NCBI GenBank assembly: GCA_963727455.1
Contig: CAVSGG010000017.1
Coordinates: forward strand, 160,001 to 224,000
Reading direction: 5' to 3'
Source of the DNA: Candidatus Krumholzibacteriota bacterium
GTDB taxonomy: Bacteria; Krumholzibacteriota; Krumholzibacteriia; JAJRXK01
DNA length: 64,000 nucleotides
Both the position numbers and the translations under genes were made by a program. Each line of letters starts with the position of its first letter. Position 1 is the first letter of the stretch. Shown here in pieces: positions 1 through 64,000 of the stretch. A model generated the notes under the pieces. That model ran no database searches. It was given only the letters and a program-made list of their open reading frames with translations, and was not told the DNA's origin.

Positions 1-1
1 C

Positions 2-322
2 ATTCCCCACTTCAACGGAATGCACCGCTTTTTGCCGACTTTCGTCCGTGCGATGGGGGGGAAGATTGGGGAGGCTCCGGTGAGCCATCGCCCACGGGCT
101 AAAGGACTGACCAAGTACGGAGTGGGTAACCGGCTCTTCAGGGGGCTCGCTGATACCTTTGGCGTGCGTTGGTACGCGCGCCGCGCAGTGAAGGTCGACG
201 CCTGGCCGGTACAGGAGGAAGAGGCGGTAGTGTTGGAACCGAGAGCTGCACGCATGAACTCTTCACAGTCGGACCCCGAATTTACTCTCTCTCGCGGAAT
301 CGATAGCGGGGCATCGCAGTGA
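2..322 (+). CDS. Glycosyltransferase family 2 (ArnC/Dpm1-like), 3' part only
   Basis: Frame is open from the window edge and reads IPHFNGMHRFLP...PVSHRPR..G.TKYG..NRL.RGL.D, the typical C-terminus of ArnC-like polyprenol-phosphate glycosyltransferases. Overlaps the next gene (GTGA). Confidence 0.85.
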   Translation: MPHFNGMHRFLPTFVRAMGGKIGEAPVSHRPRAKGLTKYGVGNRLFRGLADTFGVRWYARRAVKVDAWPVQEEEAVVLEPRAARMNSSQSDPEFTLSRGIDSGASQ

Positions 323-600
323 TCGAACGCATCTGGATCGCGGTAGGACTCTTGGCCCAAGGAATGTTCATGGGGCGTTTTCTGGTGCAGTGGATCATCA
401 GCGAGCGCAAGGGTGAGAGCACGATACCCGTCGCTTTCTGGTATTTGAGCATCGCGGGAGGCATCCTGCTCTTTGCCTACGCTTGCTGGCGTCGTGATCC
501 GGTCTTCATTCTGGGTCAGAGCACGGGCCTCATCGTCTACACCCGCAACCTCGTGCTTCTCAAACGCAGTCGCAAAAAAGCACTCCAGGCGGATGTGTAG
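319..600 (+). CDS. Lipid-A-disaccharide synthase N-terminal (LAB_N) small membrane protein
   Basis: GRFLVQWIISERKGESTIPVAFWYLS...DPVFILGQ..GLIVY.RNL signature; 93 aa and hydrophobic. Confidence 0.9.
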   Translation: MIERIWIAVGLLAQGMFMGRFLVQWIISERKGESTIPVAFWYLSIAGGILLFAYACWRRDPVFILGQSTGLIVYTRNLVLLKRSRKKALQADV

Positions 601-618
601 GCGCACCGCAGGTAAGCG

Positions 619-2163
619 ATGTCCATTCCATCTCCTTCGTCGCAACAGCAATTCCCCTTGCCAATGAGAAGGTCCTATCTTTCGTGGACAGGGCTCGTTC
701 TCTTGGCAGCCTTGGTGTCGTTTGGCTTCCAAGGTACGCGTGGCCTGAGCGATCCTGATGAGGGACGATATTGCGAAGTCGCGCGGGAGATGCTCGCCAG
801 TGGTGATTTTCTCCATCCCCAGCTCGAGGGGTACCCGCACTATTCGAAACCTCCCATGACCTACTGGTCGATTGCGGTCTCACTGGACGCATTGGGACAC
901 GGGGAATGGGCCTGCCGCATCTTCCAGTCCGTAGCTTACCTGGCCACCATTCTGCTGGTGGCAATGTGTGGTGTGGCGCTCTTCGGACAGGCATGCGGCG
1001 TGCTGGCGGGCATCGTGTACGCGAGCATGGCGCTTCCCTTCGTGGCCACCAACATCATCACCACCGATACCCTCCTCACTCTGTGGGAAGCTCTCGCGGT
1101 GTTCGCGTTCTTGCGCGGTCGTTCGTCGAAGCGGCGCTTCTGGCCGGCTCTGACTGGCCTCGCCTTTGGGCTGGCGTTCTTCACCAAGGGTCCGCCCGGG
1201 CTGCTCTTTTTGCCCGCACTTTGGATCTACACTCGCCTGCCGGTCGCAAAAAAACGGGAATCAGCGCCGCTCTTGGATCGGGCGGGCGCCATCCTCCTTC
1301 TGGTGGTGGGACTGTGGTGGTTTCTCTACTTGATTCTCACCACGAAGGGCATTCTCTCCTATTTTCTTGGCGACGAAGTGGTGGGGAGACTTGCGGGTGA
1401 GCATCACCGGAATGCCGGCCTATGGGGCGCCGTCAAAGTGTACCTGCCCATTCTCACCCTGGGCACGCTGCCCTGGTCGTTGAGTTGGATTGCGGCATGG
1501 AGACGGCTGCGCGCTCGCGGTTCCAAGAGCACGCGCCTCTGGCGTGCTTGGAGCGAGCGCCCCGCGCTCACTCTGCTCCTTCTTCTGATCCTGCTTCCCC
1601 TTGCGGTCTTCGTCCTCTCGCGCTCTCGGTTGCCACTCTACGTTCTGCCGCTCTTCATTCCCATCTCGCTCGCCAGCGCGCGCGCGTTTCAGCTCGCCTT
1701 CGAGGAACCCGCGGCCGATTTCCTTCTCTTCCGCCTGCGTTCGCGCGCTTGGGCCTTCTTGGGTGGATGGCTCGTCTTTCTTCTGTGTCTCCGCCTGGTC
1801 TATGCCTACTGGCCCAACGAGGCCGACGCGCGCGCCCTTCATTCAAGGCTTCCCGTGGCCCAGGCGAACGAACTCGTGGTCACCGATGGCGTTCGTTCCG
1901 TGCACGGTTTGGCCTTCTACGACGGACGAGTTCTGCGCTACGCGGCGTGGTCTAGGGACAGAGCGAAGGAAAAGGGTTGGGACACCCTGGACGAGATCCT
2001 CGGTGAGCTGCGCGATGATCCCGCGCTCCGCTATCTCATCTTGGTAAAACCCGAGGCAGTGGCAGAGCTGCAGGAGAGGGCGGCGTCTCACGGTCTGAGG
2101 ATCGAGAGCACGGTGAAGGGGAAGAAGATCGTGGCGCTCTTGTGTGACGCAGAGCTGTTCTAG
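619..2163 (+). CDS. ArnT-like lipid-carrier-dependent glycosyltransferase (GT83/PMT family)
   Basis: DPDEGRY.EVAREM, SKPP.TYW and TKGPPG motifs; many TM segments; follows the GT2 and LAB_N genes. Confidence 0.88.
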   Translation: MSIPSPSSQQQFPLPMRRSYLSWTGLVLLAALVSFGFQGTRGLSDPDEGRYCEVAREMLASGDFLHPQLEGYPHYSKPPMTYWSIAVSLDALGHGEWACRIFQSVAYLATILLVAMCGVALFGQACGVLAGIVYASMALPFVATNIITTDTLLTLWEALAVFAFLRGRSSKRRFWPALTGLAFGLAFFTKGPPGLLFLPALWIYTRLPVAKKRESAPLLDRAGAILLLVVGLWWFLYLILTTKGILSYFLGDEVVGRLAGEHHRNAGLWGAVKVYLPILTLGTLPWSLSWIAAWRRLRARGSKSTRLWRAWSERPALTLLLLLILLPLAVFVLSRSRLPLYVLPLFIPISLASARAFQLAFEEPAADFLLFRLRSRAWAFLGGWLVFLLCLRLVYAYWPNEADARALHSRLPVAQANELVVTDGVRSVHGLAFYDGRVLRYAAWSRDRAKEKGWDTLDEILGELRDDPALRYLILVKPEAVAELQERAASHGLRIESTVKGKKIVALLCDAELF

Positions 2164-2849
2164 CCCAAACTTCCCAGGTGCTCGCACCCCACGACATACT
2201 TGCTGTTCTTGGACACCAAGAGGGGGAGACCCTCGAGCACGCGGCGGACCTGAATCGTTCTGTCGCGGTGCGCCTTGACTTCCACCACCAGCGTGCCGGG
2301 AGGTTGTGTGGCGAAGCTCAGATTGGGAGTGGCGCTACCCCACTGGCTCCAGTAGCTCTGGCGGATGTCGACCGTGACACGCACTGCGCGGTCCGCGGTT
2401 CGCAAGTAACTGCGAAGATAGCGGTTGATCATCACTGGCTGATCAAGATCACGCGAAGCGATGAGAATGTCCTGCGGCAGAGAAGCGCGGAGTACATCGA
2501 GAAATGCGCTCCAACTCGTGGCGCGCAGGTCGACGGCGGAGTGCAAGGGAAAGCTCCGCTTCCATCCCAACTTGCCGTGCTTGAGTTTGAACTCGATGTG
2601 ACCGCCTCTGCCATCCAAGTCCTCGCCGTACCAACGGTAACGCAGCTTGCTGCGATCATTCACCCCGGCGTAGTTTTGGTTGAGACGGGAAAGGTCGCGG
2701 GAATCGAAATAGACGTTGTTCACCCAGCGATCGGGATAGAGCTTGCGCAGTCCCATCGGGTGCACGCGTAACTCGGCCAAGAGTCGCGGTAAGTAAGTCT
2801 CCGGCGCAGCCATTTTGATCTCGTAGCGCAGGTCTTCCGCCGGAATCAT
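2160..2849 (-). CDS. VTC (polyphosphate polymerase/CYTH-like) domain protein
   Basis: RYEIK, VNNVYFD, RSKLRYRWYG, IEFKLK, RVTVD, VVEVK and SKNSKY motifs. Confidence 0.85.
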   Translation of the reverse strand: MIPAEDLRYEIKMAAPETYLPRLLAELRVHPMGLRKLYPDRWVNNVYFDSRDLSRLNQNYAGVNDRSKLRYRWYGEDLDGRGGHIEFKLKHGKLGWKRSFPLHSAVDLRATSWSAFLDVLRASLPQDILIASRDLDQPVMINRYLRSYLRTADRAVRVTVDIRQSYWSQWGSATPNLSFATQPPGTLVVEVKAHRDRTIQVRRVLEGLPLLVSKNSKYVVGCEHLGSLG

Positions 2850-2852
2850 GAT

Positions 2853-5438
2853 TTAGTTCCCCAAAACGTGAGAAGCATAGAGCTTCGCTACGTCGAAATC
2901 GCTCGTTTCCAGGAGACGTCCATCCAGGGTGACGGTACACCCGGTCTGTACCAGCGCGATTTTTTTGGCGCCAGGCAGGCTCAGATGGGTCGCCTCGAGA
3001 GAGGCGGGGCCGTAGACCGGTTTCTTGACATAAGCCGCCAGGCCGATCTTGGTGTTGCGGAATTCGCCATCTTGTAGAATTACCCGCGAGAGGTCCTTGC
3101 TGGCCGCCCCGATGCTAGCGTTTTCGACCCGCAGCTCACTCGCCCGCAGATTGGTTTCTTCCCCAGCCGAGATGGCCTTGTCGCTGATGCGCACGGCCTC
3201 GAAGCGGCGTACGTCGAGGACACTCCCGCTCAAGTCGAGCGCGTCACCCCCCACGTCGTGAAAGGAACAGTCCAGCACGGTTCCCCGCACGAAGTCTCCG
3301 TCGAGCGCATCGGAATGACAGTCCCCGATCACGCTGTTCTTCATGCTGAAGTCGCAGCGCACAAGATGGAGAGCGTCCTCGCCGCGATGCCCTTCGAAGC
3401 GGCAATCGCTAATAGCCACTGGGCTTTCGTACACCGTTACCCCGCCGCTCAGATCCCAACCCGGCCGGGCGACCCCAGTGGTAGCTTGGACCAGAAGGTG
3501 GCTCCACGAACTCAGCGAGTCCGCCCCCGAGAGGATCAGGCCTCCCCAATCCTCGGCTTGAGGCAGCAGTCGTACCGGTGCATTCTCAGTACCGGCGAGG
3601 TCGAGACGGGCGCGGGCCAGGATGACGGCGCCGTGCTTCATCTTCAGAGTTACTCCCGGCATGAAGCACGTAGGGACCGCGGGCAGGATCAGATCGTCCT
3701 CGAGCTGCCACTCTCCGGGTAACACGAGTAGTTCCTCAGACTTTGCATCCCATCGTAGCCATGGTTTGGTCCCGGCGAAGACCACGGGATCGGCGGGAGC
3801 CTCGGGGAGAATTGCGGGCTGCTCGAAACTCTCGGCTGCCGGACGAGCCGTACACTCACGCCGCGTGGCCGGCAGAGCGAAGCTCTGGAAGACGAGCTTC
3901 ACCGTATCTCCCGCTGTCGGCAGCGGCAATGGCACGCGGAAGCTCTGCGAACGCAGAGCCTGCGTCTTCTCGTGGGCTGGAACGAAGAGCGGTGTCGGCA
4001 ACTCCCAGCTTTCATCACCAACCTTCACGCCCAGGATTTCACTGGGGACGTCACACACCGAGTCGAGGCGAAGCTCGAGACTGTCGTCTGCGGCCTGGTA
4101 CTCCGAGCTGAGTGCGACAAGAATCTTCAACTTTCCCCGGAAGAAGCGCTGTCCGTCGAGCAGTGCGGGAACCGGACTCTGAAGCTCTGGCCACTCGAGG
4201 TGCAGGGCCAAAAGCCGGTCGTGAAGACCCCTGCCATACTCGTCCATCAGGGAACTCGACCAGGTGGGATCGGAGTACTCCCACAGGGCCTTCATGTACT
4301 CGCGCAGGGCCTCTTCTTGCGCCAAGAACCGGCGCACCCAGGGATACCAGCCGCCGCGATTCATGGAAAACTGCTGCCCCGCAAAGAGATCGGAGCGCAT
4401 CTTGTCCTCCTGCGACCAGCCCCAGGGTTCACCGTCGAAGGCGATCGGTTCCAGACGCGCCGTCACCGGATTGTAGTAGAAGCGGAGGTTGTGCCAGATG
4501 AGCGAGTGGTCTGCGCCCCAGATGCGGCACAGCGCGATGTAGTGCGCCATGAGCTTGACGTCGAACACCTCGCTGGGTTTCAGCTCGCCTCTCTGAAAGC
4601 CCTGGAGCAGGTGACGTGCCGCCTCCATCTGATTGCGCAAAATGGGGTCCTTCTCGAGCTTCGCCTGTTGGAAAAAGCTCACCTTCGCGGTCTCGAAATC
4701 GAGATGATCGAGATCGAACCAACCGAGCTGAAGTTCATCGTGCGCAATGCGGCGCTGCTCCCAGTGGGGGTCCTCGTCGAACTTGGCGATGGGGGCTTCG
4801 GCACGGTCCTGGCTCTCCAGCAGCTCTTTGCTAAAGTGCTCTTCGACCGCATAGATCCCCTTGGACTTTCCGTTGAAACTGAGCCTGACGAAATCGTAGC
4901 GCGGAGCGAGGATTCCCTCGCGGCGGACACTGTTCAAGAACAGCCACTCGCCGAGATACTGCCGCACCCAGGGCGCTTGCACCGAGAAGCGACGCATCCC
5001 GTGGTATTGTGTGCCCTTCTTCGTCTTCACTCTGAAGGACCACTTGTCGGTTTCGAAGTGGTCGGGCCAGTCTCCCTTGAGCCGCATTTTCACCGGGATT
5101 GTCTCGCCGTCGGCCTCCAACTCGGCCGGCACTTCGTCCTCGTCGGTGCTGAAGAGGAGCCCCACCCGCAGTGCTTCCTCGCGCTTGGCCAGGATCTTTT
5201 CGTAGTTCTTGAACTTCATGTGGAAGTGAATCTCATCCAACGGGGGCGCGTGCAGGCGGGCATGAATCAGGGATTTGGGCGCGTCGAGGAGCATGCCCTT
5301 GGGATCGTGCTTGACTCGCCGCAGGAAGTCCGGCTGCAAGAGTCCCAGACCGGCCGTGATGACCAGCAGCGCGAAGAGCAAAAGGAGTAGACGCGCGGGC
5401 CAGCGCAGTTTTCGCTCGCCCGTATCGAGGATCTTCAT
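2853..5438 (-). CDS. CotH kinase family protein with C-terminal right-handed beta-helix, N-terminally membrane anchored
   Basis: VKMRLKGD..DH...KWSFRVK, GIYAVEE and HNLRFYYNP....EPIAFD motifs; C-terminal DALD.D/DALDLSGS/DKAISAGE beta-helix repeats. Confidence 0.85.
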   Translation of the reverse strand: MKILDTGERKLRWPARLLLLLFALLVITAGLGLLQPDFLRRVKHDPKGMLLDAPKSLIHARLHAPPLDEIHFHMKFKNYEKILAKREEALRVGLLFSTDEDEVPAELEADGETIPVKMRLKGDWPDHFETDKWSFRVKTKKGTQYHGMRRFSVQAPWVRQYLGEWLFLNSVRREGILAPRYDFVRLSFNGKSKGIYAVEEHFSKELLESQDRAEAPIAKFDEDPHWEQRRIAHDELQLGWFDLDHLDFETAKVSFFQQAKLEKDPILRNQMEAARHLLQGFQRGELKPSEVFDVKLMAHYIALCRIWGADHSLIWHNLRFYYNPVTARLEPIAFDGEPWGWSQEDKMRSDLFAGQQFSMNRGGWYPWVRRFLAQEEALREYMKALWEYSDPTWSSSLMDEYGRGLHDRLLALHLEWPELQSPVPALLDGQRFFRGKLKILVALSSEYQAADDSLELRLDSVCDVPSEILGVKVGDESWELPTPLFVPAHEKTQALRSQSFRVPLPLPTAGDTVKLVFQSFALPATRRECTARPAAESFEQPAILPEAPADPVVFAGTKPWLRWDAKSEELLVLPGEWQLEDDLILPAVPTCFMPGVTLKMKHGAVILARARLDLAGTENAPVRLLPQAEDWGGLILSGADSLSSWSHLLVQATTGVARPGWDLSGGVTVYESPVAISDCRFEGHRGEDALHLVRCDFSMKNSVIGDCHSDALDGDFVRGTVLDCSFHDVGGDALDLSGSVLDVRRFEAVRISDKAISAGEETNLRASELRVENASIGAASKDLSRVILQDGEFRNTKIGLAAYVKKPVYGPASLEATHLSLPGAKKIALVQTGCTVTLDGRLLETSDFDVAKLYASHVLGN

Positions 5439-5444
5439 CGCGAA

Positions 5445-6125
5445 TCAACCACCCAGGAAGTTCTGCTGTTCGACGAAGGTCACCCGCGCCCCGGGAAACG
5501 CGCTGCGTAGATGATCCATGCCGGCGATGAGTTCCTTGTCACCGCGGCAACGCACCAGATAACTCGCCTGAAGTTCGCCGTCGGCCACGTCCATGCGCCG
5601 CATGTCCGCGTAGCTGAGGTGTTCGGCGAGGACTCTGTGGATGGCCTCGAAGGTGGCGCGGCCGTCCTCCGAAGTGGGAACCACGATGTTCAGGAAGAGG
5701 TTTTCGTCCTTGCGACTGTTGCCGCTGCGCGCTACCAGCGCTCCCACAATGAGGATTACTGGTGCTGCAGCCAGGGCGGAGTATCGCTGGTCCGCTCCCA
5801 AGGCCAAACCCGCTGCGATACACAGGAAGAGGTAGGCCAGCTCTTCGGGCTCTTTGATCGGAGTGCGAAAGCGCACGATGGACAGGGCACCCACCAGCCC
5901 CAAGGACAAGGCCAGGGAGGATTTCACCACGCTGATGATCAGAATCGTGGTCAGAACGATGAAGGGGAAAGTCTTGGCCAGGGCCACTCGGTTGGAGAGG
6001 CTGCGGCCGAATCGAACATAGTGCCAGGCGAAGAGCAGCGACAGAATGATCCCCAGCCCCAGGTTCAAGAGCAGATCGCTGAGCGAGAGGGGGGTCGCCG
6101 CCAACTGGGTAATGCTATTGGGCAT
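5445..6125 (-). CDS. DUF4956 membrane protein
   Basis: SSLALSLGLVGALSIVRFRTPIKEPEELAYLF signature. ATG at 6125 with AGGAG upstream is preferred over the longer ORF-track start. Confidence 0.88.
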   Translation of the reverse strand: MPNSITQLAATPLSLSDLLLNLGLGIILSLLFAWHYVRFGRSLSNRVALAKTFPFIVLTTILIISVVKSSLALSLGLVGALSIVRFRTPIKEPEELAYLFLCIAAGLALGADQRYSALAAAPVILIVGALVARSGNSRKDENLFLNIVVPTSEDGRATFEAIHRVLAEHLSYADMRRMDVADGELQASYLVRCRGDKELIAGMDHLRSAFPGARVTFVEQQNFLGG

Positions 6126-6203
6126 CGTTCCTCCTAGGATCCCGACGAGATTGCGCGAAAAGACTAGCAGAGGGCAGGCCAGGTGGCGATCCGCTTCCGC
6201 CCC

Positions 6204-6252
6204 TTGACAGGAAAGCGGGCTCAGAACATACTTTGATCGGTATCCGTACAAA
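6204..6252 (+). promoter_or_regulatory. Sigma70-type promoter overlapped by ROK operator copy 1
   Basis: TTGACA (6204-6209), 17 bp spacer, CATACT (6227-6232), then TTTGATCGGTATCCGTACAAA (6232-6252). Confidence 0.7.
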
Positions 6253-6329
6253 GGGTGACCTTTGTTTCCAGCCGCAGACACTCATCTTTGGGAGTGGATC
6301 CTAGCTCGCATCTCTTCGGAGGTCCTCGC

Positions 6330-7718
6330 GTGAAGCAGCTCGTCGCGTTCTTGTTCGTCCTGTCGGTTCTCGCCCCTCAGTTGGGGTGCAGCGGTCGCGA
6401 CCCCATGGACTTGGAGGTCTCCCGGGCCAAGATCGATCCCGTGGTCTTCGACGATGACTACAGCCCCGACGTCTACTTCCAGGCTTTTGCCCAGACAAAC
6501 GTGGTCGCGGTCCAGCTGGATTCCGTCTACGCCTACAACGGTTACGCGCCCGACGGCGCCCGCTCCCTCAAGATCAACATCGCGCCCGGCGGATCGGCGC
6601 TGGGATCCTACTCCGGAGGAGTCTTGACCTCGGTGGCCAGCCGCGATTTCCTCGACTACAACGCGCTGAGCTTCTGGGCGCGCGCCGATCGAGACATCTC
6701 GCTGGATTTGGCGGGCTTTGGCAATGACAACACCGGCACTTCGCTCTACGAAGCGAGCCGGTCGGGTATCCCGCTCACGCGAGACTGGCAGCACATCATC
6801 GTCCCCATACCCAACCCTTCCAAGCTCATCGCCGAACGCGGGCTCTTCACCTTCGCAGAAGGATTGGAGGAACAGTATCCGGACGGGTACGACATCTGGG
6901 TCGACGAGATCCGTTTCGTCAAGGTCGATAGCCTCACCGTCTTTCGTCCCACCCTACGCTCGGTGAATCGTCAGTACTTTGTGGGCTCCACCGTGAATCT
7001 GGACGGGGCCTCCACCGTCTTCCAGCTGGGCAACACCTTCCTGCCGGTCAATCACTCGCCTAACTACTTCGATTTCGAATCCTCCGATCCTTCTGTGGCC
7101 AAAGTGATCCGGGGCAGGGTCCAGGTGAGCGGCGTGGGAAAGGCGACGATCACCGCGACCTTGCAGGGCTATCCCGCCATCGGCAGCGTGTCGGTTGCCG
7201 GCTACGAGCCTCCTCGTGCGGCACCTCCCACGCCCACGCTTCCGGCTTCCGACGTGATTTCCTTGTGGAGCGACACCTATCCCAACGTCACGGTCGATAC
7301 CTGGAGGGCCGATTGGGGGGGCGTCACCACGCAGGTCGAGGACTACACGGTGGGCAATCGCCACATGAAATTGTATTCCTCGCTGAATTGGGTGGGCATC
7401 GATTTTCTGAACAAGAAGATCGATGCCAGCAGCATGACCCATCTGCACGTGGACGTCTATGCACCGGCTGGTACCAACTTCAAGCTCAAGGTGGTCTCGT
7501 TTCCCTCCCAGCTCACGCATTCGGTGGAAACGCAGGAGAAGATCTTCAACGCCACCTCCACGCCGGCGTTTCATCCCGGCTCGTGGTCCTCGTTGGAGAT
7601 TCCGCTGACGGATTTCCAGTTGCCTACCGATTGGGACTGGAGTCGCATAGGCGAGCTGGTACTCGCTTCGACAGACGCACAACTCGTGCTTGTGGACAAT
7701 CTCTACTGGCACAAATAA
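6330..7718 (+). CDS. Lipoprotein with carbohydrate-binding-like domains and an Ig-like (Big_2) domain; probable glycan-binding protein
   Basis: GTG start after GGAGG; lipobox LGC; jelly-roll-like YNALSFWA...DIWVDEIRF; SSDPSVA.V..G.V...GVG.ATITA Ig domain; APPTPT..ASDVISLWSD.Y domain; lies in the glucan locus. Confidence 0.7.
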   Translation: MKQLVAFLFVLSVLAPQLGCSGRDPMDLEVSRAKIDPVVFDDDYSPDVYFQAFAQTNVVAVQLDSVYAYNGYAPDGARSLKINIAPGGSALGSYSGGVLTSVASRDFLDYNALSFWARADRDISLDLAGFGNDNTGTSLYEASRSGIPLTRDWQHIIVPIPNPSKLIAERGLFTFAEGLEEQYPDGYDIWVDEIRFVKVDSLTVFRPTLRSVNRQYFVGSTVNLDGASTVFQLGNTFLPVNHSPNYFDFESSDPSVAKVIRGRVQVSGVGKATITATLQGYPAIGSVSVAGYEPPRAAPPTPTLPASDVISLWSDTYPNVTVDTWRADWGGVTTQVEDYTVGNRHMKLYSSLNWVGIDFLNKKIDASSMTHLHVDVYAPAGTNFKLKVVSFPSQLTHSVETQEKIFNATSTPAFHPGSWSSLEIPLTDFQLPTDWDWSRIGELVLASTDAQLVLVDNLYWHK

Positions 7719-7761
7719 GATCAGCCTCGCTGAGCCAGCGCCTCTCACGAAGTTGGGCGGG

Positions 7762-9027
7762 ATGCAAAACCACAACCTGAATCGCAGGGGTCTGCGGCGT
7801 ACCGATGCTGACGGTCCGCGCCCCTTGGCCGATGCCGTCCTACGGCTCATCTGGCAGGAACGCCGGATCTCCCGCGCGGAGATCGCGCGGAACGCCAAGC
7901 TCTCCCGTTCTACCGTCTCGGAAATCGTCAATGAGATTCTTCCCATGGGACTCATCGCTGAAATCGGGGAGGGCCCATCCCGTGGCGGCCGACCGCCCAT
8001 CGTGCTGGAGTTCCGGGACGATGCCTGCGTCATTCTGGGGGTGGAGATGGGCGCGACCCACGTGGTGGTCACCCTCATCGATCTGCGTGGGAAGGTGCTG
8101 AGCTGGGAATCGCGTGAGCACCCCGTCCGCAGCGATCCCGCCGGAACCCGTAGACTCATCGCCGAGCTGTGCAAGGCCTGCCTCTTGGCCTCCGCGGTGG
8201 GAGATCGTCCCCTGGTGGGAATCGGAGTCGCGGTGCCATGTCCGGTTGACCCTTTCGGAAACCACCGTCTTTCCACCGTCGTGCTCCCCAAGTGGGAGGG
8301 CGAACTGGGACTCGAGGAACTCGCCAAACAGTACGAGGTCCCTCTGATGGTCGACAATGACGCCAACCTGGGGGCGCTGGCCGAGCACTGGTGGGGTGTG
8401 GGGCGTGGAGTGGACGACATCGCCTACATCAAGGTCGCGACCGGGATCGGTTCGGGTCACGTGGTTGGAGGCGAAATCTACCGGGGTGCCACGGGCGTGG
8501 CGGGGGAGATCGGTCACATTGCGATCGACCCGCAAGGAAAGCCCTGTATCTGTGGGCTGCGCGGGTGCTTGGTCACCCTGATCGGGGGGCAGGCTTTGCT
8601 GGAGCGGGCGGCGGAACTGCGCAGCGAGTACCCGCGGAGCACCCTGGCGAAAGGGGAACCCAGCGTGCGGGAGATCGAGGATGCAGCGCTGGCCGGCGAT
8701 CCTCTGGCCCTGCATGTCGCGCAGGAAGCGGCCAACTACTTGGGTCGAGCCGTGGCCAGTCTCTTGAATCTCATGAACCCCTCGCTCGTGATCGTGGGGG
8801 GAGATCTGGCCAGGCTGGGGGACCTGCTCATCCACCCCCTGCGCGATACGGTGGAGAAGAGAACCTTGGTCAGTTCGGTTGCAGCGGCTCAGATTCGCGC
8901 CAGTGAGCTGGGCTTTCGTTCCACCGCGATCGGCGCAGCGACCCTGGTTCTCAAGGCTGCCCTGGCCGACTCCCGGCTATTCCCGCGCGTCCCCGCTCCT
9001 AAATCGCCAGCTGCACATAGGTCCTGA
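7762..9027 (+). CDS. ROK family transcriptional repressor (NagC/XylR type)
   Basis: N-terminal HTH (ISRAEIA...LSRSTVSEIV), GGRPP, DNDAN.GALAE, G.AGEIGH and C.CG..GCL motifs. Confidence 0.93.
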   Translation: MQNHNLNRRGLRRTDADGPRPLADAVLRLIWQERRISRAEIARNAKLSRSTVSEIVNEILPMGLIAEIGEGPSRGGRPPIVLEFRDDACVILGVEMGATHVVVTLIDLRGKVLSWESREHPVRSDPAGTRRLIAELCKACLLASAVGDRPLVGIGVAVPCPVDPFGNHRLSTVVLPKWEGELGLEELAKQYEVPLMVDNDANLGALAEHWWGVGRGVDDIAYIKVATGIGSGHVVGGEIYRGATGVAGEIGHIAIDPQGKPCICGLRGCLVTLIGGQALLERAAELRSEYPRSTLAKGEPSVREIEDAALAGDPLALHVAQEAANYLGRAVASLLNLMNPSLVIVGGDLARLGDLLIHPLRDTVEKRTLVSSVAAAQIRASELGFRSTAIGAATLVLKAALADSRLFPRVPAPKSPAAHRS

Positions 9028-12000
9028 TCTCCCATTCGCGTCCCAGGGGCAGGCCCTCTGGATAGAGTGAGCCTTCGGCCGGTGCCGTCGCGCCCTCTGG
9101 TTGGTAGCGATTGGAGTAGCGATTCAGGGTACGGAAGGTGCCCTGAACTCCGATACGGGTCTGCGGAAGATCGAACCAGCGCGGCGTACCCAGAGTGAAC
9201 GAGACATCCGCCATCAGCTGCAACGGGAAGGTCAGGTTGTGGTCGTGGTGGTAGTCGTACGGTCCGTAGTCGTGGACCTTCACGAAGCCGGCCAGGGAGA
9301 TGGATGGCCAGACGATTCGACTGTCCACACCGACCCGGTGTACGAGACGTGGATTGTCTCCGTTGGGCTCGGCCGTCCCGTAGTAGAAGTGACTGATCAT
9401 GCGAACCCGCGAACTCAGGCGATGGATCGTCCTGCCGTGCAGCTCCCAAAGGTCGCGCGCGGGCGTGGCTCCGGGGAACGCTAGAATGGTGTTGTCGGCG
9501 GAAATGAACAGACCGGCGTCCGCCGTGGTGTGATGACGCTTGAGGCTGAAGCCCAGGCTCGCCGCGAACTTGGCGTCCTCGCGAAGGTCGCTGTCCCAAG
9601 CCCACATCCAGGTCGCGGGAGTGGGGTCGTAGGTGATCATCAACTCACCGCCGGTGGTCTCGCGGTTGGCGCGAACTGCGAAGGGGTCGTCCAGGACGTT
9701 GCGGGGACGTCCCGTGGTGCCGGCCAGATCGCTCGAGTTCGGCATCGGACCCACGATGGGTTTTTGCCAGAGAAAGTTTGGTCCGATCTGCCAGTTGCCC
9801 ATCGTGACCGCTACCCCCGAGAGCGCGTTGACCTGGTTGCCCATTCCGCTATCTCTGAGATCCCAACCGGTGAAGGTGGGAATAGCGGTCGGGCCTGCTT
9901 CGGCCACGAGGCCCATGTAGGCACCCTCACCGTACCAGTGCCAGCGTCCGTGCTCCCAGGTGAGCTTGCCCTTGAAACCGAAAGTGTCCTCGGGCTTGAT
10001 CTTGTCCTGGCGAACGTCTTCCGGTGCTACGGGGCCGCCAGCGTCGACGATTTTCTCGTCCACGAGCTGGAAGGTCTCCCCCACGCGCGGTTGTCCCGAC
10101 CAGAGGAGGCCGCCCTCGAAACCGAAGGGTCCCAGGCCGGTCTGCATTTGCAGCGAGGCTTTCCGCGTAGAACGAATCGGAATCGCGATCGAGCTGGTCG
10201 CCTGCGTACGCTGGGTGAAATCCTCCTGGTACATTCCGGTCCATTCGATTCCGGCCAGCTTGCGGTCGTACTTGAGGAAGACGGCGGGGTTGGCTCCCCA
10301 CCACAACTGCGGTCCCATAGCCAGCTTGAAGCCGTTGAAGAACTTCTTGCCCGCGATCTCGAAGCCGATCGGCGCTTCTCCATTGTAGATGTCCAGGTTC
10401 TCTCCGTAGAAGGCGTCGCGATACAGTCCGAAGAAATCGCCCTCGTACTGCCAGTGCAGATGGCCGGTGCGATAGAAGCTGTCGAGCTTGAACCAGCGAT
10501 CATCCCAGCTGAGATCGGCCTGATAGACCTTTACGCGCTCGAGCGACTGCACCTCGACCGGATTGCCGTTCTCGTCGAGGAAGGTCTGAGGGCGTCCGCG
10601 GTTTTCGTAGAAGATCTCGTCGATGGGATTCTGGGGAACGTTGCCCAGAACGTTGAGCGAGAGCCTGCCGATGACGCCTTCGTTGGGCTTGGCTTCGATC
10701 TCGGCGAAGAACGACTCCCCGTGGTCGAAGCCCAGGAAGGAGGGATAGGAATCCTGTGGATTCGTACTTTTTGGGGTCGAGATGTTCTTTCCGCCCGTGC
10801 TGTAGCTCTCGAATTCCATCCGCAAGCCCGACACGCGCACTTTCTTGAGCAGATCCGCCTCGTAACTCGCGGCATCTCCGCGGGCCTTCAAGACTTCCGC
10901 CATCGGTTCGATCGCGCGGAAGTGCTTGCGGATCGTCTGCAAGTCGGTGGTCGAGGCGTAGGGGTCGAGCACGAACGCGTCGCGGAGAGCGTAGTACGCC
11001 GCGCGCGGATAGACCTCGTAGAAGCCCTGCGCGTCGGGGAATCCCTTCGCGGTGATGCCCCACCACTCCTCGTTCATGTTGTTGTCGCCCTCACGGTAGT
11101 CGGTCGGGTAACCGCCGTTGGGCCAGGAGGCGTTGGTGTCATGGATGTCCAGCCGGCTGTCCTGACCGAACTTCCACCAACCGTCGCTCCACTGGAAGAT
11201 CAAGCCTCCGATCGCGTTGTTGGCCTGACCCTTTCCCGCCGACTGCTCGTAGATCTCTTCCCACTGTCCGAGCAGGTAGTAGGCCTGGGAGGCCTGGTCT
11301 TCCTTCATGGTGATCGCGTTGAAGGCATCCGCTCCGAATTCCGTGAAGAGGGCGGGGATACCGAGCTTGTCGTGAACTACCTGGAAGAAGTCGCGCGCGG
11401 AAACACCGCGATACACGTTCGAACCGAAGACATCGAGGCCCGGGCATTCTTGGGCGATGATATCGATGTACTGCACGTCACCGTTCGCGATCGCCACCGG
11501 ATGATCGGGGTCACGCTTCTTGATGTCCTGGATGATCTCTCCGAAGAGGGAGTAGAGAAATCGCGCGCGGGCCGCATTCTGTTCCCCTTTGGGCAGGGCC
11601 TCGATTTCGAACGAGGACCAGGATAGACCGTAATTGTTCTCGTTTCCCAAGAGCCACATGAGAACGCCCGGAGTTCCCTTGTAACGATCGACCTCCGCCG
11701 CCAACCGTTCCTTGAGGAACGCCCGCACCTTGGGGTCGCTGTAATCGGTTGTGGGATACCAGACACCGTCGATGGTCACTCCATAGCGGCCGACCGTATC
11801 GTTGAGGATGGTGTAGATCCCGTAGTTCCTCCACATGTACTCGATCCAACGCGGCTGCATGCCCGGCGCCTGTCGGATGGTGTTGATCCCCATGGACTTG
11901 AGCAGGGGCATTTCGCGGGCGAGGACCGCCACGATGAAATCGTCCGGCTGCCCCCAGAAGTCGTAGCTGTAGTTCTGCCCGATGGGTAGGTAGCCCCAGT

Positions 12001-12202
12001 TCATCCCGAAGACCATGAAGTCCTGGCCGTCCACCTGGAGCCGGCTGCCCTCCGCGTCGTTCACGACCGTGATGGAAGGCAACTCGGTGCCGCTCGCCCG
12101 CGCGCTGCCGGCGGCAAGCAGTAGGGGCAGAACCAGGATCATCCTCCAACTCACCCGGAGCAGACGGAGTCGTAAGGAGTTGCTACTTGGGATCGGTTTC
12201 AC
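8999..12202 (-). CDS. Secreted GH2-like (clan GH-A) TIM-barrel glycoside hydrolase with a ~550 aa beta-strand-rich C-terminal region
   Basis: Signal peptide; LLGNENNYG (acid/base) and LFTEFGAD (nucleophile) motifs. GTG at 12202 has GAGGGG upstream and overlaps the GH1 stop. Confidence 0.78.
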   Translation of the reverse strand: MKPIPSSNSLRLRLLRVSWRMILVLPLLLAAGSARASGTELPSITVVNDAEGSRLQVDGQDFMVFGMNWGYLPIGQNYSYDFWGQPDDFIVAVLAREMPLLKSMGINTIRQAPGMQPRWIEYMWRNYGIYTILNDTVGRYGVTIDGVWYPTTDYSDPKVRAFLKERLAAEVDRYKGTPGVLMWLLGNENNYGLSWSSFEIEALPKGEQNAARARFLYSLFGEIIQDIKKRDPDHPVAIANGDVQYIDIIAQECPGLDVFGSNVYRGVSARDFFQVVHDKLGIPALFTEFGADAFNAITMKEDQASQAYYLLGQWEEIYEQSAGKGQANNAIGGLIFQWSDGWWKFGQDSRLDIHDTNASWPNGGYPTDYREGDNNMNEEWWGITAKGFPDAQGFYEVYPRAAYYALRDAFVLDPYASTTDLQTIRKHFRAIEPMAEVLKARGDAASYEADLLKKVRVSGLRMEFESYSTGGKNISTPKSTNPQDSYPSFLGFDHGESFFAEIEAKPNEGVIGRLSLNVLGNVPQNPIDEIFYENRGRPQTFLDENGNPVEVQSLERVKVYQADLSWDDRWFKLDSFYRTGHLHWQYEGDFFGLYRDAFYGENLDIYNGEAPIGFEIAGKKFFNGFKLAMGPQLWWGANPAVFLKYDRKLAGIEWTGMYQEDFTQRTQATSSIAIPIRSTRKASLQMQTGLGPFGFEGGLLWSGQPRVGETFQLVDEKIVDAGGPVAPEDVRQDKIKPEDTFGFKGKLTWEHGRWHWYGEGAYMGLVAEAGPTAIPTFTGWDLRDSGMGNQVNALSGVAVTMGNWQIGPNFLWQKPIVGPMPNSSDLAGTTGRPRNVLDDPFAVRANRETTGGELMITYDPTPATWMWAWDSDLREDAKFAASLGFSLKRHHTTADAGLFISADNTILAFPGATPARDLWELHGRTIHRLSSRVRMISHFYYGTAEPNGDNPRLVHRVGVDSRIVWPSISLAGFVKVHDYGPYDYHHDHNLTFPLQLMADVSFTLGTPRWFDLPQTRIGVQGTFRTLNRYSNRYQPEGATAPAEGSLYPEGLPLGREWEIRTYVQLAI

Positions 12203-13613
12203 GGGATTCCCCTCGAGTCTGGGTGGAAGTGGAGGCCGCGGCGAGTTTCGCCGGGATCTCGACGACAGCATTCGCGGAAACGACCTCTTTGTAGTAGTGG
12301 GCGCTGTCTTTGGGCAGTCGCTGTTGGGAGTCGAAGTCGACGGAGAAGATGCCGAACTTCTTCTTGTAGCCAAAGCCCCACTCGAAATTGTCCAGCAGCG
12401 ACCACAAGAAATACCCTTTCAGTGGCACGCCGTCCTCGATGGCGCGGTGAGCTTCTGAGAGGTGCGCGCGCAGGTATTCGATTCGCTTGGTGTCGGCAAT
12501 GCGATCCAGGGAATCGACGGAGTAGTCGTAGGCGGCGCCGTTCTCGGTGATGTAGATCTCGCGCGGTCCGTAATCCCGGTGGACACGAAGCAAGCTCTCG
12601 TAGAGCCCTTGAGGGTAGACCTCCCAGCCCATGTCGGTCAGCTCATGAGGTGGGGCCACCTTCAGGTCCTTGGGACGCCCATCCGCTCCGCCCTTCATTA
12701 CGACTCGGCTGTAGTAGTTCAGTCCCAGAAAATCCAGGGGGGCGGCGATGGCCAGCATGTCGCCATCCTGCACAAAGGGCAGCTTGGGACCTTTCAGGTG
12801 ACCCGCGCGAATCCTGTCCTCCACCGCATCGGGGGGATAGGAGCCCAGGAACAGGGGGTCGAGGTACCAACGGTGGAAAAAGCCGTCGAACCAGCGCGAC
12901 GCGTCGCGGTCCCTCGCGCTGGAACTGGCCGGATGCGCCGGGCAATGGATGATGACGATGCCCAGTTTCACGCGCGGCGACTCGTCACGCATGACTTTAC
13001 AGGCCCAGCCGTGGGAGAGCAGTAGATGGTGGGCCACACGGAGCGCCTCGGAAGGATCGGTGTGTCCGGGCGCGTGATGCCCCTCCTCGTGTCCCAGAGT
13101 CGTCACGCACCACGGTTCGTTGTGGGTCACCCAGCGATCGACGCGATCCCCCAGCCGGCGGACCACTGCCTGGCTGTATTCGACGAAAGCCTTGGCCGTG
13201 TCGCGCTTGCTCCAGCCACCGCGTTCCTGGAGCGCCTGCGGCAGGTCCCAGTGATAGAGGGTGGGGAAGGGCTCGATGCCGGCTTGCAGCAACGCGTCCA
13301 CCAGGGCGTCGTAGAAGTCGAGTCCGGAGCCATTGAGCTGCCCGTAACCGCGCGGAAAAACTCGCGGCCAGGAAATGGAGAAACGGTACGCCCCGAGGCC
13401 AAGCCACTTCATCAGCGCCAGGTCTTCCCGCCAGCGGTGGTAATGGTCACAGGCGATATCGGGGGTGGAGGCGTCCTCGATGGCCCCCGGCCGGGCCGCA
13501 AAGCGATCCCAGATGGAATCGCCGCGGCCACCTTCGTGCCGGCCGCCCTCGATCTGCTGGGCGGAGGTAGCGACCCCCCATACGAAGTCCTTCGGGAACT
13601 CCAAATTGGCCAT
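12183..13613 (-). CDS. GH1 beta-glucosidase
   Basis: FPKDFVWGVATSAQQIEGG, TLYHWDLPQ, THNEP, YITENG and WSLLDNFEW motifs; no signal peptide. Start at MANLEF (13613). Confidence 0.95.
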   Translation of the reverse strand: MANLEFPKDFVWGVATSAQQIEGGRHEGGRGDSIWDRFAARPGAIEDASTPDIACDHYHRWREDLALMKWLGLGAYRFSISWPRVFPRGYGQLNGSGLDFYDALVDALLQAGIEPFPTLYHWDLPQALQERGGWSKRDTAKAFVEYSQAVVRRLGDRVDRWVTHNEPWCVTTLGHEEGHHAPGHTDPSEALRVAHHLLLSHGWACKVMRDESPRVKLGIVIIHCPAHPASSSARDRDASRWFDGFFHRWYLDPLFLGSYPPDAVEDRIRAGHLKGPKLPFVQDGDMLAIAAPLDFLGLNYYSRVVMKGGADGRPKDLKVAPPHELTDMGWEVYPQGLYESLLRVHRDYGPREIYITENGAAYDYSVDSLDRIADTKRIEYLRAHLSEAHRAIEDGVPLKGYFLWSLLDNFEWGFGYKKKFGIFSVDFDSQQRLPKDSAHYYKEVVSANAVVEIPAKLAAASTSTQTRGESRETDPK

Positions 13614-13697
13614 GCTGCTCCGACTCTTCCCGGGTGCCGCCTCAGGGACGGGAGTCCTTCCCCGGGGCTGGTCCGGCGAATTCCCTGAAAAAGAATC

Positions 13698-13744
13698 TTT
13701 GTTCGGACTCCGAACATAGTGTATGATAGCAAGGGCGGTGTCAA
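13698..13744 (-). promoter_or_regulatory. ROK operator copy 2 overlapping the GH1 promoter in a divergent intergenic region
   Basis: TTTGTTCGGACTCCGAACATA at 13698-13718. Minus strand has TTGACA (13744-13739), 17 bp, CACTAT (13721-13716). Confidence 0.75.
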
Positions 13745-13787
13745 GCCCGCTCTTCCTCTGAGTTTCTCCGAAAGAGAGGTCACTACA

Positions 13788-14765
13788 ATGCGAAATCTGG
13801 TCATCGCCGTCCTGGCCGTCACGGCGCTTCTCTACCCACTCGCGACCCTCGCGCAGCCTTTGGCTTCGTATACACAGAATTTCGAGAGCCTGGTCCAGAG
13901 CGACGCCAACGCTCTGACCAACGACGGTTGGCTGGTTTACGGAAACGTCTATGACACCGACGGTACCACCTATCTGTACGGTTACGGTTCCTACCCGGCG
14001 CCCAACAACGGCGCTGCATTCTGTCAGATCGCCATTGGCGAAGGTGGATTGGAGCAGGGCGCACAGCAGCTCGTCGTGTTCAGCGACTACGAGAACACCG
14101 ATCACGCTTTGGGCTACTACATCGAGTCCAACGTCTTTCAGGAGCAGCCGATCGGCAGCGATGATGTCGGGAACACTTGGGTCTTCGAGTTCGACGCGAA
14201 GCTCGGCAATTTGGAACTCCTTTCTACCGCCTTGGCCTTCATCAAGACCATCGATCCGAACAACGGCTATGCGACCACCAACTTCATCACTTCGGACATG
14301 ACGAGCATTCCCTCGACATGGAATCACTACTCGCTGTCCATCACGATCGACGCGGGCCTGGTCGGCCAGTTGTGTCAGTTCGGTTTCTCGAACACCGCAA
14401 CCCTGTACCAGGGTTCGGGGGTCTTCTACGACAACATCAGCTTCCATCTGCAGGACGTGACGGGGACCACTCCAGTTCGTGCCTCAGTCGATGCGATCCT
14501 GCACCAAAACTACCCGAATCCCTTCAATCCCAGCACGAGCATCGAGTTCACCCTGAACAAGTCGCAGAGCGTCGAGCTTTCAGTCTTCGACATCGCGGGC
14601 CGTCGCGTGACCACTCTGCTGAAGGGCACCCTGGGCGAAGGTGATCATACGGTGCGTTGGAACGGACGGAGCGAGAATGGCGCTTCTGTGGCTTCAGGAC
14701 GCTACAGCTACGTCTTGCGGACGCAGAGCGGAGAGCTGTCGGGAAACATGATTCTCTTGAAGTAG
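13788..14765 (+). CDS. Secreted protein: ~200 aa beta-sandwich-like domain of unknown function plus FlgD-Ig/T9SS-type-A-like C-terminal domain
   Basis: Signal peptide; tail LHQNYPNPFNPST.I.F...V.LSVFDIAGRRV..L....WNG....G..VASG.Y; paralog of 20069-20800. Confidence 0.8.
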   Translation: MRNLVIAVLAVTALLYPLATLAQPLASYTQNFESLVQSDANALTNDGWLVYGNVYDTDGTTYLYGYGSYPAPNNGAAFCQIAIGEGGLEQGAQQLVVFSDYENTDHALGYYIESNVFQEQPIGSDDVGNTWVFEFDAKLGNLELLSTALAFIKTIDPNNGYATTNFITSDMTSIPSTWNHYSLSITIDAGLVGQLCQFGFSNTATLYQGSGVFYDNISFHLQDVTGTTPVRASVDAILHQNYPNPFNPSTSIEFTLNKSQSVELSVFDIAGRRVTTLLKGTLGEGDHTVRWNGRSENGASVASGRYSYVLRTQSGELSGNMILLK

Positions 14766-14790
14766 AAACCCCTTGCCGCGAGAGATGGCG

Positions 14791-17700
14791 ATGAAGACCA
14801 AGTCCAATCCCACGCCGGAAGTGCGCCCTGGGGAGATCCTCGGGGAATTCCCCAAAGGAGAATTCGTTCGTTTGGACGGGGAGATGTACTACCGGATCGC
14901 GGCGTACGACCTTCTCGAGCCCTTCCTGATGAGCGTGCCGAGCAACACGGACCTCTGGATGTTCGTTGCCTCGGGTGGTGGGTTAACAGCCGGTCGCGTC
15001 GACGCCGACGGAAGTCTGTTTCCCTACCGAACGGTGGACAAACTGCACGATGCCCATTATCACACGGGTCCTCTCAGCTCGATACAGCTCGAGGGAGCCG
15101 AAGGAAGGGTCCTACGCTGGGATCCGTTCGCGAGCGATGCGCTGCACAGTGCCGCGATCGAGAGGAACCTCTACAAAAATCCCTTCGGCAATCGGCTGGT
15201 GTTCGAAGAGATCCATCACGAACTCGGTCTTGCGTTTCGCTATCGCTGGGCGGCTTGTGATGAATTCGGTTGGGTGCGGACGGTCACTCTCGAGAACCGC
15301 TCCGAACGATTGGCGCGGATCACAGTGCTGGATGGACTCAGAAACATCCTTCCCTACGGTGCTCCACTCTCACTCTATCAGCAGGCGAGCAACTTGATTG
15401 ACGCCTACAAGCGATCCGAGGTAGATCGAGAGACCGGACTCGGCATTTTCTCGCTCACCTCCTGTATTACCGACCGGGCAGAAGCTCTGGAGATGCTCAA
15501 GGCGAACACCGTCTGGTGTTGCGGTCTGCAGAGATTCAAGGTCCATCTTTCGCTGGATGTGGCGAAGGACTTCCATGCACGGAAGGTATTGGGCGAAGAC
15601 AAAGTGCTGAGCGGTGCCCGCGGCAACTATCTGGTAAGCGCGCCCTTGGAAGTGAAACCGGGGGAGGTCGCTCGCTGGCACATCGTGGGCGATACCGGTT
15701 CGGATCAGGTTCGAATCGCCGCTCTCCGGCGGAAACTCCTCGAGGAAGATGATCTCAGCGCAGTCGTGGAAGAGAAGCTTCGCGAGGCGGAGAGAGATTT
15801 GCGACGTAACGTGGGAAGCGCGGACGGCCTGCAGCTAACCGCGCACCCGGAAAACTGGGTGCATCATTTCACGAATGTTCTGTTCAACAACATGCGCGGA
15901 GGAGTGTTTTTCAACAACTACTCCGTTCCTATCGGGGACTTCCGGGATTTTCTGCAGGTACGAAATCGTGAGGTTGCGAAGCGGCGCGCGTCGACCCTCG
16001 AGTCGTTGTCGAATTTCTCCGAGATCGAGGAAATTCAAGCCGTGGCACGGGCCTCGCACGATCGCAACTTCGAACGCCTGAGCTACGAGTATCTGCCTCT
16101 CTACTTCGGACGCCGTCACGGTGATCCCAGCCGTCCCTGGAATAGCTTCTCCATTCGAACCAAGAACGAAGCGGGCGTGAAGATTCTGAATTACCAGGGC
16201 AACTGGCGCGACATCTTCCAGAATTGGGAAGCACTAGGCGCGTCCTTTCCGGGATTCCTTCCCAGCATGGTAGCCAAGTTCGTCAATGCCTCCACGGTGG
16301 ACGGGTTCAACCCCTACCGCATCACGCGCGACGGAGTGGACTGGGAAATCGCGGAAGCAGATGACCCCTGGAGCAACATCGGCTATTGGGGCGATCATCA
16401 GATCATCTACCTCTTGAAGCTTCTGGAGAACCTGGATCGCCATCAACCGGAAGCGCTGGGCAAACTGCTAGGTCAGGAGATCTTCAGTTACACCGAAGTT
16501 CCCTACCGAATCCGTCCCTACGAGCAAATTCTGAAGAATCCGCGTCAGACCATCGACTTCGATCATGCCCTCGCGGCGCGCATCGAGCAGAGAGTCAAGT
16601 GCCTGGGAACCGACGGGAAACTTCTGTCAGCGGCCGATGGCTCCACCTACCATGCGAATCTCTTCGAGAAGCTGTTGGTGCCGGCCCTCTCCAAGCTGTC
16701 GAATTTCATCCTCGATGCCGGCATCTGGATGAACACTCAGCGCCCTGAATGGAACGATGCGAACAACGTGCTGGGGGGCGGGGGCGTCTCGGTGGTCACC
16801 CTTTGTCACCTCAGGCGCTACCTGGCGTTCATCGGGGAGCGATTCGAGCGATCGACGCAGGCCGAATTCCCCGTCGCGGGCGAGATCATCGATTGGTTGG
16901 ACGGCATCGAAGTCACTCTTCGCGAGGAGCACGAGCGACTCTCGGGCGAAGAATTGGGCGCGGTCGATCGCAAGCGCATGATGGACGCTCTGGGGAGCAT
17001 CTTTTCGCGATACCGCGATCAGGTCTACGCGAACGGATTCTCGAAAAAGCGCAGCCTAGAGGCGTCCAGGGCCGCCGCACTCTGTCGGCTCGCTCTCGCG
17101 CTTATCGATCGGGCGATCGACGCCAACCGCCGCGAGGACGGGCTCTACCACACCTACAATCTGCTGGAGATCGACGAGGTCCAGGGAACGGCCGAAGTGA
17201 TCCACTTACAGGTCATGCTGGAAGGCCAGGTCGCCGCGCTCAGTTCGGGGCACCTGTCTCCCGAAGAGGCGCTGGAGATTCTGCAGCGGCTCTTCAGCAG
17301 TTCGCTCTACCAGGCACAGCAACGCAGTTTCCTGCTCTATCCCGATCGGGAACTCCCGGGCTTCATGGCCCGGAACGTCATTCCGAGCGGGCGGGTGCAA
17401 TCCATCCCACTCCTCGTCGATCTCCTCGCGCGGGGCAATCGTTCGATCGTGGCGCGTGACGCGGAAGGAATGTTCCGTTTCCACGGGGAGTTCAAGTGCG
17501 CGCACGACTTGGCCCTTGCGCTGGAAGTTCTCGAGGAGCAGGAGGAATGGCAGAGCGGGGTCCGCCGGGACCGCGAGCAGGTTCTCGATCTCTTCGAAGA
17601 AGTCTTTGCCCACAAATCTTATACCGGGCGCTCCGGAGTCATGTTCGGCTACGAGGGCCTGGGCTGCATCTACTGGCACATGGTGGCCAAGCTGTTGCTG

Positions 17701-18291
17701 GCCGTGCAGGAGAACTTCCTGCGGGCGGAGGAGATCGGTGCATCGGCGTCGGTGCGCGAGGACCTGGCCAGCATGTATTTCAGGGTGCGTGCTGGGATCG
17801 GCTACGAGAAGTCCGTCGAGGAATACGGCGCTTTTCCCACTGATCCCTACTCTCATACCCCGGCCAGCGGAGGAGCGAAACAGCCGGGCATGACCGGTCA
17901 GGTCAAAGAGGAGATTCTCACGAGGCGCGGCGAGCTGGGCGTGAAGGTCCAGGAGGGCTGCCTGCGTTTTCATCCCCAACTTCTGAGCCAGCAAGAGCTT
18001 CTCGAGCAGCCCGAGGTTTTCCATTATTTCGACCTGGCCGGAGAAGAGCAGACCCTCGCCTTGTCCGAGGGCAGTCTGGTATTCACCTTGTGTCAGGTAC
18101 CGGTGGTCTTCCGGCGCGCGGCGGCGAAGCCGTGCATGCTGCTCGAGTTTGTCGATGGCAACTCGAGACTGGTGCCCGGCGATACCCTTCCGCCCGAGTT
18201 GAGCAGCGAGCTCTTCTCGCGCAGCGGCCGCATCCAGAAGATCACGGTGGACCTTGCAATAGGCAGCTTCCGCTCGAACAACCGGAGATGA
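14791..18291 (+). CDS. GH149 beta-1,3-glucan phosphorylase (probable)
   Basis: ~1166 aa, no signal peptide; RRHGDPSRPWN.F, YQGNWRDIFQNWEAL, YEGLGCIYWHMV.KL, GAFPTDPYSHTP and QPGMTGQVKE blocks recalled as conserved in GH149; GH16/GH17 neighbours. Confidence 0.8.
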   Translation: MKTKSNPTPEVRPGEILGEFPKGEFVRLDGEMYYRIAAYDLLEPFLMSVPSNTDLWMFVASGGGLTAGRVDADGSLFPYRTVDKLHDAHYHTGPLSSIQLEGAEGRVLRWDPFASDALHSAAIERNLYKNPFGNRLVFEEIHHELGLAFRYRWAACDEFGWVRTVTLENRSERLARITVLDGLRNILPYGAPLSLYQQASNLIDAYKRSEVDRETGLGIFSLTSCITDRAEALEMLKANTVWCCGLQRFKVHLSLDVAKDFHARKVLGEDKVLSGARGNYLVSAPLEVKPGEVARWHIVGDTGSDQVRIAALRRKLLEEDDLSAVVEEKLREAERDLRRNVGSADGLQLTAHPENWVHHFTNVLFNNMRGGVFFNNYSVPIGDFRDFLQVRNREVAKRRASTLESLSNFSEIEEIQAVARASHDRNFERLSYEYLPLYFGRRHGDPSRPWNSFSIRTKNEAGVKILNYQGNWRDIFQNWEALGASFPGFLPSMVAKFVNASTVDGFNPYRITRDGVDWEIAEADDPWSNIGYWGDHQIIYLLKLLENLDRHQPEALGKLLGQEIFSYTEVPYRIRPYEQILKNPRQTIDFDHALAARIEQRVKCLGTDGKLLSAADGSTYHANLFEKLLVPALSKLSNFILDAGIWMNTQRPEWNDANNVLGGGGVSVVTLCHLRRYLAFIGERFERSTQAEFPVAGEIIDWLDGIEVTLREEHERLSGEELGAVDRKRMMDALGSIFSRYRDQVYANGFSKKRSLEASRAAALCRLALALIDRAIDANRREDGLYHTYNLLEIDEVQGTAEVIHLQVMLEGQVAALSSGHLSPEEALEILQRLFSSSLYQAQQRSFLLYPDRELPGFMARNVIPSGRVQSIPLLVDLLARGNRSIVARDAEGMFRFHGEFKCAHDLALALEVLEEQEEWQSGVRRDREQVLDLFEEVFAHKSYTGRSGVMFGYEGLGCIYWHMVAKLLLAVQENFLRAEEIGASASVREDLASMYFRVRAGIGYEKSVEEYGAFPTDPYSHTPASGGAKQPGMTGQVKEEILTRRGELGVKVQEGCLRFHPQLLSQQELLEQPEVFHYFDLAGEEQTLALSEGSLVFTLCQVPVVFRRAAAKPCMLLEFVDGNSRLVPGDTLPPELSSELFSRSGRIQKITVDLAIGSFRSNNRR

Positions 18292-18293
18292 CG

Positions 18294-19907
18294 ATGCACC
18301 TGAAAAAGCTCTGCTACGCGCTGGTGATTCTGATTTGTCTGGCCACGGTTCCCTTCGGCCAGGCGCGGGCACAGTGCATTCTTGCCAATCCCAGCTTCGA
18401 GCTGTCCGGATCGGGGGGGCATACCTTTGGCGGCTGGGAGCAGTTCGGCGCGGTAGGTTCCGTGACCGTCGCATCGCACGGTGCCAAAGCTGCGCGCGTC
18501 TCGGGTCCGAACTACGGAGGTTGGGACGTGTCCGCCTATTGGCAAAGCCAGGATTGCTCGGTGGGCGAGCAGTGGAAGGTCACGGGGCACGTCCTGGTGC
18601 CCTCCAGCAAGCCTCTGGTGGGAGATTGCATTGCACTGGTGAACGTCGAGTGGCGCGATTCGGGGGGCAACCTCATCGACTATGATTCCTTCACCGTGGC
18701 CGATGCCGGCTCTCCGACCGATACCTACCTGGATTTCGATGTGACGAGCGGTCCGGCGCCTTTGGGCACGGTCTCCGCCCGTCTGTTGCTGGGGGTTCTG
18801 CAGAGCCCCAGCGATCCGAGCCCTGACGTCTACTACGACCAGGTCACCTTCTTTTCGACTTCCTATCCGACGATCGACGATGTGCAGTGGAACGACTTTC
18901 CCGGCGGGAAAACCGTGAGCTTCGGCGGGTACACCTGGCGCGTCAAAGGGCCCGGATTCTACGGTCCCGGAGCCAATCTCTTCTGCGACTCGTCGGACTG
19001 CGTTTGGGTGGATGCGAGCGACCAACTTCATATCACGCTCAAGAACCGCAGCGGTTCCTGGTACAGCACCGAGGTCGTGAATGAACAGGCATTGGGCTAC
19101 GGGGACTACATTCTGACTACGGTGGGCCGTCTGGACCTCATCGATCCGCAGGCCGTGCTAGGGATCTTTTTGTGGCAGTACGGTCCCTGCTGGGATGAGG
19201 GCTATCTGTGGTGGAATCCCTTCAACGAAATCGACATCGAATACAGCCGCTGGCAGAACCCCTCAGCCGACATCGCCCAGTTCGTCGCGCAGCCTTTCGA
19301 CTATCCCGGCAACATTACGCGCTTCGACGCTAGCTTCACGGCAAATGAGGTCACCAGTCATGCGATGCGCTGGTTGCCCGACCGCGTAGAGTACCGCGTA
19401 TGGCGCGGAGGCCCACAGGACGAATCTCCGGCGAACCTTATCGCCTCGTGGACCTACACGGGGCCGCACATTCCCCGTCCGGAGCAGCCCCGCATGCACC
19501 TGAACCTGTGGAGAATCGACGGCACGCCGGCCTCGAACCAGGAAGTGATCTTCCAGGATTTCACTTTCATTCCCGAGGGGGGCGCCACCGCGGTGGAGGA
19601 GGGGACCTCCCGTTCGATTCCCTCGCACGCGGCAGCTCGTCTCTATCCCGCGGTTCCCAATCCTTTCAACCCCCAAACGACCCTGCGCTTCGAGCTGGCA
19701 AAGGACGGGCAGGTACAGCTGCAGGTCTTCGACCGCAGCGGCCGCCATGTGCGGACTCTGGAAAATCGCTACCTCACGGCGGGTGCGCACTGGGCCGTGT
19801 GGAACGGGAAGGACGATCAGGGCAGGGCGGTGGCTTCAGGGGTGTACTTCCTGCGCTTGAGCGGTGAGGGCTTTCAGGAGAGCCAGAGGGTGGCGCTGGT
19901 GAAGTAG
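18294..19907 (+). CDS. Secreted GH16-like glucanase with N-terminal CBM-like module and FlgD-Ig/T9SS-A-like tail
   Basis: Signal peptide; LANPSFE...YYDQVTF CBM4/9-like module; catalytic EIDIE motif; MHLNLW; tail PNPFNPQT...WNGKD..G..VASGVYF. Confidence 0.8.
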   Translation: MHLKKLCYALVILICLATVPFGQARAQCILANPSFELSGSGGHTFGGWEQFGAVGSVTVASHGAKAARVSGPNYGGWDVSAYWQSQDCSVGEQWKVTGHVLVPSSKPLVGDCIALVNVEWRDSGGNLIDYDSFTVADAGSPTDTYLDFDVTSGPAPLGTVSARLLLGVLQSPSDPSPDVYYDQVTFFSTSYPTIDDVQWNDFPGGKTVSFGGYTWRVKGPGFYGPGANLFCDSSDCVWVDASDQLHITLKNRSGSWYSTEVVNEQALGYGDYILTTVGRLDLIDPQAVLGIFLWQYGPCWDEGYLWWNPFNEIDIEYSRWQNPSADIAQFVAQPFDYPGNITRFDASFTANEVTSHAMRWLPDRVEYRVWRGGPQDESPANLIASWTYTGPHIPRPEQPRMHLNLWRIDGTPASNQEVIFQDFTFIPEGGATAVEEGTSRSIPSHAAARLYPAVPNPFNPQTTLRFELAKDGQVQLQVFDRSGRHVRTLENRYLTAGAHWAVWNGKDDQGRAVASGVYFLRLSGEGFQESQRVALVK

Positions 19908-20000
19908 GGTCCTTGGCCAGGCCCTGCGGGGTGAGGGCTCTCCGGACAGTTCATGATCTCAAGGACAGAACCGACCCCACGATCTCAAGAGCAGAATAGA

Positions 20001-20040
20001 AAGGAAGAGGGGCCCGGAGATTCCGGACCCCTCTTTCTTC
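20001..20040. terminator. Probable bidirectional intrinsic terminator between convergent genes
   Basis: Stem AAGAGGGGCCCGGA / TCCGGACCCCTCTT with A-rich and T-rich flanks. Confidence 0.65.
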
Positions 20041-20068
20041 GCTGGAAACTCGATTCCAAATTTCAGGC

Positions 20069-20800
20069 TTAGCGATACAGCGCCTTGACCTTGCCCCAGC
20101 TGGAAGCCTGGGTGGGAATTGCACCGTTCATGTAGAAGCTCAGGTTATCGTAGAATATCCCCGAAGGTTCGTAGTTCGCGGCGCGGTTCGAGAAGCCGAA
20201 CTGCAGAACCTGGCCGGCCAGAGCCGGGTCGATCGCGATCGAAAGAGCGTAATCGCCCCAGGTGGTGGGAATACTGGTCATGTCGACCGTGATGTAATTC
20301 GTGGTCGCATAGCCGGCGCCCGGATCCAGGGTCTTGATGAAGGCCAGGGCAGTGGAAGCGCCGGCCAGATCTCCATGCTTGGCCTGGAAAGTGAAGTACC
20401 AGGTTTGGCCGACGTCGCCAGCACCGATTGTCTGCTCATGGAACACGTTGGATTCGATGATGTTGCCATTGGCGTGATCGCCATTGTTGTAGTCGCTGAA
20501 CACGGACAACTGCTGGACGCCCTGGGCAGCGCCACCCTGACCGTCCGCGATCGTGCAGAACGCGTAGGGGGGGCCACTGTTGGGGGCGGGATAGACACCG
20601 TAGCCGTAGAGGTAGCTGACACCGTCGGGGGCGAAGACGTTACCGAAGACCAGCCAGCCGTCGGCAGCAAGCGCGCCGGTATCGGTCAGACCGAGGCCCT
20701 CGAAATCTTGGCTGTAGCCCACCAGCTGAGCGCTCGCCAGCACCGGCACCAGGCAGATCAGCAACACGGCCGCGAAAATAGCAGTAGCTCGATTGATCAT
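20069..20800 (-). CDS. Secreted protein, paralog of 13788-14765, ending in a short SWGKVKALYR tail
   Basis: Signal peptide; shares GWLV.GNV, YLYGYG.YPAPN, VFSDY, IESNVF.EQ, STALAFIKT.DP and QFGFSN blocks with the paralog; ends IPTQASSWGKVKALYR. Confidence 0.82.
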   Translation of the reverse strand: MINRATAIFAAVLLICLVPVLASAQLVGYSQDFEGLGLTDTGALAADGWLVFGNVFAPDGVSYLYGYGVYPAPNSGPPYAFCTIADGQGGAAQGVQQLSVFSDYNNGDHANGNIIESNVFHEQTIGAGDVGQTWYFTFQAKHGDLAGASTALAFIKTLDPGAGYATTNYITVDMTSIPTTWGDYALSIAIDPALAGQVLQFGFSNRAANYEPSGIFYDNLSFYMNGAIPTQASSWGKVKALYR

Positions 20801-20915
20801 CTCGATATCCTCTCGTTAATGCGATCCTGTTTTCTTGCTACCGAAAGGCACTTGGAATCGGCGCAGTCTCCCCACAGCGGCAGTAGTGGCTGATTCCCGT
20901 ACCTCTAGTCTATAC

Positions 20916-20936
20916 TATGTTCGGTGACCGAATCAA
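20916..20936. promoter_or_regulatory. ROK operator copy 3
   Basis: TATGTTCGGTGACCGAATCAA upstream of the 20800 gene. Confidence 0.6.
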
Positions 20937-20988
20937 GTCGAAGATTGACCCGGAGCAGCAAAATCACGCAAACTGGCCCAAAATTCTG

Positions 20989-21035
20989 TTGACCGCTTCG
21001 CCGGCGAGGGGTACTTTGTTCGTATGTCGAACAAA
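20989..21035 (+). promoter_or_regulatory. MFS-GH17 promoter with ROK operator copy 4 (perfect arms)
   Basis: TTGACC (20989-20994), 17 bp, TACTTT (21012-21017); TTTGTTCGTATGTCGAACAAA at 21015-21035. Confidence 0.78.
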
Positions 21036-21092
21036 GAAGCCGCTTCCCAAGCCTAGCCTCGGCAAGCCCAAGTTCCCCAACGAGATGGCGCC

Positions 21093-22565
21093 ATGAACCC
21101 AGCCGTGCACGCCAAGACAGCTCCGGAGGACCGGGTTCCTTTCCTGCAGCGACTGGCCTACGGCTCAGGCGCCTTCGTCAACAACCTGCTGGCCGCGGCG
21201 AGCGGCGGCATGATGATCGTGCTGAATCTGGGCTTGGGGATGAATCCCGGCCTGGTCGGCCTGCTAGGGGCTCTGCCTCGTCTCACCGACGCCTTTACCG
21301 ATCCCCTCATGGGATACATTTCGGACAACACCCACACCCGCTGGGGACGGCGGCGGCCCTATATTTTCAGCGGCGCCATCGCGGCGGGGGTGATCTTCGC
21401 TCTCCTATGGCAGTTGCCGCGGGGACAGAGCGAGACCTTCTACTTCGTCTTTTTCCTCGTCGGTTCGATTCTCTTCTACGCCGGCTACACGGTCTTCGCT
21501 ACCCCCTGGGTCGCTCTGGGCTACGAACTCACGCCGGACTACAATGAGCGCACGCGCCTCATGGGAACCCAGAATTTCATCGGTCAGCTCGCGTACGTCG
21601 TCTCGCCCTGGTTTCTGTGGATCATGAACTCCGGCAGGTTCTTCCCGGATCAGGTCTCTGGAGCGGCCGGACTGGCCATCATCGTCGCCGTGGTTGCCAT
21701 CGGCTTGGGAATTCTGCCGGCGATCTTTCTGCGGGAACGCATGAAGCAGGTGGCGGCGGAGGAAATGGACCTCAAGTCGGAGCCCGGGGCCAGCGGTCTC
21801 CTGCACAACATCAAGGAATTTTTGAGAGGTTCGAAGGTCACGCTTTCCAACGGGCCCTTCCTCAAGTTGTGTATGGCTACCTTTCTCGTCTTCAACGGTT
21901 TCATGCTCATCGCCTCCTTTCAGTATTACGTGATCATCTACTACGTCTGCGGTGGTGACCAGACCGCGGGCGCCAAGTACGCCGGCCTGGCCGGTACGGT
22001 GGGCGCGGTGTGCACTTTCGCCGTCGTGGCATTCGTCACCTGGCTCGGCACGCGGATCGGAAAGCGGCACACCTTCTTCCTTGCGATCGGACTCTCCATC
22101 ATCGGTTATGGTCTGAAGTGGGTTTGCTACAACCCCCAGATGCCTCTTCTGGTGGTTCTCCCCGCACCCCTGATGGCCTTCGGCTTGGGCGGGCTGTTCA
22201 CGCTGGTTCCCTCCATGATCGCCGACGTGGTCGACACCGATGAACTCACGACCCACGAACGACGCGAAGGGATGTTTGGCTCCATTTTCTGGTGGATGGT
22301 GAAACTGGGCATGGCCGCGGCGCTGGCGGGCGGCGGCTATCTCCTGAACGCCACCGGTTTCAACGTCGATCTGGGGGGAAATCAAGCCGCGCGGTCCATC
22401 ATCCTCTTGCGGCTGTGCGACGCGGGAATTCCCATGCTGACTTCGGCCCTGGCAATCTGGGCTGTGTCACGCTTCCCCATCTCCGAGGAGAAGGCCCTTC
22501 AAGTGCGCCAGGAGTTGGAACGTCGCCGAGGACGCGCGCCGGTGGTCGAGGCTCTGAAGGGATAG
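21093..22565 (+). CDS. MFS sugar transporter, GPH/MelB-like family
   Basis: DAFTDPLMG.ISD.T.TRWGRRRPY, LTPDYNERT and SMIADVVD..EL....RREG motifs; about 12 TM segments. Confidence 0.92.
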   Translation: MNPAVHAKTAPEDRVPFLQRLAYGSGAFVNNLLAAASGGMMIVLNLGLGMNPGLVGLLGALPRLTDAFTDPLMGYISDNTHTRWGRRRPYIFSGAIAAGVIFALLWQLPRGQSETFYFVFFLVGSILFYAGYTVFATPWVALGYELTPDYNERTRLMGTQNFIGQLAYVVSPWFLWIMNSGRFFPDQVSGAAGLAIIVAVVAIGLGILPAIFLRERMKQVAAEEMDLKSEPGASGLLHNIKEFLRGSKVTLSNGPFLKLCMATFLVFNGFMLIASFQYYVIIYYVCGGDQTAGAKYAGLAGTVGAVCTFAVVAFVTWLGTRIGKRHTFFLAIGLSIIGYGLKWVCYNPQMPLLVVLPAPLMAFGLGGLFTLVPSMIADVVDTDELTTHERREGMFGSIFWWMVKLGMAAALAGGGYLLNATGFNVDLGGNQAARSIILLRLCDAGIPMLTSALAIWAVSRFPISEEKALQVRQELERRRGRAPVVEALKG

Positions 22566-22569
22566 GATC

Positions 22570-23565
22570 ATGCAGTTGCGCGGCGCAGTGCTTATCCTGC
22601 TCTTAGTCCTCTTCGCTGCTGGTCCCGTGGAGGCTACCCGCGGCGGAGCCGTGACCGGTTCACTTTCCCCAGGAGGAGAACCGTTTTCCATGCGCCCACT
22701 TCAGCTGAATCTACAGGGCATCTGGATCGGCAACGCGATCTGCTATAGCCCCTATCGCGACGGGCAGAACCCCGACGGCGCTTCCCCCAGCTCCGCGCAG
22801 CTTCGCGAGGATTTGCAGCTGATGCTGCCTCACTGGAATCTGCTGCGCACCTACGGGTCCTCGGGTTACGTCGAAGAGCTTCTCTCAATCATCCGAGAGG
22901 AAGAATTGCCCATGCGAGTCATGCTGGGGGTTTGGCTCACGCCGCGGGATTCAACGGCGAACGTGCGAGAGATCGACGAGTCGATTCGCCTGGCCAATGC
23001 GTTTCCTACGATTGTCATCGCGGTATGCGTGGGGAACGAAACGCGCGTCGCTTGGTCGGACCACCGTCTACCGGTGGAAGTTCTCGTTGATGCGATTCGT
23101 CGCGTGCGGGGAAGGGTCGAGGTCCCGGTGACCACCGCCGACGATTTCAAGTACTGGAATCAGGAGGAGAGTCGGAAAGTCGCGGGCGAGATCGATTTCC
23201 TCACCATGCACGCGCACCCTCTGTGGAATGGCATTCAACTTGAGGATGCTCTTCCGTGGCTGGAGCGCCAAGTGGACGCGGTGCAGGCGATACATCCCGA
23301 GAGCGTGATCGTGCTCGGGGAGACGGGGTGGGCCACCGACCACTCCGAAGAGGGGGAGCAGGGTGAACTGATCAAGGGCCAAACGGGGGCACGCCAACAG
23401 AAGCAGTTCTATGAAGCCACTCGTGACTGGGCCAAGCGCAAGACGATCCCGACCTTCATCTTCGAGGCCTTCGACGAGAACTGGAAGGGGGGCGATGATC
23501 CCCAGGAGGTAGAGAAGCATTGGGGTCTCTTCCGCGCGGATCGCACGCCAAAGAGCGAATTCTAG
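22570..23565 (+). CDS. Exported GH17 beta-1,3-glucanase/transglucosylase
   Basis: YSPYRDGQ.P, LRTYG, VCVGNE, LGETGW, FEAFDE.WK and EKHWGLF..DRTPK motifs; signal peptide. Confidence 0.9.
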   Translation: MQLRGAVLILLLVLFAAGPVEATRGGAVTGSLSPGGEPFSMRPLQLNLQGIWIGNAICYSPYRDGQNPDGASPSSAQLREDLQLMLPHWNLLRTYGSSGYVEELLSIIREEELPMRVMLGVWLTPRDSTANVREIDESIRLANAFPTIVIAVCVGNETRVAWSDHRLPVEVLVDAIRRVRGRVEVPVTTADDFKYWNQEESRKVAGEIDFLTMHAHPLWNGIQLEDALPWLERQVDAVQAIHPESVIVLGETGWATDHSEEGEQGELIKGQTGARQQKQFYEATRDWAKRKTIPTFIFEAFDENWKGGDDPQEVEKHWGLFRADRTPKSEF

Positions 23566-23710
23566 ATCCATCCAGGGCAGGTACGCCTCCTCGAGCGGGA
23601 AAACGCGCGCCTCGACCCTTCAGGGTGGATACTTAGTATCGATAGTAGTTTTCGCGACATTTTGGTCTCGTGTTCTTAACTAGTTCCAGAACTCCTTGTC
23701 GATGATAGAG

Positions 23711-23739
23711 TTGACAGATCGTCCGGAATCCTTTATTCC
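23711..23739 (+). promoter_or_regulatory. Putative sigma70 promoter of the MarR operon
   Basis: TTGACA (23711-23716), 17 bp, TATTCC, in an AT-rich intergenic stretch that also has the palindrome GATACTTAGTATC (23628-23640). Confidence 0.45.
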
Positions 23740-23833
23740 TTACTCTTCAAAGTACTTAAGCCGGTCGCGCCCTCCTTTGGCCCTTGGCCGGGGGCGCGAG
23801 TGAGCGGGCCCCGACCTTCGAGAGAGCCGTCAG

Positions 23834-24391
23834 ATGTTGGACCTGAATCTGGAGGATCGGATCGTCGCGGCTCTCCGTCAGATCATGCGTGCGGTGGATT
23901 TGCACTCGCGGCGGCTGGTGGAGGTCTGTGGACTGACCGGCCCCCAGCTGGCGGTTCTGCAAGAAGCCAGGCGTTTGGGGCCGGTTTCGGCTACCACCCT
24001 GGCCCGTGCCGTTCATCTCAGCCTGCCCACCCTGGTGGGAATTTTGGGTCGGCTTGAATCGCGTGGACTCGTGCGACGTTCGCGCGATGCGACGGATCGC
24101 CGCTCGAAGAGCGTCAACATCACCGATGCGGGGCGCGATACGCTCGAGAAAGCGCCCTCGCTCCTGCAAGATCGCTTCCGCGCCGAGCTGGGACGTCTCG
24201 AGGAGTGGGAACGGTATCTGATGCTCAGCAATCTTCAGCGGATCGCCACCATCATGGGGGCGGAGAGCCTGGAGGCGGCTCCCCACCTGGTAGCGGACGG
24301 GCGCAGTCTGGATGCCGCTGCACACAAAGGTGAGGCTCCAGGCAACGCGATGCCACACGACGGAGACCTCAACTCGGAAAGAAGTCAATGA
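23834..24391 (+). CDS. MarR family regulator, EctR/CosR-like
   Basis: ALRQIMRAVDLHSRRL...GLTGPQL.VL, LE.RGLV.R.R...DRR and C-terminal LQRIA.IM.AE.L.AAP resemble ectoine-regulator MarR proteins. Confidence 0.8.
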   Translation: MLDLNLEDRIVAALRQIMRAVDLHSRRLVEVCGLTGPQLAVLQEARRLGPVSATTLARAVHLSLPTLVGILGRLESRGLVRRSRDATDRRSKSVNITDAGRDTLEKAPSLLQDRFRAELGRLEEWERYLMLSNLQRIATIMGAESLEAAPHLVADGRSLDAAAHKGEAPGNAMPHDGDLNSERSQ

Positions 24392-25161
24392 TGGAAACAG
24401 CTGCAGGTCTAACGGCGGAGATGCAACCAGTCGCCCCGCCCGTTGCAATCCCCAAAACCCTGCGCGCTCCCCAGGACGGCGAGTACGTGGTTGCCAAACT
24501 CGATGGCCATTGGGAGGAAATCCGGATTCAGGATTACGCTCGCCTCTTCGAGGTTCCGGGACTCTACGAGCAGGTCGTATATGAAGCGCTCGAGTGCAGT
24601 TCGCCGCAGACGATCTCCTCACTGCTCGTGGAACGTCTGGAGGCCGACGGACGCTCCATGGAACAACTGAAGGTGCTCGATCTCGGCGCCGGGAACGGTT
24701 GCGTGGCCGAGGAACTGAGGGACCACGGTGCTCGTGAGTTTCTGGCGATCGACATCTGCCCCGAAGCGAAGGAAGCGGCCGACCGCGATCGGCCCGGCCT
24801 GTACGATTCTTATGTCATCGACGACTTGACCGCACCTCGGCCGTCCACCGTGACGACGCTGAAGCAGGCTCAGCCCAATTGCCTGTGTTGCGTGGCCGCC
24901 TTGGGCTTTCATGACATTCCCGCCGATGCTTTTGCCAACGCCCTCGATTTCGTGGAACCAGATGGATGGGTCGCATTCACGATCAAGTCCGATTTCGTCC
25001 AGAATGGCGACGCTTCGGGCTTCCGGCGACTCATTACGAAACTCATCGATACCGGCGAACTCGAGGTTGAACGGCGCCGGACCTACACGCATCGGCTCGC
25101 TACCGATGGGCGTCCGCTCGAGTATCTCGCCTACGTTGCTCGCAAGAGGGTCAACCCCTAG
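24388..25161 (+). CDS. Class I SAM-dependent methyltransferase
   Basis: VLDLGAGNG motif I, then AIDI; coupled to the MarR gene (ATGA overlap). Confidence 0.85.
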   Translation: MMETAAGLTAEMQPVAPPVAIPKTLRAPQDGEYVVAKLDGHWEEIRIQDYARLFEVPGLYEQVVYEALECSSPQTISSLLVERLEADGRSMEQLKVLDLGAGNGCVAEELRDHGAREFLAIDICPEAKEAADRDRPGLYDSYVIDDLTAPRPSTVTTLKQAQPNCLCCVAALGFHDIPADAFANALDFVEPDGWVAFTIKSDFVQNGDASGFRRLITKLIDTGELEVERRRTYTHRLATDGRPLEYLAYVARKRVNP

Positions 25162-25224
25162 CAGTGGTCTCTTGGCGCAAGCCCAAGTCGGGAGTGATTC
25201 TCCATCGATTTTCACCGTGGCATA

Positions 25225-25668
25225 TTGCCTCTGTCGATCCTGTTGTGTCTCTGCTCGGCCCTCTCTGCGTTGGCCGCACAGGCGCCGCAGTTCGAAGAGT
25301 CCGAGATGAGTTCCGCTGAGGGCTACGCGATGATCCGCTGGGATCATCCTGACGAGTCCCTCGATGCACAGTTCCAACTGGTCGTCTTGGGTCCCGATAG
25401 TTTACGAATGACCTACGAAACGCCGGAGCAGAGCACCTTCCTTTCCGGGCTCTCCAATGGAGATTATGAATTGCGAGTGCGTCACCGCTCCGACTCCTCG
25501 GACGAGTGGGAGCAGTGGTCGCAGCCCATGACTTTGGAAGTCGAGCATCATCCTTTGGGGCTTGCCTTCGCCCTCTTCGTCGCGGGCGCCATCATGTTTC
25601 TTTCGATCGTCATCTTCCTGATTCGCCACGCCAACGACGCTCTGGAAGTCGAGAACGGAGCCGTCTGA
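25225..25668 (+). CDS. Exported FN3-like domain protein with C-terminal TM anchor
   Basis: Signal peptide; IRW...LSGLSNGDYELRVR...WS.P pattern; C-terminal hydrophobic helix; TGATG coupling to the symporter. TTG start is uncertain. Confidence 0.6.
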   Translation: MPLSILLCLCSALSALAAQAPQFEESEMSSAEGYAMIRWDHPDESLDAQFQLVVLGPDSLRMTYETPEQSTFLSGLSNGDYELRVRHRSDSSDEWEQWSQPMTLEVEHHPLGLAFALFVAGAIMFLSIVIFLIRHANDALEVENGAV

Positions 25669-27101
25669 TGATCATTCTGAGCACTACCCACGGCTGGCTG
25701 CTGTTGGCCGGTTTGGCCCTCTTATGGGTCGTCTTGGGCATCTATTGGGGACGCCGGGCCAAGTCGCTGGAAGGCTTCATGCTCGCCAACCGCAACGTGG
25801 GGCTCGCTCTGGGGACTGCCACCGCCGTCGCCACCTGGATCACTTCCAACACCACCATGCTGGCGCCGCAATTCGCGCTGCAGCTGGGGCTGTGGGGAAT
25901 CCTGGCTTACTGCACCGCCTCCATCGGCCTCTTTCTCTTTGCGCCCATGGCGCGGCGCATTCGCGAACTCATGCCGCATGGCTTCACCAGCACCGAGTTC
26001 GTTCGTCTCCGCTACGGGAAGACGGCATGGATCGTCTTCCTCATCATCTCCCTCTTCTATGCCATCACCTGGATGGTCAGCATGGGGATGGCGGGAGGAA
26101 TCCTGCTGGAATCTCTGGCTGGAATTCCCTATGCACAGGGCATGAGCGTAATTCTGGGGGTGTGTGTGTTGTACACGCTCTTCGGAGGGCTTTACGCCGT
26201 CATTGGTACGGACTTCATCCAGAGCCTCATCATCCTGGTGGGTACGGTGGCAGTGGCGATCACCGTGATTCAGCGCGTTCCCCTGCACGGCGTGTACGAC
26301 AATCTCGAGGCCCATCGCCCCGAGCTTCTGCGCGTTCTGTTTCCCGCGGCCATCATGGCGGTGTTCAACAATCTGCTCTTCGGTCTCGGCGAGGTGTTTC
26401 ACAGTAATGTCTGGTGGAGCCGCGCCTTTGCCATGCGCAAGGGTGTGGGGAAGAAGGCATACATCCTGGCCGGTTTGCTCTGGCTTCCCGTACCCATCGT
26501 GGCGGGTTTCTTGGGTCTCGCCGCGCCGGCTCTCGATATCGCGATTCCGCGTCCGGACATGGTGGGGCCGGTAGTCGCCGCGACCATTTTGGGCTACGCC
26601 GGCGCGGTCCTGGTGTTCGTGGTCGTGTTCTGTTCTTTGGCTTCGAGCATCGACAGTCTGCTGGCCGCGACTTCGGATCTGGTGACGAAGGACCTGGTCC
26701 AACCCATTTTCATGCCTGAGGCCGATGAGCGAAGGCTTCGAAGTGTCTCCACTTGGGTCGTCGTCGCGGTGGGCGCAATCACCTGGCTATTGTGCCTACC
26801 CAAGATGGGCACTCTGGCCAGCGTGCTCTTCTTCGCCGGACCGATGGTGGCGAGTACGATCTGGCCCATCCTCTATGGCCTGTATCGGCGCGATGCAACC
26901 GGCAAGGGCGCGGTGGCCGCGATGTCAGGGGGCACGATCGTCGGACTGGTAGCCTACTTCACTCTGGGCTGGTATACCGCCTCGCTCATCGGCACCGCGG
27001 TCTCCTTCACTCTCTTGGTGACGATCACCAAATTCGCACCCAGTCGCTTCGACTGGCGCAAACTCGACGCACGGCCCGAAAACGCGATGGAGGTGAGCTA
27101 G
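25668..27101 (+). CDS. Sodium:solute symporter (SSS family, DUR3/PutP-like)
   Basis: FMLANRNVG, EFVRLRYGK, YTLFGGLYAVIGTDFIQ and SSIDSLLAA motifs; about 13 TM segments. Confidence 0.9.
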   Translation: MIILSTTHGWLLLAGLALLWVVLGIYWGRRAKSLEGFMLANRNVGLALGTATAVATWITSNTTMLAPQFALQLGLWGILAYCTASIGLFLFAPMARRIRELMPHGFTSTEFVRLRYGKTAWIVFLIISLFYAITWMVSMGMAGGILLESLAGIPYAQGMSVILGVCVLYTLFGGLYAVIGTDFIQSLIILVGTVAVAITVIQRVPLHGVYDNLEAHRPELLRVLFPAAIMAVFNNLLFGLGEVFHSNVWWSRAFAMRKGVGKKAYILAGLLWLPVPIVAGFLGLAAPALDIAIPRPDMVGPVVAATILGYAGAVLVFVVVFCSLASSIDSLLAATSDLVTKDLVQPIFMPEADERRLRSVSTWVVVAVGAITWLLCLPKMGTLASVLFFAGPMVASTIWPILYGLYRRDATGKGAVAAMSGGTIVGLVAYFTLGWYTASLIGTAVSFTLLVTITKFAPSRFDWRKLDARPENAMEVS

Positions 27102-27222
27102 GTGTTCTCACTCGTGTTTTTCAGCGTTCTGTATTGGATCGGAATCGTCTTGACCAGTGTTGGGCATTCTCACTCTCATCGTTCTCTTCTTGATCGATGC
27201 TGGAAGGAAGAAGCTATGGTAA
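27102..27222 (+). CDS. Small membrane protein (39 aa) masked by a +1 insertion
   Basis: Removing one A at 27156 gives MFSLVFFSVLYWIGIVLTVLGILTLIVLFLIDAGRKKLW*. GGAGG lies upstream and its TAA overlaps the next ATG (TAATG). Confidence 0.6.
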
Positions 27223-28333
27223 TGGCGCCGGATTCAATTTCCCAAAAGTCCGCTAACGATCTCTCGAGAGCCAAGCCTGGACTCAATTCCAAGGGAGGAG
27301 TGCTCGATCCGGGCAAGCTCCTCGAGGCACACGGGCAGACCATAGACTTCGAGCGTCTGCATTCCCTCAGTGGAAAGTCGATCCTCGGCGTTGAACAACT
27401 CAGTCGCGAATCGGTCATCGAGCTGTGCAAATTCAGCGCTCTCTTGGAACGCACCGAAATCGCCAGCCACCACCCGTTGGACGGGAAGATCTGTATCACC
27501 GCGTTCTTTGAGGCGAGTACGCGCACGCGTCTTTCCTTCGAGAGTGCCGTTCTGCGACTCGACGGAAAGATGCTGAGCGTGCCCGACGGGCGAGTCACGG
27601 GCGTGGCCAAGGGAGAATCGCTGGAGGACATCGGCGAGATGTTCAACAGCCTATGGCGATCTGGTCGTCATGCGACACCCCGAAACTGATGCCGTCGAGC
27701 GGATCTCCAGAAATCTCACCCTTCCGCTTGATCAATGCGGGCAACGGCTCGGGGCAGCATCCCACGCAGGCCCTGCTCGATTGGTACGCCCTCTTGAAAT
27801 GGCGGCCCGAGCTCGTCTGGCGCGAGGTCAAGCCCGAGAAGAAGATCCATCTCGGAATCATCGGTACCCCGGGCAGCATGCGCGCGGTCAAGAGTTTCCT
27901 GCGAATGTCCCTGTTGTTCCACCATGCTATCGACCGCATCACCGTGGTCTCCGAAATGCGAGATCCATTGGGTCCGCGGCTGAGAGAACTCACGAAGAAC
28001 TCGTCTGTCGAGCTGAAGTGTACCGACGACGTTTCCAAGATCTTGCCCGAGCTGGATGTCATTTATATGAACTCCATCGCCTTTCTCGGAGATAGTTATC
28101 GACAAATGGACTCGCGCTTCAGCCTGAGCCACAAGAGTTCCCTGAAGAAGGGTGCGGTGGTGCTCCATCCTCTCGCACGCCGGCAGGAACTCTCGGAGTC
28201 CCTCGACGCCAGTCAGCACAACCTCTACTTCGCACAGGCCTCCGGGGCGGTTTTCATGCGTCAGGCTTTACTCATCACCATTCTGGATCGCATTCGCGCG
28301 CTGCCCAAGAGCGTGCTCTATCTTGTCAGCTGA
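27222..28333 (+). pseudogene. Aspartate/ornithine carbamoyltransferase-family protein with two +1 frameshifts (pseudogene or sequence error)
   Basis: FFEASTRTRLSFE and KGESLED in the first frame; AYGDLVVMRH in a second frame after an extra base at ~27648; LINAGNG..QHPTQALLD and LHPLAR in a third frame after an extra base at ~27727. Confidence 0.85.
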
Positions 28334-28353
28334 GAAGAAGGGAAGGGACCACC

Positions 28354-30321
28354 GTGTGCGGGATCGTCGGAACTTGGAAACTCGATAAGGTAGAGGATGC
28401 CGAGCGCGCTGCACTCGAAGACGCCATGGAGCTCCTGAAGCACCGGGGGCCGGACGGCAGGGGCCGGCACATCGATGAGGATCGTGGCTTGGCCATGGGC
28501 CACACGAGACTCTCCATCATCGACCTCAAGACGGGGGACCAGCCCTTGATCGACTCCGTCACCAAAAATGTGCTCACGGTCAACGGCGAGTTTTATGATT
28601 ACAAGACCATACGCGCCCAACTCGCCACGAAGGGACATCGCTTCCAAACCAAGTCGGACAGTGAGATCGCGCTGCATCTGTTGCGTGTTCACGGACTCGA
28701 CTTCGTTCACCATCTGCGTGGCGAGTTTGCCTTCGCGCTCTATGATCGGGCGGAAGACCGCCTCCTTTTGGTTCGGGACCGCTTCGGAATCAAACCACTG
28801 TACTACCATTTCAGCGAAGATCGCATCGTCTACGCTTCTGAAGTCAAGGCCATCCTGGCCATGCCGAACCTGCCGCGAGTACTGTCCCGTCAGGCCGCGC
28901 TCAACCAGCTCATGCACGTCATGGTTCCGGGCACCACCGCTTTTGAGGGAGTGAAGGCCGTGAAGCCCGGTCACATGCTCTCGATTCGCAAGCGCAACGG
29001 CCGCCTGGAGTTGAAGGAGATAAAGTACTGGGACATGGAGTTTCCCGAGTCGAAGGCGTACAAGCGCAAGCGTGACCCCAATCTCTTCATCGAGGAGGTG
29101 CGAGAGGGTCTCATTGACGCGGTTCGAACTCGTCTGGAGGCCGACGTTCCGGTGGGTTGCTATCTCTCGGGCGGAATCGACAGCTGCTCCATGCTCGGCT
29201 TGGCCACTCCAATGCAGCAGAGTCCGGTCAAGGCATTCACGATCAGCTTCGACCACGCCGACTACGACGAATCCAAGATCGCGGCGGAGATGGCTGAACG
29301 AACGGGAGCCGATCAGGTCGTACTCCGACTGAAGGGTGAGGATCTTTACGGCGGTCCCTACGTCCGCGCGGTGTGGCACGCGGAGAGAACTTTCTACAAC
29401 ACCCTCGGAGTGGCGAAGTGGCACATGAGCCGCCGCGTGCACGATTGTGGATTCAAGGTGGTGGTGACGGGCGAGGGTTCCGACGAACTCTTCGCCGGCT
29501 ATCCCTTCTTCAAACGCGACTATTTCCAGCAGGATCCCAAGGCGAGCAAGAGCAAGAGAGAGTCTGCTGCCTCGGACGCTCTCTTCCAGGGCGCCATTCT
29601 GGCTGAGGAGCAATCCCATCACCCCGCGTTCGATGATCTGTGCGGTTTCACTCCGTCCTGGATTCAGCCCTGGCTGCTCACACTGAAGGAAATTCAGCCG
29701 CTCCTCACGGCTGGAATGCGCGAAGAACTCTCAGATTACGATCCGGTGGCAGCGATCGCCGAGCAAATCGATCCGAAAATGCTGCGCGGGCGACATCCAC
29801 TGGACAAGGCGCAGTACACCTGGATCAAGACCATGCTCGAGGGACAGATCCTGAGCTGGGGGGGAGACAGGGTCGACATGGCCAACTCAATGGAGAGTCG
29901 ACCCGCATTTTTGGACCATCATCTCGCCGAGCTGGCGACGACGATTCCTCCGGAACTGAGAATCAGGAACGGGGTAGAGAAATGGGTGTTGCGCGAAGCA
30001 ATGAAGGGCGTGCTCCCGAAGACTCTCTACGAGCGGCCGAAATTTGCGTTCATGGCGCCGCCCAGTCGCACCAACCAGGGCAATCGCCGCGCGGTGGAAC
30101 CTCTCCTGCGCTTGCTCTTGAATCGCGAATCTGTCGAACAGGCCGAGCTTCTCGATCCTGGCGCCGTGGATTCGTTCTTGAAAGAATGGCGCGGTCAACG
30201 CGACGCGGCGCGTTCCCGCCGCCTCGACATCATTCTGAATCACATTTTGGGCTTACAAATTCTCCACAGCGAGTTCGTGGAGGCGAAACCGGGCGCGTCG
30301 CTCGCGCGTGCTTACGCGTAA
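28354..30321 (+). CDS. asnB: AsnB-family glutamine-hydrolysing amidotransferase
   Basis: N-terminal Cys2 (MCGIVG), HRGPDG, RLSIIDL, NGEFY, RDRFGIKPL, LSGGIDS and TGEGSDELFAGY motifs. The acceptor may not be aspartate. Confidence 0.9.
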   Translation: MCGIVGTWKLDKVEDAERAALEDAMELLKHRGPDGRGRHIDEDRGLAMGHTRLSIIDLKTGDQPLIDSVTKNVLTVNGEFYDYKTIRAQLATKGHRFQTKSDSEIALHLLRVHGLDFVHHLRGEFAFALYDRAEDRLLLVRDRFGIKPLYYHFSEDRIVYASEVKAILAMPNLPRVLSRQAALNQLMHVMVPGTTAFEGVKAVKPGHMLSIRKRNGRLELKEIKYWDMEFPESKAYKRKRDPNLFIEEVREGLIDAVRTRLEADVPVGCYLSGGIDSCSMLGLATPMQQSPVKAFTISFDHADYDESKIAAEMAERTGADQVVLRLKGEDLYGGPYVRAVWHAERTFYNTLGVAKWHMSRRVHDCGFKVVVTGEGSDELFAGYPFFKRDYFQQDPKASKSKRESAASDALFQGAILAEEQSHHPAFDDLCGFTPSWIQPWLLTLKEIQPLLTAGMREELSDYDPVAAIAEQIDPKMLRGRHPLDKAQYTWIKTMLEGQILSWGGDRVDMANSMESRPAFLDHHLAELATTIPPELRIRNGVEKWVLREAMKGVLPKTLYERPKFAFMAPPSRTNQGNRRAVEPLLRLLLNRESVEQAELLDPGAVDSFLKEWRGQRDAARSRRLDIILNHILGLQILHSEFVEAKPGASLARAYA

Positions 30322-30365
30322 ACGACTCGCCCGGAGTGTCATGCCGTGAGGCTACGATTGGATCG

Positions 30366-30773
30366 TCAGCGGATCGGAATCATGGGGCATTCGAAACGCT
30401 TCACCACGTCGCCAATCGAAATCTGACCGGCATCTACCGCGTCATGGATCTCTTCCGCGTTGGTGAATTGCTTCGGAGAGATCGTCAGCCAATTGATGGG
30501 ACGGACCTTCCAGCGGCCACCATTGAAGTCCATGTCCCCGGGCGCCGCGTCCGCGACGTTGGCCAGTTCACCGCCCAAGACATAGATGGTATCAAACTTC
30601 CCGTGGTCAGGGAGAGCCGTCGGGGTCCCGATTGTTTTGAACTGCTGGTCGTGAGCATAGATCACCCCATCCGGGGGGCCGCCCTTGGCAAAGGCGACGG
30701 ATCCGAAAGTGAGGCTCATGGCCAGAGCCATAACAAGAGCTGTGAGGAAAAATGAAGTTCTACGCGTTCTCAT
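30366..30773 (-). CDS. Small secreted hypothetical protein
   Basis: ATG 30773 with GAGGAG upstream; signal peptide ending AFA; APGD.DFNGGRW and F.CP motifs. Confidence 0.7.
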   Translation of the reverse strand: MRTRRTSFFLTALVMALAMSLTFGSVAFAKGGPPDGVIYAHDQQFKTIGTPTALPDHGKFDTIYVLGGELANVADAAPGDMDFNGGRWKVRPINWLTISPKQFTNAEEIHDAVDAGQISIGDVVKRFECPMIPIR

Positions 30774-31605
30774 GAACGAATCTCCTCTGATGTGAGTGAA
30801 GTGCGCCACTGGCCAAAGCCACGCTGGCGCTCTTTGGTCTCCGGTGGGATCGGTGGAGGACTTACGGCTCGGTCGTCGGGATGTGACCGAACCACCGTGC
30901 GAAGATCGGCGGCACACCTTTTCTGCCTTGGGACGCGAGGGGCTTGAATTGAGAGATTCCGGATCTTTTGCTCGTGATGGTCCACGAGGATTGCCACGCC
31001 AGTCACAGCTTCGATTCAAGAAGGCAACCATGCGCTGCTTTGGCGCCCCGCTCGCGCTGTGCTCGGCGTGCGCGCTCTTTGCTTGCTCGAACACCAGCAG
31101 GTCCAATTTCATGGTGCAGTTCCACTGAGTCTCGCTCACCTTGGTGTGCGGCGGCACCTTCCGTGCGAAGACCTTGGACGCAGTGAACTGCGTGTGGCCG
31201 TCGAATCCCGACGACTGTTTCACGGCGGCCTTCATGTTGCTGGGCGGTTCTTTCACTGGAGAGTCGGGCCGGTCATTGGTATTCAGGGTCAGCGATGCCG
31301 GCGAACTGGAAGGTGTGCTCGACACGGTCCGATTCGGATTGGTCGACCCCTCCTAAGAGCCGGTCCGCGACAGCTTCGAAGGAGGTCCGGGCGGAGACTT
31401 TCCCACAATACCAGCCTGTCTGGGCTCACGGCGTTCCGCCTTGGACAGCGGCGAAGTGGTCGTTAATGCGCCCCCGGAGTTGTCGCGAAACACAGAGGAG
31501 TCCGTTGCCTCGGGCTCGGTGAGCCCGAGATTGCCGTGCTGTGCCCGGTCCTGATAGAATGGATCGGTCCCCTCCCCGCCCATTCCCCAGGACCAGGAAG
31601 AAGCC

Positions 31606-33093
31606 ATGGATGCCAGTCCCGCGCGTCGCGCACTTTCGTTCCTTTTCCCTGCTTTCCTTTTACTTCTCACTTCAGGCGTTTCCTACGCGGATACGATCCT
31701 GCAAAACGACGGCTACACTTCGGGTGCGAATGTCGGTTTTCAGGGGGGGTTCGTCACTGGAGAAATCGGTGCATCGCGCTTCCTTTTGCCGGGATCCAAT
31801 CCCGTGCAGCTCAAGAGCGTCATCTTACTGCTGGGTGGAGCCTCGACTCAGGTCACCATTACGCTGCACGTTTGGGATGACTCGTCCTTGGGCAACGATC
31901 CTGGCAGCGAGCTGTACAGCGGCGACTACCAACTCATAGGCTCGGACAACAACCTGCAGCAGATCGATTTGAGCGGGCAGAGCATCTTCGTATCCGCTCC
32001 GTTCCGGGTGGGGATCGAGTTTCAATACGATGGTTATCCTTCCATCGCGCGTGATGGCGACGGCACCATCACTTCTAACCTGAACTATATCGACGCCAGT
32101 GGGTACGGCTGGGTGCAGTCCTCGCTATTCGGCATAACCGGAGACTGGATCATTCGTGCCGTCGTCGCGGATGTCCTGTCACCGGGCCCGGTCTTGAGCA
32201 GCATCGAGGACGTGGGCAATGATCAGGGAGGACAGGTGCGCTTGGATTTTCAGGCATCGAGCGCCGACTCCCCGTCGGCTCCGCAGCCGGTGCTGAGCTA
32301 TGAGGCCTACCGCCGTATCGATCCTCTGCCCGCAGCTGCATCCGAGGAGAGTTCTTCCAAGCTGGGGGGTTGGGAGTACGTGGGTGCGATCCCCGCGCAC
32401 GCAGAGACAAGCTACAACATGATCGTTCCCACCCTGGCGGATTCCACCATCGCTCAGGGGATGCATTACTCGGTGTTCTTCGTGCGGGCAGCCACGGCTC
32501 TACCGTCTGTATTCTACGATTCCGTGCCCGATTCGGGCTATTCGGTGGACAATCTGGCCCCCAGCGCGCCAAACAACCTGGTGTTGAACTTGGCTCAGCT
32601 CGACTGGGATGCCTCTGACGACGCGGATTTCGATTACTTCAGAGTCTACGGTTCTCCAAGCGGAGTCCTGGACGGTTCCCAGGTGCTTTTGGGAGCGACT
32701 AGCCTGAACGCCTACTCCGTATCCTCCAACTCTGATCCCTACTACCTGGTCACCACGGTCGATTTCGCGGGCAACGAGAGTCCCGCCGCGGCGGTCGCGA
32801 ATCCCGCCACGGGAGTCTCGAGTTTGCCCTCTCGCTCCATCTGGGTGCGGGTGAGTCCGAATCCCTTCAACCCGGCAACGTCCATCCGTTTCTTCTTGCC
32901 GCAAGCGGCTCCGGTCAGCCTCATGGTGTACGATCAACGTGGACGTCTGGTGGATACGCTCTTCCGCGCCAAGAACTTCTCTGCTGGAGAGCACAGCGTA
33001 CCCTATCGCAGCACCTTGCCCAGTGGAGTCTACCTCGTGAAGCTGATCAGCAATCAGCAGGTCAAGAGCGTCAAGATCAGTCTGGTGCGCTGA
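31606..33093 (+). CDS. Secreted protein with a DVGNDQGG domain and FlgD-Ig/T9SS-A-like tail
   Basis: AGGAAG upstream; signal peptide; DVGNDQGGQV...PTLADST...SGYSVDNLAP..P block; tail PNPFNPAT.I.F...VYDQRGRLV...LPSGVYLV. Confidence 0.8.
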   Translation: MDASPARRALSFLFPAFLLLLTSGVSYADTILQNDGYTSGANVGFQGGFVTGEIGASRFLLPGSNPVQLKSVILLLGGASTQVTITLHVWDDSSLGNDPGSELYSGDYQLIGSDNNLQQIDLSGQSIFVSAPFRVGIEFQYDGYPSIARDGDGTITSNLNYIDASGYGWVQSSLFGITGDWIIRAVVADVLSPGPVLSSIEDVGNDQGGQVRLDFQASSADSPSAPQPVLSYEAYRRIDPLPAAASEESSSKLGGWEYVGAIPAHAETSYNMIVPTLADSTIAQGMHYSVFFVRAATALPSVFYDSVPDSGYSVDNLAPSAPNNLVLNLAQLDWDASDDADFDYFRVYGSPSGVLDGSQVLLGATSLNAYSVSSNSDPYYLVTTVDFAGNESPAAAVANPATGVSSLPSRSIWVRVSPNPFNPATSIRFFLPQAAPVSLMVYDQRGRLVDTLFRAKNFSAGEHSVPYRSTLPSGVYLVKLISNQQVKSVKISLVR

Positions 33094-33099
33094 GCTTCT

Positions 33100-34659
33100 C
33101 TAGCGTAGCCCTAGCTTGCGCGCGAGATGGTGGAGATTGCTGCGGTGCATCCCCAGCTGGCGTGCAGCGGCGGCCCAATTGCCCTCGTTCGCCTGGACCG
33201 CCGCCTCGATGACGCGACGTTGATAGTCGCGCGTTCGATCCCGCAAGCTGCGTTTGTCCCTCGTCAGATTTTCTTCGACCTCATCCGTGTCTCGAGACGG
33301 AGTGTGCATACCAGTGCGAATGTCAAAATGTTCGCTCTGCAGGATGAGCGGCTCGCGGCTGGAATGACCCCGAGCACCGCGAAGCGCGGCGCGGCTCACC
33401 ACGTTTTCCAATTCGCGCGCGTTCCCCGGCCAGTCCGCCGCCATCAGTCTTTCCCGGGCAGCGGGGGAGAGGCGTACCGGACCTAGCCCGAGCTTGCGGC
33501 GCGTCTGATCGAGGAAGTGCGCCGCGAGCAGGGGAATGTCCTCACGCCGCTCGCGAAGCGAGGGCACTTCCAGAGGATAGACGGCAAGCCGATGGTAGAG
33601 ATCGGCCCGGAAGCGACCGGCATTAACCTCCAGCTCGAGGTTGCGGTTCGTCGCCGCGATGACCCGGACGTCGACTCGGTGCGCCCGGTCATCTCCAACA
33701 CGTTGGATTTCTCCCTCCTGCAAAACCCGCAAGAGCTTTGGCTGTAGAGTGAGCGGAAGCTCTCCGATCTCGTCCAGGAACAGACTGGCGCCGTTCGCAA
33801 TCTCGAACTTGCCCGCCCGATCGCGCGTGGCTCCGGTGAACGCTCCGGCAAGGTGTCCGAAGAGTTCACTCTCGGCAATGGACTCGGGGAGAGCCGCGCA
33901 GTTGACGTGAATGAGCGCTTCGTCCCTCCGCGTGGATTCGGCGTGCACCTGTCGCGCCACGAGTTCCTTGCCCACACCGGTTTCGCCGAGAATCAACACG
34001 GACAGATCACTCGCGGCTACCAGACTGATGTCACGCCGGAGCCGTTCGATCGCGCGGGTCGTTCCCAGAATCTGGAGACCGCTGCTGCTGCGTTGGAGCT
34101 CGCGGGCTACGGCCCCCTTGTGCTCGGCCATCTGTTCGATCGCATCGATGAGGGATGCGGTGTGCAGCGCCGCGCCCGCGATGGCGGCCAGCGCCTCCAA
34201 CCACTGTGGCTGCAACGAGTCGAATGCATTTGGTGAAAGCGCATCGGCCGTGAGCGCTCCGACCACCTTTCCCCCTTCCACCAGCGCACAGCCCAGGCAG
34301 GCATGGATTTGCTCCAGAGCGTGCGGATCGGAAGAGAGATATCCGTCGAAGGGATCGGGGAGAGGGGAGTCCACCGGGAAACGGACCGCTCCTTCACTGG
34401 CCAGAATGATGTCCAGGCGAGGATGTTCGGCGCGCGGGTAGTGACGGACCAGGGCCTCGTCAGTGAGACCATGGGCAGCGACGGGGACCAATTCCTCGCC
34501 TTCGAGCCGCAGCAGGCAGGCCGCGTCACAGGGAATCAGTTTGCGCACTGCACTGAGGAGACGCTCGTAGCGATCGCTGGCGGCCAGAGAGGCGGTCAGG
34601 TCGCGCGTGAGTTCGAGGAAGGTCTCCACGCCTTCCGGTGGTTGTCGATTCGATAACAC
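33100..34659 (-). CDS. norR: NO-responsive sigma54 activator NorR
   Basis: GAF domain (HPRL..I, LPDPFDG, HACLGC), AAA+ domain ([22 protein letters not shown]), C-terminal HTH; divergent from ric-qnor. Confidence 0.93.
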
Positions 34660-34757
34660 GTTGTTCCTTTCATAACACCCTGAATGTTATTCTTTTAATA
34701 ACCTAATCTCTAACTCCTTGAAAGCAAAGGGGTTTTTTGGCTGGCATCGCAGCTGCA
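34643..34757 (+). promoter_or_regulatory. Sigma54 promoter with upstream activator-like sites and an IHF-like site
   Basis: TGGCATCGCAGCTGCA at 34742-34757 (GG-N10-GC); TGT-N10-ACA at 34643-34658 and 34662-34677; IHF-like TAACTCCTTGAAA at 34711-34723. Confidence 0.75.
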
Positions 34758-34785
34758 ATAGGGTGGGGCCAAGGAGGAATCCAGC

Positions 34786-35448
34786 ATGGAAACGATCAAG
34801 ACAACACTGGCCAGATTGGCCACCGAAAATCCCGCGGCCTCGCGAGTTCTGCACGGCCGTGGACTCGACTACTGCTGCGGCGGGCAGCGCTCGCTCGAGG
34901 ACGCCTGCAAGGAGCGCGGCCTCGATCCCGAGGAAATTTTGAGCGAGATCGAAGAGCAGACGCGCGACACCTTTCAGGAGGAACCCTGGACCAAGCGCCC
35001 CCTGGGGGAACTCACCCAGTTCATCGTCGAGCGCTACCACAAGACTCTGCGCCGTGAGCTGCCCGAACTGATCGCCTTGGCGGAAAAGGTCGAGCACAAA
35101 CACGCGCAAAAGGCGAGCTGCCCGGTGGGTTTGACGGCGCACTTGCGTGGGTGTCACGCGGCGATCCTCGACCATCTGGAGAAGGAAGAGCAGATTCTCT
35201 TCCCCCTCGTCTCCTCGGGTATGGGCAGTCAGACCGCGGGCCCGGTGCAGGTCATGGAAGATGAGCATCGCGAGCACGCACTCAACCTGCAGCGCACGCG
35301 CGAGCTCACCCACGATTTTTCGGCCCCGGATGAGGCCTGCACCAGTTGGCGGGCCCTCTATCTCCGGCTCCATGAACTCGAGGCCGAGCTCATGGAACAC
35401 ATTCATCTCGAAAACAACGTGCTCTTTCCTCGGGCACTGTGCGAGTAA
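34786..35448 (+). CDS. ytfE: Iron-sulfur cluster repair di-iron protein (RIC/YtfE)
   Basis: LDYCCGG, ERYH..LR, HLEKEE.ILFP and HIHLENNVLFP motifs. Confidence 0.95.
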   Translation: METIKTTLARLATENPAASRVLHGRGLDYCCGGQRSLEDACKERGLDPEEILSEIEEQTRDTFQEEPWTKRPLGELTQFIVERYHKTLRRELPELIALAEKVEHKHAQKASCPVGLTAHLRGCHAAILDHLEKEEQILFPLVSSGMGSQTAGPVQVMEDEHREHALNLQRTRELTHDFSAPDEACTSWRALYLRLHELEAELMEHIHLENNVLFPRALCE

Positions 35449-35462
35449 CGGGAGGTCATGGT

Positions 35463-37778
35463 ATGCGCGGTCACGGGAAATACTGGTGGGGTCTGGGGGC
35501 GACGCTGGTCGTTGCGTTCACGATCCTGGGCTTCTTCGGTCGGGAGGTGTACCGCAAGGCGCCACCGCTACCCGAGCGGATCGTCTCGGAAAACGGCACG
35601 GTGCTCATGACGCGCGCCGACATTCTCGACGGCCAACAGGCTTGGCAGAGCCTGGGCGGGCAGCAAATGGGTTCGATTTGGGGCCACGGGGCCTATCAGG
35701 CGCCGGACTGGTCCGCCGATTGGCTGCATCGGGAGTGCCTGGCGTTGCTCGGTACCTGGTCGCAAGAGGAACGGGGGCGCGAGTACACGGCGCTGGGTGA
35801 TGCCGAGCAGGCCATCTATCGCGATCGCCTCGTCCGCACCATGCGTCGCAACACTCTGGACGTATCCACGGGAACCCTCGTGTTGAGCCAGGACCGCGTC
35901 GAGGCCATCGCCAAGGTCGCGTCCTACTATCGCGCGCTCTTCGGAGGCGATCCCTCGCTCCATCAGCTGCGCGAGAACTATGCGATGCAGGAAGTCGCGC
36001 TCAAAGACCCGCAGCGGCTTCAGACTCTGACCGATTTCTTCTTCTGGACCAGCTGGGCCTGCGCGACCGACCGACCGGGAAGCAAGGTGAGTTATACGAA
36101 CAACTGGCCGCACGAAGATCTGCTCGACAATCGTCCGACCGGCGCCAACGTCTTGTGGACCGTCATCAGCGTCATGCTCTTGCTTGCCGGCGTCGGCAGC
36201 CTGATCTGGTATCGAGCTTTCCACGGGAGTGGAGAACCGGCAACCGAAGCTCCCCTGCGCGATCCGCTGGATGGACTGCAACTCACCCCATCCATGCGCG
36301 CGGTAGCCAAGTACGTCGGAGTGGTGATCGCATTGTTCGGCGTTCAGGTGCTCCTGGGAGCGCTCACTGCGCACTACACCGTGGAAGGACAGTCCTTCTT
36401 CGGAATTCCCCTTTCCCGCTGGATTCCCTACTCACTTGCGCGTACCTGGCACATCCAGACCGGTGTGTTCTGGATCGCCACCGCCTTTCTCTCGGCCGGT
36501 CTTTTCCTCGCTCCGGTGATCGGTGGCAAGGAACCGCGATTCCAGCGACTCGGAGTCAACGTGCTCTTCGGGGCCCTGCTCTTGGTCGTGGCGGGCTCAC
36601 TGGCCGGGGAGGCGCTCTCGATCCACCAGAAGCTGAGCCTGGGGGAGGGCTTCTGGTTCGGGCATCAGGGCTACGAGTACGTCGATCTGGGCCGCGCCTG
36701 GCAAGTCGCGCTCTTCGTGGGGCTGGTTCTGTGGCTGGTTCTCATGTTGCGCGGGCTCTGGCCGGCTCTACAGCGCCGCCAGGAGAGCCGCACCCTGATC
36801 TTCATGTTCACCGGCGCCAGCGCGGCCATCGGCCTGATGTACGGGGCGGGTTTCCTCTTCAGCGCACGCACGCATCTCTCAGTGATGGAATACTGGCGCT
36901 GGTGGGTCGTCCACCTCTGGGTGGAGGGCTTCTTCGAGGTCTTCGCCACCGCGGCTCTGGCCTTCGTGTTCGCCAAGTTGGGGCTCGTGAAAGCCGACCA
37001 TGCGGGGAAGGCCGTCCTGGCTTCCAGCATCCTCTTCTTGATCGGGGGAATCCCCGGGACCTTCCATCACCTCTACTTCAGCGGGACCCCGACTTCGATC
37101 ATGGCCATTGGCGCGAGTTTCAGTGCGCTCGAGGTCGTCCCCTTGGTGCTCATCGGACTCGAGGCTTTCCAGACCTCCCGCATGCAGCGAGCGGCAGCGT
37201 GGATGCGCAGTTACCGCTGGCCCCTGCGTTTCTTCGTGGGAGTGGCGTTCTGGAATTTCGTAGGCGCTGGCCTGTTCGGATTCCTCATCAATCCGCCGCT
37301 GGCTCTGTATTACATGCAGGGTCTGAATACGACTCCCGTTCACGCGCACACCGCACTCTTCGGCGTGTATGGACTACTCTCACTTGGACTGGTGCTGCTC
37401 ATCGCGCGGATCATGAGTGGCAGAGAAAAGCAGTGGAACGAGAAGCCTCTGGCTTATGCCTTCTGGGCCATGAACGGGGGCCTTGCGCTGATGGTGCTGT
37501 TGAGTCTTTTGCCCATCGGGCTCGCGCAAACCTGGGCCAGCGTGGAGCACGGACTGTGGTATGCCCGCAGCGCGGACTTCCTGCAGCTGCCCGCACTGCA
37601 AACACTGCGCTGGATGCGCATGATCGGCGACACGATTTTCCTGAGCGGTGTCGCCTCTCTGGCCTGGTTCTTCCTGGGGCTGATCACCGGGCACAGCTAC
37701 CTGCGCGCGAGCGTGCCTTCCCGGGCCAAGGCCGTGCCGATGTGGACACGGGCCTCCGGTAGCGTCACGCGGGCGTAA
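35463..37778 (+). CDS. norB: Quinol-dependent nitric oxide reductase (qNor)
   Basis: GSIWGHGAYQAPDWSADWLHRE, SYTNNWP, QGYEYVDLGR, WVVHLWVEGFFEVF, GTFHHLYF and HAHTALFGVYG motifs. Confidence 0.95.
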   Translation: MRGHGKYWWGLGATLVVAFTILGFFGREVYRKAPPLPERIVSENGTVLMTRADILDGQQAWQSLGGQQMGSIWGHGAYQAPDWSADWLHRECLALLGTWSQEERGREYTALGDAEQAIYRDRLVRTMRRNTLDVSTGTLVLSQDRVEAIAKVASYYRALFGGDPSLHQLRENYAMQEVALKDPQRLQTLTDFFFWTSWACATDRPGSKVSYTNNWPHEDLLDNRPTGANVLWTVISVMLLLAGVGSLIWYRAFHGSGEPATEAPLRDPLDGLQLTPSMRAVAKYVGVVIALFGVQVLLGALTAHYTVEGQSFFGIPLSRWIPYSLARTWHIQTGVFWIATAFLSAGLFLAPVIGGKEPRFQRLGVNVLFGALLLVVAGSLAGEALSIHQKLSLGEGFWFGHQGYEYVDLGRAWQVALFVGLVLWLVLMLRGLWPALQRRQESRTLIFMFTGASAAIGLMYGAGFLFSARTHLSVMEYWRWWVVHLWVEGFFEVFATAALAFVFAKLGLVKADHAGKAVLASSILFLIGGIPGTFHHLYFSGTPTSIMAIGASFSALEVVPLVLIGLEAFQTSRMQRAAAWMRSYRWPLRFFVGVAFWNFVGAGLFGFLINPPLALYYMQGLNTTPVHAHTALFGVYGLLSLGLVLLIARIMSGREKQWNEKPLAYAFWAMNGGLALMVLLSLLPIGLAQTWASVEHGLWYARSADFLQLPALQTLRWMRMIGDTIFLSGVASLAWFFLGLITGHSYLRASVPSRAKAVPMWTRASGSVTRA

Positions 37779-37785
37779 TCGAAGA

Positions 37786-37814
37786 GCGGCGGGTGCTCTC
37801 GAGAGCCCCGCCGC
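37786..37814. terminator. GC-rich hairpin between convergent qnor and dinB-family genes
   Basis: GCGGCGGG-T-GCTCTC / GAGAGC-CCCGCCGC inverted repeat; no U-tract. Confidence 0.45.
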
Positions 37815-37822
37815 ATCCCCTG

Positions 37823-38296
37823 CTAGTTCTGGTTTTCGAAGAATCTCCGCAAGATCATCAACTGTCCAAAGTGATACGAATTGTGTTTGATCAGCAGGAT
37901 GGCCTCCCGTAACAGAGTTTGTCCGTCGCCATGTGCGAAGGGTTCCTCGAGATCGTTCAATGGGTCCGCGACGAGGTCCACCATACGCTTGAGGTCCTTC
38001 TGGAAGGCTTCGACGCATCTCGTCCATGCGGCTCCGCTCTTCGGCCCGCTTTCTTCGGGCCAATACCCTTCCGGCCAGGGGGGAGACTGGTACTTCGGAT
38101 CGATGGAAAACTGCAGGATGTCCTCCTGGGCCAAACGCAGATGCTCCAGCAGCTGCCACGCGGAGTGATTGAATCCCTCAGGCGTCGTTCCACGATGCTC
38201 CTGCGGAAAGCCCTCCACGATCTCTTTTAGCATGGGATGGGCATTGGACGCCTGCAGCATGGTGACGAGTTGTTCGCGGACCATATCGCTCAACAT
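37823..38296 (-). CDS. DinB family protein (putative thiol transferase fold)
   Basis: SAWQLLEHLR..Q.DIL, W(P)EGYWP and LLREA.L...HNSYHFGQ motifs. Confidence 0.85.
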   Translation of the reverse strand: MLSDMVREQLVTMLQASNAHPMLKEIVEGFPQEHRGTTPEGFNHSAWQLLEHLRLAQEDILQFSIDPKYQSPPWPEGYWPEESGPKSGAAWTRCVEAFQKDLKRMVDLVADPLNDLEEPFAHGDGQTLLREAILLIKHNSYHFGQLMILRRFFENQN

Positions 38297-38341
38297 GATA
38301 AGCTCCTTGGCTGCTAGAATCTCACTTCCACGCTGCGGCGA

Positions 38342-40939
38342 TCACTGCGCGTTTTCCACGATGAACAGACTCGAGAGCTGTCGTCCATTGCGGTAGACAT
38401 AGGACTGTTCGTCATCGGAAATGTAGCTGACGATGATCCGCAATACCCCAACCCGATCCGGAGGACCGATTCTGCCGAAGAGACTTCGCTCTCCCGTTTT
38501 GAGGTCAACGCGCTCGACGCGGCAGGGAACGCCACTGCCGTGTTTGACCAGGATCGAGCGATCATCCGCCGACCAGCGAATCGGCGCATCGTCTTCGTTG
38601 AGACCTGCAACGGTCTTCGGTTCCCCGCCAGAGAGGGGATAGATGGCGTAGGTCTTCCCCGAGACGCTCACTAGCAAGTTCTTACCGTCGGCGGACAAAA
38701 ATCCACCCAAAGTGCCCGGCGGAGTCACGGGTGTGAGGGTATCCCCGTTCAAATCCACGACGAAAAACTGAGGTGCTTGGCTTGGCAGGTTGCCTCCAAG
38801 GACGACTCTCTTCTCATCGGGGAGCCAACGCGCGTTGAAACAGTTTTCGAGTTTTCCCGGTGTGAGCTTCTGGATCTCACCCACACCGAGAGGGTAGATC
38901 ACCAATTTCGTGGGGGTGGAGGGAATGATCGACAGAACTCGCGTTCCATCACGAGTGATGTCGGCGACCATGCCCTCGCCCAGACGAACGACCGGAGAAC
39001 CGTCGATCTTCCTCAGGCATGTGGCGTAGTTGGTGCCCATGGCGCCGCTCATCTCGGTGAACACGAGTGTATTGCCATCCGGTGTCAGTCCTCCGATTGC
39101 TGACAAGTCGAGCCAGGAGAGATTGCGGTCTTGCTTCCACTGGGGCCTGTGGACCATGAGCTCGGTGCGCTGATCGTCCCGCGTGGTGAGCCACCGTCCG
39201 TCCTTGGCCGCGTCCTGGATCGTGAGGCCTCCTGCGCTCTGAAGGGCTACACGTCGTTTACCCGTCACGGTGATGCCGTAGACGGTCAAATCGTATCCGC
39301 CGTAACTCGCCGAGAAGAGAATCTCCCTCCCGTCCGCGGTCCAGGCAAGTCCCTCTTCTCCCCAGTATCCATCGGAGAGAACCGTCACCTGCCCTTCGAG
39401 ATCAACTACGTTCACAGAACCACGATCATCGTAACGAGCGGGATGTTGGAAGTAGGCGATGCGATCTCCCCGAGGAGAGACGCGCAGATCACTCATATAA
39501 CCGGCGGACTTGCAGAGCACGTGTCCCATGGGATACTCGAGCTGGTCTCGACCGTCCACGTCGCGAATCACTGCGAGTTGCGTGCCGTCAGGGGACCAGT
39601 CCGCCTCGCGCACGTTCTGCGACAACTCGCGGGGTGCGCCACCTCCCAGAGACACGCGCGCGAGTGTTCCTGAAAATAGCCGATGACTGATGAATTTCGC
39701 GTCGGTGAGGATTGCGAGTTCTCCCTCTGACGAGATCGAGAGCAGATGTGCTCTTTTCAGTCCGAGCGCTTGGGGCTCGGGATACTCGGGACGGATGGTG
39801 AAGATCTCGGGTACGTTTCCCTCAGGGGCTGCGCTGTAGACGACGGTGGCACCGTCTGGCGCAAAGAGGGCGTGAAAGATGGCGCCGGTCCGATACGCCA
39901 GCTGATGGAATTCGTGGGGGCCGCGGATGTTCTCTTTCTTGTGGAGAGAACTGAGGAGGAGCAGGCCCGAAAGGGCTGTTAACAGAGCCACGAGTGCCCA
40001 CGGCAACCATGGCCGTGTCCTCTTGAGCTTCACAGATGGCGTGTCTGTCGTTGCTCGCGACTCTGCCCCGCCAATCCAAGCCAATTCCACGGCGAGGTCG
40101 CGCGAACTTTGCCAGCGATCTTCGGGATCCTTGGCGAGACAGCGGGTGACGACACGGTCGAGGGAAACGGGCGCGAGCGGAACGAGACTGGCGATGGCGG
40201 GTGGCTGATGCTCCAAGACGGAAGCGATCAGAGAGGCCTGACTTCTGCCCTCGAACGCGCTCTTACCCGTGGCCATCTCGTAGAGAACACACCCTAGGGC
40301 CCATATGTCACTCCGAGCATCAGCCTCACGGCCTTCCAATTGCTCGGGGGACATGTATTGAAAGGTGCCGACGAGAGTGCCTTCGGCGGTCAGCGGCGCC
40401 GCAATGGTGGGGGAGTGGGCCAGCTCGGTGGACGAGGCCTCACTCTCTGAGCCACCCTTCAATCCGCTCGAGCGAGCCAGTCCAAAGTCCATGAGCTTCG
40501 CGCCGCTGCGCGTGAGCATGATGTTGCCCGGCTTCAGATCGCGATGCACCACGCCGGCCCGATGGGCTCGATCCAGAGCGTCGGCGATCTGCGCGCCGAG
40601 GCGAAGGACCTCTGACACGGGGAGCGCGCCGCGGGCAAGGCGTTGCGCCAGCGTCTCGCCCTCGATGAGTTCCATCACCAGGTAATCGGTGTCGCCTTCT
40701 CGCCCGACGTCGAAGAGGGTGCAGATGTGAGGGTGGTTGAGCCCCGACACCGTCTTCGCTTCGCGTTCGAAGCGCGCGCGAATCTCGGCTGTCGAGGAGA
40801 GATGCTGGGGCAGTACCTTGACCGCGACCTCGCGACCCAGGCGGGTATCGCGTGCGCGATAGACCTCGCCCATGCCGCCCGAGCCGAGCGGCGCGAGGAT
40901 CTCGTAAGGGCCGAGTTTGGTGCCGGGATGGATACTCAT
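38342..40939 (-). CDS. Hanks-type Ser/Thr kinase with TM segment and C-terminal TolB/PD40-like beta-propeller
   Basis: LGSGGMGEVY, HRDLKPGN, DFGLA and YMSPEQ motifs; WSPDG/FAPDG-type repeats. Confidence 0.92.
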   Translation of the reverse strand: MSIHPGTKLGPYEILAPLGSGGMGEVYRARDTRLGREVAVKVLPQHLSSTAEIRARFEREAKTVSGLNHPHICTLFDVGREGDTDYLVMELIEGETLAQRLARGALPVSEVLRLGAQIADALDRAHRAGVVHRDLKPGNIMLTRSGAKLMDFGLARSSGLKGGSESEASSTELAHSPTIAAPLTAEGTLVGTFQYMSPEQLEGREADARSDIWALGCVLYEMATGKSAFEGRSQASLIASVLEHQPPAIASLVPLAPVSLDRVVTRCLAKDPEDRWQSSRDLAVELAWIGGAESRATTDTPSVKLKRTRPWLPWALVALLTALSGLLLLSSLHKKENIRGPHEFHQLAYRTGAIFHALFAPDGATVVYSAAPEGNVPEIFTIRPEYPEPQALGLKRAHLLSISSEGELAILTDAKFISHRLFSGTLARVSLGGGAPRELSQNVREADWSPDGTQLAVIRDVDGRDQLEYPMGHVLCKSAGYMSDLRVSPRGDRIAYFQHPARYDDRGSVNVVDLEGQVTVLSDGYWGEEGLAWTADGREILFSASYGGYDLTVYGITVTGKRRVALQSAGGLTIQDAAKDGRWLTTRDDQRTELMVHRPQWKQDRNLSWLDLSAIGGLTPDGNTLVFTEMSGAMGTNYATCLRKIDGSPVVRLGEGMVADITRDGTRVLSIIPSTPTKLVIYPLGVGEIQKLTPGKLENCFNARWLPDEKRVVLGGNLPSQAPQFFVVDLNGDTLTPVTPPGTLGGFLSADGKNLLVSVSGKTYAIYPLSGGEPKTVAGLNEDDAPIRWSADDRSILVKHGSGVPCRVERVDLKTGERSLFGRIGPPDRVGVLRIIVSYISDDEQSYVYRNGRQLSSLFIVENAQ

Positions 40940-41046
40940 TTGCTGGCATCTTAGCAGCAAGAGCCCGGATCGGCCTTATTTCTCTTCGAGCCCAAAAGAA
41001 GAGCTGAACCTCCGATCCAGTAACGGAAACTCTCCGTGCTCGAGCC

Positions 41047-42057
41047 TCAGTGGACGTCGCTCCATTGCACGCTAAAAGAAAACGTATCGCCGCCGCCGGT
41101 GGTTCCCTCGATGCTGAGGCCTCCACTGCCGGTGGCGGTTACCGTAAAATGGGCTCCACTCGAATCGACCCCTCCGGACGGAATTCCAAGCGCTGAACAC
41201 GGGGTCGCAAATGACTCGCCCCAGAACTCGACCTGCCCGGAGATCGGTACCCCTTCGCCATCGAAAACCAGCATGGGCAAACCATAGGCGCCCAGACTCA
41301 TCACACCCTGTCCCGGTACGTCGAACACTACAAGTGGCTCACTCAAGCGGAAGGAGCTATAGCTGGGATCAACGATGTAATAGAGGTTGAAGCACCCGAT
41401 GGTGAAGAGATGAACCCCATCTCTAACCACACTCAACTGGGAGGCGGTATCGGTTTGCTCTGCGACCATGTCCTGAACCACGAATTGCGAGACGGGATTC
41501 CCCTCGGCAGTGATAGCGCAGGCATAGTGGCCGGTAACGTGCGTCGTGTGCGTTTGCTGTCCTTCGATCTCGCTGATGGTGAGATCGAGAGTGACATCCA
41601 GAAGAACGCTGGACCCAGTGAGTGAAAGCACGATGAGTGTCAGATTTCCCTGGGAAATGTCGTCGCAATTTGTGGCCGTCAATTCGATTTCATCAGCGAC
41701 GGACAGTTGGCCATCGTTGTCGTTGTCGTTCCACACGCCATGCGATTGCCCCGTTTCGCAGAGGCCCATATCGCCCAGATCGACTGGAGAGAGCACAGCG
41801 GATGTCTTCTGGTTGCTCGCAGCTTCGACCGCCGCGAGCAGGGCACCTTTGGCTCGATTGACGGAGATGGTGAGATCGAGTACAGATGCGAAGTAGCCCA
41901 GTGCATAGGGCGCGTTGTTGCTCGTGAAGTAGACGCCGTGCATGCCATCCCCTCCGCCCGTGACGTCATCTTCACCACCGCAGCCCGCACCGAGAAAGAG
42001 GGAGGACATCGCTAGAGCTAAGGACAAGACGAGCGCCAGGACAGTCTTCATCTCCAT
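41047..42057 (-). CDS. Hypothetical lipoprotein
   Basis: AGGAGG upstream; lipobox GAGC; DNDNDGQLS EF-hand-like loop; beta-rich sequence. Confidence 0.7.
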   Translation of the reverse strand: MEMKTVLALVLSLALAMSSLFLGAGCGGEDDVTGGGDGMHGVYFTSNNAPYALGYFASVLDLTISVNRAKGALLAAVEAASNQKTSAVLSPVDLGDMGLCETGQSHGVWNDNDNDGQLSVADEIELTATNCDDISQGNLTLIVLSLTGSSVLLDVTLDLTISEIEGQQTHTTHVTGHYACAITAEGNPVSQFVVQDMVAEQTDTASQLSVVRDGVHLFTIGCFNLYYIVDPSYSSFRLSEPLVVFDVPGQGVMSLGAYGLPMLVFDGEGVPISGQVEFWGESFATPCSALGIPSGGVDSSGAHFTVTATGSGGLSIEGTTGGGDTFSFSVQWSDVH

Positions 42058-42263
42058 CCTCCTGAATTTGTCGCAGTCTCACCGGTTCGTGGCGTGAATG
42101 TCGGTGAGCGCGAAGAGTCTAGCACAAGGGCGAAATCCAGAGCGCGGAGAAACTCCTCATTGGGACGAACGTCGGTTCAGTTCCGGGGTACCCAGAGTCC
42201 GAAACTACAGGGGGACTTGGGCCCTGGAACGAAATTTCGCGGACGGGTAGGAGTAGATTGACG

Positions 42264-43040
42264 ATGTGCCGGCAAATGACCCATTCTAAGCAGATGAATG
42301 AGTTTCAAGCTGCGCCAGCAAATCTCGCGGGGGGGAAGCCCGCCGATGACGAGGATTTCATTCTCGCTCGAAGATTGCGTACGGCCCTGGCTTGGGCCGC
42401 GCCCGTCGGCAGCGTTCTACTGGATTTTGGCTGTGGCAGCGGAGCACAGGCTCTTCTCTTTGCCGAGCATTTTCACACCATTCTCGGGGCCGATGTCAGC
42501 GAGGGATACTTGCGCGAATTCCATCGCAAGGCAGTGGCTCGTGGTCTGACAGGACATTTCCAAGGACTTTACTATGACGGGTTTCGGCTCCCCCTCGCCA
42601 GCGCAAGCGTCGATTATGCGATTTCCTTTGAGGTTCTCGAGCATGTCGAAAGCGAGACGGAGGCCCTGACGGAACTGCATCGAGTGTTGAAACCCGGATC
42701 CCCACTCGTCATGTCCGTTCCAAATCGCTGGTGGATCTTCGAGACGCATGGGGCGAGTCTGCCCCTTCTGCCATGGAATCGCGTTCCATTTTTCAGTTGG
42801 CTTCCCAAGAAGATCCACGACCGCTATGCGAGGGCGCGTATTTACCGACGCCGCGAGATCGTCGACAAGCTACAGAATCATGGCTTCGAGGTCACCCAAA
42901 GCGCTTATGTCACGGCTCCCATGGATGTGCTGAATTGGCGGCCTCTGCGAGATGCTTTGCGGTCGACCATCTTCCGTGAAGATGTGACGCGCATTCCATT
43001 TCTGGCGACCGCAGTGATTGTGTGTGCGCGTAAGGTATAG
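42264..43040 (+). CDS. Class I SAM-dependent methyltransferase (Methyltransf_11-like)
   Basis: LLDFGCGSG, SFEVLEHV and RVLKPG motifs; start codon uncertain (42258-42294). Confidence 0.85.
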   Translation: MCRQMTHSKQMNEFQAAPANLAGGKPADDEDFILARRLRTALAWAAPVGSVLLDFGCGSGAQALLFAEHFHTILGADVSEGYLREFHRKAVARGLTGHFQGLYYDGFRLPLASASVDYAISFEVLEHVESETEALTELHRVLKPGSPLVMSVPNRWWIFETHGASLPLLPWNRVPFFSWLPKKIHDRYARARIYRRREIVDKLQNHGFEVTQSAYVTAPMDVLNWRPLRDALRSTIFREDVTRIPFLATAVIVCARKV

Positions 43041-43051
43041 CGCCCCCCGAC

Positions 43052-45844
43052 TCAACGATATCCGAAGAGCACCGAGTAGAGAATGAGGCCGATGAGAATC
43101 GTGCCCAGGGTGAGCGCCGTGAACCCCAGGATCTTTACCGCCAGCATGCGCCGGTGCGATATGCTGGTGGTTTCCACGTAACGTTTCAAGCCGCCCAGAT
43201 CCTTCAGATCTGATACTGCCCGCGGGCGATCCTTCTTGTACTCCTCGTAGGGTACGACACCGGTGAAGATCACGGTGTCCATGGGGAAGGCCTCGGGCCG
43301 CAGATGGGTGTTGAAGAAGTGGATGGTGAAAATGAAGCCCACCGCCAGCAGAGCTTCGTCGCTGTGGATGATCGTTGCGACGTTGATGAGCCAGCCGGGC
43401 AAGAACTTGGTGAAGACTTCGGGCAACCAGAGCATCAGCCCGGAGAGACCGATCACCGCGATTCCCCAGAAGACGGCCAGGTAGTCGAACTTCTCCCAGT
43501 AGGTCCAGCGTCCGTACTCGGGCCTCGGCCCCTTGCCCCAGAACCACTTGATCGAGGCGATGAACTCACGGAAGTCGCGCAGGTTGAACATGAGCGAGTT
43601 GGGCCCGAAGATGAGGTCCTTCAGCGAGACCTTGCGCTTCTTCTTGAAGCGTACCAGCGAACCGAGGTGGAAGAGGAAATAGCCGAAGGTGACGATTGCC
43701 GCGGTACGGTGGATCAGTCCTGCGTTGCGTACTCCGCCGAGCAAGTCGGCGAGTTTGGCGGCCCATGGCATCCCCGAGAACTTCAGCATCATTCCCGTAA
43801 GCGCCAGGGTCAAAAAGCTCAGGATCACGAAGATGTGCGTGTACTGCTGCGGCTTGGTAAAGCGGCGTACGTAGTGGCGAGTCCGGCCCTCTTCAGCCGC
43901 CCTTCGCTTGCGCTCACGGAGATTCTTGAACGAGCGAGGTAGCCACATCAGGGTGTGAATGCCGAAGAAAGTGAATACGCCCACCAGCAGCAGGGTCATG
44001 GCCCAGTAGGTGTAGTATAGCACCGGATAGCGGACAGGATCGTGGTGGGTGGCGTGCGTCAGATAACCCGTGAAGCGCCGGTTGGCGTCTTCGTGACACT
44101 TTTTGCAAGTGGTGACGATGTTGCGGAATGCCACAGAAGATGCGGGATCGTTGACGGACAGAATCAGGTGCGCGCCGTGACAGTCAGAGCATTTTGCCGA
44201 CTTCAGAAAGCCCAGCTGGTAGGCTTTCCCATGCATCGTCTCAAGATAGGTTTTGGCTAGCTTCTTGTGACAGGACCCGCACTGTTCGGTCACCTGCTTC
44301 ATGAAGTCATCCTGCTCGGTCGGCTCGATTCGATGGGAAGAGTGACAGCGCGCACAGGTTGGCACCTTGTTCTCGTCCTTGGGATCGTTGGAGTAGTGGA
44401 TGCTCTTGATGAAGTCCTTGTAGATGCCACGGTGACAATTCGCGCAGGTAGCGGGCAGGTTCCGCGGATACACTTTCGAGCGATTGTCCGAGGCGGGGAG
44501 AATCAAATGGGAGCCGTGGCAATCGATGCAGATCGCGCTGGGTAAGAGTCCTTTTTCGGTCAGCGCGCGCCCGTGGACGCTTTTGGAATAATCGTTATAG
44601 GCGCTCTTTTCCTTGAGATCGGCTGCGAGGTTGGCTGCGCCGCCCTTGGTGTGGCACCTTCCGCAGAGGCTGGGGACGTTGGAACGGAAGGTCAGCGAGC
44701 GCTCGTCGTTGTGACGGAACGCATTGTGAGTTCCGTGGCAGTCCGTGCAGTATGGCGCCTCGGAGACGCCCTTCATCCAGTCCTTGCCGTGACCACTCTC
44801 GAAGTACTCCTCGGAGATCTTGGAGTGACAGGCCGAGCAGTCCACTCTGCCGGATGGTTCACAGGGCCGATGGAGACGCGGATCGATGTCGGAGTGGCAC
44901 TTCACACAGGGAATCGTGGTGTGCGCCGAGTCCTTCAGCACGCTCTCATCCACGTACATCGAGAGCGTATCTCCCTCCGCTGAGACGGAATGGAGTTTGG
45001 AATCCGAATGACACTTCATGCACTCGCGGTCGGAGACCGTCATGGCCACGGTCTCCTTGCGCGTGCGATGGGGACGGTGGCAGTCGGTACAGGAGGGGAT
45101 CGCGCCCGGTTTCTCCTCCCACAACTCACCCCGGATGACCTTCGCGTGCACCTGCTCGATCTGCGCATGACACTTCATGCATGTCTTGGCGATGTTTCGC
45201 GGCGAGATGCTCGCCCGTGGATCGGTGTGCGGAAGAATCTTGTGGCTGCCATGGCAGTCGTTACAGGTCGCGGCAACGATGAGTCCCTTCTTGAACAGAC
45301 CCTCGCCGTGGATGCTTTGGCTGTAATTCTCCAGGATGTTCTTCTGGCCGATCCTGTAAGTGCTCGCTACTGGCGCGCCTTCTCTGTGGCAGCGACCGCA
45401 GGTGACGGGAATGTTGGTCTTGTAGACCTTGGACTTGGGGTCGTTGGGGCGTCGAATGTCGTGGATGCCGTGACAATCGGGACAATCGGGCGCGTAGGGC
45501 AGGCCTCCGGTGAGGGCTTGTCCGTGGATGCTGGAATCGAAGTCGAGCTGTTCGTCGTCGTGGCAGTTTCCGCAGCGAACTTTGGCAAGGCGCTCTGGGT
45601 GATCTTCGCTGGCATCCTCGTGACAATCCGTGCAGGAGAGCTCGCCGTGGACCGAGGCGCCAAAGACCTTCGGATTCACGTAGAGCGAGAAGTTGGCGCC
45701 CTGCCTTTCCGTCGAAAAGTCGGGATCGTCGTGGCACATGAAGCAGGTCTCATTATCCGTCTGGGCAGACGCGATCCGCGGAAGCCCGAGGGCCCCAAGC
45801 GCGAGACACCCGAGGAGGAGGATTCGTGCAAATCCTCGGTTCAT
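43052..45844 (-). CDS. Multiheme cytochrome c (19 CxxCH) fused to an FdnI/HydC-type cytochrome b membrane domain (CbcL-like)
   Basis: Signal peptide; 19 CxxCH motifs counted; C-terminal [31 protein letters not shown] and [16 protein letters not shown] motifs. Confidence 0.9.
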
Positions 45845-46011
45845 GTGACCACTCCGGCGGAAGGAGGAATCCGAACGAAAGCTCGATAACTGGGTCGAAA
45901 ACTTGTGATTTACGGGGCCCTGTCAAGGCGAAGTGGACAGATGCCCCCCCGGGAGAGACACTTCAAGGACGGTTCAAAAAGGCTGTAATTTAGCCCCTCA
46001 GGGAGGGAACC

Positions 46012-46536
46012 ATGCGGAATTTCGCGAAATTCGGGCTATGCTTCGGCCTGTTTCTGCTGAGCTCGGTGGGATGCTCTCAGAAGAGACCACCCGCACAAGA
46101 CCTGATGCACTACTCCCTGGACAGTCTGGACGGAGTGATCAGCCGCACGGGGGTCAGTTTCGACTCCGGCATTTCCAGTGACGGCAACGGTTCTTTGCAT
46201 CTTGTGACGAGCGATTCCACGACGATTCGTCTCTTCGAGACCGGGGATCTGGACGTGGAGAACGCGGTTCTTAGATATCAGGCCATGGTCCGTACGAAGG
46301 ACGTGCAGGGACGAGTCTACCTGGAGATGTGGTGTGGCTTTCCCGGGATGGGCGAGTATTTCTCTCGCGGGCTCAACAGCCAGCTCACCGGAAGCCAGGA
46401 GTGGAATCCCCAGGAGACCTCGTTCTTTTTGAAAAAGGGCGAGAATCCCAAGCGGGTGAAGTTGAATCTGGTGGTGACGGGGCCAGGTGAGGTCTGGGTC
46501 GACGACATCCATCTGACGGCGGCTCCGCTGGAGTGA
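46012..46536 (+). CDS. Hypothetical lipoprotein with a CBM-like beta-sandwich
   Basis: GGAGG upstream; lipobox VGC; GNGSL, YLEMWC..PG.GEYFSRG and G.VWVDDI.L motifs. Confidence 0.7.
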   Translation: MRNFAKFGLCFGLFLLSSVGCSQKRPPAQDLMHYSLDSLDGVISRTGVSFDSGISSDGNGSLHLVTSDSTTIRLFETGDLDVENAVLRYQAMVRTKDVQGRVYLEMWCGFPGMGEYFSRGLNSQLTGSQEWNPQETSFFLKKGENPKRVKLNLVVTGPGEVWVDDIHLTAAPLE

Positions 46537-46585
46537 GCGAGGGCGGCTGTGGCAGGCCGCGTCGCGGATTCTGAGAGGCGGTTTC

Positions 46586-47053
46586 CTAGGAACCCAGCAT
46601 GTCCGCCGGCATCTCCACGCATACCACTTTCCCGGTGGCGCACACCACGCCCTCGGCGGATAGCTCGGCTTCCACTACCACCTTGCGCCCCTTGACCTCT
46701 TGGATGGTGCCGCGGATCAATAGCTCAGGACCCATCGGAGTTGGCTTCAGATAATTCACATGCAGGGCAGCCGTCACGAAGCGGGGAATCTGTTCGCCTT
46801 CTTTTCCTCCGCGATGGCGGTGCATGGCGGCGGCGGCGGAGCCAGTACCGTGACAGTCGATGAGAGACGCGATGAGTCCGCCGTATACGTATCCTAGGAT
46901 GGCCGTGTGGTAGGGTTTGGGCTGGAAGGCGCAGACGGTCTGCTCGCCGTCCCAGTAGCTCTTGATCTGGTGCCCGTGCTCGTTCAGAGCTCCACATCCG
47001 TAGCAGTGCTGGACGTCCTCGGGATAGAGATCTTGGAATGCGAGGCTACTCAT
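46586..47053 (-). CDS. PaaI/hot-dog fold thioesterase
   Basis: CYGCG..N.HG, GYVYGG.IASLIDCH and FVTA.L.VNYLKPTP motifs. Confidence 0.88.
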   Translation of the reverse strand: MSSLAFQDLYPEDVQHCYGCGALNEHGHQIKSYWDGEQTVCAFQPKPYHTAILGYVYGGLIASLIDCHGTGSAAAAMHRHRGGKEGEQIPRFVTAALHVNYLKPTPMGPELLIRGTIQEVKGRKVVVEAELSAEGVVCATGKVVCVEMPADMLGS

Positions 47054-48074
47054 GCTTCTCCTCTTCTGATTGTGGGCCTGAGGCCTTCAGATACTCTTGC
47101 AGTTTTTCCTGCTGCTCGATCTTCATCTTGCCTTCGGACACTGCTATGGCGCGCATCTCGGCGAGAGCGGCGCCGACCAGATCCCCGCGGGCAGCGAGCA
47201 CGCTCGCCAGACCATCGAGATGCCCGGGGGCTTCGAATCGCGTGGCGCTGACTGCCAGCTGAGCCGCCTGCACTGCGAGATCGAAGAGCGGGGTGGGGAC
47301 CTCCCCCTCCGCCTTGGTGAGCTTGAGGGCGAGTCCCGTAAAGAGCTTGGGGTCGGCCACGTCGGCGTAGTCCGTCAGGAGGCGGCGGGCCAGTGCAGCC
47401 GCCTCGTCCCACTGCTGCGCCTCCACGGCCTGGTCGAAACGGCTGCGCAGATCCTTGGCCACGCGGCTCTCTTGGAATTCACGGCGCGCCTGTGCCATGT
47501 CGAAATTGCCCGCGAGAAGGGCTTGAATCCTGGGCTCCACGCGATGTGGATTTCCGACCCACAACAGGCGGCCTCGCCCATCCACGAGGAAGGCCTTGGG
47601 CAGACTCATCGTGCCCAAGCGTTGCATCCACTCGTGGACAAAGATCCCCTGCAGCTTCTTGTCGCTCGAGATGCTGGCAGGGAGCCACGCCAGCCGGTAC
47701 TTGATCCTATTCTTGCGGCTCGCGACGAACTTCCTCACCGCGCTGAGTTCGTTACCCCATTTGTCCTCGGACGTGACGCCGATCACCACGAGTCCGTCCC
47801 CCCGATATCGGTCCTGGAGGGATTGGAGCAAGGGCATGCTCGCCAGGCAGGGCGTGCACCAGGTGGCCCAGAGATCGATCAGGTAATAGTGACCCTCTTG
47901 CCAGTTCTCGATGGGATCGCCCTGCAGCCACTCCTGCACTTTCAGGAAGGGCAGGGTGTCCCCTACCGCCAGAGATTGGTTTGCGGTCTGCGCCCGAGAA
48001 CTCCCAACTCCCAAGAGTAGACCGACCAGGACCAGGAAGAGACCATGGCGAACCGTGGCGTGAGGCTGGCTCAT
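47046..48074 (-). CDS. Exported TlpA-family thioredoxin with helical/TPR-like C-terminus
   Basis: ATG 48074 with AGGAG upstream; signal peptide; IDLWATWCTPC active site. Confidence 0.85.
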   Translation of the reverse strand: MSQPHATVRHGLFLVLVGLLLGVGSSRAQTANQSLAVGDTLPFLKVQEWLQGDPIENWQEGHYYLIDLWATWCTPCLASMPLLQSLQDRYRGDGLVVIGVTSEDKWGNELSAVRKFVASRKNRIKYRLAWLPASISSDKKLQGIFVHEWMQRLGTMSLPKAFLVDGRGRLLWVGNPHRVEPRIQALLAGNFDMAQARREFQESRVAKDLRSRFDQAVEAQQWDEAAALARRLLTDYADVADPKLFTGLALKLTKAEGEVPTPLFDLAVQAAQLAVSATRFEAPGHLDGLASVLAARGDLVGAALAEMRAIAVSEGKMKIEQQEKLQEYLKASGPQSEEEKHE

Positions 48075-48245
48075 CGAGGGCGCTCCTTGTTGGGCCGACA
48101 GCTGGACGGGGGAATTGGCGATTCCGTAAGCGGATAGCAATAAACTAAAAGACGAGGGCATTTGCGTCGAGGAGGAACTCTCCCACGGAACGAGACGGGG
48201 AGGGCGGGGCCTGTTAGAGTAGAGAAGGATGGCAGGACGAACGCC

Positions 48246-50504
48246 ATGAGGGGGTCTGCATTGCTGGGCAAGTTCCTGGGTGACTACGAGATCATTGCTT
48301 CTCTCGGTCGTGGAGGAATGGGAGAGGTCTATCGTGCTCGGGACCGCCAGCTGGGGCGCGAGGTCGCCCTCAAACTGCTGCGAGAGGATCTCGGCGCCGA
48401 CCGCAGACTGCTCAGCCGATTGGGGCAGGAAGCGCGCACCCTCGCCAGTCTCAACCATCCCAACATCGCAACTCTCTTCGCGTTCACCCAAGCCGAAGGG
48501 CGCTGGTTCCTGGTGATGGAATTGGTGGAGGGCACCGACCTCCAGGAGCGCCTGCACGAAGGGCCTCTCCACACCGCGCAGGCGATCCACGTGGCCGCGC
48601 AGATCGCCGAGGGCCTGAGCGTCGCGCACGCACACGGCGTGGTGCATCGCGATCTCAAACCGGCCAATGTCAAGCTCACGGAAGATGGGCGGGTGAAGAT
48701 TCTCGATTTCGGTTTGGCCAAATCGGAAGTGCTAACTCAAGACCTAGGGCAGACGGTCCAGTTGGAACTCACCATGGATGGGGCCATCGTGGGCACCCCT
48801 GCCTATCTCGCTCCCGAGCGAATCCGCGGTGAGTCCGGAGATGCCAGAAGCGATATCTTTGCCTTGGGTCTTCTGCTGTATGAAATGCTCAGCGGGACTC
48901 ATCCTTTTCTCAAGTCCAGCCTGTTTGAGACCACCAGTGCCATCTTGAAGGACGAACCCGCTCCCCTCCAGGGACAACCCGAGTGGCTGTCGCGCGTCAT
49001 CGCAGATGCCCTCGAGAAATCAGCCGAAGAGCGCCTGCCCTCGGCCCGGGAGTTTCTCGCGCGGTTGCGATCCGGGGCCAGCCCGGCTTCAGATCAGCGG
49101 ACGATGCAGAGCAGTTCTCCCATCGATTCTCTGGCCGTGCTCCCTTTCCACAACGAGTCTGGCGACGAGGAGGCAAATTACCTCATCGACGGGATCTGCG
49201 ACTCTCTCATCGACAATCTCTCCCAGCTGCCGCGCCTGAAAGTGATGGCGCAGAGCACGGTATTTCGCTGCCGCGATCTCTACGAACGCCCCGACGAGGT
49301 GGGCCGAGAACTGAAGGTGCGCGCGGTGCTCGCCGGGCGCATGCAGAAGCGGGGGGACAAGCTGGTCATCCGCGCCGAGCTCGTGGATGCCCGCGACGGG
49401 ACTCGGTTGTGGGGAGGGCGCTTCGACCGCGCCCTCACCGACGTGCTCGCGATCGAGGGAGAAATCTGTCGGGAGATCACCGACAAGCTGCGCTTCCGAC
49501 TGACCCACGAGGAAAGGAACCGCATCGCGAAGCGTCAGGAGCGGGATCCCCGTGCTCACGACGCCTACATGCAGGGCCGCTTCTTCTGGAAGCGTTGGAA
49601 AACGGTTGACGCCATGTACACGGCAATCCGTTATTTCGAGGAAGCGCTCTCGATCGATCCCCGCTACGCCCTAGCTCATGGTGGACTGGCCGATTGTTAC
49701 AACATCCTGGGGAACATCAAAGCCCTACCGCCCGACGAAGCCTATCCGCGCGCAAAGGACGAAGTACACAAAGGTCTGGCCATCGATGAGAGCCTGGCCG
49801 AACTGCACGCTTCCCTGGGCTTCATCCACCGCCACTGGGACTGGGATTGGGATGCGTCCAATCGTGAACTCCTGCGCGCGATTGAACTCAACCCGGGCTA
49901 TTCTTCTGCACACCGATTCTACGGGCATCTTTTGTGCGGACTGGGTCGTCACGAGGAGGCGATCGCGCGGGTCAAACGAGCTCTCGAGTTGGATCCCCTC
50001 TCGATCCTCCTGCATACCTCGGTGGGTGATACCTATTTTTATGCGCGTCGCTACGAGGAATCAATGCTGTGGTATCGCAAAGCGATGGAATTGGACGAGG
50101 CCTTCATTCCCGCGCACACCGACTTGGCCCGGGCACTGGAACTAGCCGGTCGCTACGAGGAGGCCGAGGCCGAGTTCCTCAAGGCCCAGACTCTCATGCC
50201 GAAGGGTCCTCCGGAACCCTCTTCCGGTCTGGCCCACGTGTATGCGCGGATGGGGCGGCGGAAGGATGCCCTGGCGATCGTGGACCAACTGCTGGAGAAG
50301 TCCAAGACTCGCTACGTGTCGCCCTACGGCATCGCGTCCATCTACGCTTGCATGAACGATGTGGATACCGCCCTGGACTGGCTCGAACGAGCGCATGCAC
50401 AGCACGACCAAACCCTGGTGTGGATCAAGGTGCATCCCCGCCTCGATCCGCTGCGGGGGCACCCTCGTTATGAAGCTCTGCTCGAGAAGATGTCGCTGGA
50501 CTGA
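48246..50504 (+). CDS. Hanks-type Ser/Thr kinase with TolB-N-like and TPR domains
   Basis: LGRGGMGEVY, HRDLKPAN and DFGLAK motifs; SLAVLPF.N domain; TPR repeats (A..LDP/LNP). Confidence 0.92.
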   Translation: MRGSALLGKFLGDYEIIASLGRGGMGEVYRARDRQLGREVALKLLREDLGADRRLLSRLGQEARTLASLNHPNIATLFAFTQAEGRWFLVMELVEGTDLQERLHEGPLHTAQAIHVAAQIAEGLSVAHAHGVVHRDLKPANVKLTEDGRVKILDFGLAKSEVLTQDLGQTVQLELTMDGAIVGTPAYLAPERIRGESGDARSDIFALGLLLYEMLSGTHPFLKSSLFETTSAILKDEPAPLQGQPEWLSRVIADALEKSAEERLPSAREFLARLRSGASPASDQRTMQSSSPIDSLAVLPFHNESGDEEANYLIDGICDSLIDNLSQLPRLKVMAQSTVFRCRDLYERPDEVGRELKVRAVLAGRMQKRGDKLVIRAELVDARDGTRLWGGRFDRALTDVLAIEGEICREITDKLRFRLTHEERNRIAKRQERDPRAHDAYMQGRFFWKRWKTVDAMYTAIRYFEEALSIDPRYALAHGGLADCYNILGNIKALPPDEAYPRAKDEVHKGLAIDESLAELHASLGFIHRHWDWDWDASNRELLRAIELNPGYSSAHRFYGHLLCGLGRHEEAIARVKRALELDPLSILLHTSVGDTYFYARRYEESMLWYRKAMELDEAFIPAHTDLARALELAGRYEEAEAEFLKAQTLMPKGPPEPSSGLAHVYARMGRRKDALAIVDQLLEKSKTRYVSPYGIASIYACMNDVDTALDWLERAHAQHDQTLVWIKVHPRLDPLRGHPRYEALLEKMSLD

Positions 50505-50559
50505 GCCATACTCGGTCGCGCTGCGGCTAGGGGGCTCAGTCGCGCCACTAACAGAACAC

Positions 50560-51669
50560 TCAGGGGCGCAGGTAGTGGCAGGTGTAGCCCCCGGGGTGCT
50601 TCACCAGATAGTCCTGATGGTATTCCTCGGCGCGATAGAAGACCGAGGCTGGCACGATCTCGGTGACCACGGGGTTCTTCCACTTTCCTGACGCGTCTAC
50701 CTCGGCTTTGACTTTCTCGGCGATCTCGCGCTGCTTCTCGCCGTGATAGAAGATCGCCGAACGGTACGAGGTGCCGACGTCGTTTCCCTGCCGGTTCTTG
50801 GTGGTGGGATCGTGCATGCGGAAGAAATATCCGAGGAGTTCCTCGAAGCTGATCTTCGAAGGATCGAAGGTGATCTCAACCGCTTCCGCATGACCGGTCT
50901 TGCCGCTGTGCACTTCCTCGTAGGTGGGATTCTTGGTGGTTCCACCGGTGTAGCCAACGACCGTGTCCACCACTCCGGGGATCTTGCGGAGGATATCCTC
51001 CATGCCCCAGAAGCAACCGCCGGCCAGGGTGGCAATCTCGGTCTTCTGCTTGTCCATGGGGCCTTTCTCCTCGGCAGACTGAAACAGAATCAGGTAGTTT
51101 CCGTAGCCTTCGCTCTTCAACTGCGAGACGGGGATGAAGCGCAGCGCGGCCGAGTTGATGCAATAGCGCAGGCCGTCGGGACCGGGACCGTCGGGAAAGA
51201 CGTGGCCCAGGTGCGAATCGCCGTACTTGGAACGCACTTCGGTGCGCGTCATTCCCAGACTCTTGTCGACATCCTCCGTCACCGCGTCGGACTTCACGGG
51301 ACGGGTGAAGCTGGGCCAACCGCAGCCGGAATCGTATTTGTCCATGGAGGTGAATAGGGGCTCGCCGGAGACCACGTCCACGTAGAGTCCCGCTTCGTGA
51401 TTGTCCCAGTACTCGTTCTGGAAGGCCCTCTCGGTGGCAGATTTCTGGGTCACCTCGTATTGCAGGGGCTTCAGCTCCTTGCGCAGCTTGGCATCGTCAG
51501 GCTTCTGGTAGTGCTTCCAGGAACTATCGGAATTTTCTTTCACCATGGGTCGCTTCGCCGTCTTCTCGGGTTTCTTCGCGCAGGCCGGTGCACTCGCCAG
51601 CATTGCTGCCACGGCCACACCAGCCACTAGGGTCCAGATGGACTGGGATTTCTTGGCTCGGATTTTCAC
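50560..51669 (-). CDS. msrAB: Bifunctional MsrB-MsrA methionine sulfoxide reductase with signal peptide
   Basis: MsrB motifs [19 protein letters not shown] and RYCINS; MsrA motifs GGCFWG, GHAEAV and AEEYHQDY. Confidence 0.93.
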
Positions 51670-51775
51670 GGCATCCTCCTGAGGGAAATGACGGGGCGCT
51701 CGACTTCTTTGGCTCCGTCTGCTGAACCTACGAAGGAAAGCGCAAGTCGTGACCGCTTATCCCGCCTTCGCGCAC

Positions 51776-52903
51776 TCAGCTCAAGCGCTTCTGGAAGCGT
51801 TGCGCCGCCGAACCAAAGACAAACAAACCCATGCCGGTGAGAATGGCCAGGTCCCGCCACAGATCGAGGAATCCGGCCCCTTTGAGGAAGATCCCGCGTA
51901 CGATGTTCATGATGTAGCGCACCGGATCGGCGGCCGAGATCCACTGGGCCCACTGGGGCATGTTTTCGATGGGATAGAAGAAGCCGCTCATGAGGATTCC
52001 GAAGACCAGAAAGAACCAGACCGTGAGCATTGCCTGCTGCTGGGTCTGCGAGAGGGTCGAAGCTAGAAGTCCCACGCCGAGGGTCACCAGCAGGTAGGCC
52101 ATGCCGGACAGGGCGAGCAGCGGGAGCGATCCCTCCAGGGGCAAATGGAACCAGAGGACGGCCACCACGCCCGCGAAGCAGAACTCGAAGAAGGCCACCA
52201 CCACGAAGGGGATCGTCTTGCCTGCCACGAGCTCGAAGGGGCGCAGCGGACTCACCAGGAGTTGTTCGAGGGTCCCGATTTCCTTCTCCCGCACCACCGC
52301 CATCCCCGTAAGGAGGGAGGAGATGACCGTGATCAAGAGGACGAGGATTCCCGGCACCATGAAGAAGCGGCTCTCGAGCTGGGGATTGTAAAAGAAGCGC
52401 GTGATCCCGGTGACCTGAGCCATACCTTCGGATCCACTCGCGGGCCCAAAGCCTCTCTCGCGCAGCATGCGCTGCGTCTCGCGCGCCACGATGATCTGGG
52501 CATAGCCGCTGGCGCGTCCCGCCACGCTGCTATTCTGTCCGTCCACCGTGATTCCTACCTGCGGCCTCTGCCCTCCGGCAAGATCCTCCGCGAATCCCTT
52601 GGGGATCCAGAGCGTCACCCGCGCGCTTTCGTTGGAAAGGAGGTTCTGCAGTTCCCTCGGGTCGCGAGCCGTGGGACCGGGCACGAAAACGTCACAGTGA
52701 AAGAAGGCCTCCACCAAGCGGCGTGACGCGACGCTCTGGTCCTGGTCGAGCGCAGAGATTGGCACCTTGTGCAAATCGGTATTGGCGGCGTAGGAAAACA
52801 CGAGCAGCTGAACCAGCGGCACCGCGAAGATGATTCGCAACATCCCGGGATCGCGGAAGATTTGCCGGAATTCCTTACGGACGAGGGTTTGCAGTGCACG
52901 CAT
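51776..52903 (-). CDS. ABC-2 type permease (YbhR-like)
   Basis: KEFRQIFRD, REKEIGTLEQL.VSP and GK.IP motifs. Confidence 0.9.
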   Translation of the reverse strand: MRALQTLVRKEFRQIFRDPGMLRIIFAVPLVQLLVFSYAANTDLHKVPISALDQDQSVASRRLVEAFFHCDVFVPGPTARDPRELQNLLSNESARVTLWIPKGFAEDLAGGQRPQVGITVDGQNSSVAGRASGYAQIIVARETQRMLRERGFGPASGSEGMAQVTGITRFFYNPQLESRFFMVPGILVLLITVISSLLTGMAVVREKEIGTLEQLLVSPLRPFELVAGKTIPFVVVAFFEFCFAGVVAVLWFHLPLEGSLPLLALSGMAYLLVTLGVGLLASTLSQTQQQAMLTVWFFLVFGILMSGFFYPIENMPQWAQWISAADPVRYIMNIVRGIFLKGAGFLDLWRDLAILTGMGLFVFGSAAQRFQKRLS

Positions 52904-52907
52904 GGTA

Positions 52908-54026
52908 CTACTCCAAGGTGGCACGGAAACGGCGCGTGGCCGCTCCGGTGAAAACCAGCAAGAGGACGAGCATCACCGCAAGATCGCGTCCGAACCAGAA
53001 TTCGCCCTTCAGGAGAATTCCGTGGACGATGCGGATGTAATGCGTCGCGGGGATTATCTCTCCCACCAACCGCAAGGGGAGGGGCATGCCGCGAAGTTCG
53101 AAGATGAAGCCAGAGAGGATGAGGCTTGGCAGATAGGTCGTGACCAATGCGATCATCATCGCATTGCGCTGCGAGCCTGCGAGTGCGGAGATCAAGAGCC
53201 CCAGAGAGAGCGCGATCATGATGTAAACGAGACTGTAGGCGGCCAGTACCCACCACGAACCGTGCATGGGGACGCCGAAGACCAGCCGACCCACTGCCAG
53301 CACCAGGGAGGCGTCGATGGCACCAAGCCCCACGTAGGGAAGCAGCTTGCCCACGATGACTTGCAGGGGCGTTACCGGAGTGGTCAGTACTTGCTCCAGC
53401 GTGCCCGTCTCCTTCTCGCGGGCGAGGGCGATGCTGGTGAGCAAGGCGCAGATCATCATGAGGATGACGGCCACCAGGCCGGGCACCACGAAGTAGGCGC
53501 TCTCCAGCTCGGGATTGAAGTCGATGCGCAAACGAGGATCGACGGGGATGAGCGATGCCCGCAGCGCGGTAGAAGATCCGCCATTCAATAGCTCTCGATT
53601 GAATTGCTGTAGAACCGTGTTCAGGTAATTGTCCACGGTGGCCGCAGTGGTACCGTCCGCTCCATCGATCAGAATCTGTACGGGAGAGTTTTGGCCCTCA
53701 TCGAGCCGGCGCGCGAAGTGACGGGGGATGACCACAGCTGCGCGAAAGCGACTGGAACGGAAGCCCGCGCCAATCTCCGCCCGCGTTCTCAGCCGCGCGG
53801 CGTCCACGATGAACCCGCTGGAGGTCATGTTGCGGATGAGCGCGCGGCTGGCGGGGCTGTGGTCTTGATCCAAGAAAGCGACAGGGAGGTGCTTGAGCTC
53901 CATGTCGATGGCGAATCCGAAGACGAGGACCATCGCCAGGGGCATCAAAATCGCGACACCGAGACTGCGACGATCGCGCAGTATGTGATAAATCTCTTTG
54001 CGGGCCATGGCGAAGATACGGTTCAT
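52908..54026 (-). CDS. ABC-2 type permease (YbhS-like)
   Basis: KE..HILRD and REKETGTLEQ.L.TP motifs. Confidence 0.9.
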   Translation of the reverse strand: MNRIFAMARKEIYHILRDRRSLGVAILMPLAMVLVFGFAIDMELKHLPVAFLDQDHSPASRALIRNMTSSGFIVDAARLRTRAEIGAGFRSSRFRAAVVIPRHFARRLDEGQNSPVQILIDGADGTTAATVDNYLNTVLQQFNRELLNGGSSTALRASLIPVDPRLRIDFNPELESAYFVVPGLVAVILMMICALLTSIALAREKETGTLEQVLTTPVTPLQVIVGKLLPYVGLGAIDASLVLAVGRLVFGVPMHGSWWVLAAYSLVYIMIALSLGLLISALAGSQRNAMMIALVTTYLPSLILSGFIFELRGMPLPLRLVGEIIPATHYIRIVHGILLKGEFWFGRDLAVMLVLLLVFTGAATRRFRATLE

Positions 54027-54754
54027 GATCCCACCAACTCCAGAAAGACGTCCTGCATGCTCGAGCTTCCGGTGCGTTCCTTGAGTTTCTGCGGGGTGTC
54101 CAGAGCCTCGATTTTGCCGCGAACCATGATCGACACGCGGCCGCAGTACTCGGCTTCGTCCATGTAGTGTGTGGTCACGAAGACCGTGGTGCCTCCATCG
54201 GCCAGCTCGTAGATGAGATCCCAGAACTGCCGGCGCGCTACGGGATCGACCCCGCCGGTGGGTTCGTCGAGAAATACGATCTTGGGCTCGTGCAAGACCG
54301 CGCAGCCCAGGGCCAGGCGCTGCTTGTAGCCCAGAGGAAGCGAGGACGTCATTCTCTCCTGCATCTTGCTCAGATCCAGGCGCGAAACCAACTCGTGCGA
54401 GCGTTCGCGAATCTTGCCGGCATCCATGCCGTAGATCCCTCCGTAAAATTCGAGGTTCTCATGGACGCGCAGATCGTCGTAAAGACTGAAGCGCTGGCTC
54501 ATGTAGCCGATCTTGCGTTTGATTCGTTCGCCGTGCTGGTTGACGGAAAGTCCGCCAACCCAGGCTTCGCCCTCGCTCGGAGCGAGAAGTCCACAGAACA
54601 TGCGGATGGCGGTGGTCTTGCCCGCGCCGTTGGCTCCCAGAAAACCGAAGATCTCGCCCGGTCTCACGGCCAACGAAATTTCGTCGACGGCGGTGAACTC
54701 GCCGAATCGTCGAGTGAGACCCTCCGCGTAGACTGCGTATTCGTCGTGCGTCAC
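54023..54754 (-). CDS. ABC transporter ATP-binding protein
   Basis: GANGAGKT, LPLGYKQR, FLDEPT and TTHYMDEAE motifs. Confidence 0.93.
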   Translation of the reverse strand: MTHDEYAVYAEGLTRRFGEFTAVDEISLAVRPGEIFGFLGANGAGKTTAIRMFCGLLAPSEGEAWVGGLSVNQHGERIKRKIGYMSQRFSLYDDLRVHENLEFYGGIYGMDAGKIRERSHELVSRLDLSKMQERMTSSLPLGYKQRLALGCAVLHEPKIVFLDEPTGGVDPVARRQFWDLIYELADGGTTVFVTTHYMDEAEYCGRVSIMVRGKIEALDTPQKLKERTGSSSMQDVFLELVGS

Positions 54755-55701
54755 CTCGTCACCTCCTGCTGGTGCAGAGTGAGTTCAACGAAGACGTCCT
54801 CGATGGAGGGGCGCATGGGAGAGAGAGTCACGTCGAGCTCGGTGAGGCGCTCGCGGATGGCCTGAAGTTGTTGGTCCTCGTCGTAGACGACGTGCAAGCG
54901 GTCGCCAAAGCGATGCACGGAGAGACGATCGAATCCCAGGAGGTTCTCTCGCGCTTCCCTGAGGTTCTTGCCCGTGAGCTCGAGCAGTCGGCGCGGAAAT
55001 GCGTCGGGTATTGTCTCGGGTGCGCCCTGCACGAGCACGCGCCCCCGGTGCATCAAAACGACACGGTCGCAGAGATCGGCCTCATCCATGTAGGGAGTGC
55101 TTACCAAGAGCGCGAGACCCTCCCCGGCGAGTTCGCGCAAAATGCGCCAGAACTCGCGCCGACTGACGGGGTCGACCCCGGTAGTGGGCTCGTCCAGAAT
55201 CAGAACTTCCGGGGTATGAATCAGAGTGCAGCTCAGAGCGAGTTTCTGTTTCATTCCTCCGGAGAGTTGACCGGCGCGACGCGAGCGGAAATCACCGAGT
55301 TGGCTGAATTCCATCAGGCGCGCCTCCCGGTCCTGGCGGGCTTGGCCGGTGACGCCGAACATGTCTGCGAAGAAGCGTAGGTTTTCGGCCACGCTCAAGT
55401 CCGGGTACAAGCTGAAGCGCTGAGGCATGTAGCCGAGGTGATGCTTGAGTTCACGTGTCTGGCGTTGGCTGTCGAAACTCAGGACCTGTGTGCTGCCCCC
55501 GTCGGGCCGAAGCAGACCACAGACGATGCGCATGGAAGTGGTTTTGCCGGCCCCGTCGGGGCCGATGAGTCCCACGATCTCACCGCGACCTACCTGCAGG
55601 CTGAGCTCATTGACTGCAAGAGTCGCTCCGTAGCTCTTGCGAAGCTCTGCGATCTGAATCGCGGAGCCAGTTTCGTCGATTAGTGTGCGCTCTGCCTTCA
55701 T
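54751..55701 (-). CDS. ABC transporter ATP-binding protein
   Basis: GPDGAGKT, LSGGMKQK and ILDEPT motifs. Confidence 0.93.
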   Translation of the reverse strand: MKAERTLIDETGSAIQIAELRKSYGATLAVNELSLQVGRGEIVGLIGPDGAGKTTSMRIVCGLLRPDGGSTQVLSFDSQRQTRELKHHLGYMPQRFSLYPDLSVAENLRFFADMFGVTGQARQDREARLMEFSQLGDFRSRRAGQLSGGMKQKLALSCTLIHTPEVLILDEPTTGVDPVSRREFWRILRELAGEGLALLVSTPYMDEADLCDRVVLMHRGRVLVQGAPETIPDAFPRRLLELTGKNLREARENLLGFDRLSVHRFGDRLHVVYDEDQQLQAIRERLTELDVTLSPMRPSIEDVFVELTLHQQEVTR

Positions 55702-55709
55702 GTGCGACC

Positions 55710-56705
55710 TCAATCGCCAGCGGCCACGCTGAGACGGACCGCTGCGGGCATGCCGATGTGCAGGCGCCCGTCCGGATTGTCCACCGTCAGCTTCACCGCG
55801 TACACGAGCTGCGCTCGCGCCTTGGCTGTCTGTGCATTCTTGGGAGTGAATTCGGCCTGCGAACTGATCCAGCTCACTCTGCCGCGGAGCTCCTTGCCAC
55901 CCAGGGCGTCCACCAGCACCGGGAGCGTCTGTCCCAATTTCACGCGGTCCAATTCTGGCTCTTCCAAGTAGATGCGCAGCTCCAGCTGACGCAGGTCAGC
56001 CATGCGCAAAGCCAAAGCTCCGGTCCTTCCGAGCTCACCGGGTTCGGCTGTGCGCACGAGGATGGTGCCGTCGGCCGGCGCGAGAAGGATCCCGTCCGCG
56101 ATCTGACGATCCATCACGGCCAGGGAGGCCTCGAGTTCCTTGCGCTGGGCATCCAGTTGAGTCAACCGATCGTGGGCCGCCTCTACCTGGCTAGCAGCGA
56201 CGTCGCGTTGCGCGCTCAGGTCATCCACCTGTTGCTGGGTGACCGAGCCTTGCTCGTGCAGAGTTTTGCTGCGCTTCAGTGTGGTCGAAGCCAGCTCGAG
56301 CCTGCGTTCGCTCTGCCGCAAGGCCTGCTGAGCCTCGCGGGATTGGGCCTCAAGTACCTCGTCCTGGGCCGCCCTCTGCGCGCGCCTTTTCTGGAGCAAA
56401 CCAGTGTCGAGCACGAGCAGAGTGTCGCCCTTGGACACCGTGTCGCCTTCATCTGCTCTCACTTCGAGCACCTGGGCAGTGAGGAGGGGGGATAGGTCCA
56501 CTTCGGTGGCCTCGAGAGTTCCACTCGGATTGGCGAACTCGGCGTTGTTTCCACAGGCGCTGAGTACGGCGCAGAGACAGAAGCTGGCTAAAATCCCCGA
56601 CGCGCCACGCAGCCGTAACCAAGCAAAGGGTAAAATGAAGCGAAGAGTCTGCATCATGGTCTTTCCTTCCGAAGACGGGATCCCGAGTTTGGCTGCGATC
56701 ATCAT
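55710..56705 (-). CDS. HlyD/membrane fusion protein (YbhG-like)
   Basis: Lipobox LSAC; SGTLEATEV; coiled coil; AEFTPKN.QT...R..LVY.VK; L.IGMP. Confidence 0.9.
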   Translation of the reverse strand: MMIAAKLGIPSSEGKTMMQTLRFILPFAWLRLRGASGILASFCLCAVLSACGNNAEFANPSGTLEATEVDLSPLLTAQVLEVRADEGDTVSKGDTLLVLDTGLLQKRRAQRAAQDEVLEAQSREAQQALRQSERRLELASTTLKRSKTLHEQGSVTQQQVDDLSAQRDVAASQVEAAHDRLTQLDAQRKELEASLAVMDRQIADGILLAPADGTILVRTAEPGELGRTGALALRMADLRQLELRIYLEEPELDRVKLGQTLPVLVDALGGKELRGRVSWISSQAEFTPKNAQTAKARAQLVYAVKLTVDNPDGRLHIGMPAAVRLSVAAGD

Positions 56706-58039
56706 TGGGCCACCGCGTAGAGGAGCTTCACTTCCGCGAGCCGCAGGCGCGAGCGCTGAGCTGCAACTGCGATTTCCGCGTCGGAGAGATCGTCCTGGGC
56801 GTCCAACAATTCGGTTTCCGTACCCAGACCTTGTTGATAGCGTCCTTGCACCAACTTGAGCCGTTTGCTTTCCAGCTCGGCGCGTTGCTGCGCCTTGCTT
56901 ACTTGCTCGTGCTGAGCGCGCACCTGGGCTCGCGAAATTTCCAAGGCGTTCGTCAACTCCCGGTGAAGCTCCTCTTGTCGGTGGGAGAGGGCCCGTGCCA
57001 TGGCCGCGCGCTGTTCGACGCGCGCCGAACGCCCCCCCTTGTCAAACAGAGTCCATTGCAGTCGAAGACCTACCGTGGCCCAGTCCATCCATTCGTTGTC
57101 GACAACCCGAATTCCCGGGCGTGCATAATGGAGTTGCGCGGTGGCGTTGAGCGAGGGCATTAGGCTTCCCTTGGCGGCACGACTTGCTTCTCGATTGGCG
57201 GACTGGCGTGAATTCAGAGCGTGCAGCTCTGGCCTGGCGTCCACCGAACCCACCTTGCCGAGAATTCCATCGTCGGAGAGAAGGCTCTGGTCCAGCTGGC
57301 CTGCGGGGACCACTTCCCGGTCGGGGAAACCGAGCGCGCGCCCCAATTGCAGGCGTCGCACGGAAAGTTGCTCCTGCGCGTTCAACGAGCGCTGTTCGGC
57401 ACTGCGTAGTCTGGCTTCCACCTGCAGCTGAGCTTCAGTGGACGCCGCGCCGGCGCGAAGCTGCTGCTCCAGGTCTTTCAGGTGGCGGCGCAGGCGCTGC
57501 ACGGCCAAGTTTGCCGCATCGACTTCAGCTTGCGCGCCGAGGGCCAGATAGAAGCTGGTCCGCACTTGCTGGATCACGCGCAGGCTGTCCGCCGCTAGGT
57601 CGAAGCCGCTCGCTCTCGCCGCATCCCGCTGCGACCGTTCCTGTGCCTCGAGGCGTCCCCCGGTGTACAGGGGAAGTTCCAGGTCAGCGAGAACTCCGTA
57701 GCTCTCATTGTCGCCGAAGCGAACGGTGCGCGAGATGGGAGCCGGAAGATCGAACTCGTTTACCTCGCTCTGATAATGGAAGTCGGCACCCACCGAGAGA
57801 GTGGGCCAGCGTCGCGCGCTGGCTTCGTTCACTCCGGCTTGGGCCGCGCGTTGGCTCTCTTCAAAGGCGCGCAGGGTCGACGAGTTGGAGAGGGCAGCAT
57901 GGATGCAATGACCCAAGTCCATGGCGGTCGAGTTTTCTTCGGCTCGGCTCGCCCGCGCGGCAAAGGACATCAAGCCCACTGCCAAAGCAAAGGCGAGAGA
58001 GCGGCAGCGAGCTCGAGAAACGCTAGAGACAGAGCTCAT
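56702..58039 (-). CDS. TolC family outer membrane efflux protein
   Basis: Signal peptide; two OEP repeats (PLYTGG, TLFDKG, RYQQG....ELLDAQ). Confidence 0.9.
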   Translation of the reverse strand: MSSVSSVSRARCRSLAFALAVGLMSFAARASRAEENSTAMDLGHCIHAALSNSSTLRAFEESQRAAQAGVNEASARRWPTLSVGADFHYQSEVNEFDLPAPISRTVRFGDNESYGVLADLELPLYTGGRLEAQERSQRDAARASGFDLAADSLRVIQQVRTSFYLALGAQAEVDAANLAVQRLRRHLKDLEQQLRAGAASTEAQLQVEARLRSAEQRSLNAQEQLSVRRLQLGRALGFPDREVVPAGQLDQSLLSDDGILGKVGSVDARPELHALNSRQSANREASRAAKGSLMPSLNATAQLHYARPGIRVVDNEWMDWATVGLRLQWTLFDKGGRSARVEQRAAMARALSHRQEELHRELTNALEISRAQVRAQHEQVSKAQQRAELESKRLKLVQGRYQQGLGTETELLDAQDDLSDAEIAVAAQRSRLRLAEVKLLYAVAQ

Positions 58040-58788
58040 GACTCGGACTCCTTTGAAGTACGAGGAAGAAGTGCGCGCTGCAGCAATTCACTTTGGCCCT
58101 TCAGGAGCTGTTCCCAATGCTCATCGTCGAGTGTGGGAGCATCGAAGAGCACGCGCACGATCGGTTCGAGGAAGAGGGGGCCGTAGGCGCACATGAGCAG
58201 CAGGTTGGCGATGGCTCTGGGTTCGATCGCCGCCAGTTGCCCTGCTTGTTGCGCCTGGGTCATCGCGGCGAAGAGCAGCTGACGAAAGCCCTTTGGTCCG
58301 GAATCACCGAGTTCGCGAACGACCTCCAAGGCGTGAGGCGCGCCTTGGCCCATCTCGTGTCGAATGATGGCGAGGCGCACCGGGTCATCACGGAACGCGC
58401 CGTTGATGCGCCGCACCAAGCTGAGAAGGCGTTCGATGGGACTGGCTTCCTCCTCCGAGAGAACGCCGACGAGCTTGCCGAAGACTTGCAGCATTTCCAT
58501 GCCCAGGACCCGGCGGTAGAGCTGGACTTTCGAACCGAAGTAGTAGTGAACCATCGCCAAATTCACTTCAGCACGCTCAGCGATGGTGCGGGTCGTGGTC
58601 GCATCGAGTCCCTTCTCGGCGAAGGCATCGCGAGCGGCCTCGAGGATACGCGCCCGCGGACTGCCCGCCTCCGGGGCTTGAAATTCCGGCGGAATGGCCG
58701 CCAGACCGTGCTCGGCAGATTCGGATGAAGGCTCTTGGGAGGGTGTCAATGGGCTTCCTTCCACTCGGGGAGATCGTGGATTGGTCAT
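58036..58788 (-). CDS. TetR family regulator of the efflux operon
   Basis: RILEAA...FAEKG...TT.R.IA..A.VN.A.V.YYFGSK HTH. Confidence 0.92.
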   Translation of the reverse strand: MTNPRSPRVEGSPLTPSQEPSSESAEHGLAAIPPEFQAPEAGSPRARILEAARDAFAEKGLDATTTRTIAERAEVNLAMVHYYFGSKVQLYRRVLGMEMLQVFGKLVGVLSEEEASPIERLLSLVRRINGAFRDDPVRLAIIRHEMGQGAPHALEVVRELGDSGPKGFRQLLFAAMTQAQQAGQLAAIEPRAIANLLLMCAYGPLFLEPIVRVLFDAPTLDDEHWEQLLKGQSELLQRALLPRTSKESES

Positions 58789-58807
58789 ATGATTAAGTCA
58801 TACGATT
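58784..58807. promoter_or_regulatory. Putative TetR operator pair
   Basis: GTCATATGATT (58784-58794) and GTCATACGATT (58797-58807): quasi-palindromic tandem copies over the tetR start codon. Confidence 0.55.
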
Positions 58808-58918
58808 GATCATGGCAAGAGGGAATCCTCAAATTGCTCCTTCCCGTGGGCGACTTGCCGCCAGCCGGAGTGCTATAGTGCTGCCGTCACACAAGTTCCA
58901 AGAAGCTCCGGAGATCTG

Positions 58919-61201
58919 ATGCGCCTTCGTTCCAGCGTTCTTTGCCTGGTGATCCTAGTTCTGGTCGGGCTGCCGAGCCTGGGTCAGGCGGCGCCCCCGC
59001 GCCAACGCTTGCGGGGACGCGTGCTCGACGAGAAGGGGGTGGGACTGGCCGGAGTCGAGGTCTTGGCGAGCGGGTTTTATCGGGAGACCCTGACGGCCAG
59101 TGACGGCAGCTTCGAGCTGAGCGGACTTCCCGAAGGTAGCGTGACGCTTCTCTTTCATCGCCTCGGCTACGCCACGCTCACCCGCGAGGTGGTGCTGCCG
59201 GCGCAGGGAGCTTTGGAAGTTTCGTTGCAGGAGACGCCCTTCACGCTGCCCGCTTTCGAGGTCACCGCAGCGCGTACCCCGCGACCCCTATTGGACTCTC
59301 CATTGCCCAGCGCGTTTTTGGGTCAAGCCACTTTGGCGCGAGAGTCGAGCATCTCCCTTGCCCATGCGTTGGAGAAATTGTCTGGAGTGCGTACGGTTTC
59401 CACCGGTGCTCAAATCGGAAAACCCATGGTGCGTGGACTCACTGGCTCGCGAGTGCTGGTGCTCTCCAATGGCCACCGGGTGGAGGATTACTCGTGGAGC
59501 GACGAGGATGGCCCCTCCGTCGATCCAGCCCTCGTAGGCCGGGTGGAGGTGATTCGAGGCCCCGCTTCACTGCTCTATGGTTCGGATGCAATCAGTGGCG
59601 TCGTGAACGCGATCGCGCCGGAATTGCCGCGCGCCGAAAGAAAGGAGTCCTTCGTCCGCGGAAAATTGGGCGGCTACTTTTCCTCGAATAGCCGTGGCGG
59701 CGGCGGCTGGCTGCGCCTGGAAGGAGCACGTGGGAACTTGGGCTGGAGAGTGGCGGGCACGGGTCGCTTCGCGGAAGCCCTGCACACCCCGGACGGGGAA
59801 CTGGAGAACACCGGATTTGGCGCAGTGACTGGCGATGCCGCTGCCTTGATCCGCGGGGAGGATAGAGAGCTTTCCCTGCAGATTTCTCACTACGGTGGCG
59901 AGTTCAAACTCTTGGAGGCGGGCGGCCCGCCCCCCGGAGTGCAGGAAGGGGAGGAGGAGGGACCGGAACGTAAAAGTTCGGATTGGCGCGTTCAGCTGGA
60001 CGGGAAGCGGCAGCTCGGTGCCCTGCATCTCGAGACGAAGGCACAATGGGAGCGGCACTCGCTCATCGAATTGTCCGACGAGGCACTTGCAGACAGCACG
60101 GCCATTGCGCCCGCGACTTCCAGCGGCGGCAAGGAGCAGGAGGCATTTCACCTGCTGCTCGACAGCTTTTCGCTGGACTTGCTGGCACACCATCGAATCG
60201 GCGGGAAGCTCAACGGGACGGTGGGAGTCAGCGGCCTCTTGCAGTTCAACGATACGCAGGGTCCCATTCCGCTCGTACCCGATGCCTCGACCTCCTCGGC
60301 GGGAGCGTTTGTCTTCGAAGAGGCGCGTCTGGGGCGTTGGAGCGTATTGGGTGGAGCGCGGGCGGACGTGCGCAAGCTGAAGGCCGATGCGAATCCCGGT
60401 CTTGCGCTCGTAGCGGACGACGAGCGCGACTGGAGCGCCTTCTCCTCCGATATGGGAGCGGTCTTTCGCCCGCAGCGGCATCTGGCCCTCTCCGTGAATG
60501 CGGGACTGGCATGGCGCGCTCCCACCCTCTTCGAGCTCTATGCCGACGGACCACAAATTGCCGAGGCGCGTTACCTGCGTGGCCGTGCTGATCTAAAGGC
60601 GGAGCACGCGCTGGATCTCGACGCGGGGGTGCGCTACGAAACCGAGCGGGTGAGAGCCGAGCTGTCGGTATACCGCAATCGCATCGACGATTTCGTCGCT
60701 CTTTCTCCCACTGCAGGCATGATCGATGGGCTACGTCTGTGGGAATACGGACGGACCGACGCCATCCTCTCCGGCATGGAGGCGGGGCTGTCAGGGCCGG
60801 TCGGAGGACCCTTCCGGCTCTCCGGTCGTTTCGACACTGTGCGCGGCGAAGTCCGTGGAAGCGGAGATCCCTTGCCCTTGATTCCCCCGCCGCGCGGCGT
60901 GTTGGGCGCGGAAGCGGCGTGGCAAGAACTGAGTTGGGCTGAACAGTTTCAGGTGGGAGTCGAGATCGAGCTCGTGTCGCGAAAGCACCGTCTGGCGAGC
61001 GAGGAATTCTCGACCGCCGGATATGTGTTGCTCGCATGTGGGGCCGAGGTGAATCGGATGCTCAGGGGGCGCGAATGGGAGGTCTCCTTGCGAGTGAACA
61101 ATCTTCTCGACAAGCGGTATCGAGACTTCTTGAGCCGTTACAAGGAATTTGCCGACAATCCTGGAAGGGACGTGCGATTGAAATTAGGCACTTCGTTCTG
61201 A
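58919..61201 (+). CDS. TonB-dependent receptor with N-terminal carboxypeptidase-regulatory-like domain
   Basis: Plug motifs KPMVRG and RVEVIRGPASLLYGSDAISGVVN; NNLLDK.Y...PGR near the end; terminal Phe. Confidence 0.93.
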   Translation: MRLRSSVLCLVILVLVGLPSLGQAAPPRQRLRGRVLDEKGVGLAGVEVLASGFYRETLTASDGSFELSGLPEGSVTLLFHRLGYATLTREVVLPAQGALEVSLQETPFTLPAFEVTAARTPRPLLDSPLPSAFLGQATLARESSISLAHALEKLSGVRTVSTGAQIGKPMVRGLTGSRVLVLSNGHRVEDYSWSDEDGPSVDPALVGRVEVIRGPASLLYGSDAISGVVNAIAPELPRAERKESFVRGKLGGYFSSNSRGGGGWLRLEGARGNLGWRVAGTGRFAEALHTPDGELENTGFGAVTGDAAALIRGEDRELSLQISHYGGEFKLLEAGGPPPGVQEGEEEGPERKSSDWRVQLDGKRQLGALHLETKAQWERHSLIELSDEALADSTAIAPATSSGGKEQEAFHLLLDSFSLDLLAHHRIGGKLNGTVGVSGLLQFNDTQGPIPLVPDASTSSAGAFVFEEARLGRWSVLGGARADVRKLKADANPGLALVADDERDWSAFSSDMGAVFRPQRHLALSVNAGLAWRAPTLFELYADGPQIAEARYLRGRADLKAEHALDLDAGVRYETERVRAELSVYRNRIDDFVALSPTAGMIDGLRLWEYGRTDAILSGMEAGLSGPVGGPFRLSGRFDTVRGEVRGSGDPLPLIPPPRGVLGAEAAWQELSWAEQFQVGVEIELVSRKHRLASEEFSTAGYVLLACGAEVNRMLRGREWEVSLRVNNLLDKRYRDFLSRYKEFADNPGRDVRLKLGTSF

Positions 61202-61303
61202 GGGAGCTTTTTCCTCGGGCCGGATAACTATCCACCCACTTGCTGCGTACCTACTAGACAGATCCTGCGCTGTCCCCTTCCCCAAAGGAGGCCATCCTGG
61301 CGC

Positions 61304-62201
61304 ATGCGACCTCTTCCTACATGCCGTCTTCTCCTTGTGTTGCTCGTCCTTCCCCTCTTTTCACTTTGCTCTGCTTGCGCCAAGTCCTCGCACCAGCCGT
61401 CGCAGGGGATGCGCAAGGAAGTACGGATCGTATCACACGGCGACACTCTAGCCGCCTCGCTCATCCTACCCGCGGGAAAGGGCCCGTTTCCGGCCGCCGT
61501 CATTGTCCACGGATCGGGAAGCAGTCCGCGGGCAAACCCGTGGACCAAAGCCTATGTGGAGGCTCTGGTAGAGCGTGGGGTTGCCGTGCTCTATCCGGAC
61601 AAGCGCGGCTCGGGAGGTTCCCAGGGCGACTGGCAGATGGCCAGCTTCGCGATCTTGGCCGACGACGCTCTCTTTGAAGGTGAAGTTCGTGGTCGACGTC
61701 TCGGGGTCAGTGGTTCCTCTACGCGAGCAGATCGGCGATGAAATCAGGCAGACCGCGCTGGCCGAGGGGCGCAGCGAGGAGGAGCTGAAAACTCTGCGAG
61801 AACTCAACGAGTTGGGCATGCGCTACGCCCTGCAGGATGAGGGCTGGCAAGAGTACTCCGGCGCACTAATTGCGGCCAAGCACACGAGTCTGAAGGACAG
61901 CGAAGTGCTCGGCGGGTTCCCCGAAACCCGGGATCACCCCATCTGGGGCTTTTTACGGACGGTGGGAGATTTCGATCCCTTGCCCTACTGGGAGAAAGTG
62001 AAGGTTCCGGCGCTCTTTCTCTACGGCGGTAGAGATCGGAACGTCGACACCCGCAAGAGCGCGGCCATCGTGGAGAACACCCTCTTCTCCCCCGAGAAGA
62101 GCCTCTCGCTCCTCTTCTTCGGGAAGAACGGCCACGGACTCTTCCGGGACGATGCGATGGACTTTCTCGTGCGCTGGATCGGGGACAAAGGTATCGACTG
62201 A
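61304..62201 (+). pseudogene. Alpha/beta hydrolase with internal deletion and frameshift
   Basis: N-half has IVHGSG...PDKRG.G.S.G...LADDAL. At ~61673 the frame switches directly to VKFVVDVSG...PALFLYGGRD.NV...GH; the G-x-S-x-G segment is missing. Confidence 0.75.
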
Positions 62202-62291
62202 GTTTCGCCGGGCGGGAACTCGCTACTCTGTGCTATGTTCCAAAGAACGGAAGGACACTGCTCGCGCCCCTCACTCCGACACACGCCGGCC

Positions 62292-64000
62292 ATGGACGAC
62301 AAGACCCTCGATCTCAATCAAGGCGACGACGAGCCCATCAAACCGCAAAGGATAGATGCGGCCTCCGAACTCTCGCGGAAGATCGGTCATTACCGCCTCA
62401 TTCGCCTGATCGGCGAAGGTGGAATGGGACAGGTCTACGAGGCAGAACAGGTCGAGCCGCTCAAGCGCAAAGTCGCGCTCAAGATCGTCAAGCGAGGTAT
62501 GGACACGAACGAATTCGTGGCTCGCTTCGATTCCGAACGACAGGCCCTGGCGCTCATGGACCATCCCGCGATCGCCACCGTCTACGACGCCGGAACGACC
62601 GAGGGGGGCCGTCCCTACTTCGTCATGGAGTATGTGGAAGGCGAGCCGCTCATCGACTACTGCGACCGCAAACGTCTCACGATTCGGCAAAGGCTAGAAC
62701 TCTTCGTTCACGTCTGCGAAGGCGTTCAGCATGCTCACCAGAAGATCATCATTCATCGCGACCTCAAGCCGTCCAACGTACTGGTCACGGAGATCGACGG
62801 GAATCCCATTCCCAAGATCATCGACTTCGGAGTGGCCAAGGTCACCGATAGCTCGGTGTTCGATAACACGATGTCGACGTTCGCGGGGCAACTTATCGGG
62901 ACGCCCCAATACATGAGTCCCGAACAAGCGGACGCGACCGGCCAGGGCATCGACATCCGTGTCGACGTCTACGCGCTCGGAGTGATTCTCTACGAGCTCT
63001 TGGTGGGACAGCTTCCGTTCCCCGCCGAACGCTGGGAGAACATCGGCCTCAGCGAGATGCTGCGGATCATCCGGGAGGAAGAGCCACCCCCGCCGAGCTT
63101 CCGGGCCAAGGAGTTGCTCGCCTCCGGTGAGCTCTTCGATGCCATTGCCGCTGGGCGTAGACTCGATCCCAGTGCTCTCGCCAAGAGCCTGCGTGGTGAC
63201 CTGGACTGGATCACCATGCGGGCGCTGGAGAAGGACCGTACCCGCCGCTATGAAACGGTCATGGGGCTTTCCGTCGACGTCCAGCGCCATTTGAAAGACA
63301 TTCCGATCAGTGCGCGTCCACCAAGCAAGGTGTACACGACGAAGAAGTTCATTCGGCGGCACCGTACCGGCGTCATGGCCGGTGGCTTCGTGGTGCTCGC
63401 GGTTCTTCTGGGAATCGTTGGTACCACGACGGGGATGATCCGCGCCGTGCGCGCGGAACGCGCCGCCAACCAAGAGGCGGAAACGGCGACCAAGGTGACT
63501 GACTTTCTGGTCAACCTCTTCGAGGTTTCCGATCCCGATCACACGCGCGGCAACACCATCACCGCGCGCGAGATTCTCGATCAGGGTTCCGAGCGCATCT
63601 CGAAAGAACTGGCGGGTCAGCCCGAAACGGGCGCGCGCCTGATGAACACTATCGGCAAGGTGTACATGAACCTCGGCCTGTACGACGAGGCGGAGCCCAA
63701 GCTGAGCAAGGCGGTGGACTTGCGCCGCTCGGTGACCGGTGCGAACGATCCCCGGGTGGCTGGTTTCCAAGCCGACCTCGCCGACTTGTACATCGATCAG
63801 GGACGCTATCCCGAAGCACAGAAGATGCTGGAGCAGGCTCTCACCAAGATGGAGAGCAGCGGCAAGGTGAGCGAGCTCAAGATCGCCGACAGCATGAACG
63901 AATTGGCGGGGGCACTACGCCGCCAGGGCGAGTACGATGCCGCGCAACCACTCTATGAGCGGGCCCGGGAAATTCGGGTCAAGGAACTGGGGAAGGATGA
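62292..64000 (+). CDS. Hanks-type Ser/Thr kinase with TM segment and TPR repeats (runs off the window end)
   Basis: Not in the ORF track. Own translation gives IGHYRLIRLIGEGGMGQVY, IIHRDLKPSN, IIDFGVAK, GTPQYMSPEQ and LRGDLDWI..ALEKDR.RRY. Confidence 0.92.
   Translation, partial: MDDKTLDLNQGDDEPIKPQRIDAASELSRKIGHYRLIRLIGEGGMGQVYEAEQVEPLKRKVALKIVKRGMDTNEFVARFDSERQALALMDHPAIATVYDAGTTEGGRPYFVMEYVEGEPLIDYCDRKRLTIRQRLELFVHVCEGVQHAHQKIIIHRDLKPSNVLVTEIDGNPIPKIIDFGVAKVTDSSVFDNTMSTFAGQLIGTPQYMSPEQADATGQGIDIRVDVYALGVILYELLVGQLPFPAERWENIGLSEMLRIIREEEPPPPSFRAKELLASGELFDAIAAGRRLDPSALAKSLRGDLDWITMRALEKDRTRRYETVMGLSVDVQRHLKDIPISARPPSKVYTTKKFIRRHRTGVMAGGFVVLAVLLGIVGTTTGMIRAVRAERAANQEAETATKVTDFLVNLFEVSDPDHTRGNTITAREILDQGSERISKELAGQPETGARLMNTIGKVYMNLGLYDEAEPKLSKAVDLRRSVTGANDPRVAGFQADLADLYIDQGRYPEAQKMLEQALTKMESSGKVSELKIADSMNELAGALRRQGEYDAAQPLYERAREIRVKELGKD

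Follow-up and report, generated by a model that had tools for sequence, protein, structure and literature searches.

The window, meaning the whole 64,000-nucleotide stretch of DNA that was analyzed, carries a gene for a glucanase joined to a predicted outer-membrane beta-barrel (the fusion), which occurs as a single copy in the genome and lies among genes for beta-glucan use (Table 1). A Shine-Dalgarno-like GAGGGG box is located 6 nucleotides 5' of its GTG, and its start overlaps the end of the GH1 gene upstream, whose ORF reaches 14447 with a probable Met at 13613. A 23-nucleotide palindrome matched the window three times, versus zero matches expected, at three promoters, and is a candidate operator for the ROK regulator. 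The fusion gene is a member of this laminarin regulon under the ROK regulator. Two secreted products of the locus are paralogues (58% identity over 236 amino acids), and the T9SS-sorted protein at 18288 to 19907 contains an EIDIE motif. A Pfam scan of 15 ORFs from 619 to 23565 gave no match to Plug, TonB_dep_Rec or SusD, and the Plug domain closest to the fusion genome-wide is at 59291 to 59602 of the window, about 47 kb away; the claim of the first-pass annotation that the locus has no TonB/SusC transporter therefore held.

Table 1. Features of the glucanase-barrel locus (positions in the window)
Feature	Position	Strand	Basis or remark
Glucanase-barrel fusion gene, 1067 aa	8999..12202	-	ORF and translation; GTG start 12202, stop 8999-9001 included
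Predicted signal peptide, residues 1-36, type I, without lipobox Cys	12095..12202	-	Read from sequence
Clan GH-A (beta/alpha)8 catalytic domain, residues ~44-415	10958..12073	-	Pfam, PDB profile, Foldseek
Putative acid/base E188	11639-11641	-
Putative nucleophile E288	11339-11341	-
Helical linker, residues 421-451, immediately N-terminal to barrel strand 1	10850..10942	-	DSSP helices 421-429, 433-451
Predicted outer-membrane beta-barrel, residues 455-1067 (613 aa), ~24 strands, no Pfam family	9002..10840	-	AF2 model, fold matches
Palindrome copy 2, upstream of partner lipoprotein/ROK operon	6231..6253		Motif match
Conserved partner lipoprotein, probable start 6330, lipobox LGC (Cys codon 6387)	6255..7718	+	Pfam Big_2
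ROK-family regulator, N-terminal wHTH, probable Met 7762	7690..9027	+	Pfam ROK E 3.9e-55, HTH_24
GH1 beta-glucosidase, same operon, directly upstream of fusion	12183..13613	-	Pfam GH1 E 2.4e-158, NCBIfam BGL
23-nt palindrome, between divergent GH1/fusion and GH149 operons	13697..13719		Inverted repeat, 91% complementary
Secreted protein, T9SS-type C-terminal tail	13788..14765	+	Paralogue of 20069-20800 product
GH149 beta-1,3-glucan phosphorylase	14773..18291	+	NCBIfam NF058639 equivalog, 1493 bits vs cut-off 1150
T9SS-sorted secreted protein, no catalytic family assigned	18288..19907	+	FlgD_ig, Por_Secre_tail matches
Small secreted protein, no family assigned	20069..20800	-	Signal-peptide-like N-terminus
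Palindrome copy 3, upstream of MFS_2/GH17	21014..21036		Motif match
MFS_2 sugar importer, inner membrane	21093..22565	+	Pfam MFS_2 E 5.6e-65
GH17 glucanase, signal-peptide-like N-terminus	22570..23565	+	Pfam GH17

The fusion protein is probably secreted, and its source organism is a diderm with Omp85/BamA. Its N-terminus consists of a basic n-region, a hydrophobic core (MILVLPLLLAAG) and then SARA/SG, which reads as a signal peptide and was modeled with a pLDDT below 60. Next comes the clan GH-A TIM barrel recognized in the first-pass annotation, which was backed by Pfam (Glyco_hydro_2_C, E value = 1.1e-5), by profile comparison with the PDB (BuGH158, 6pal, E value = 4.9e-9; GH158(Pro), 9oro, E value = 1.5e-8) and by fold, with GH158 and GH157 as the best Foldseek matches. 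The domain is closest to the GH158 and GH157 endo-beta-1,3-glucanases: BuGH158 (6PAL), GH158(Pro) (9ORO/9P26) and LaGH157 (9G5G) share its fold, their NE acid/base and TE nucleophile motifs align with its own, and the gene context of the fusion is likewise that of a beta-1,3-glucan locus. Of 41 homologues, 90% or more retain N187, E188 and E288. The fusion is nevertheless distant from these enzymes in sequence, as the profile E value of 4.9e-9 and fold alignments at 12 to 15% identity indicate. Moreover, GH158 structures carry a C-terminal Ig-like domain (PMC13195107), whereas the fusion has a helical linker and the 613-residue barrel in its place. At the hinge (residues 441 to 460) the pLDDT falls to 66 to 71 and the pTM of the full-length model drops to 0.66, so the model does not fix how the two domains are arranged.

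As judged from its modeled fold, the region from residue 455 to 1067 is an outer-membrane barrel of no described family. The strand-rich C-terminal part described in the first-pass annotation is real, although at 613 residues it is longer than the roughly 550 first assigned to it; the four peptide strings quoted from the protein were found at residues 741, 879, 1016 and 1057 and coincide with strands predicted by DSSP (741 to 763, 879 to 890, 1015 to 1026 and 1054 to 1066). The AF2 model of this part was a single domain of long, hairpin-connected strands (pLDDT 90.6, pTM 0.86), a membrane barrel and not soluble beta-sandwiches, and the fold matches agreed. Among at least 500 Foldseek matches, 432 had E values of 0.001 or lower, and those listed were membrane barrels throughout, as were all 50 VIA matches listed. 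The best of the listed VIA matches was AlgE (Z 15.1, rmsd 4.3, 263 residues aligned); the 24-stranded ushers FimD (Z 12.3) and PapC (Z 11.4) aligned with model residues 15 to 628, and general and sugar porins, including chitoporin (Z 12.6) and maltoporin (Z 12.2), scored level with exporters. TM-scores against solved barrels were low (0.38 or less), so the count of 24 strands rests on the DSSP reading of the model. Two Pfam scans found no family over residues 455 to 1067, and no solved chain matched this region by sequence.

Of 601 pattern matches in species genomes, 597 encode a relative of the fusion, so relatives occur in no fewer than 597 such genomes. We kept 80 related loci for counting and searched 160 with a Plug-domain HMM. 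Of the 80 kept loci, 53 had one or more homologues of the beta-glucan genes found in the window, as did 39 of the 43 loci flanked by 5 kb or more on each side; the other 27 of the 80 had none, and many of these were short contigs. Homologues of the MFS_2 importer occurred in 33 of the 80 loci, of the ROK regulator in 23 and of the small secreted protein at 20069 to 20800 in 11, and the gene neighborhood is conserved across phyla. The Plug-domain HMM was positive in 2 of the 160 loci (control, the window's own TonB-dependent receptor, E value = 2.3e-24). All 12 Bacteroidota loci scanned had the gene order fusion, lipoprotein, GH16, with a Y_Y_Y regulator adjoining the fusion gene upstream, on either strand, in 7. 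Their 72 ORFs gave no Pfam match to Plug, TonB_dep_Rec or SusD, while TonB-dependent receptors are abundant elsewhere in the same genomes (each has 12 to 116 Plug matches). The fusion gene occupies the SusC position in these loci, and the question of whether homologous loci lack SusC/D was answered in the affirmative. Some relatives, of about 590 amino acids and with signal peptides of their own, consist of the barrel only. Of 80 metagenome loci, 15 hold barrel-only relatives; barrel-only relatives adjoin an Opp-type ABC sugar importer, LacI, GH16, GH1 and glucokinase. One of 29 relatives scanned bears an N-terminal CBM4_9, which is easier to reconcile with an enzyme exposed on the surface than with one in the periplasm.

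The partner lipoprotein has a weak Big_2 domain and a CBM-like C-terminus. Its homologues occur in 55 of the 80 related loci and immediately follow the fusion gene in 27 of them, and its lipobox is kept across phyla; in the other lineage, a lipoprotein of a second type comes after 41 of 49 fused genes. Complex prediction for the barrel and the N-terminal part of the partner scored 0.56, against 0.00 for the best of three controls. Of 157 solved complexes, 116 attained the mark used, as did 2 of 215 mismatched pairs; passes at 0.60 or below included only 18 of these complexes and both of the mismatched pairs. Agreement between the runs was 83% of contacts or better, and the partner was modeled at a pLDDT of at least 79. 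The prediction hints that the barrel contacts the N-terminal part of the lipoprotein, which may have a role in the gate proposed below.

On balance, we favor the reading that the fusion is a TonB-independent outer-membrane gate for beta-1,3-glucan (laminarin-type) oligosaccharides, made of a channel of about 24 strands and an N-terminal GH158-like endo-beta-1,3-glucanase; we infer the substrate, the passage through the barrel and the side of the membrane that the enzyme faces. Because the fusion holds the usual importer's place in laminarin clusters, it is probably an unrecognized uptake gate for laminarin. The SusC/SusD pairs and TonB-dependent transporters of Bacteroidota laminarin PULs stand at the same place, following a regulator and preceding a lipoprotein and a surface GH16; they too combine a large outer-membrane barrel with a conserved lipoprotein, and the structures match in part (Z about 10.6). 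Unlike SusC, the fusion lacks a Plug domain, matches no TonB-dependent receptor family in Pfam or NCBIfam, is predicted to have about 24 strands rather than 22, and carries an N-terminal enzyme instead of a plug; its partner is not SusD-like by Pfam, and there is presumably no energy coupling. The maltoporin LamB, the chitoporin ChiP and CymA are channels encoded, as here, with enzymes and an inner-membrane importer for one glycan, and the barrel-only relatives beside ABC importers resemble these sugar porins. However, the barrel of the fusion is 613 residues long versus about 320 to 440, has no sequence relation to them, and comes with a covalently attached hydrolase and an accompanying lipoprotein.

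The first-pass annotation had offered an enzyme-channel fusion and an autotransporter-like display as alternatives, and the former is now favored. Under display, which we consider unlikely, the barrel would mainly export the glucanase and anchor it at the cell surface with the linker helix in its lumen, and oligosaccharides would use other porins. Type Va autotransporters have an N-terminal passenger, a helix and then a barrel of 12 strands, and the order of enzyme, helix (433 to 451) and strand 1 (at 455) matches theirs; the single Cys among the 1067 residues and the CBM4_9-bearing relative also fit. On the other side, the predicted strands number about 24 and not 12, and barrel-only relatives without a passenger are present in beta-glucan loci, and on these two grounds we prefer the enzyme-channel reading. 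Furthermore, neither Pfam scan matched an autotransporter family in residues 455 to 1067, the low pLDDT of the hinge is unlike that of a pore-packed helix, and surface enzymes of these loci carry T9SS tails or lipoprotein signals instead. Display would also require an unlinked porin, since the locus encodes no other outer-membrane sugar transporter.

It is less probable still that the barrel is closed and merely anchors a periplasmic glucanase to the outer membrane without transport. Tight-turn parity, as read from the DSSP assignment, would put the barrel's N-terminus in the periplasm, and the enzyme with it by default, in favor of this reading. However, a 613-residue barrel is a costly anchor, and this explanation does not account for the absence of other outer-membrane transporters from the loci, the barrel-only forms next to ABC importers or the retention of an adjoining lipoprotein with CBM-like domains.

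A secretion porin of the AlgE/BcsC/PgaA type, exporting or remodeling the cell's own beta-glucan with a tethered trimming hydrolase, is very improbable. Polysaccharide exporters of this kind have a periplasmic domain followed by a C-terminal barrel, an order that the fusion shares, and besides the top listed VIA match to AlgE, the PgaA, BcsC and PelB barrels matched at Z 9.3 to 9.7. These barrels have 16 to 18 strands, though, and the exporters carry TPR domains and belong to biosynthetic operons, whereas the fusion has an enzyme and a catabolic regulon. Its conserved neighbors are all catabolic or import genes (GH149, GH1, GH16, GH17, GH30, glucokinase, sugar-responsive regulators, and an MFS or ABC importer with binding protein), the scanned loci showed neither a glucan synthase nor a GT2, and porins score as high as exporters. 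An artifactual barrel model, with the C-terminal half folded instead into soluble beta-sandwich or CBM domains, is scarcely credible given the high-confidence single-domain model, the uniformly membrane-barrel fold matches listed, the lack of any CBM or Ig Pfam match in residues 455 to 1067, and a C-terminal strand of alternating hydrophobic residues that closes with a hydrophobic or aromatic residue in 37 of 41 homologues.

Under the import-gate reading, enzymes and glycan-binding proteins at the surface (T9SS-sorted here, GH16 lipoproteins in Bacteroidota) would bind and nick the polymer along with the partner lipoprotein, and glucan chains would cross the barrel with no energy input from TonB. 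The tethered glucanase, most likely at the periplasmic exit, would cut the incoming chains and also stop back-diffusion. The products would be trimmed by the periplasmic GH17, imported by the MFS transporter and finally broken down by the cytoplasmic GH149 phosphorylase and GH1, the entire set being governed by the ROK repressor on the three palindrome copies. If this is true, the fusion would be an unrecognized uptake route for laminarin, an abundant algal sugar, in hundreds of bacterial species.

Some observations count against an import gate: the best single structural match among those listed is an export porin, and both the CBM4_9 relative and the helix before strand 1, which also resembles an autotransporter linker, point elsewhere. 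We found no published description of this glucanase-barrel fusion in the literature. FbGH17b of Formosa B, an MFS-GH17 protein termed a "transporter-CAZyme fusion" (PMC6246565), likewise unites a beta-glucan hydrolase with a transporter belonging to its pathway. The transporter described there is an alpha-helical MFS protein of the inner membrane, whereas that of the fusion is a predicted outer-membrane beta-barrel, and the MFS_2 and GH17 genes of the window are adjacent yet separate.

Residues 440 to 1067 of the fusion protein, modelled with a 55-sequence alignment, gave a fold without any segment below a pLDDT of 50 (pLDDT 90.6, pTM 0.86), in which DSSP assigns 24 long strands joined as hairpins. 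The predicted fold is a presumably closed antiparallel barrel whose strands are even in number, with the short turns gathered at one side and the long loops at the opposite one. Conserved loops of the barrel lie at residues 578 to 611 and 815 to 848. Foldseek returned at least 500 matches in the PDB, 432 of them at E ≤ 0.001, and the matches listed were all membrane barrels (PfeA, BtuB, MOMP, OmpF, MtrB and AlgE), with TM-scores of at most 0.38. A VIA-align comparison with 48,161 chains yielded 57 matches with Z ≥ 8, of which the best 50 were all membrane barrels. AlgE ranked first (Z = 15.1, rmsd 4.3, 263 aligned residues), followed by Occ porins, MOMP, chitoporin (Z = 12.6) and maltoporin (Z = 12.2), and model residues 15 to 628 were covered by the 24-stranded ushers FimD (Z = 12.3) and PapC (Z = 11.4) and the 26-stranded MtrB (Z = 10.2, 405 aligned residues). 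The first-pass annotation had described a glycoside hydrolase apparently fused to an outer-membrane β-barrel, which could act as an enzyme-channel or as autotransporter-like display, and had named soluble C-terminal β-sandwiches as the case against it; the barrel model and the fold matches listed, all of them membrane barrels, speak against such sandwiches. The four peptide strings that it quoted are found at residues 741, 879, 1016 and 1057, on predicted strands.

The two ends of the protein fit a place in the outer membrane. At the N terminus, a run of basic residues and a hydrophobic core precede SARA/SG, and there is no lipobox cysteine; the entire protein contains a single Cys. This N terminus reads as a Sec signal peptide, and the host is a diderm with BAM, its genome giving six matches to Omp85/BamA-type proteins (five above the cut-off). 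The C terminus, YVQLAI, lies on a last strand with alternating hydrophobic residues, and a C-terminal β-signal is seen among the homologues, the final residue being I, L, F, M, Y or W in 37 of 41 and Q or R in the other 4. A GAGGGG box lies six bases 5' of the GTG start codon, and the start overlaps the final codons of the upstream GH1 gene, so that GH1 and the fusion are probably translated as one operon. The gene is present as a single copy in the genome (assembly of 3.46 Mb in 18 contigs, completeness 88.85%, contamination 6.68%), and its nearest relatives come from Krumholzibacteria MAGs.

The barrel belongs to no family that we could name. Residues 455 to 1067 matched no Pfam or NCBIfam family even at E values up to 10, the same was true of 14 relatives, and no PDB sequence was matched by the barrel part, either as a single sequence or as a profile. 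Among 29 relatives scanned, 9 carried GH2_C and none carried any family on the barrel. DUF6029 was rejected as a label: it arose as a language-model neighbor in the ESM Atlas only (cosine 0.94), where the other neighbors are unnamed clusters, and hmmscan at E values up to 10 did not return it for the domain or for the 14 relatives. TonB-dependent transporters and SusC have 22 strands and, at the N terminus, a Plug domain with a TonB box. The fusion barrel was counted at about 24 strands from DSSP, the fusion showed no Plug or TonB_dep_Rec match in Pfam or NCBIfam, and a Plug HMM was also blank on the fusion gene; TonB-dependent transporters align to the barrel at Z values of 10.5 to 10.8 over 330 to 377 residues. 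Type Va autotransporters have a 12-stranded translocator recognized by Pfam Autotransporter, whereas the fusion has about 24 strands over 613 residues and no Pfam match there. The most conserved barrel stretch, TYDPTPATW...WD.D.REDA (residues 856 to 878), is kept even in barrel-only relatives, which lack the enzyme domain, and by strand count on the model would form a 20-residue turn on the periplasmic side.

For the enzyme half, the sole Pfam match was a GH2 TIM-barrel domain (residues 93 to 295, E value = 1.1e-5). In the full-length AlphaFold2 model (pLDDT 85.9, pTM 0.66), strands and helices alternate over residues 70 to 410 as in a (β/α)8 catalytic fold, and the best Foldseek matches were GH158 (9p26, 6pal) and GH157 (LaGH157 with laminaribiose) at E values of about 1e-13, which are endo-β-1,3-glucanases going by their entry titles. 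Against the PDB, a single-sequence phmmer search matched GH158(Pro) 9oro (E value = 1.7e-5), and a profile of 41 homologues matched BuGH158 6pal (E value = 4.9e-9, a match spanning only about 190 residues) and 9oro (E value = 1.5e-8), with GH2 galactosidases ranking after GH158 (E value = 3.6e-5). The predicted catalytic glutamates are E188 in GNENNYG, the acid/base after strand 4, and E288 in FTEFGAD, the nucleophile after strand 7; these motifs align with GNE and TEFG/TEWG of 9oro and 6pal, and each glutamate is kept in at least 90% of the 41 homologues. Passages of PMC13195107 name the catalytic residues of GH158(Pro) and describe the Ig-like domain that, in both solved GH158 structures, packs C-terminally against the TIM barrel. 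The fusion differs from GH158 in having no Ig-like domain after its TIM barrel, the chain passing at residue ~415 into helices 421 to 451 and then into the β-barrel. Judged by sequence, we call the N-terminal domain GH158-like, not a proven member of GH158, and consider β-1,3-glucan hydrolysis its putative activity, for which the gene context speaks (GH149 and GH17, with GH16 in relatives).

The turns and loops of the barrel bear on the side of the membrane on which the enzyme lies. In the model, turns of 2 to 3 residues follow even strands 2, 4, 8, 10, 12, 14 and 20, and long loops follow the odd strands (DSSP). Short turns usually face the periplasm, so that this pattern would place both barrel ends there and with them the enzyme, which is attached through helices 421 to 429 and 433 to 451, unless a helix threads the pore as in autotransporters. 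Helix 433 to 451 directly precedes barrel strand 1 in the model, and an N-terminal CBM4_9 domain, which would suit a surface enzyme, occurs in 1 of the 29 relatives scanned. The hinge at residues 441 to 460 has pLDDT values of 66 to 71, and together with the pTM of the full-length model this leaves the arrangement of the domains unfixed. The modelled topology inclines us modestly toward an enzyme on the periplasmic side, display on the surface being the somewhat less probable arrangement.

The genes around the fusion gene form an apparent β-glucan regulon (see the table below). A 23-nt palindrome occurs three times in the window, each time in the promoter region of regulon operons, with 0 occurrences expected by chance. 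The first 278 codons of the GH1 open frame, an N-terminal extension of the GH1 domain, match no family and are probably untranslated, since the plus-strand gene for a small secreted protein uses this stretch. The EIDIE motif of the T9SS-sorted protein recalls the GH16 catalytic motif; the protein had no GH16 match in Pfam, and a PDB sequence search matched its tail domain only. This protein could be the surface endoglucanase of the locus. Two small secreted proteins are paralogous (58% identity over 236 aa) and match no Pfam family, a PDB sequence search with one of them returned nothing, and homologues were found in 11 of 80 related loci, that is, gene neighborhoods of fusion relatives in other genomes; they may be surface glycan binders. 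The MFS_2 and GH17 genes are codirectional neighbors separated by 4 bases, and passages of PMC6246565 describe MFS and GH17 fused in one protein of Formosa B (FbGH17b), a "transporter-CAZyme fusion." Pfam found Plug, TonB_dep_Rec or SusD in none of 15 window ORFs scanned, and the genome has six Plug matches. A separate cluster, encoding a VTC-domain protein, an 861-aa CotH-kinase-like protein and a DUF4956 membrane protein, adjoins the regulon.

Positions of features in the window
Feature	Position	Strand	Remarks
Separate cluster adjoining the regulon	2160-6281	-	
23-nt palindrome	6231, 13697, 21014		
Partner lipoprotein	6255-7718	+	Probable start 6330; lipobox LGC (Cys45), weak Big_2 match, CBM-like C terminus
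Discarded ORF	6954-8420	-	488 aa
ROK regulator	7690-9027		
Fusion	8999-12202	-	GTG at 12202, stop 8999-9001; 1067 residues
Conserved barrel stretch of fusion	about 9569-9637		
GH1	12183-13613	-	Met at 13613 is start of GH1 domain; open frame 12183-14447
Small secreted protein	13788-14765	+	T9SS-type C-terminal tail present
GH149 β-1,3-glucan phosphorylase	14773-18291		1493 bits, NCBIfam equivalog
T9SS-sorted protein	18288-19907	+	539 aa; N-terminal region CBM-like by look; EIDIE at residue 314
Small secreted protein	20069-20800	-	T9SS-type C-terminal tail absent
MFS_2 importer	21093-22565	+	
GH17	22570-23565	+	Signal peptide
Plug match closest to fusion	59291-59602		

Relatives of the fusion are widespread. 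A word-indexed search gave 4,787 proteins at E ≤ 0.001 among 8,000 candidates, named at source "glycosidase," "beta-galactosidase" or "hypothetical protein," and an exhaustive search with the barrel part gave 441 cluster representatives at E ≤ 0.001 and 126 at E ≤ 1e-30. On contigs of one genome per species, 597 of the 601 pattern matches listed encode relatives, which corresponds to at least 597 species. The relatives' phyla are Krumholzibacteriota, Gemmatimonadota, Eisenbacteria, Ignavibacteria, Calditrichota, Myxococcota and Bacteroidota, and cultured carriers include Flavobacterium terrisoli PT-3, Sediminicola luteus HQA918 and Flavilitoribacter nigricans DSM 23189. When 80 related loci were searched with the window proteins (tblastn), homologues of MFS_2 were found in 33, of GH149 in 26, of GH17 in 26, of ROK in 23 and of GH1 in 15; at least one of the five was present in 53 of the 80 loci, and among the 43 loci flanked by 5 kb or more on each side, 39 had at least one. 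High-GC loci were judged by tblastn and six-frame HMM scans, as long antisense frames mislead ORF calling. A minus-strand ORF seemingly kept in 23 loci was discarded as an antisense shadow of the ROK gene, its matches always overlapping ROK matches on the opposite strand.

In the Bacteroidota, the Pfam scan covered 72 ORFs of 12 loci (at least 240 aa and unlabelled by BLAST, taken from 121 ORFs in 16 loci), loci L093, L041, L065 and L067 being covered by the Plug HMM only. All 12 loci have the order fusion gene, lipoprotein of unknown family, GH16, usually followed by GH149, GH17, GH30 and MFS, and in 7 of the 12 a Y_Y_Y/Reg_prop regulator is adjacent upstream of the fusion gene (on the same strand in six, on the opposite strand in L069). 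These Y_Y_Y proteins may belong to the BguR type of regulator described in passages of a 2026 preprint (10.64898/2026.01.10.698779). The loci are laid out like a laminarin PUL in which the fusion gene occupies the SusC position. None of the 72 ORFs matched Plug, TonB_dep_Rec or SusD in Pfam, and a Plug HMM built from 25 segments, which recovers the window's own receptor (E value = 2.3e-24), found a Plug ORF in just 2 of 160 related loci (L092 and L044); elsewhere in five carrier genomes, Plug matches numbered 12 to 116 per genome. The comparison of homologous loci for SusC/D that the first-pass annotation had proposed thus came out in its favor.

The barrel also occurs without the enzyme. Some representatives of about 570 to 615 aa pass directly from a signal peptide to the barrel, and a metagenome scan, in which the query was an alignment of eight barrel-only sequences, yielded 80 loci, of which 49 carry the fused form (a second, more distant lineage) and 15 the barrel alone, the remaining 16 being truncated at a contig end. 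Pfam scanning of 51 of the 85 neighboring ORFs of the barrel-only genes revealed three arrangements: an Opp-type ABC importer (SBP_bac_5, two permeases and two ATPases), LacI, barrel and GH16; glucokinase, barrel, ABC importer, GH1, GH16 and LacI; and, in two loci, a large GH16, barrel and a type I secretion set. Barrel-only loci resemble the "type I" GH149 clusters, which passages of PMC5827456 note as being without an outer-membrane transporter. Because the barrel family tracks β-glucan loci with or without the enzyme, it would seem to have a role of its own, most simply that of a channel. In the two loci with a type I secretion set (L099:3-9407 and L101:2-10021), the barrel-only gene lies between a GH16 gene (954 to 1,159 aa, cut by the contig end) and genes for OEP, ABC and HlyD, which suggests that this large GH16 is secreted by the neighboring type I system.

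Of the 80 related loci searched with the window proteins, 55 hold a homologue of the partner lipoprotein, which in the window is encoded near the fusion gene; among the 43 loci with long flanks, 38 do. The homologue immediately follows the fusion gene in the same orientation in 27 loci, and the lipobox is conserved across phyla. In the Bacteroidota, acidic residues follow the Cys of the partner and of GH16, presumably a lipoprotein export signal, which suggests that both are exposed at the surface. Complex prediction of the barrel (residues 455 to 1067) with partner residues 46 to 315 weakly supports contact between them: the score was 0.56, against 0.00 for the best of three controls, in a range (0.60 or under) that holds just 18 of 157 solved complexes and both of the mismatched pairs that pass, the mark itself being reached by 116 of the 157 solved complexes and 2 of 215 mismatched pairs. 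The runs share at least 83% of contacts, with a partner pLDDT of at least 79. A different lipoprotein, carrying two CBM-like repeats, is encoded after 41 of the 49 genes of the second fused lineage.

These results confirm the fusion noted in the first-pass annotation and make an enzyme-channel the best-supported reading of it, in which both the passage through the barrel and the side of the enzyme are inferred. A bolder version, which we regard as rather unlikely, is that the fusion adds a third class of outer-membrane glycan importers to the passive porins and the TonB-powered SusCD: the partner lipoprotein would capture whole laminarin chains, the chains would thread the 24-stranded barrel, and the GH158-like glucanase would cut them at the periplasmic exit, hydrolysis rectifying diffusion as an enzyme-driven ratchet and giving "selfish" uptake without TonB or proton-motive force. 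Passages of PMC6246565 and PMC13188888 count laminarin among the most abundant marine glycans. The literature explains its bacterial uptake by SusCD or TonB-dependent transporters, and many GH149-type β-glucan clusters are noted, in passages of PMC5827456, as being without an outer-membrane transporter. For a Muricauda cluster, the passages of PMC13188888 that describe it put a "GH2 beta-glycosidase" at the corresponding place, with LuxR, GH16, GH149, GH17, GH30_1 and MFS and with no mention of SusC; we suspect that this protein belongs to the fusion family. In the open-access papers and bioRxiv preprints searched, we found no account of the barrel family, nor of a glycoside hydrolase joined to an outer-membrane barrel in laminarin loci. 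The architecture, the barrel family, the partner lipoproteins and the place in SusCD-less laminarin loci appear to be new. If the fusion is the missing gate, it would fill the outer-membrane transporter gap for at least 597 species of several phyla, define a barrel family and an enzyme-channel architecture that are both new, change the annotation and metagenome counting of susCD-less laminarin loci, and provide a model of TonB-independent glycan import testable in cultured carriers.

In Flavilitoribacter nigricans, one of these carriers, a gene 6 kb upstream of the fusion gene (L056:1775-3994, plus strand) encodes a protein of 739 aa in which CBM9 precedes DUF5916, possibly a further example of a carbohydrate-binding module attached to a large β-rich domain.

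Follow-up and report, generated by a model that had tools for sequence, protein, structure and literature searches.

A short C-terminal tag on predicted Sec-exported proteins of Krumholzibacteriota and related lineages, and its alternation with a T9SS-type domain

Known C-terminal signals and the A/B locus

The LPXTG, PEP-CTERM and T9SS C-terminal domain (CTD) tags each led to a dedicated machine, and they allow the surface proteome to be predicted from sequence. The PEP-CTERM/exosortase, LPXTG/sortase and GlyGly-CTERM/rhombosortase signals are built from a motif with a transmembrane helix behind it and a cluster of basic residues. The NCBIfam 'choice-of-anchor' domains were named for homologues which end in different sorting signals. 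In the secretin PulD, a short disordered C-terminal peptide (the S-domain) becomes helical on PulS, a small pilotin lipoprotein targeted to the outer membrane, and sets the destination of the protein. The beta-signal of outer-membrane proteins is a C-terminal beta-barrel strand ending in an aromatic residue. For the T9SS, passages of PMC11285876 state that export requires a C-terminal strand with a conserved Lys and that a folded CTD of 70-100 residues is needed; they also cite work locating the signal of HBP35 in its last 22 residues, and describe a C-terminal KLIKK motif of Tannerella forsythia T9SS peptidases which is common to several secreted proteins.

The window, the whole 64 kb stretch of Candidatus Krumholzibacteriota DNA that was analysed, encodes two paralogous proteins, here called A and B, in the following arrangement:

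12183..13550, minus strand: GH1 beta-glucosidase (TIGR03356, 562.6 bits, cut-off 478.5)
13788..14765, plus strand: protein A, 325 aa, with signal peptide, CBM-like beta-sandwich and FlgD-Ig/T9SS type A C-terminal domain (ORF, BLASTP against B, Pfam/NCBIfam matches)
13788..13853, plus strand: predicted Sec signal peptide of A, residues 1-22, cleaved as ...ATLA/QP (sequence and our own heuristic)
13854..14453, plus strand: shared domain of A, ~200 aa (aligned with B and 12 A-type homologues)
14511..14762, plus strand: FlgD-Ig-like/T9SS type A C-terminal domain of A, residues 242-325, ending ...NMILLK (TIGR04183, PF13860)
14773..18291, plus strand: GH149 beta-1,3-glucan phosphorylase (NF058639, 1493 bits, cut-off 1150)
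18288..19907, plus strand: secreted protein of 539 aa that carries a FlgD/T9SS type A domain, its gene converging on that of B (PF13860 37.2 bits, TIGR04183 27.6 bits)
20069..20800, minus strand: protein B, 243 aa, with signal peptide, the same domain as A, linker and short tail (ORF, homologue search, AF2 model)
20729..20800, minus strand: predicted Sec signal peptide of B, residues 1-24, cleaved as ...ASA/QL (sequence and our own heuristic; modelled helix 2-16)
20129..20725, minus strand: CBM-like beta-sandwich domain of B, residues 26-224 (AF2 strands 29-224, Foldseek)
20102..20128, minus strand: linker of B, residues 225-233, MNGAIPTQA (position frequencies, low pLDDT)
20072..20101, minus strand: tag SWGKVKALYR of B, residues 234-243, with the stop codon at 20069-20071 (motif scans, homologue ends)
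21093..22565, plus strand: GPH/MFS_2 sugar:cation symporter, divergent from B (PF13347, 220 bits)
22570..23565, plus strand: GH17-like secreted glycosidase (PF00332, 47.8 bits)

The surroundings identify a beta-glucan (beta-1,3-glucan) utilisation locus, within which A and B form a stable pair of paralogues. The 539 aa protein has an EIDIE motif, which we take to be GH16-like, and it gave no GH16 match in Pfam. No T9SS core genes were found within the window in Pfam/NCBIfam profile searches.

A longer, GTG-initiated ORF from 13719 encloses the start of A at 13788 (MRNLV...), and the latter start yields a signal-peptide-like N-terminus. The C-terminal region of A matched PF13860 (FlgD_ig) in Pfam with 44 bits (cut-off 27, residues 250-315) and the T9SS type A sorting domain TIGR04183 in NCBIfam with 28.1 bits (cut-off 23, residues 242-316), while PF18962 reached 23.1 bits, under its cut-off of 27. 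With TIGR04183/PF13860 above cut-off and a hydrophobic N-terminus by our heuristic, A classifies as a protein with a T9SS type A CTD, which is also its only NCBIfam match. No Pfam or NCBIfam model matched B, the named choice-of-anchor models included.

A sequence-only reading of this DNA had proposed that A and B share a domain of ~200 aa, and BLASTP bears this out (138/236 identities or 58%, E 6e-92, A 1-233 and B 1-233, signal peptides included). It had also described a ~90 aa FlgD-Ig tail on A and a short SWGKVKALYR end on B. The FlgD-Ig/T9SS assignment stood, with a length of ~84-90 aa; the end of B is as described (...NGAIPTQASSWGKVKALYR before the stop codon), with the conserved part reaching upstream of SWG into a loose linker.

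The AF2 model of B had a mean pLDDT of 90.4, with 80-98 in the blocks of the domain and 60 and 49 in the final two 10-residue blocks. Only 19 residues lie beyond the domain, and the tail was modelled as a low-confidence short helix (residues 235-240) with no strand. The tail of B thus lies outside the AlphaFold-modelled fold, and A retains the shared fold without it. Foldseek matched the domain of B to CBM16, CBM22, CBM61 and CBM4 at E 7e-6 to 1e-4 (TM 0.31-0.43 on query, 0.44-0.62 on target), and no sequence match was found in PDB or Pfam. By this structural similarity, the shared domain is a putative CBM-like glycan-binding module.

Conservation of the tag in the B family

The B domain had 1206 homologues at E<=1e-3. 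The tail was kept in 112 of the 114 short B homologues listed, across 58-96% identity, and among these 112 the Lys was conserved in 99%, an [ST] before the aromatic residue in 98%, G/S in 92%, L in 86%, and W in 77% or F in 12%. Exactly one residue, R or another polar one, followed Y/F in 100/112. The consensus is [ST]-W-G-x-V-K-[SA]-L-[YF]-R-COOH, ~10 residues long, preceded by a linker with the loose consensus P-V-[PA]-T-E-x-x. An outer-membrane beta-signal was considered for this ending and rejected: B is modelled as a soluble beta-sandwich, and in the same 100/112 the aromatic is at -1 and a polar residue is last.

A flexible tail outside the fold, as modelled here, may also act as a non-specific peripheral membrane anchor that needs no receptor, namely as a short amphipathic helix, inserted in a membrane interface, whose hydrophobic face holds W, V, L and Y/F with K and R flanking, in the manner of the amphipathic membrane anchors at the C-terminus of PBP5/6 and in the membrane-targeting sequence of MinD. 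The AF2 helix at residues 235-240 of B favors this, and a helical wheel of the consensus puts W, V, L and Y/F within ~120 degrees with K/R at the edges. However, the residue identities (K, [ST], G/S) and the spacing to the end are conserved beyond hydrophobicity, which is typical of protein recognition, and ten residues are very short for stable monomer binding. Moreover, a lipobox-like start was already present in 15/105 tag ORFs among the matches listed, and the tag therefore cannot simply replace a membrane anchor. We judge a membrane anchor of this type unlikely.

The sequence-only reading had raised the question of which other tails homologous domains carry. Among 149 B-domain representatives, WG tails were present in six, PNPF-type CTDs in four and, by our own regex, PEP-CTERM-like ends in 11, the latter in other lineages; TM-plus-Arg ends and Asp/Gly-rich dockerin-like ends were recognized by eye, giving at least four kinds of C-terminal end. 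The tail types cluster in the B-family tree, where the WG tail required 7 changes vs 32 after shuffling. The B domain thus resembles the choice-of-anchor domains in having homologues with alternative C-terminal anchors, but none of the named models matched it, and to our knowledge the WG tail is absent from the anchors defining those families. The PEP-CTERM, LPXTG and GlyGly-CTERM signals are likewise short, family-independent C-terminal tags of secreted proteins; the tag was rejected as a member of this type, as it has no hydrophobic run (SSWGKVKALYR) and no NCBIfam match at E<=10.

Spread, position and passengers of the tag

The motif WG.[IVLM]K..[YFW] occurred once across the six frames of the window, in B, as did a degenerate DNA pattern for the tail plus stop codon (0.00 expected from 100 shuffles). 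Public genomes (596 Gb) were scanned with a degenerate DNA pattern for [ST]WGxVKxL[YF]R-stop, which gave at least 128 stretches. At least 134 distinct ORFs in public MAGs ended in this way, and all tag carriers found were uncultured MAGs. The motif is short, and by our own rough arithmetic the DNA pattern should be matched at random some tens of times in 596 Gb; the resemblance among tails could then be coincidental, or reflect a repeat at the DNA level or faulty annotation. Against this, the positions left free by the pattern were biased (among 130 listed, S/T at -1 in 92% and V/T at -7 in 77%), five related FCB-group names accounted for 72/125 listed tag loci (odd labels on 3), synonymous positions varied, and the B homologues kept the tail over their whole range of identity. 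Such an origin has next to no probability.

With a profile of 41 tails, 50 proteins were retrieved from the database at E<=10; 47 of these were new, and every one of the 47 was tag-terminated. Among 166 occurrences of the motif, one residue followed in 143, 2-5 residues in 13, 6-20 in three and more than 20 in seven, and 29 of the terminal occurrences came without ascertainment by the DNA pattern. The tag is almost always terminal. The 134 listed tag ORFs had 134 distinct 30-mers, used all three stop codons and showed no conservation of the bases downstream. Since synonymous codon positions are free to vary, all stops are used and the downstream sequence is unconserved, the tag is selected at the peptide level.

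Only four of the 134 listed tag ORFs matched the B-domain HMM, and 73 full-length tag proteins among the matches listed formed 48 BLAST clusters. Pfam domains were present in 17 of the 73 and absent from 56; they included LTD, Beta_helix and DUF7451 (three each), CHRD, DUF642, PD40, CBM_4_9, M10 and others. The tag itself is described by no Pfam or NCBIfam model and by no paper in the literature searched, and 25 tail 30-mers gave nothing against NCBIfam at E<=10. Most carriers are small and have a single domain; their median ORF is 274 aa, vs 650 aa for CTD proteins (among the matches listed).

Signal-peptide-like starts were found by heuristic in 91/101 tag ORFs vs 208/627 control ORFs among the matches listed. 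With Met-only starts, the figures were 85/103 for tag ORFs, 26/33 for CTD ORFs and 116/597 for the others (Fisher p 2e-35), so that the rate in tag ORFs is like that in T9SS-domain cargo; the signal-peptide test and gene calling are both crude heuristics, and at least one spurious ORF was called in GC-rich loci. The tag is thus portable and independent of protein family, and occurs on predicted Sec-exported proteins of Krumholzibacteriota, Eisenbacteria and related FCB-group lineages. These results also settle what the sequence-only reading had named as fatal to its proposal: a tail unique to B is contradicted by its homologues and by the public ORFs, for which a count had been suggested; a tail belonging to the fold, by the low-confidence end blocks of the model and the folding of A without it; and a tail mostly on proteins without signal peptides, by the co-occurrence with Sec signal peptides.

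The tail may instead be unrelated to sorting, acting after localisation (in oligomerisation, as an inhibitor, in ligand binding or as a stability/degradation signal) and spread by recombination. The small size of most carriers, which could share a functional class, fits this, as does the finding that, in the neighbourhoods examined, no gene family consistently adjoins the tag genes and no receptor or processing enzyme was identified, an outcome that also counts against a docking label. However, the passengers are unrelated, the tail is strictly terminal on proteins with signal-peptide-like starts as frequent as in T9SS-domain cargo, and it sits exactly where homologues have a T9SS domain, PEP-CTERM-like or other anchor-type ends. 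A role outside sorting is therefore very unlikely.

Relation to the T9SS and candidate role of the tag

A passenger homologue with a PNPF-type CTD was found for 10/109 tag ORFs among the matches listed, and in one locus (L008) two neighbouring genes, one with the tag and one with a CTD, were 67% identical over 181 aa. The tag alternates with the T9SS-type domain in paralogue pairs besides A/B, in agreement with the earlier suggestion that the short tail takes the sorting-signal position. Adjacency of tag and CTD genes was not significant (8/105 vs 22/634, p 0.059).

The T9SS type A CTD (TIGR04183/PF18962; here the PF13860 variant with PNPFNP) resembles the tag in its place at the extreme C-terminus of Sec-exported proteins of any family, in its interchangeability between paralogues, and, to some extent, in its ending hydrophobic-hydrophobic-[KR]-COOH with a basic residue 4-5 upstream. 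It differs in that its 70-100 residues fold into an Ig-like sandwich; the tag has 10-17 flexible residues, is unmatched by T9SS models, has its Lys one position nearer the end, and contains a W-G without counterpart in the CTD. The B tail was accordingly rejected as a T9SS CTD, with 19 residues in place of the folded sandwich, low pLDDT and no model match; given the folded CTD of 70-100 residues required according to passages of PMC11285876, a tail of 10-17 aa is not a T9SS CTD. The hydrophobic-hydrophobic-[KR] ending was present in 32/38 CTDs and 66/114 B-family proteins, vs 10/635 other ORFs, and the tag may be T9SS-linked because this rare ending is shared. A PSSM built from CTD ends put tails just modestly above background, with medians of -10 for tails, -17 for background and +17 for CTDs, with the conserved Lys shifted by one position. 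The KLIKK motif, as presented in passages of PMC11285876, is similarly a five-residue basic/hydrophobic ending (K-L-I-K-K vs K-[SA]-L-[YF]-R), but it closes a complete folded CTD while the tag is a free-standing tail.

PorU-like C25 peptidases, which also speak for a T9SS link, were located ~2-6 kb from tag genes in 4/75 loci, with NF033707 matches in related MAG loci at E 7e-77 and 3e-61, under the equivalog cut-off, and large M14 carboxypeptidases were near tag genes in three loci. These enzymes would suit a covalent processing or attachment site, in which the Lys or a trimmed C-terminus is joined to peptidoglycan, LPS or protein by a PorU-type C25 sortase or an L,D-transpeptidase. Braun's lipoprotein (Lpp), attached through its C-terminal Lys, and the pilin-motif Lys of Gram-positive pili are parallels, and the Lys of the tag is its most conserved residue, at a fixed distance from the C-terminus. 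Nevertheless, the C25 and M14 figures are plain counts of loci, and none of these genes directly adjoined a tag gene in the 75 loci. The Lys of the tag is non-terminal, unlike that of Lpp, and we know of no system using such a motif for attachment. Covalent attachment is thus quite unlikely.

We lean slightly towards the tag being a C-terminal targeting or docking label bound at the free C-terminus, with a T9SS-associated reading as the leading sub-hypothesis. Judged from sequence, the tag may direct export or anchoring and be bound by a receptor, and A and B may reach different destinations. The passenger domain would fold after Sec export while the tail stays flexible, and a dedicated envelope protein would bind the tail at its free C-terminus. 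This protein would recognise the invariant Lys, the Trp-Gly, the pairing of Leu with an aromatic residue, and the constant spacing of one residue before the carboxylate. Binding would decide the fate of the protein, which may be retained or tethered at the outer membrane or cell surface, or handed to an export step. A would be exported by the T9SS and then probably cleaved and attached by a PorU-type sortase, while in B a CBM-like module of the A type would be routed by the short tag instead. In the leading sub-hypothesis, T9SS-associated machinery would read the tag as a stripped-down copy of the last-strand motif of the CTD. The secretin S-domain/pilotin pair (PulD-PulS) may be the closest known parallel for how the tag acts, but the S-domain is confined to one protein family and its sequence is dissimilar, and a pilotin-like partner for the tag was not found.

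More broadly, and with somewhat less than even confidence, we propose that the tag addresses proteins to an envelope-targeting route that has so far gone unrecognised in Eisenbacteria, Krumholzibacteriota, Latescibacteria, Gemmatimonadota and relatives, where each genome would send dozens of small secreted proteins along it. This route could be either a receptor or shuttle that displays proteins on the surface or outer membrane, or a CTD-free T9SS branch reading a free last-strand-like peptide. In uncultured FCB-group phyla, a large number of small secreted proteins, most of them unannotated, bear the tag. Many of its passengers have lectin- or adhesin-like folds (CBM-like, LTD, beta-helix, CHRD), and some are encoded in polysaccharide-utilisation loci. 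Paralogue pairs such as A and B are natural, ready-made controls. Should it prove a true address label, the tag would define a new exported sub-proteome and be a handle towards its receptor; if it is linked to the T9SS, it would challenge the view that a folded domain of 70-100 residues is a requirement of that system.

The A and B genes and their surroundings

The sequence-only reading had described two ORFs that share a secreted domain and differ in what follows it. Both ORFs proved to be real, and we refer to them as A (13788-14765 (+), 325 aa), which carries a type A C-terminal domain (CTD) of type IX secretion (T9SS), and B (20069-20800 (-), 243 aa). The close alignment claimed for them amounted to 138 identities over 236 residues (58%, E 6e-92) and extended from the signal peptides through A233/B233. 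After the shared domain, A indeed had the proposed FlgD-Ig end (PF13860 44 bits, cut-off 27; TIGR04183 28.1 bits, cut-off 23), with PF18962 just under its cut-off. B ended in the short tail as read, ...NGAIPTQASSWGKVKALYR, and had zero Pfam or NCBIfam matches. The tail motif occurred once in the 64 kb window, and its degenerate DNA form followed by a stop codon was found once vs 0.00 expected. Derivation of the tail as a remnant of the first strand of A or of its pre-CTD linker was ruled out by eye, the segment ...QDVTGTTPVRASVDAILHQNYPNPF... being dissimilar to the tail.

The A/B pair is located inside a beta-1,3-glucan utilisation locus. The region 7690-23565 appears to be a complete laminarin-type locus of a non-Bacteroidota FCB bacterium.

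Genes of the beta-1,3-glucan locus and other features of the window
7690-9027: ROK protein
12183-13550 (-): GH1 beta-glucosidase
14773-18291: GH149 beta-1,3-glucan phosphorylase (NF058639, 1493 bits)
18288-19907: secreted 539 aa protein with the same T9SS-type domain as A, presumably GH16-like by its EIDIE motif
21093-22565: GPH/MFS_2 symporter
22570-23565: GH17-like protein
Within the glucan locus: protein of 1124 aa weakly matching a GH2 TIM-barrel
2160-6281 (-): row of VTC-domain, CotH-kinase-like and DUF4956 genes, adjoining a PMT_2 glycosyltransferase (619-2163)
27102-28333 (+): aspartate/ornithine carbamoyltransferase in two overlapping ORFs (OTCace_N 27102-27689, OTCace 27653-28333), a split perhaps due to a frameshift or to erroneous sequencing
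31606-33093 (+): third protein of the window with a T9SS type A CTD (TIGR04183 39.1 bits, PF18962 27.8 bits), also with a weak, sub-threshold match to choice-of-anchor R (21.9 bits, cut-off 30)
33100-37778: nitric-oxide handling cluster
Within 33100-37778: sigma-54 activator with a GAF domain (NorR-like)
Within 33100-37778: ScdA/hemerythrin protein
Within 33100-37778: NorB fused to a cytochrome c-like domain
43052-45844 (-): 930 aa multihaem cytochrome (c7, c3, paired CXXCH motifs) with a fused cytochrome b561-like membrane domain

The shared domain and its alternative ends

B was modelled with AlphaFold2 from a 109-sequence alignment (mean pLDDT 90.4, pTM 0.83). Residues 26-224 formed a beta-sandwich, and the tail lay outside this fold, the last two 10-residue blocks having a pLDDT of 60 and 49; a short helix was modelled within this low-pLDDT end at 235-240. 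The top Foldseek match of the model in the PDB was a phage tailspike domain (E 2e-6). Carbohydrate-binding modules (CBM16, CBM22, CBM61 and CBM4) were also matched, with E-values of 7e-6 to 1e-4; their TM-scores were modest (query 0.31-0.43, target 0.44-0.62). No relative was identified when PDB sequences were searched with the B profile, and a search for longer homologous proteins with region 204-243 yielded no candidate with three words in common.

The domain has a wide distribution (671 representative clusters, E<=1e-3), and the source names of close homologues pointed to Krumholzibacteria and Eiseniibacteriota. Among 149 representatives inspected with regular expressions, the domain was followed by a WG tail in six, a PNPF-type CTD in four and a PEP-CTERM-like end in 11, and inspection by eye of the same representatives revealed TM-plus-Arg ends and Asp/Gly-rich dockerin-like ends. 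We take these varied ends on one domain to be what NCBIfam calls 'choice-of-anchor', and none of the choice-of-anchor models in NCBIfam matched B.

The best 120 homologues of B comprised 114 short proteins (<=290 aa) and six long A-type proteins with the FlgD domain. The tail was kept in 112 of the 114 short proteins, the other two ending in ...PVELMSFSIE. Over the 112 tails the consensus began with [ST] (98%), W (77%; F 12%), G (71%; S 21%) and a variable residue, and continued with V (73%; L 13%), K (99%), S (57%) or A (36%), L (86%) and Y (53%) or F (47%). Exactly one residue followed the Y/F in 100/112, and it was R in 68%. That the tail is a site of covalent processing or attachment with the Lys at its centre appears improbable.

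Phylogenetic analysis of 101 domain sequences indicated that the two ends are clustered on the tree. The WG tail required 7 changes vs 32 on average after shuffling, and the FlgD CTD 4 changes vs 8.7, in a tree built in quick mode with 44 of 98 inner branches unresolved, from which no number or direction of tag swaps is derivable. Therefore, the A-type and B-type proteins represent stably inherited paralogues and not a one-off event.

The tail on other protein families

The pattern TGG GGN NNN GTN AAR DSN CTN TWY MGN plus a stop codon was scanned against one genome per species. At least 128 stretches matched, and full flanks were fetched for 80 loci; the public loci are labelled L001-L125. At least 134 distinct ORFs ended in the tag when a true stop codon was required and duplicates were removed. 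Only four of these matched the B-domain HMM, and the tail is thus not unique to B. All carriers were MAGs, and the taxon labels below may be wrong.

Taxon labels of the 125 loci listed
Eisenbacteria / Eiseniibacteriota: 35
Krumholzibacteria(-iia): 14
'Fibrobacteraceae' / Fibrobacter MAGs: 17
Latescibacteria: 3
Gemmatimonadota(-etes): 3
Bacteria without further label: 50
Odd labels on short contigs (Verrucomicrobiia, Limnocylindria, Reyranella): 3

Among the matches listed, 73 full-length proteins (>=130 aa) fell into 48 BLAST clusters, the largest with six members. Pfam domains were present in 17 of the 73 and in none of the other 56. LTD, Beta_helix and DUF7451 were each found three times, besides CHRD, DUF642, PD40, CBM_4_9, M10, plastocyanin-like, SGL and DUF4440. 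No C-terminal Pfam model was detected on the 73 proteins, no NCBIfam model matched 25 tail 30-mers at E<=10, and the last 22 residues retrieved nothing usable in a feature search of the ESM Atlas. A profile built from 41 tails of diverse families was searched against a set of 5.8 billion proteins, 8000 candidates being scored. It retrieved 50 proteins at E<=10, and all 47 new ones carried the tag at the terminus. The named matches were called 'hypothetical protein' or after the passenger, the part preceding the tail ('lamin tail domain-containing protein'), never a sorting signal.

The conservation was at the protein level. All 134 30-mers differed and synonymous positions varied freely, all three stop codons were used, and downstream bases were unconserved. 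Positions left free by the DNA pattern were strongly biased (n=130): -1 was T/S in 92%, -7 V/T in 77%, -8 P/V in 57%, -6 P/A in 69% and -4 E in 46%. In 69/130 tails a Cys preceded the Trp by no more than 18 residues, most often by 10-11, and often in ...C-x-x-[VP]-x-T-x-x-x-[ST]-W-G; B has no such Cys.

A relaxed motif was counted in six frames of the 125 loci (ORFs >=80 aa). Among its 166 occurrences, one residue followed in 143, 2-5 in 13, 6-20 in three and >20 in seven, several of the internal occurrences lying in Arg-rich, probably non-coding frames. The terminal occurrences included 29 outside the DNA pattern used to select the loci. Since the residue identities are highly conserved and the distance to the C-terminus is fixed, the tail points to a protein that would recognise its free C-terminus. 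A generic, non-specific membrane anchor fits the conserved identities and the fixed distance less well and is an unlikely explanation, although the consensus, as a helix, would be amphipathic, W, V, L and Y/F sharing one face.

The sequence-only reading had suggested a test of co-occurrence with Sec signal peptides. With any start codon, signal-peptide-like starts were found in 91/101 tail ORFs vs 208/627 controls. With Met only, they were found in 85/103 ORFs with the tail, 26/33 with the CTD and 116/597 of the rest (Fisher p 2e-35); the signal-peptide test and the gene calling were home-made heuristics, the gene calling having picked at least one spurious ORF in GC-rich loci. The median length was 274 aa for tail ORFs vs 650 aa for CTD ORFs. 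A shared function exerted after localisation would be quite improbable as the role of the tag.

Tail genes were clustered, with seven in L033, five in L029 and four each in L011 and L013. Lipobox-like starts were found in 15/105 tail ORFs, mostly of one family, vs 40/673 others. One tail family had lipoprotein-type signal peptides (...L[AV][SL]GC; L033:8068-13395, L011, L007:10004-11413), and its seven genes in L033 formed a tandem array. A 420 aa ORF in L033 contained a tail internally and, after it, the protein a second time, as would result from fusion of two adjacent genes through a lost stop codon.

Neighbouring genes, type IX secretion and the possible role of the tail

Neighbour enrichment was analyzed with BLAST clusters of 796 ORFs and phmmer clusters of 1726 ORFs whose tails and CTDs had been masked, and selected neighbours were also compared with Pfam/NCBIfam. 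Neither clustering of the locus flanks identified a family consistently adjoining tail genes. General families recurred (ABC ATPases, histidine kinases, ECF sigma factors and MarR), and PMT_2 was located near tail genes in two loci and the window. In three loci an nqr/rnf operon (NqrB/RnfD and two Rnf-Nqr subunits) with ApbE ended in a tail-bearing gene on the same strand. PorU-like C25 peptidases were encoded about 2-6 kb from tail genes in 4/75 independent loci (1.04 Mb).

Operons and peptidase genes near tail genes
L031:10003-15238: nqr/rnf-ApbE-tail locus
L072:5379-10554: nqr/rnf-ApbE-tail locus
L077:10003-17668: nqr/rnf-ApbE-tail locus
L012:11589-15638: PorU-like C25 peptidase
L013:3-2288: PorU-like C25 peptidase
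L040:3-2693: PorU-like C25 peptidase
L042:~3203-5044: PorU-like C25 peptidase

The tail proteins ending the operons of L031 and L072 were alike, and that of L077 belonged to another family and was B-domain-like. Large M14 zinc carboxypeptidases were also encoded near tail genes in three loci (L031:5328-8138, L072:625-3504, L075:5602-9045). As pure speculation, such an enzyme could trim the last Arg and so leave an aromatic residue at the C-terminus. The C25 peptidases were best matched in NCBIfam by NF033707 (E 7e-77 and 3e-61), without reaching the equivalog cut-off, and the L040 peptidase had a FlgD-type CTD of its own. Their proximity to tail genes may be a real enrichment and is taken as a lead only.

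The end of the tail resembled that of the CTD. The last residues of 38 flank CTDs read T-x-[KR]-hydrophobic-x-L(74%)-[VL]-[RK](98%), the counterpart in the tail being V-K-[SA]-L(86%)-[YF]-R. A hydrophobic-hydrophobic-[KR]-COOH end was present in 32/38 CTDs, in 66/114 B-family proteins, which were not ascertained by the DNA pattern, in 90/105 tail ORFs of the loci, which were, and in 10/635 other ORFs. On a PSSM of CTD ends, the tails had a median of -10 vs -17 for the background (p 8e-15 for the B family), far lower than the +17 of the CTDs. According to PMC11285876, export depends on the C-terminal strand of the CTD, which has a conserved Lys ('motif C-t.'), removal of two C-terminal residues blocks secretion of RgpB, the HBP35 signal lies within the last 22 residues (earlier work cited there), a KLIKK end is common to T. 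forsythia cargo, and a folded CTD 70-100 residues long is a requirement of T9SS. A predicted complex of the A CTD (228-325) with the last 32 residues of B (score 0.01, mark 0.32) was counted neither for nor against docking of the tail on a CTD for joint passage through T9SS.

We somewhat favour the interpretation that the WG tail is a docking or targeting tag. In the leading variant it would be read by T9SS-associated machinery. Chance is a practically negligible explanation of the tail. To our knowledge, the closest parallel for its possible working would be the secretin S-domain bound by pilotin. Source annotations call the carriers 'hypothetical', and the PMC/bioRxiv literature searched contained no description of the tag; an earlier mention may exist elsewhere. 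Sorting tags at the C-terminus and the swapping of anchors are familiar features, and the WG tail has neither a transmembrane helix nor a folded domain.

A FlgD-type CTD was detected in 39/796 flank ORFs, and no ORF carried both ends. Tail genes adjoined CTD genes on the same strand in 8/105 vs 22/634 cases, which was not significant (p 0.059). Ten of 109 tail ORFs had a passenger homologue with a PNPF-type CTD, often next door, as in L008, where the adjacent genes were 67% identical over 181 aa; others were found in L039, L068 and L071. Therefore, the A/B swap is one case of a recurrent pattern.
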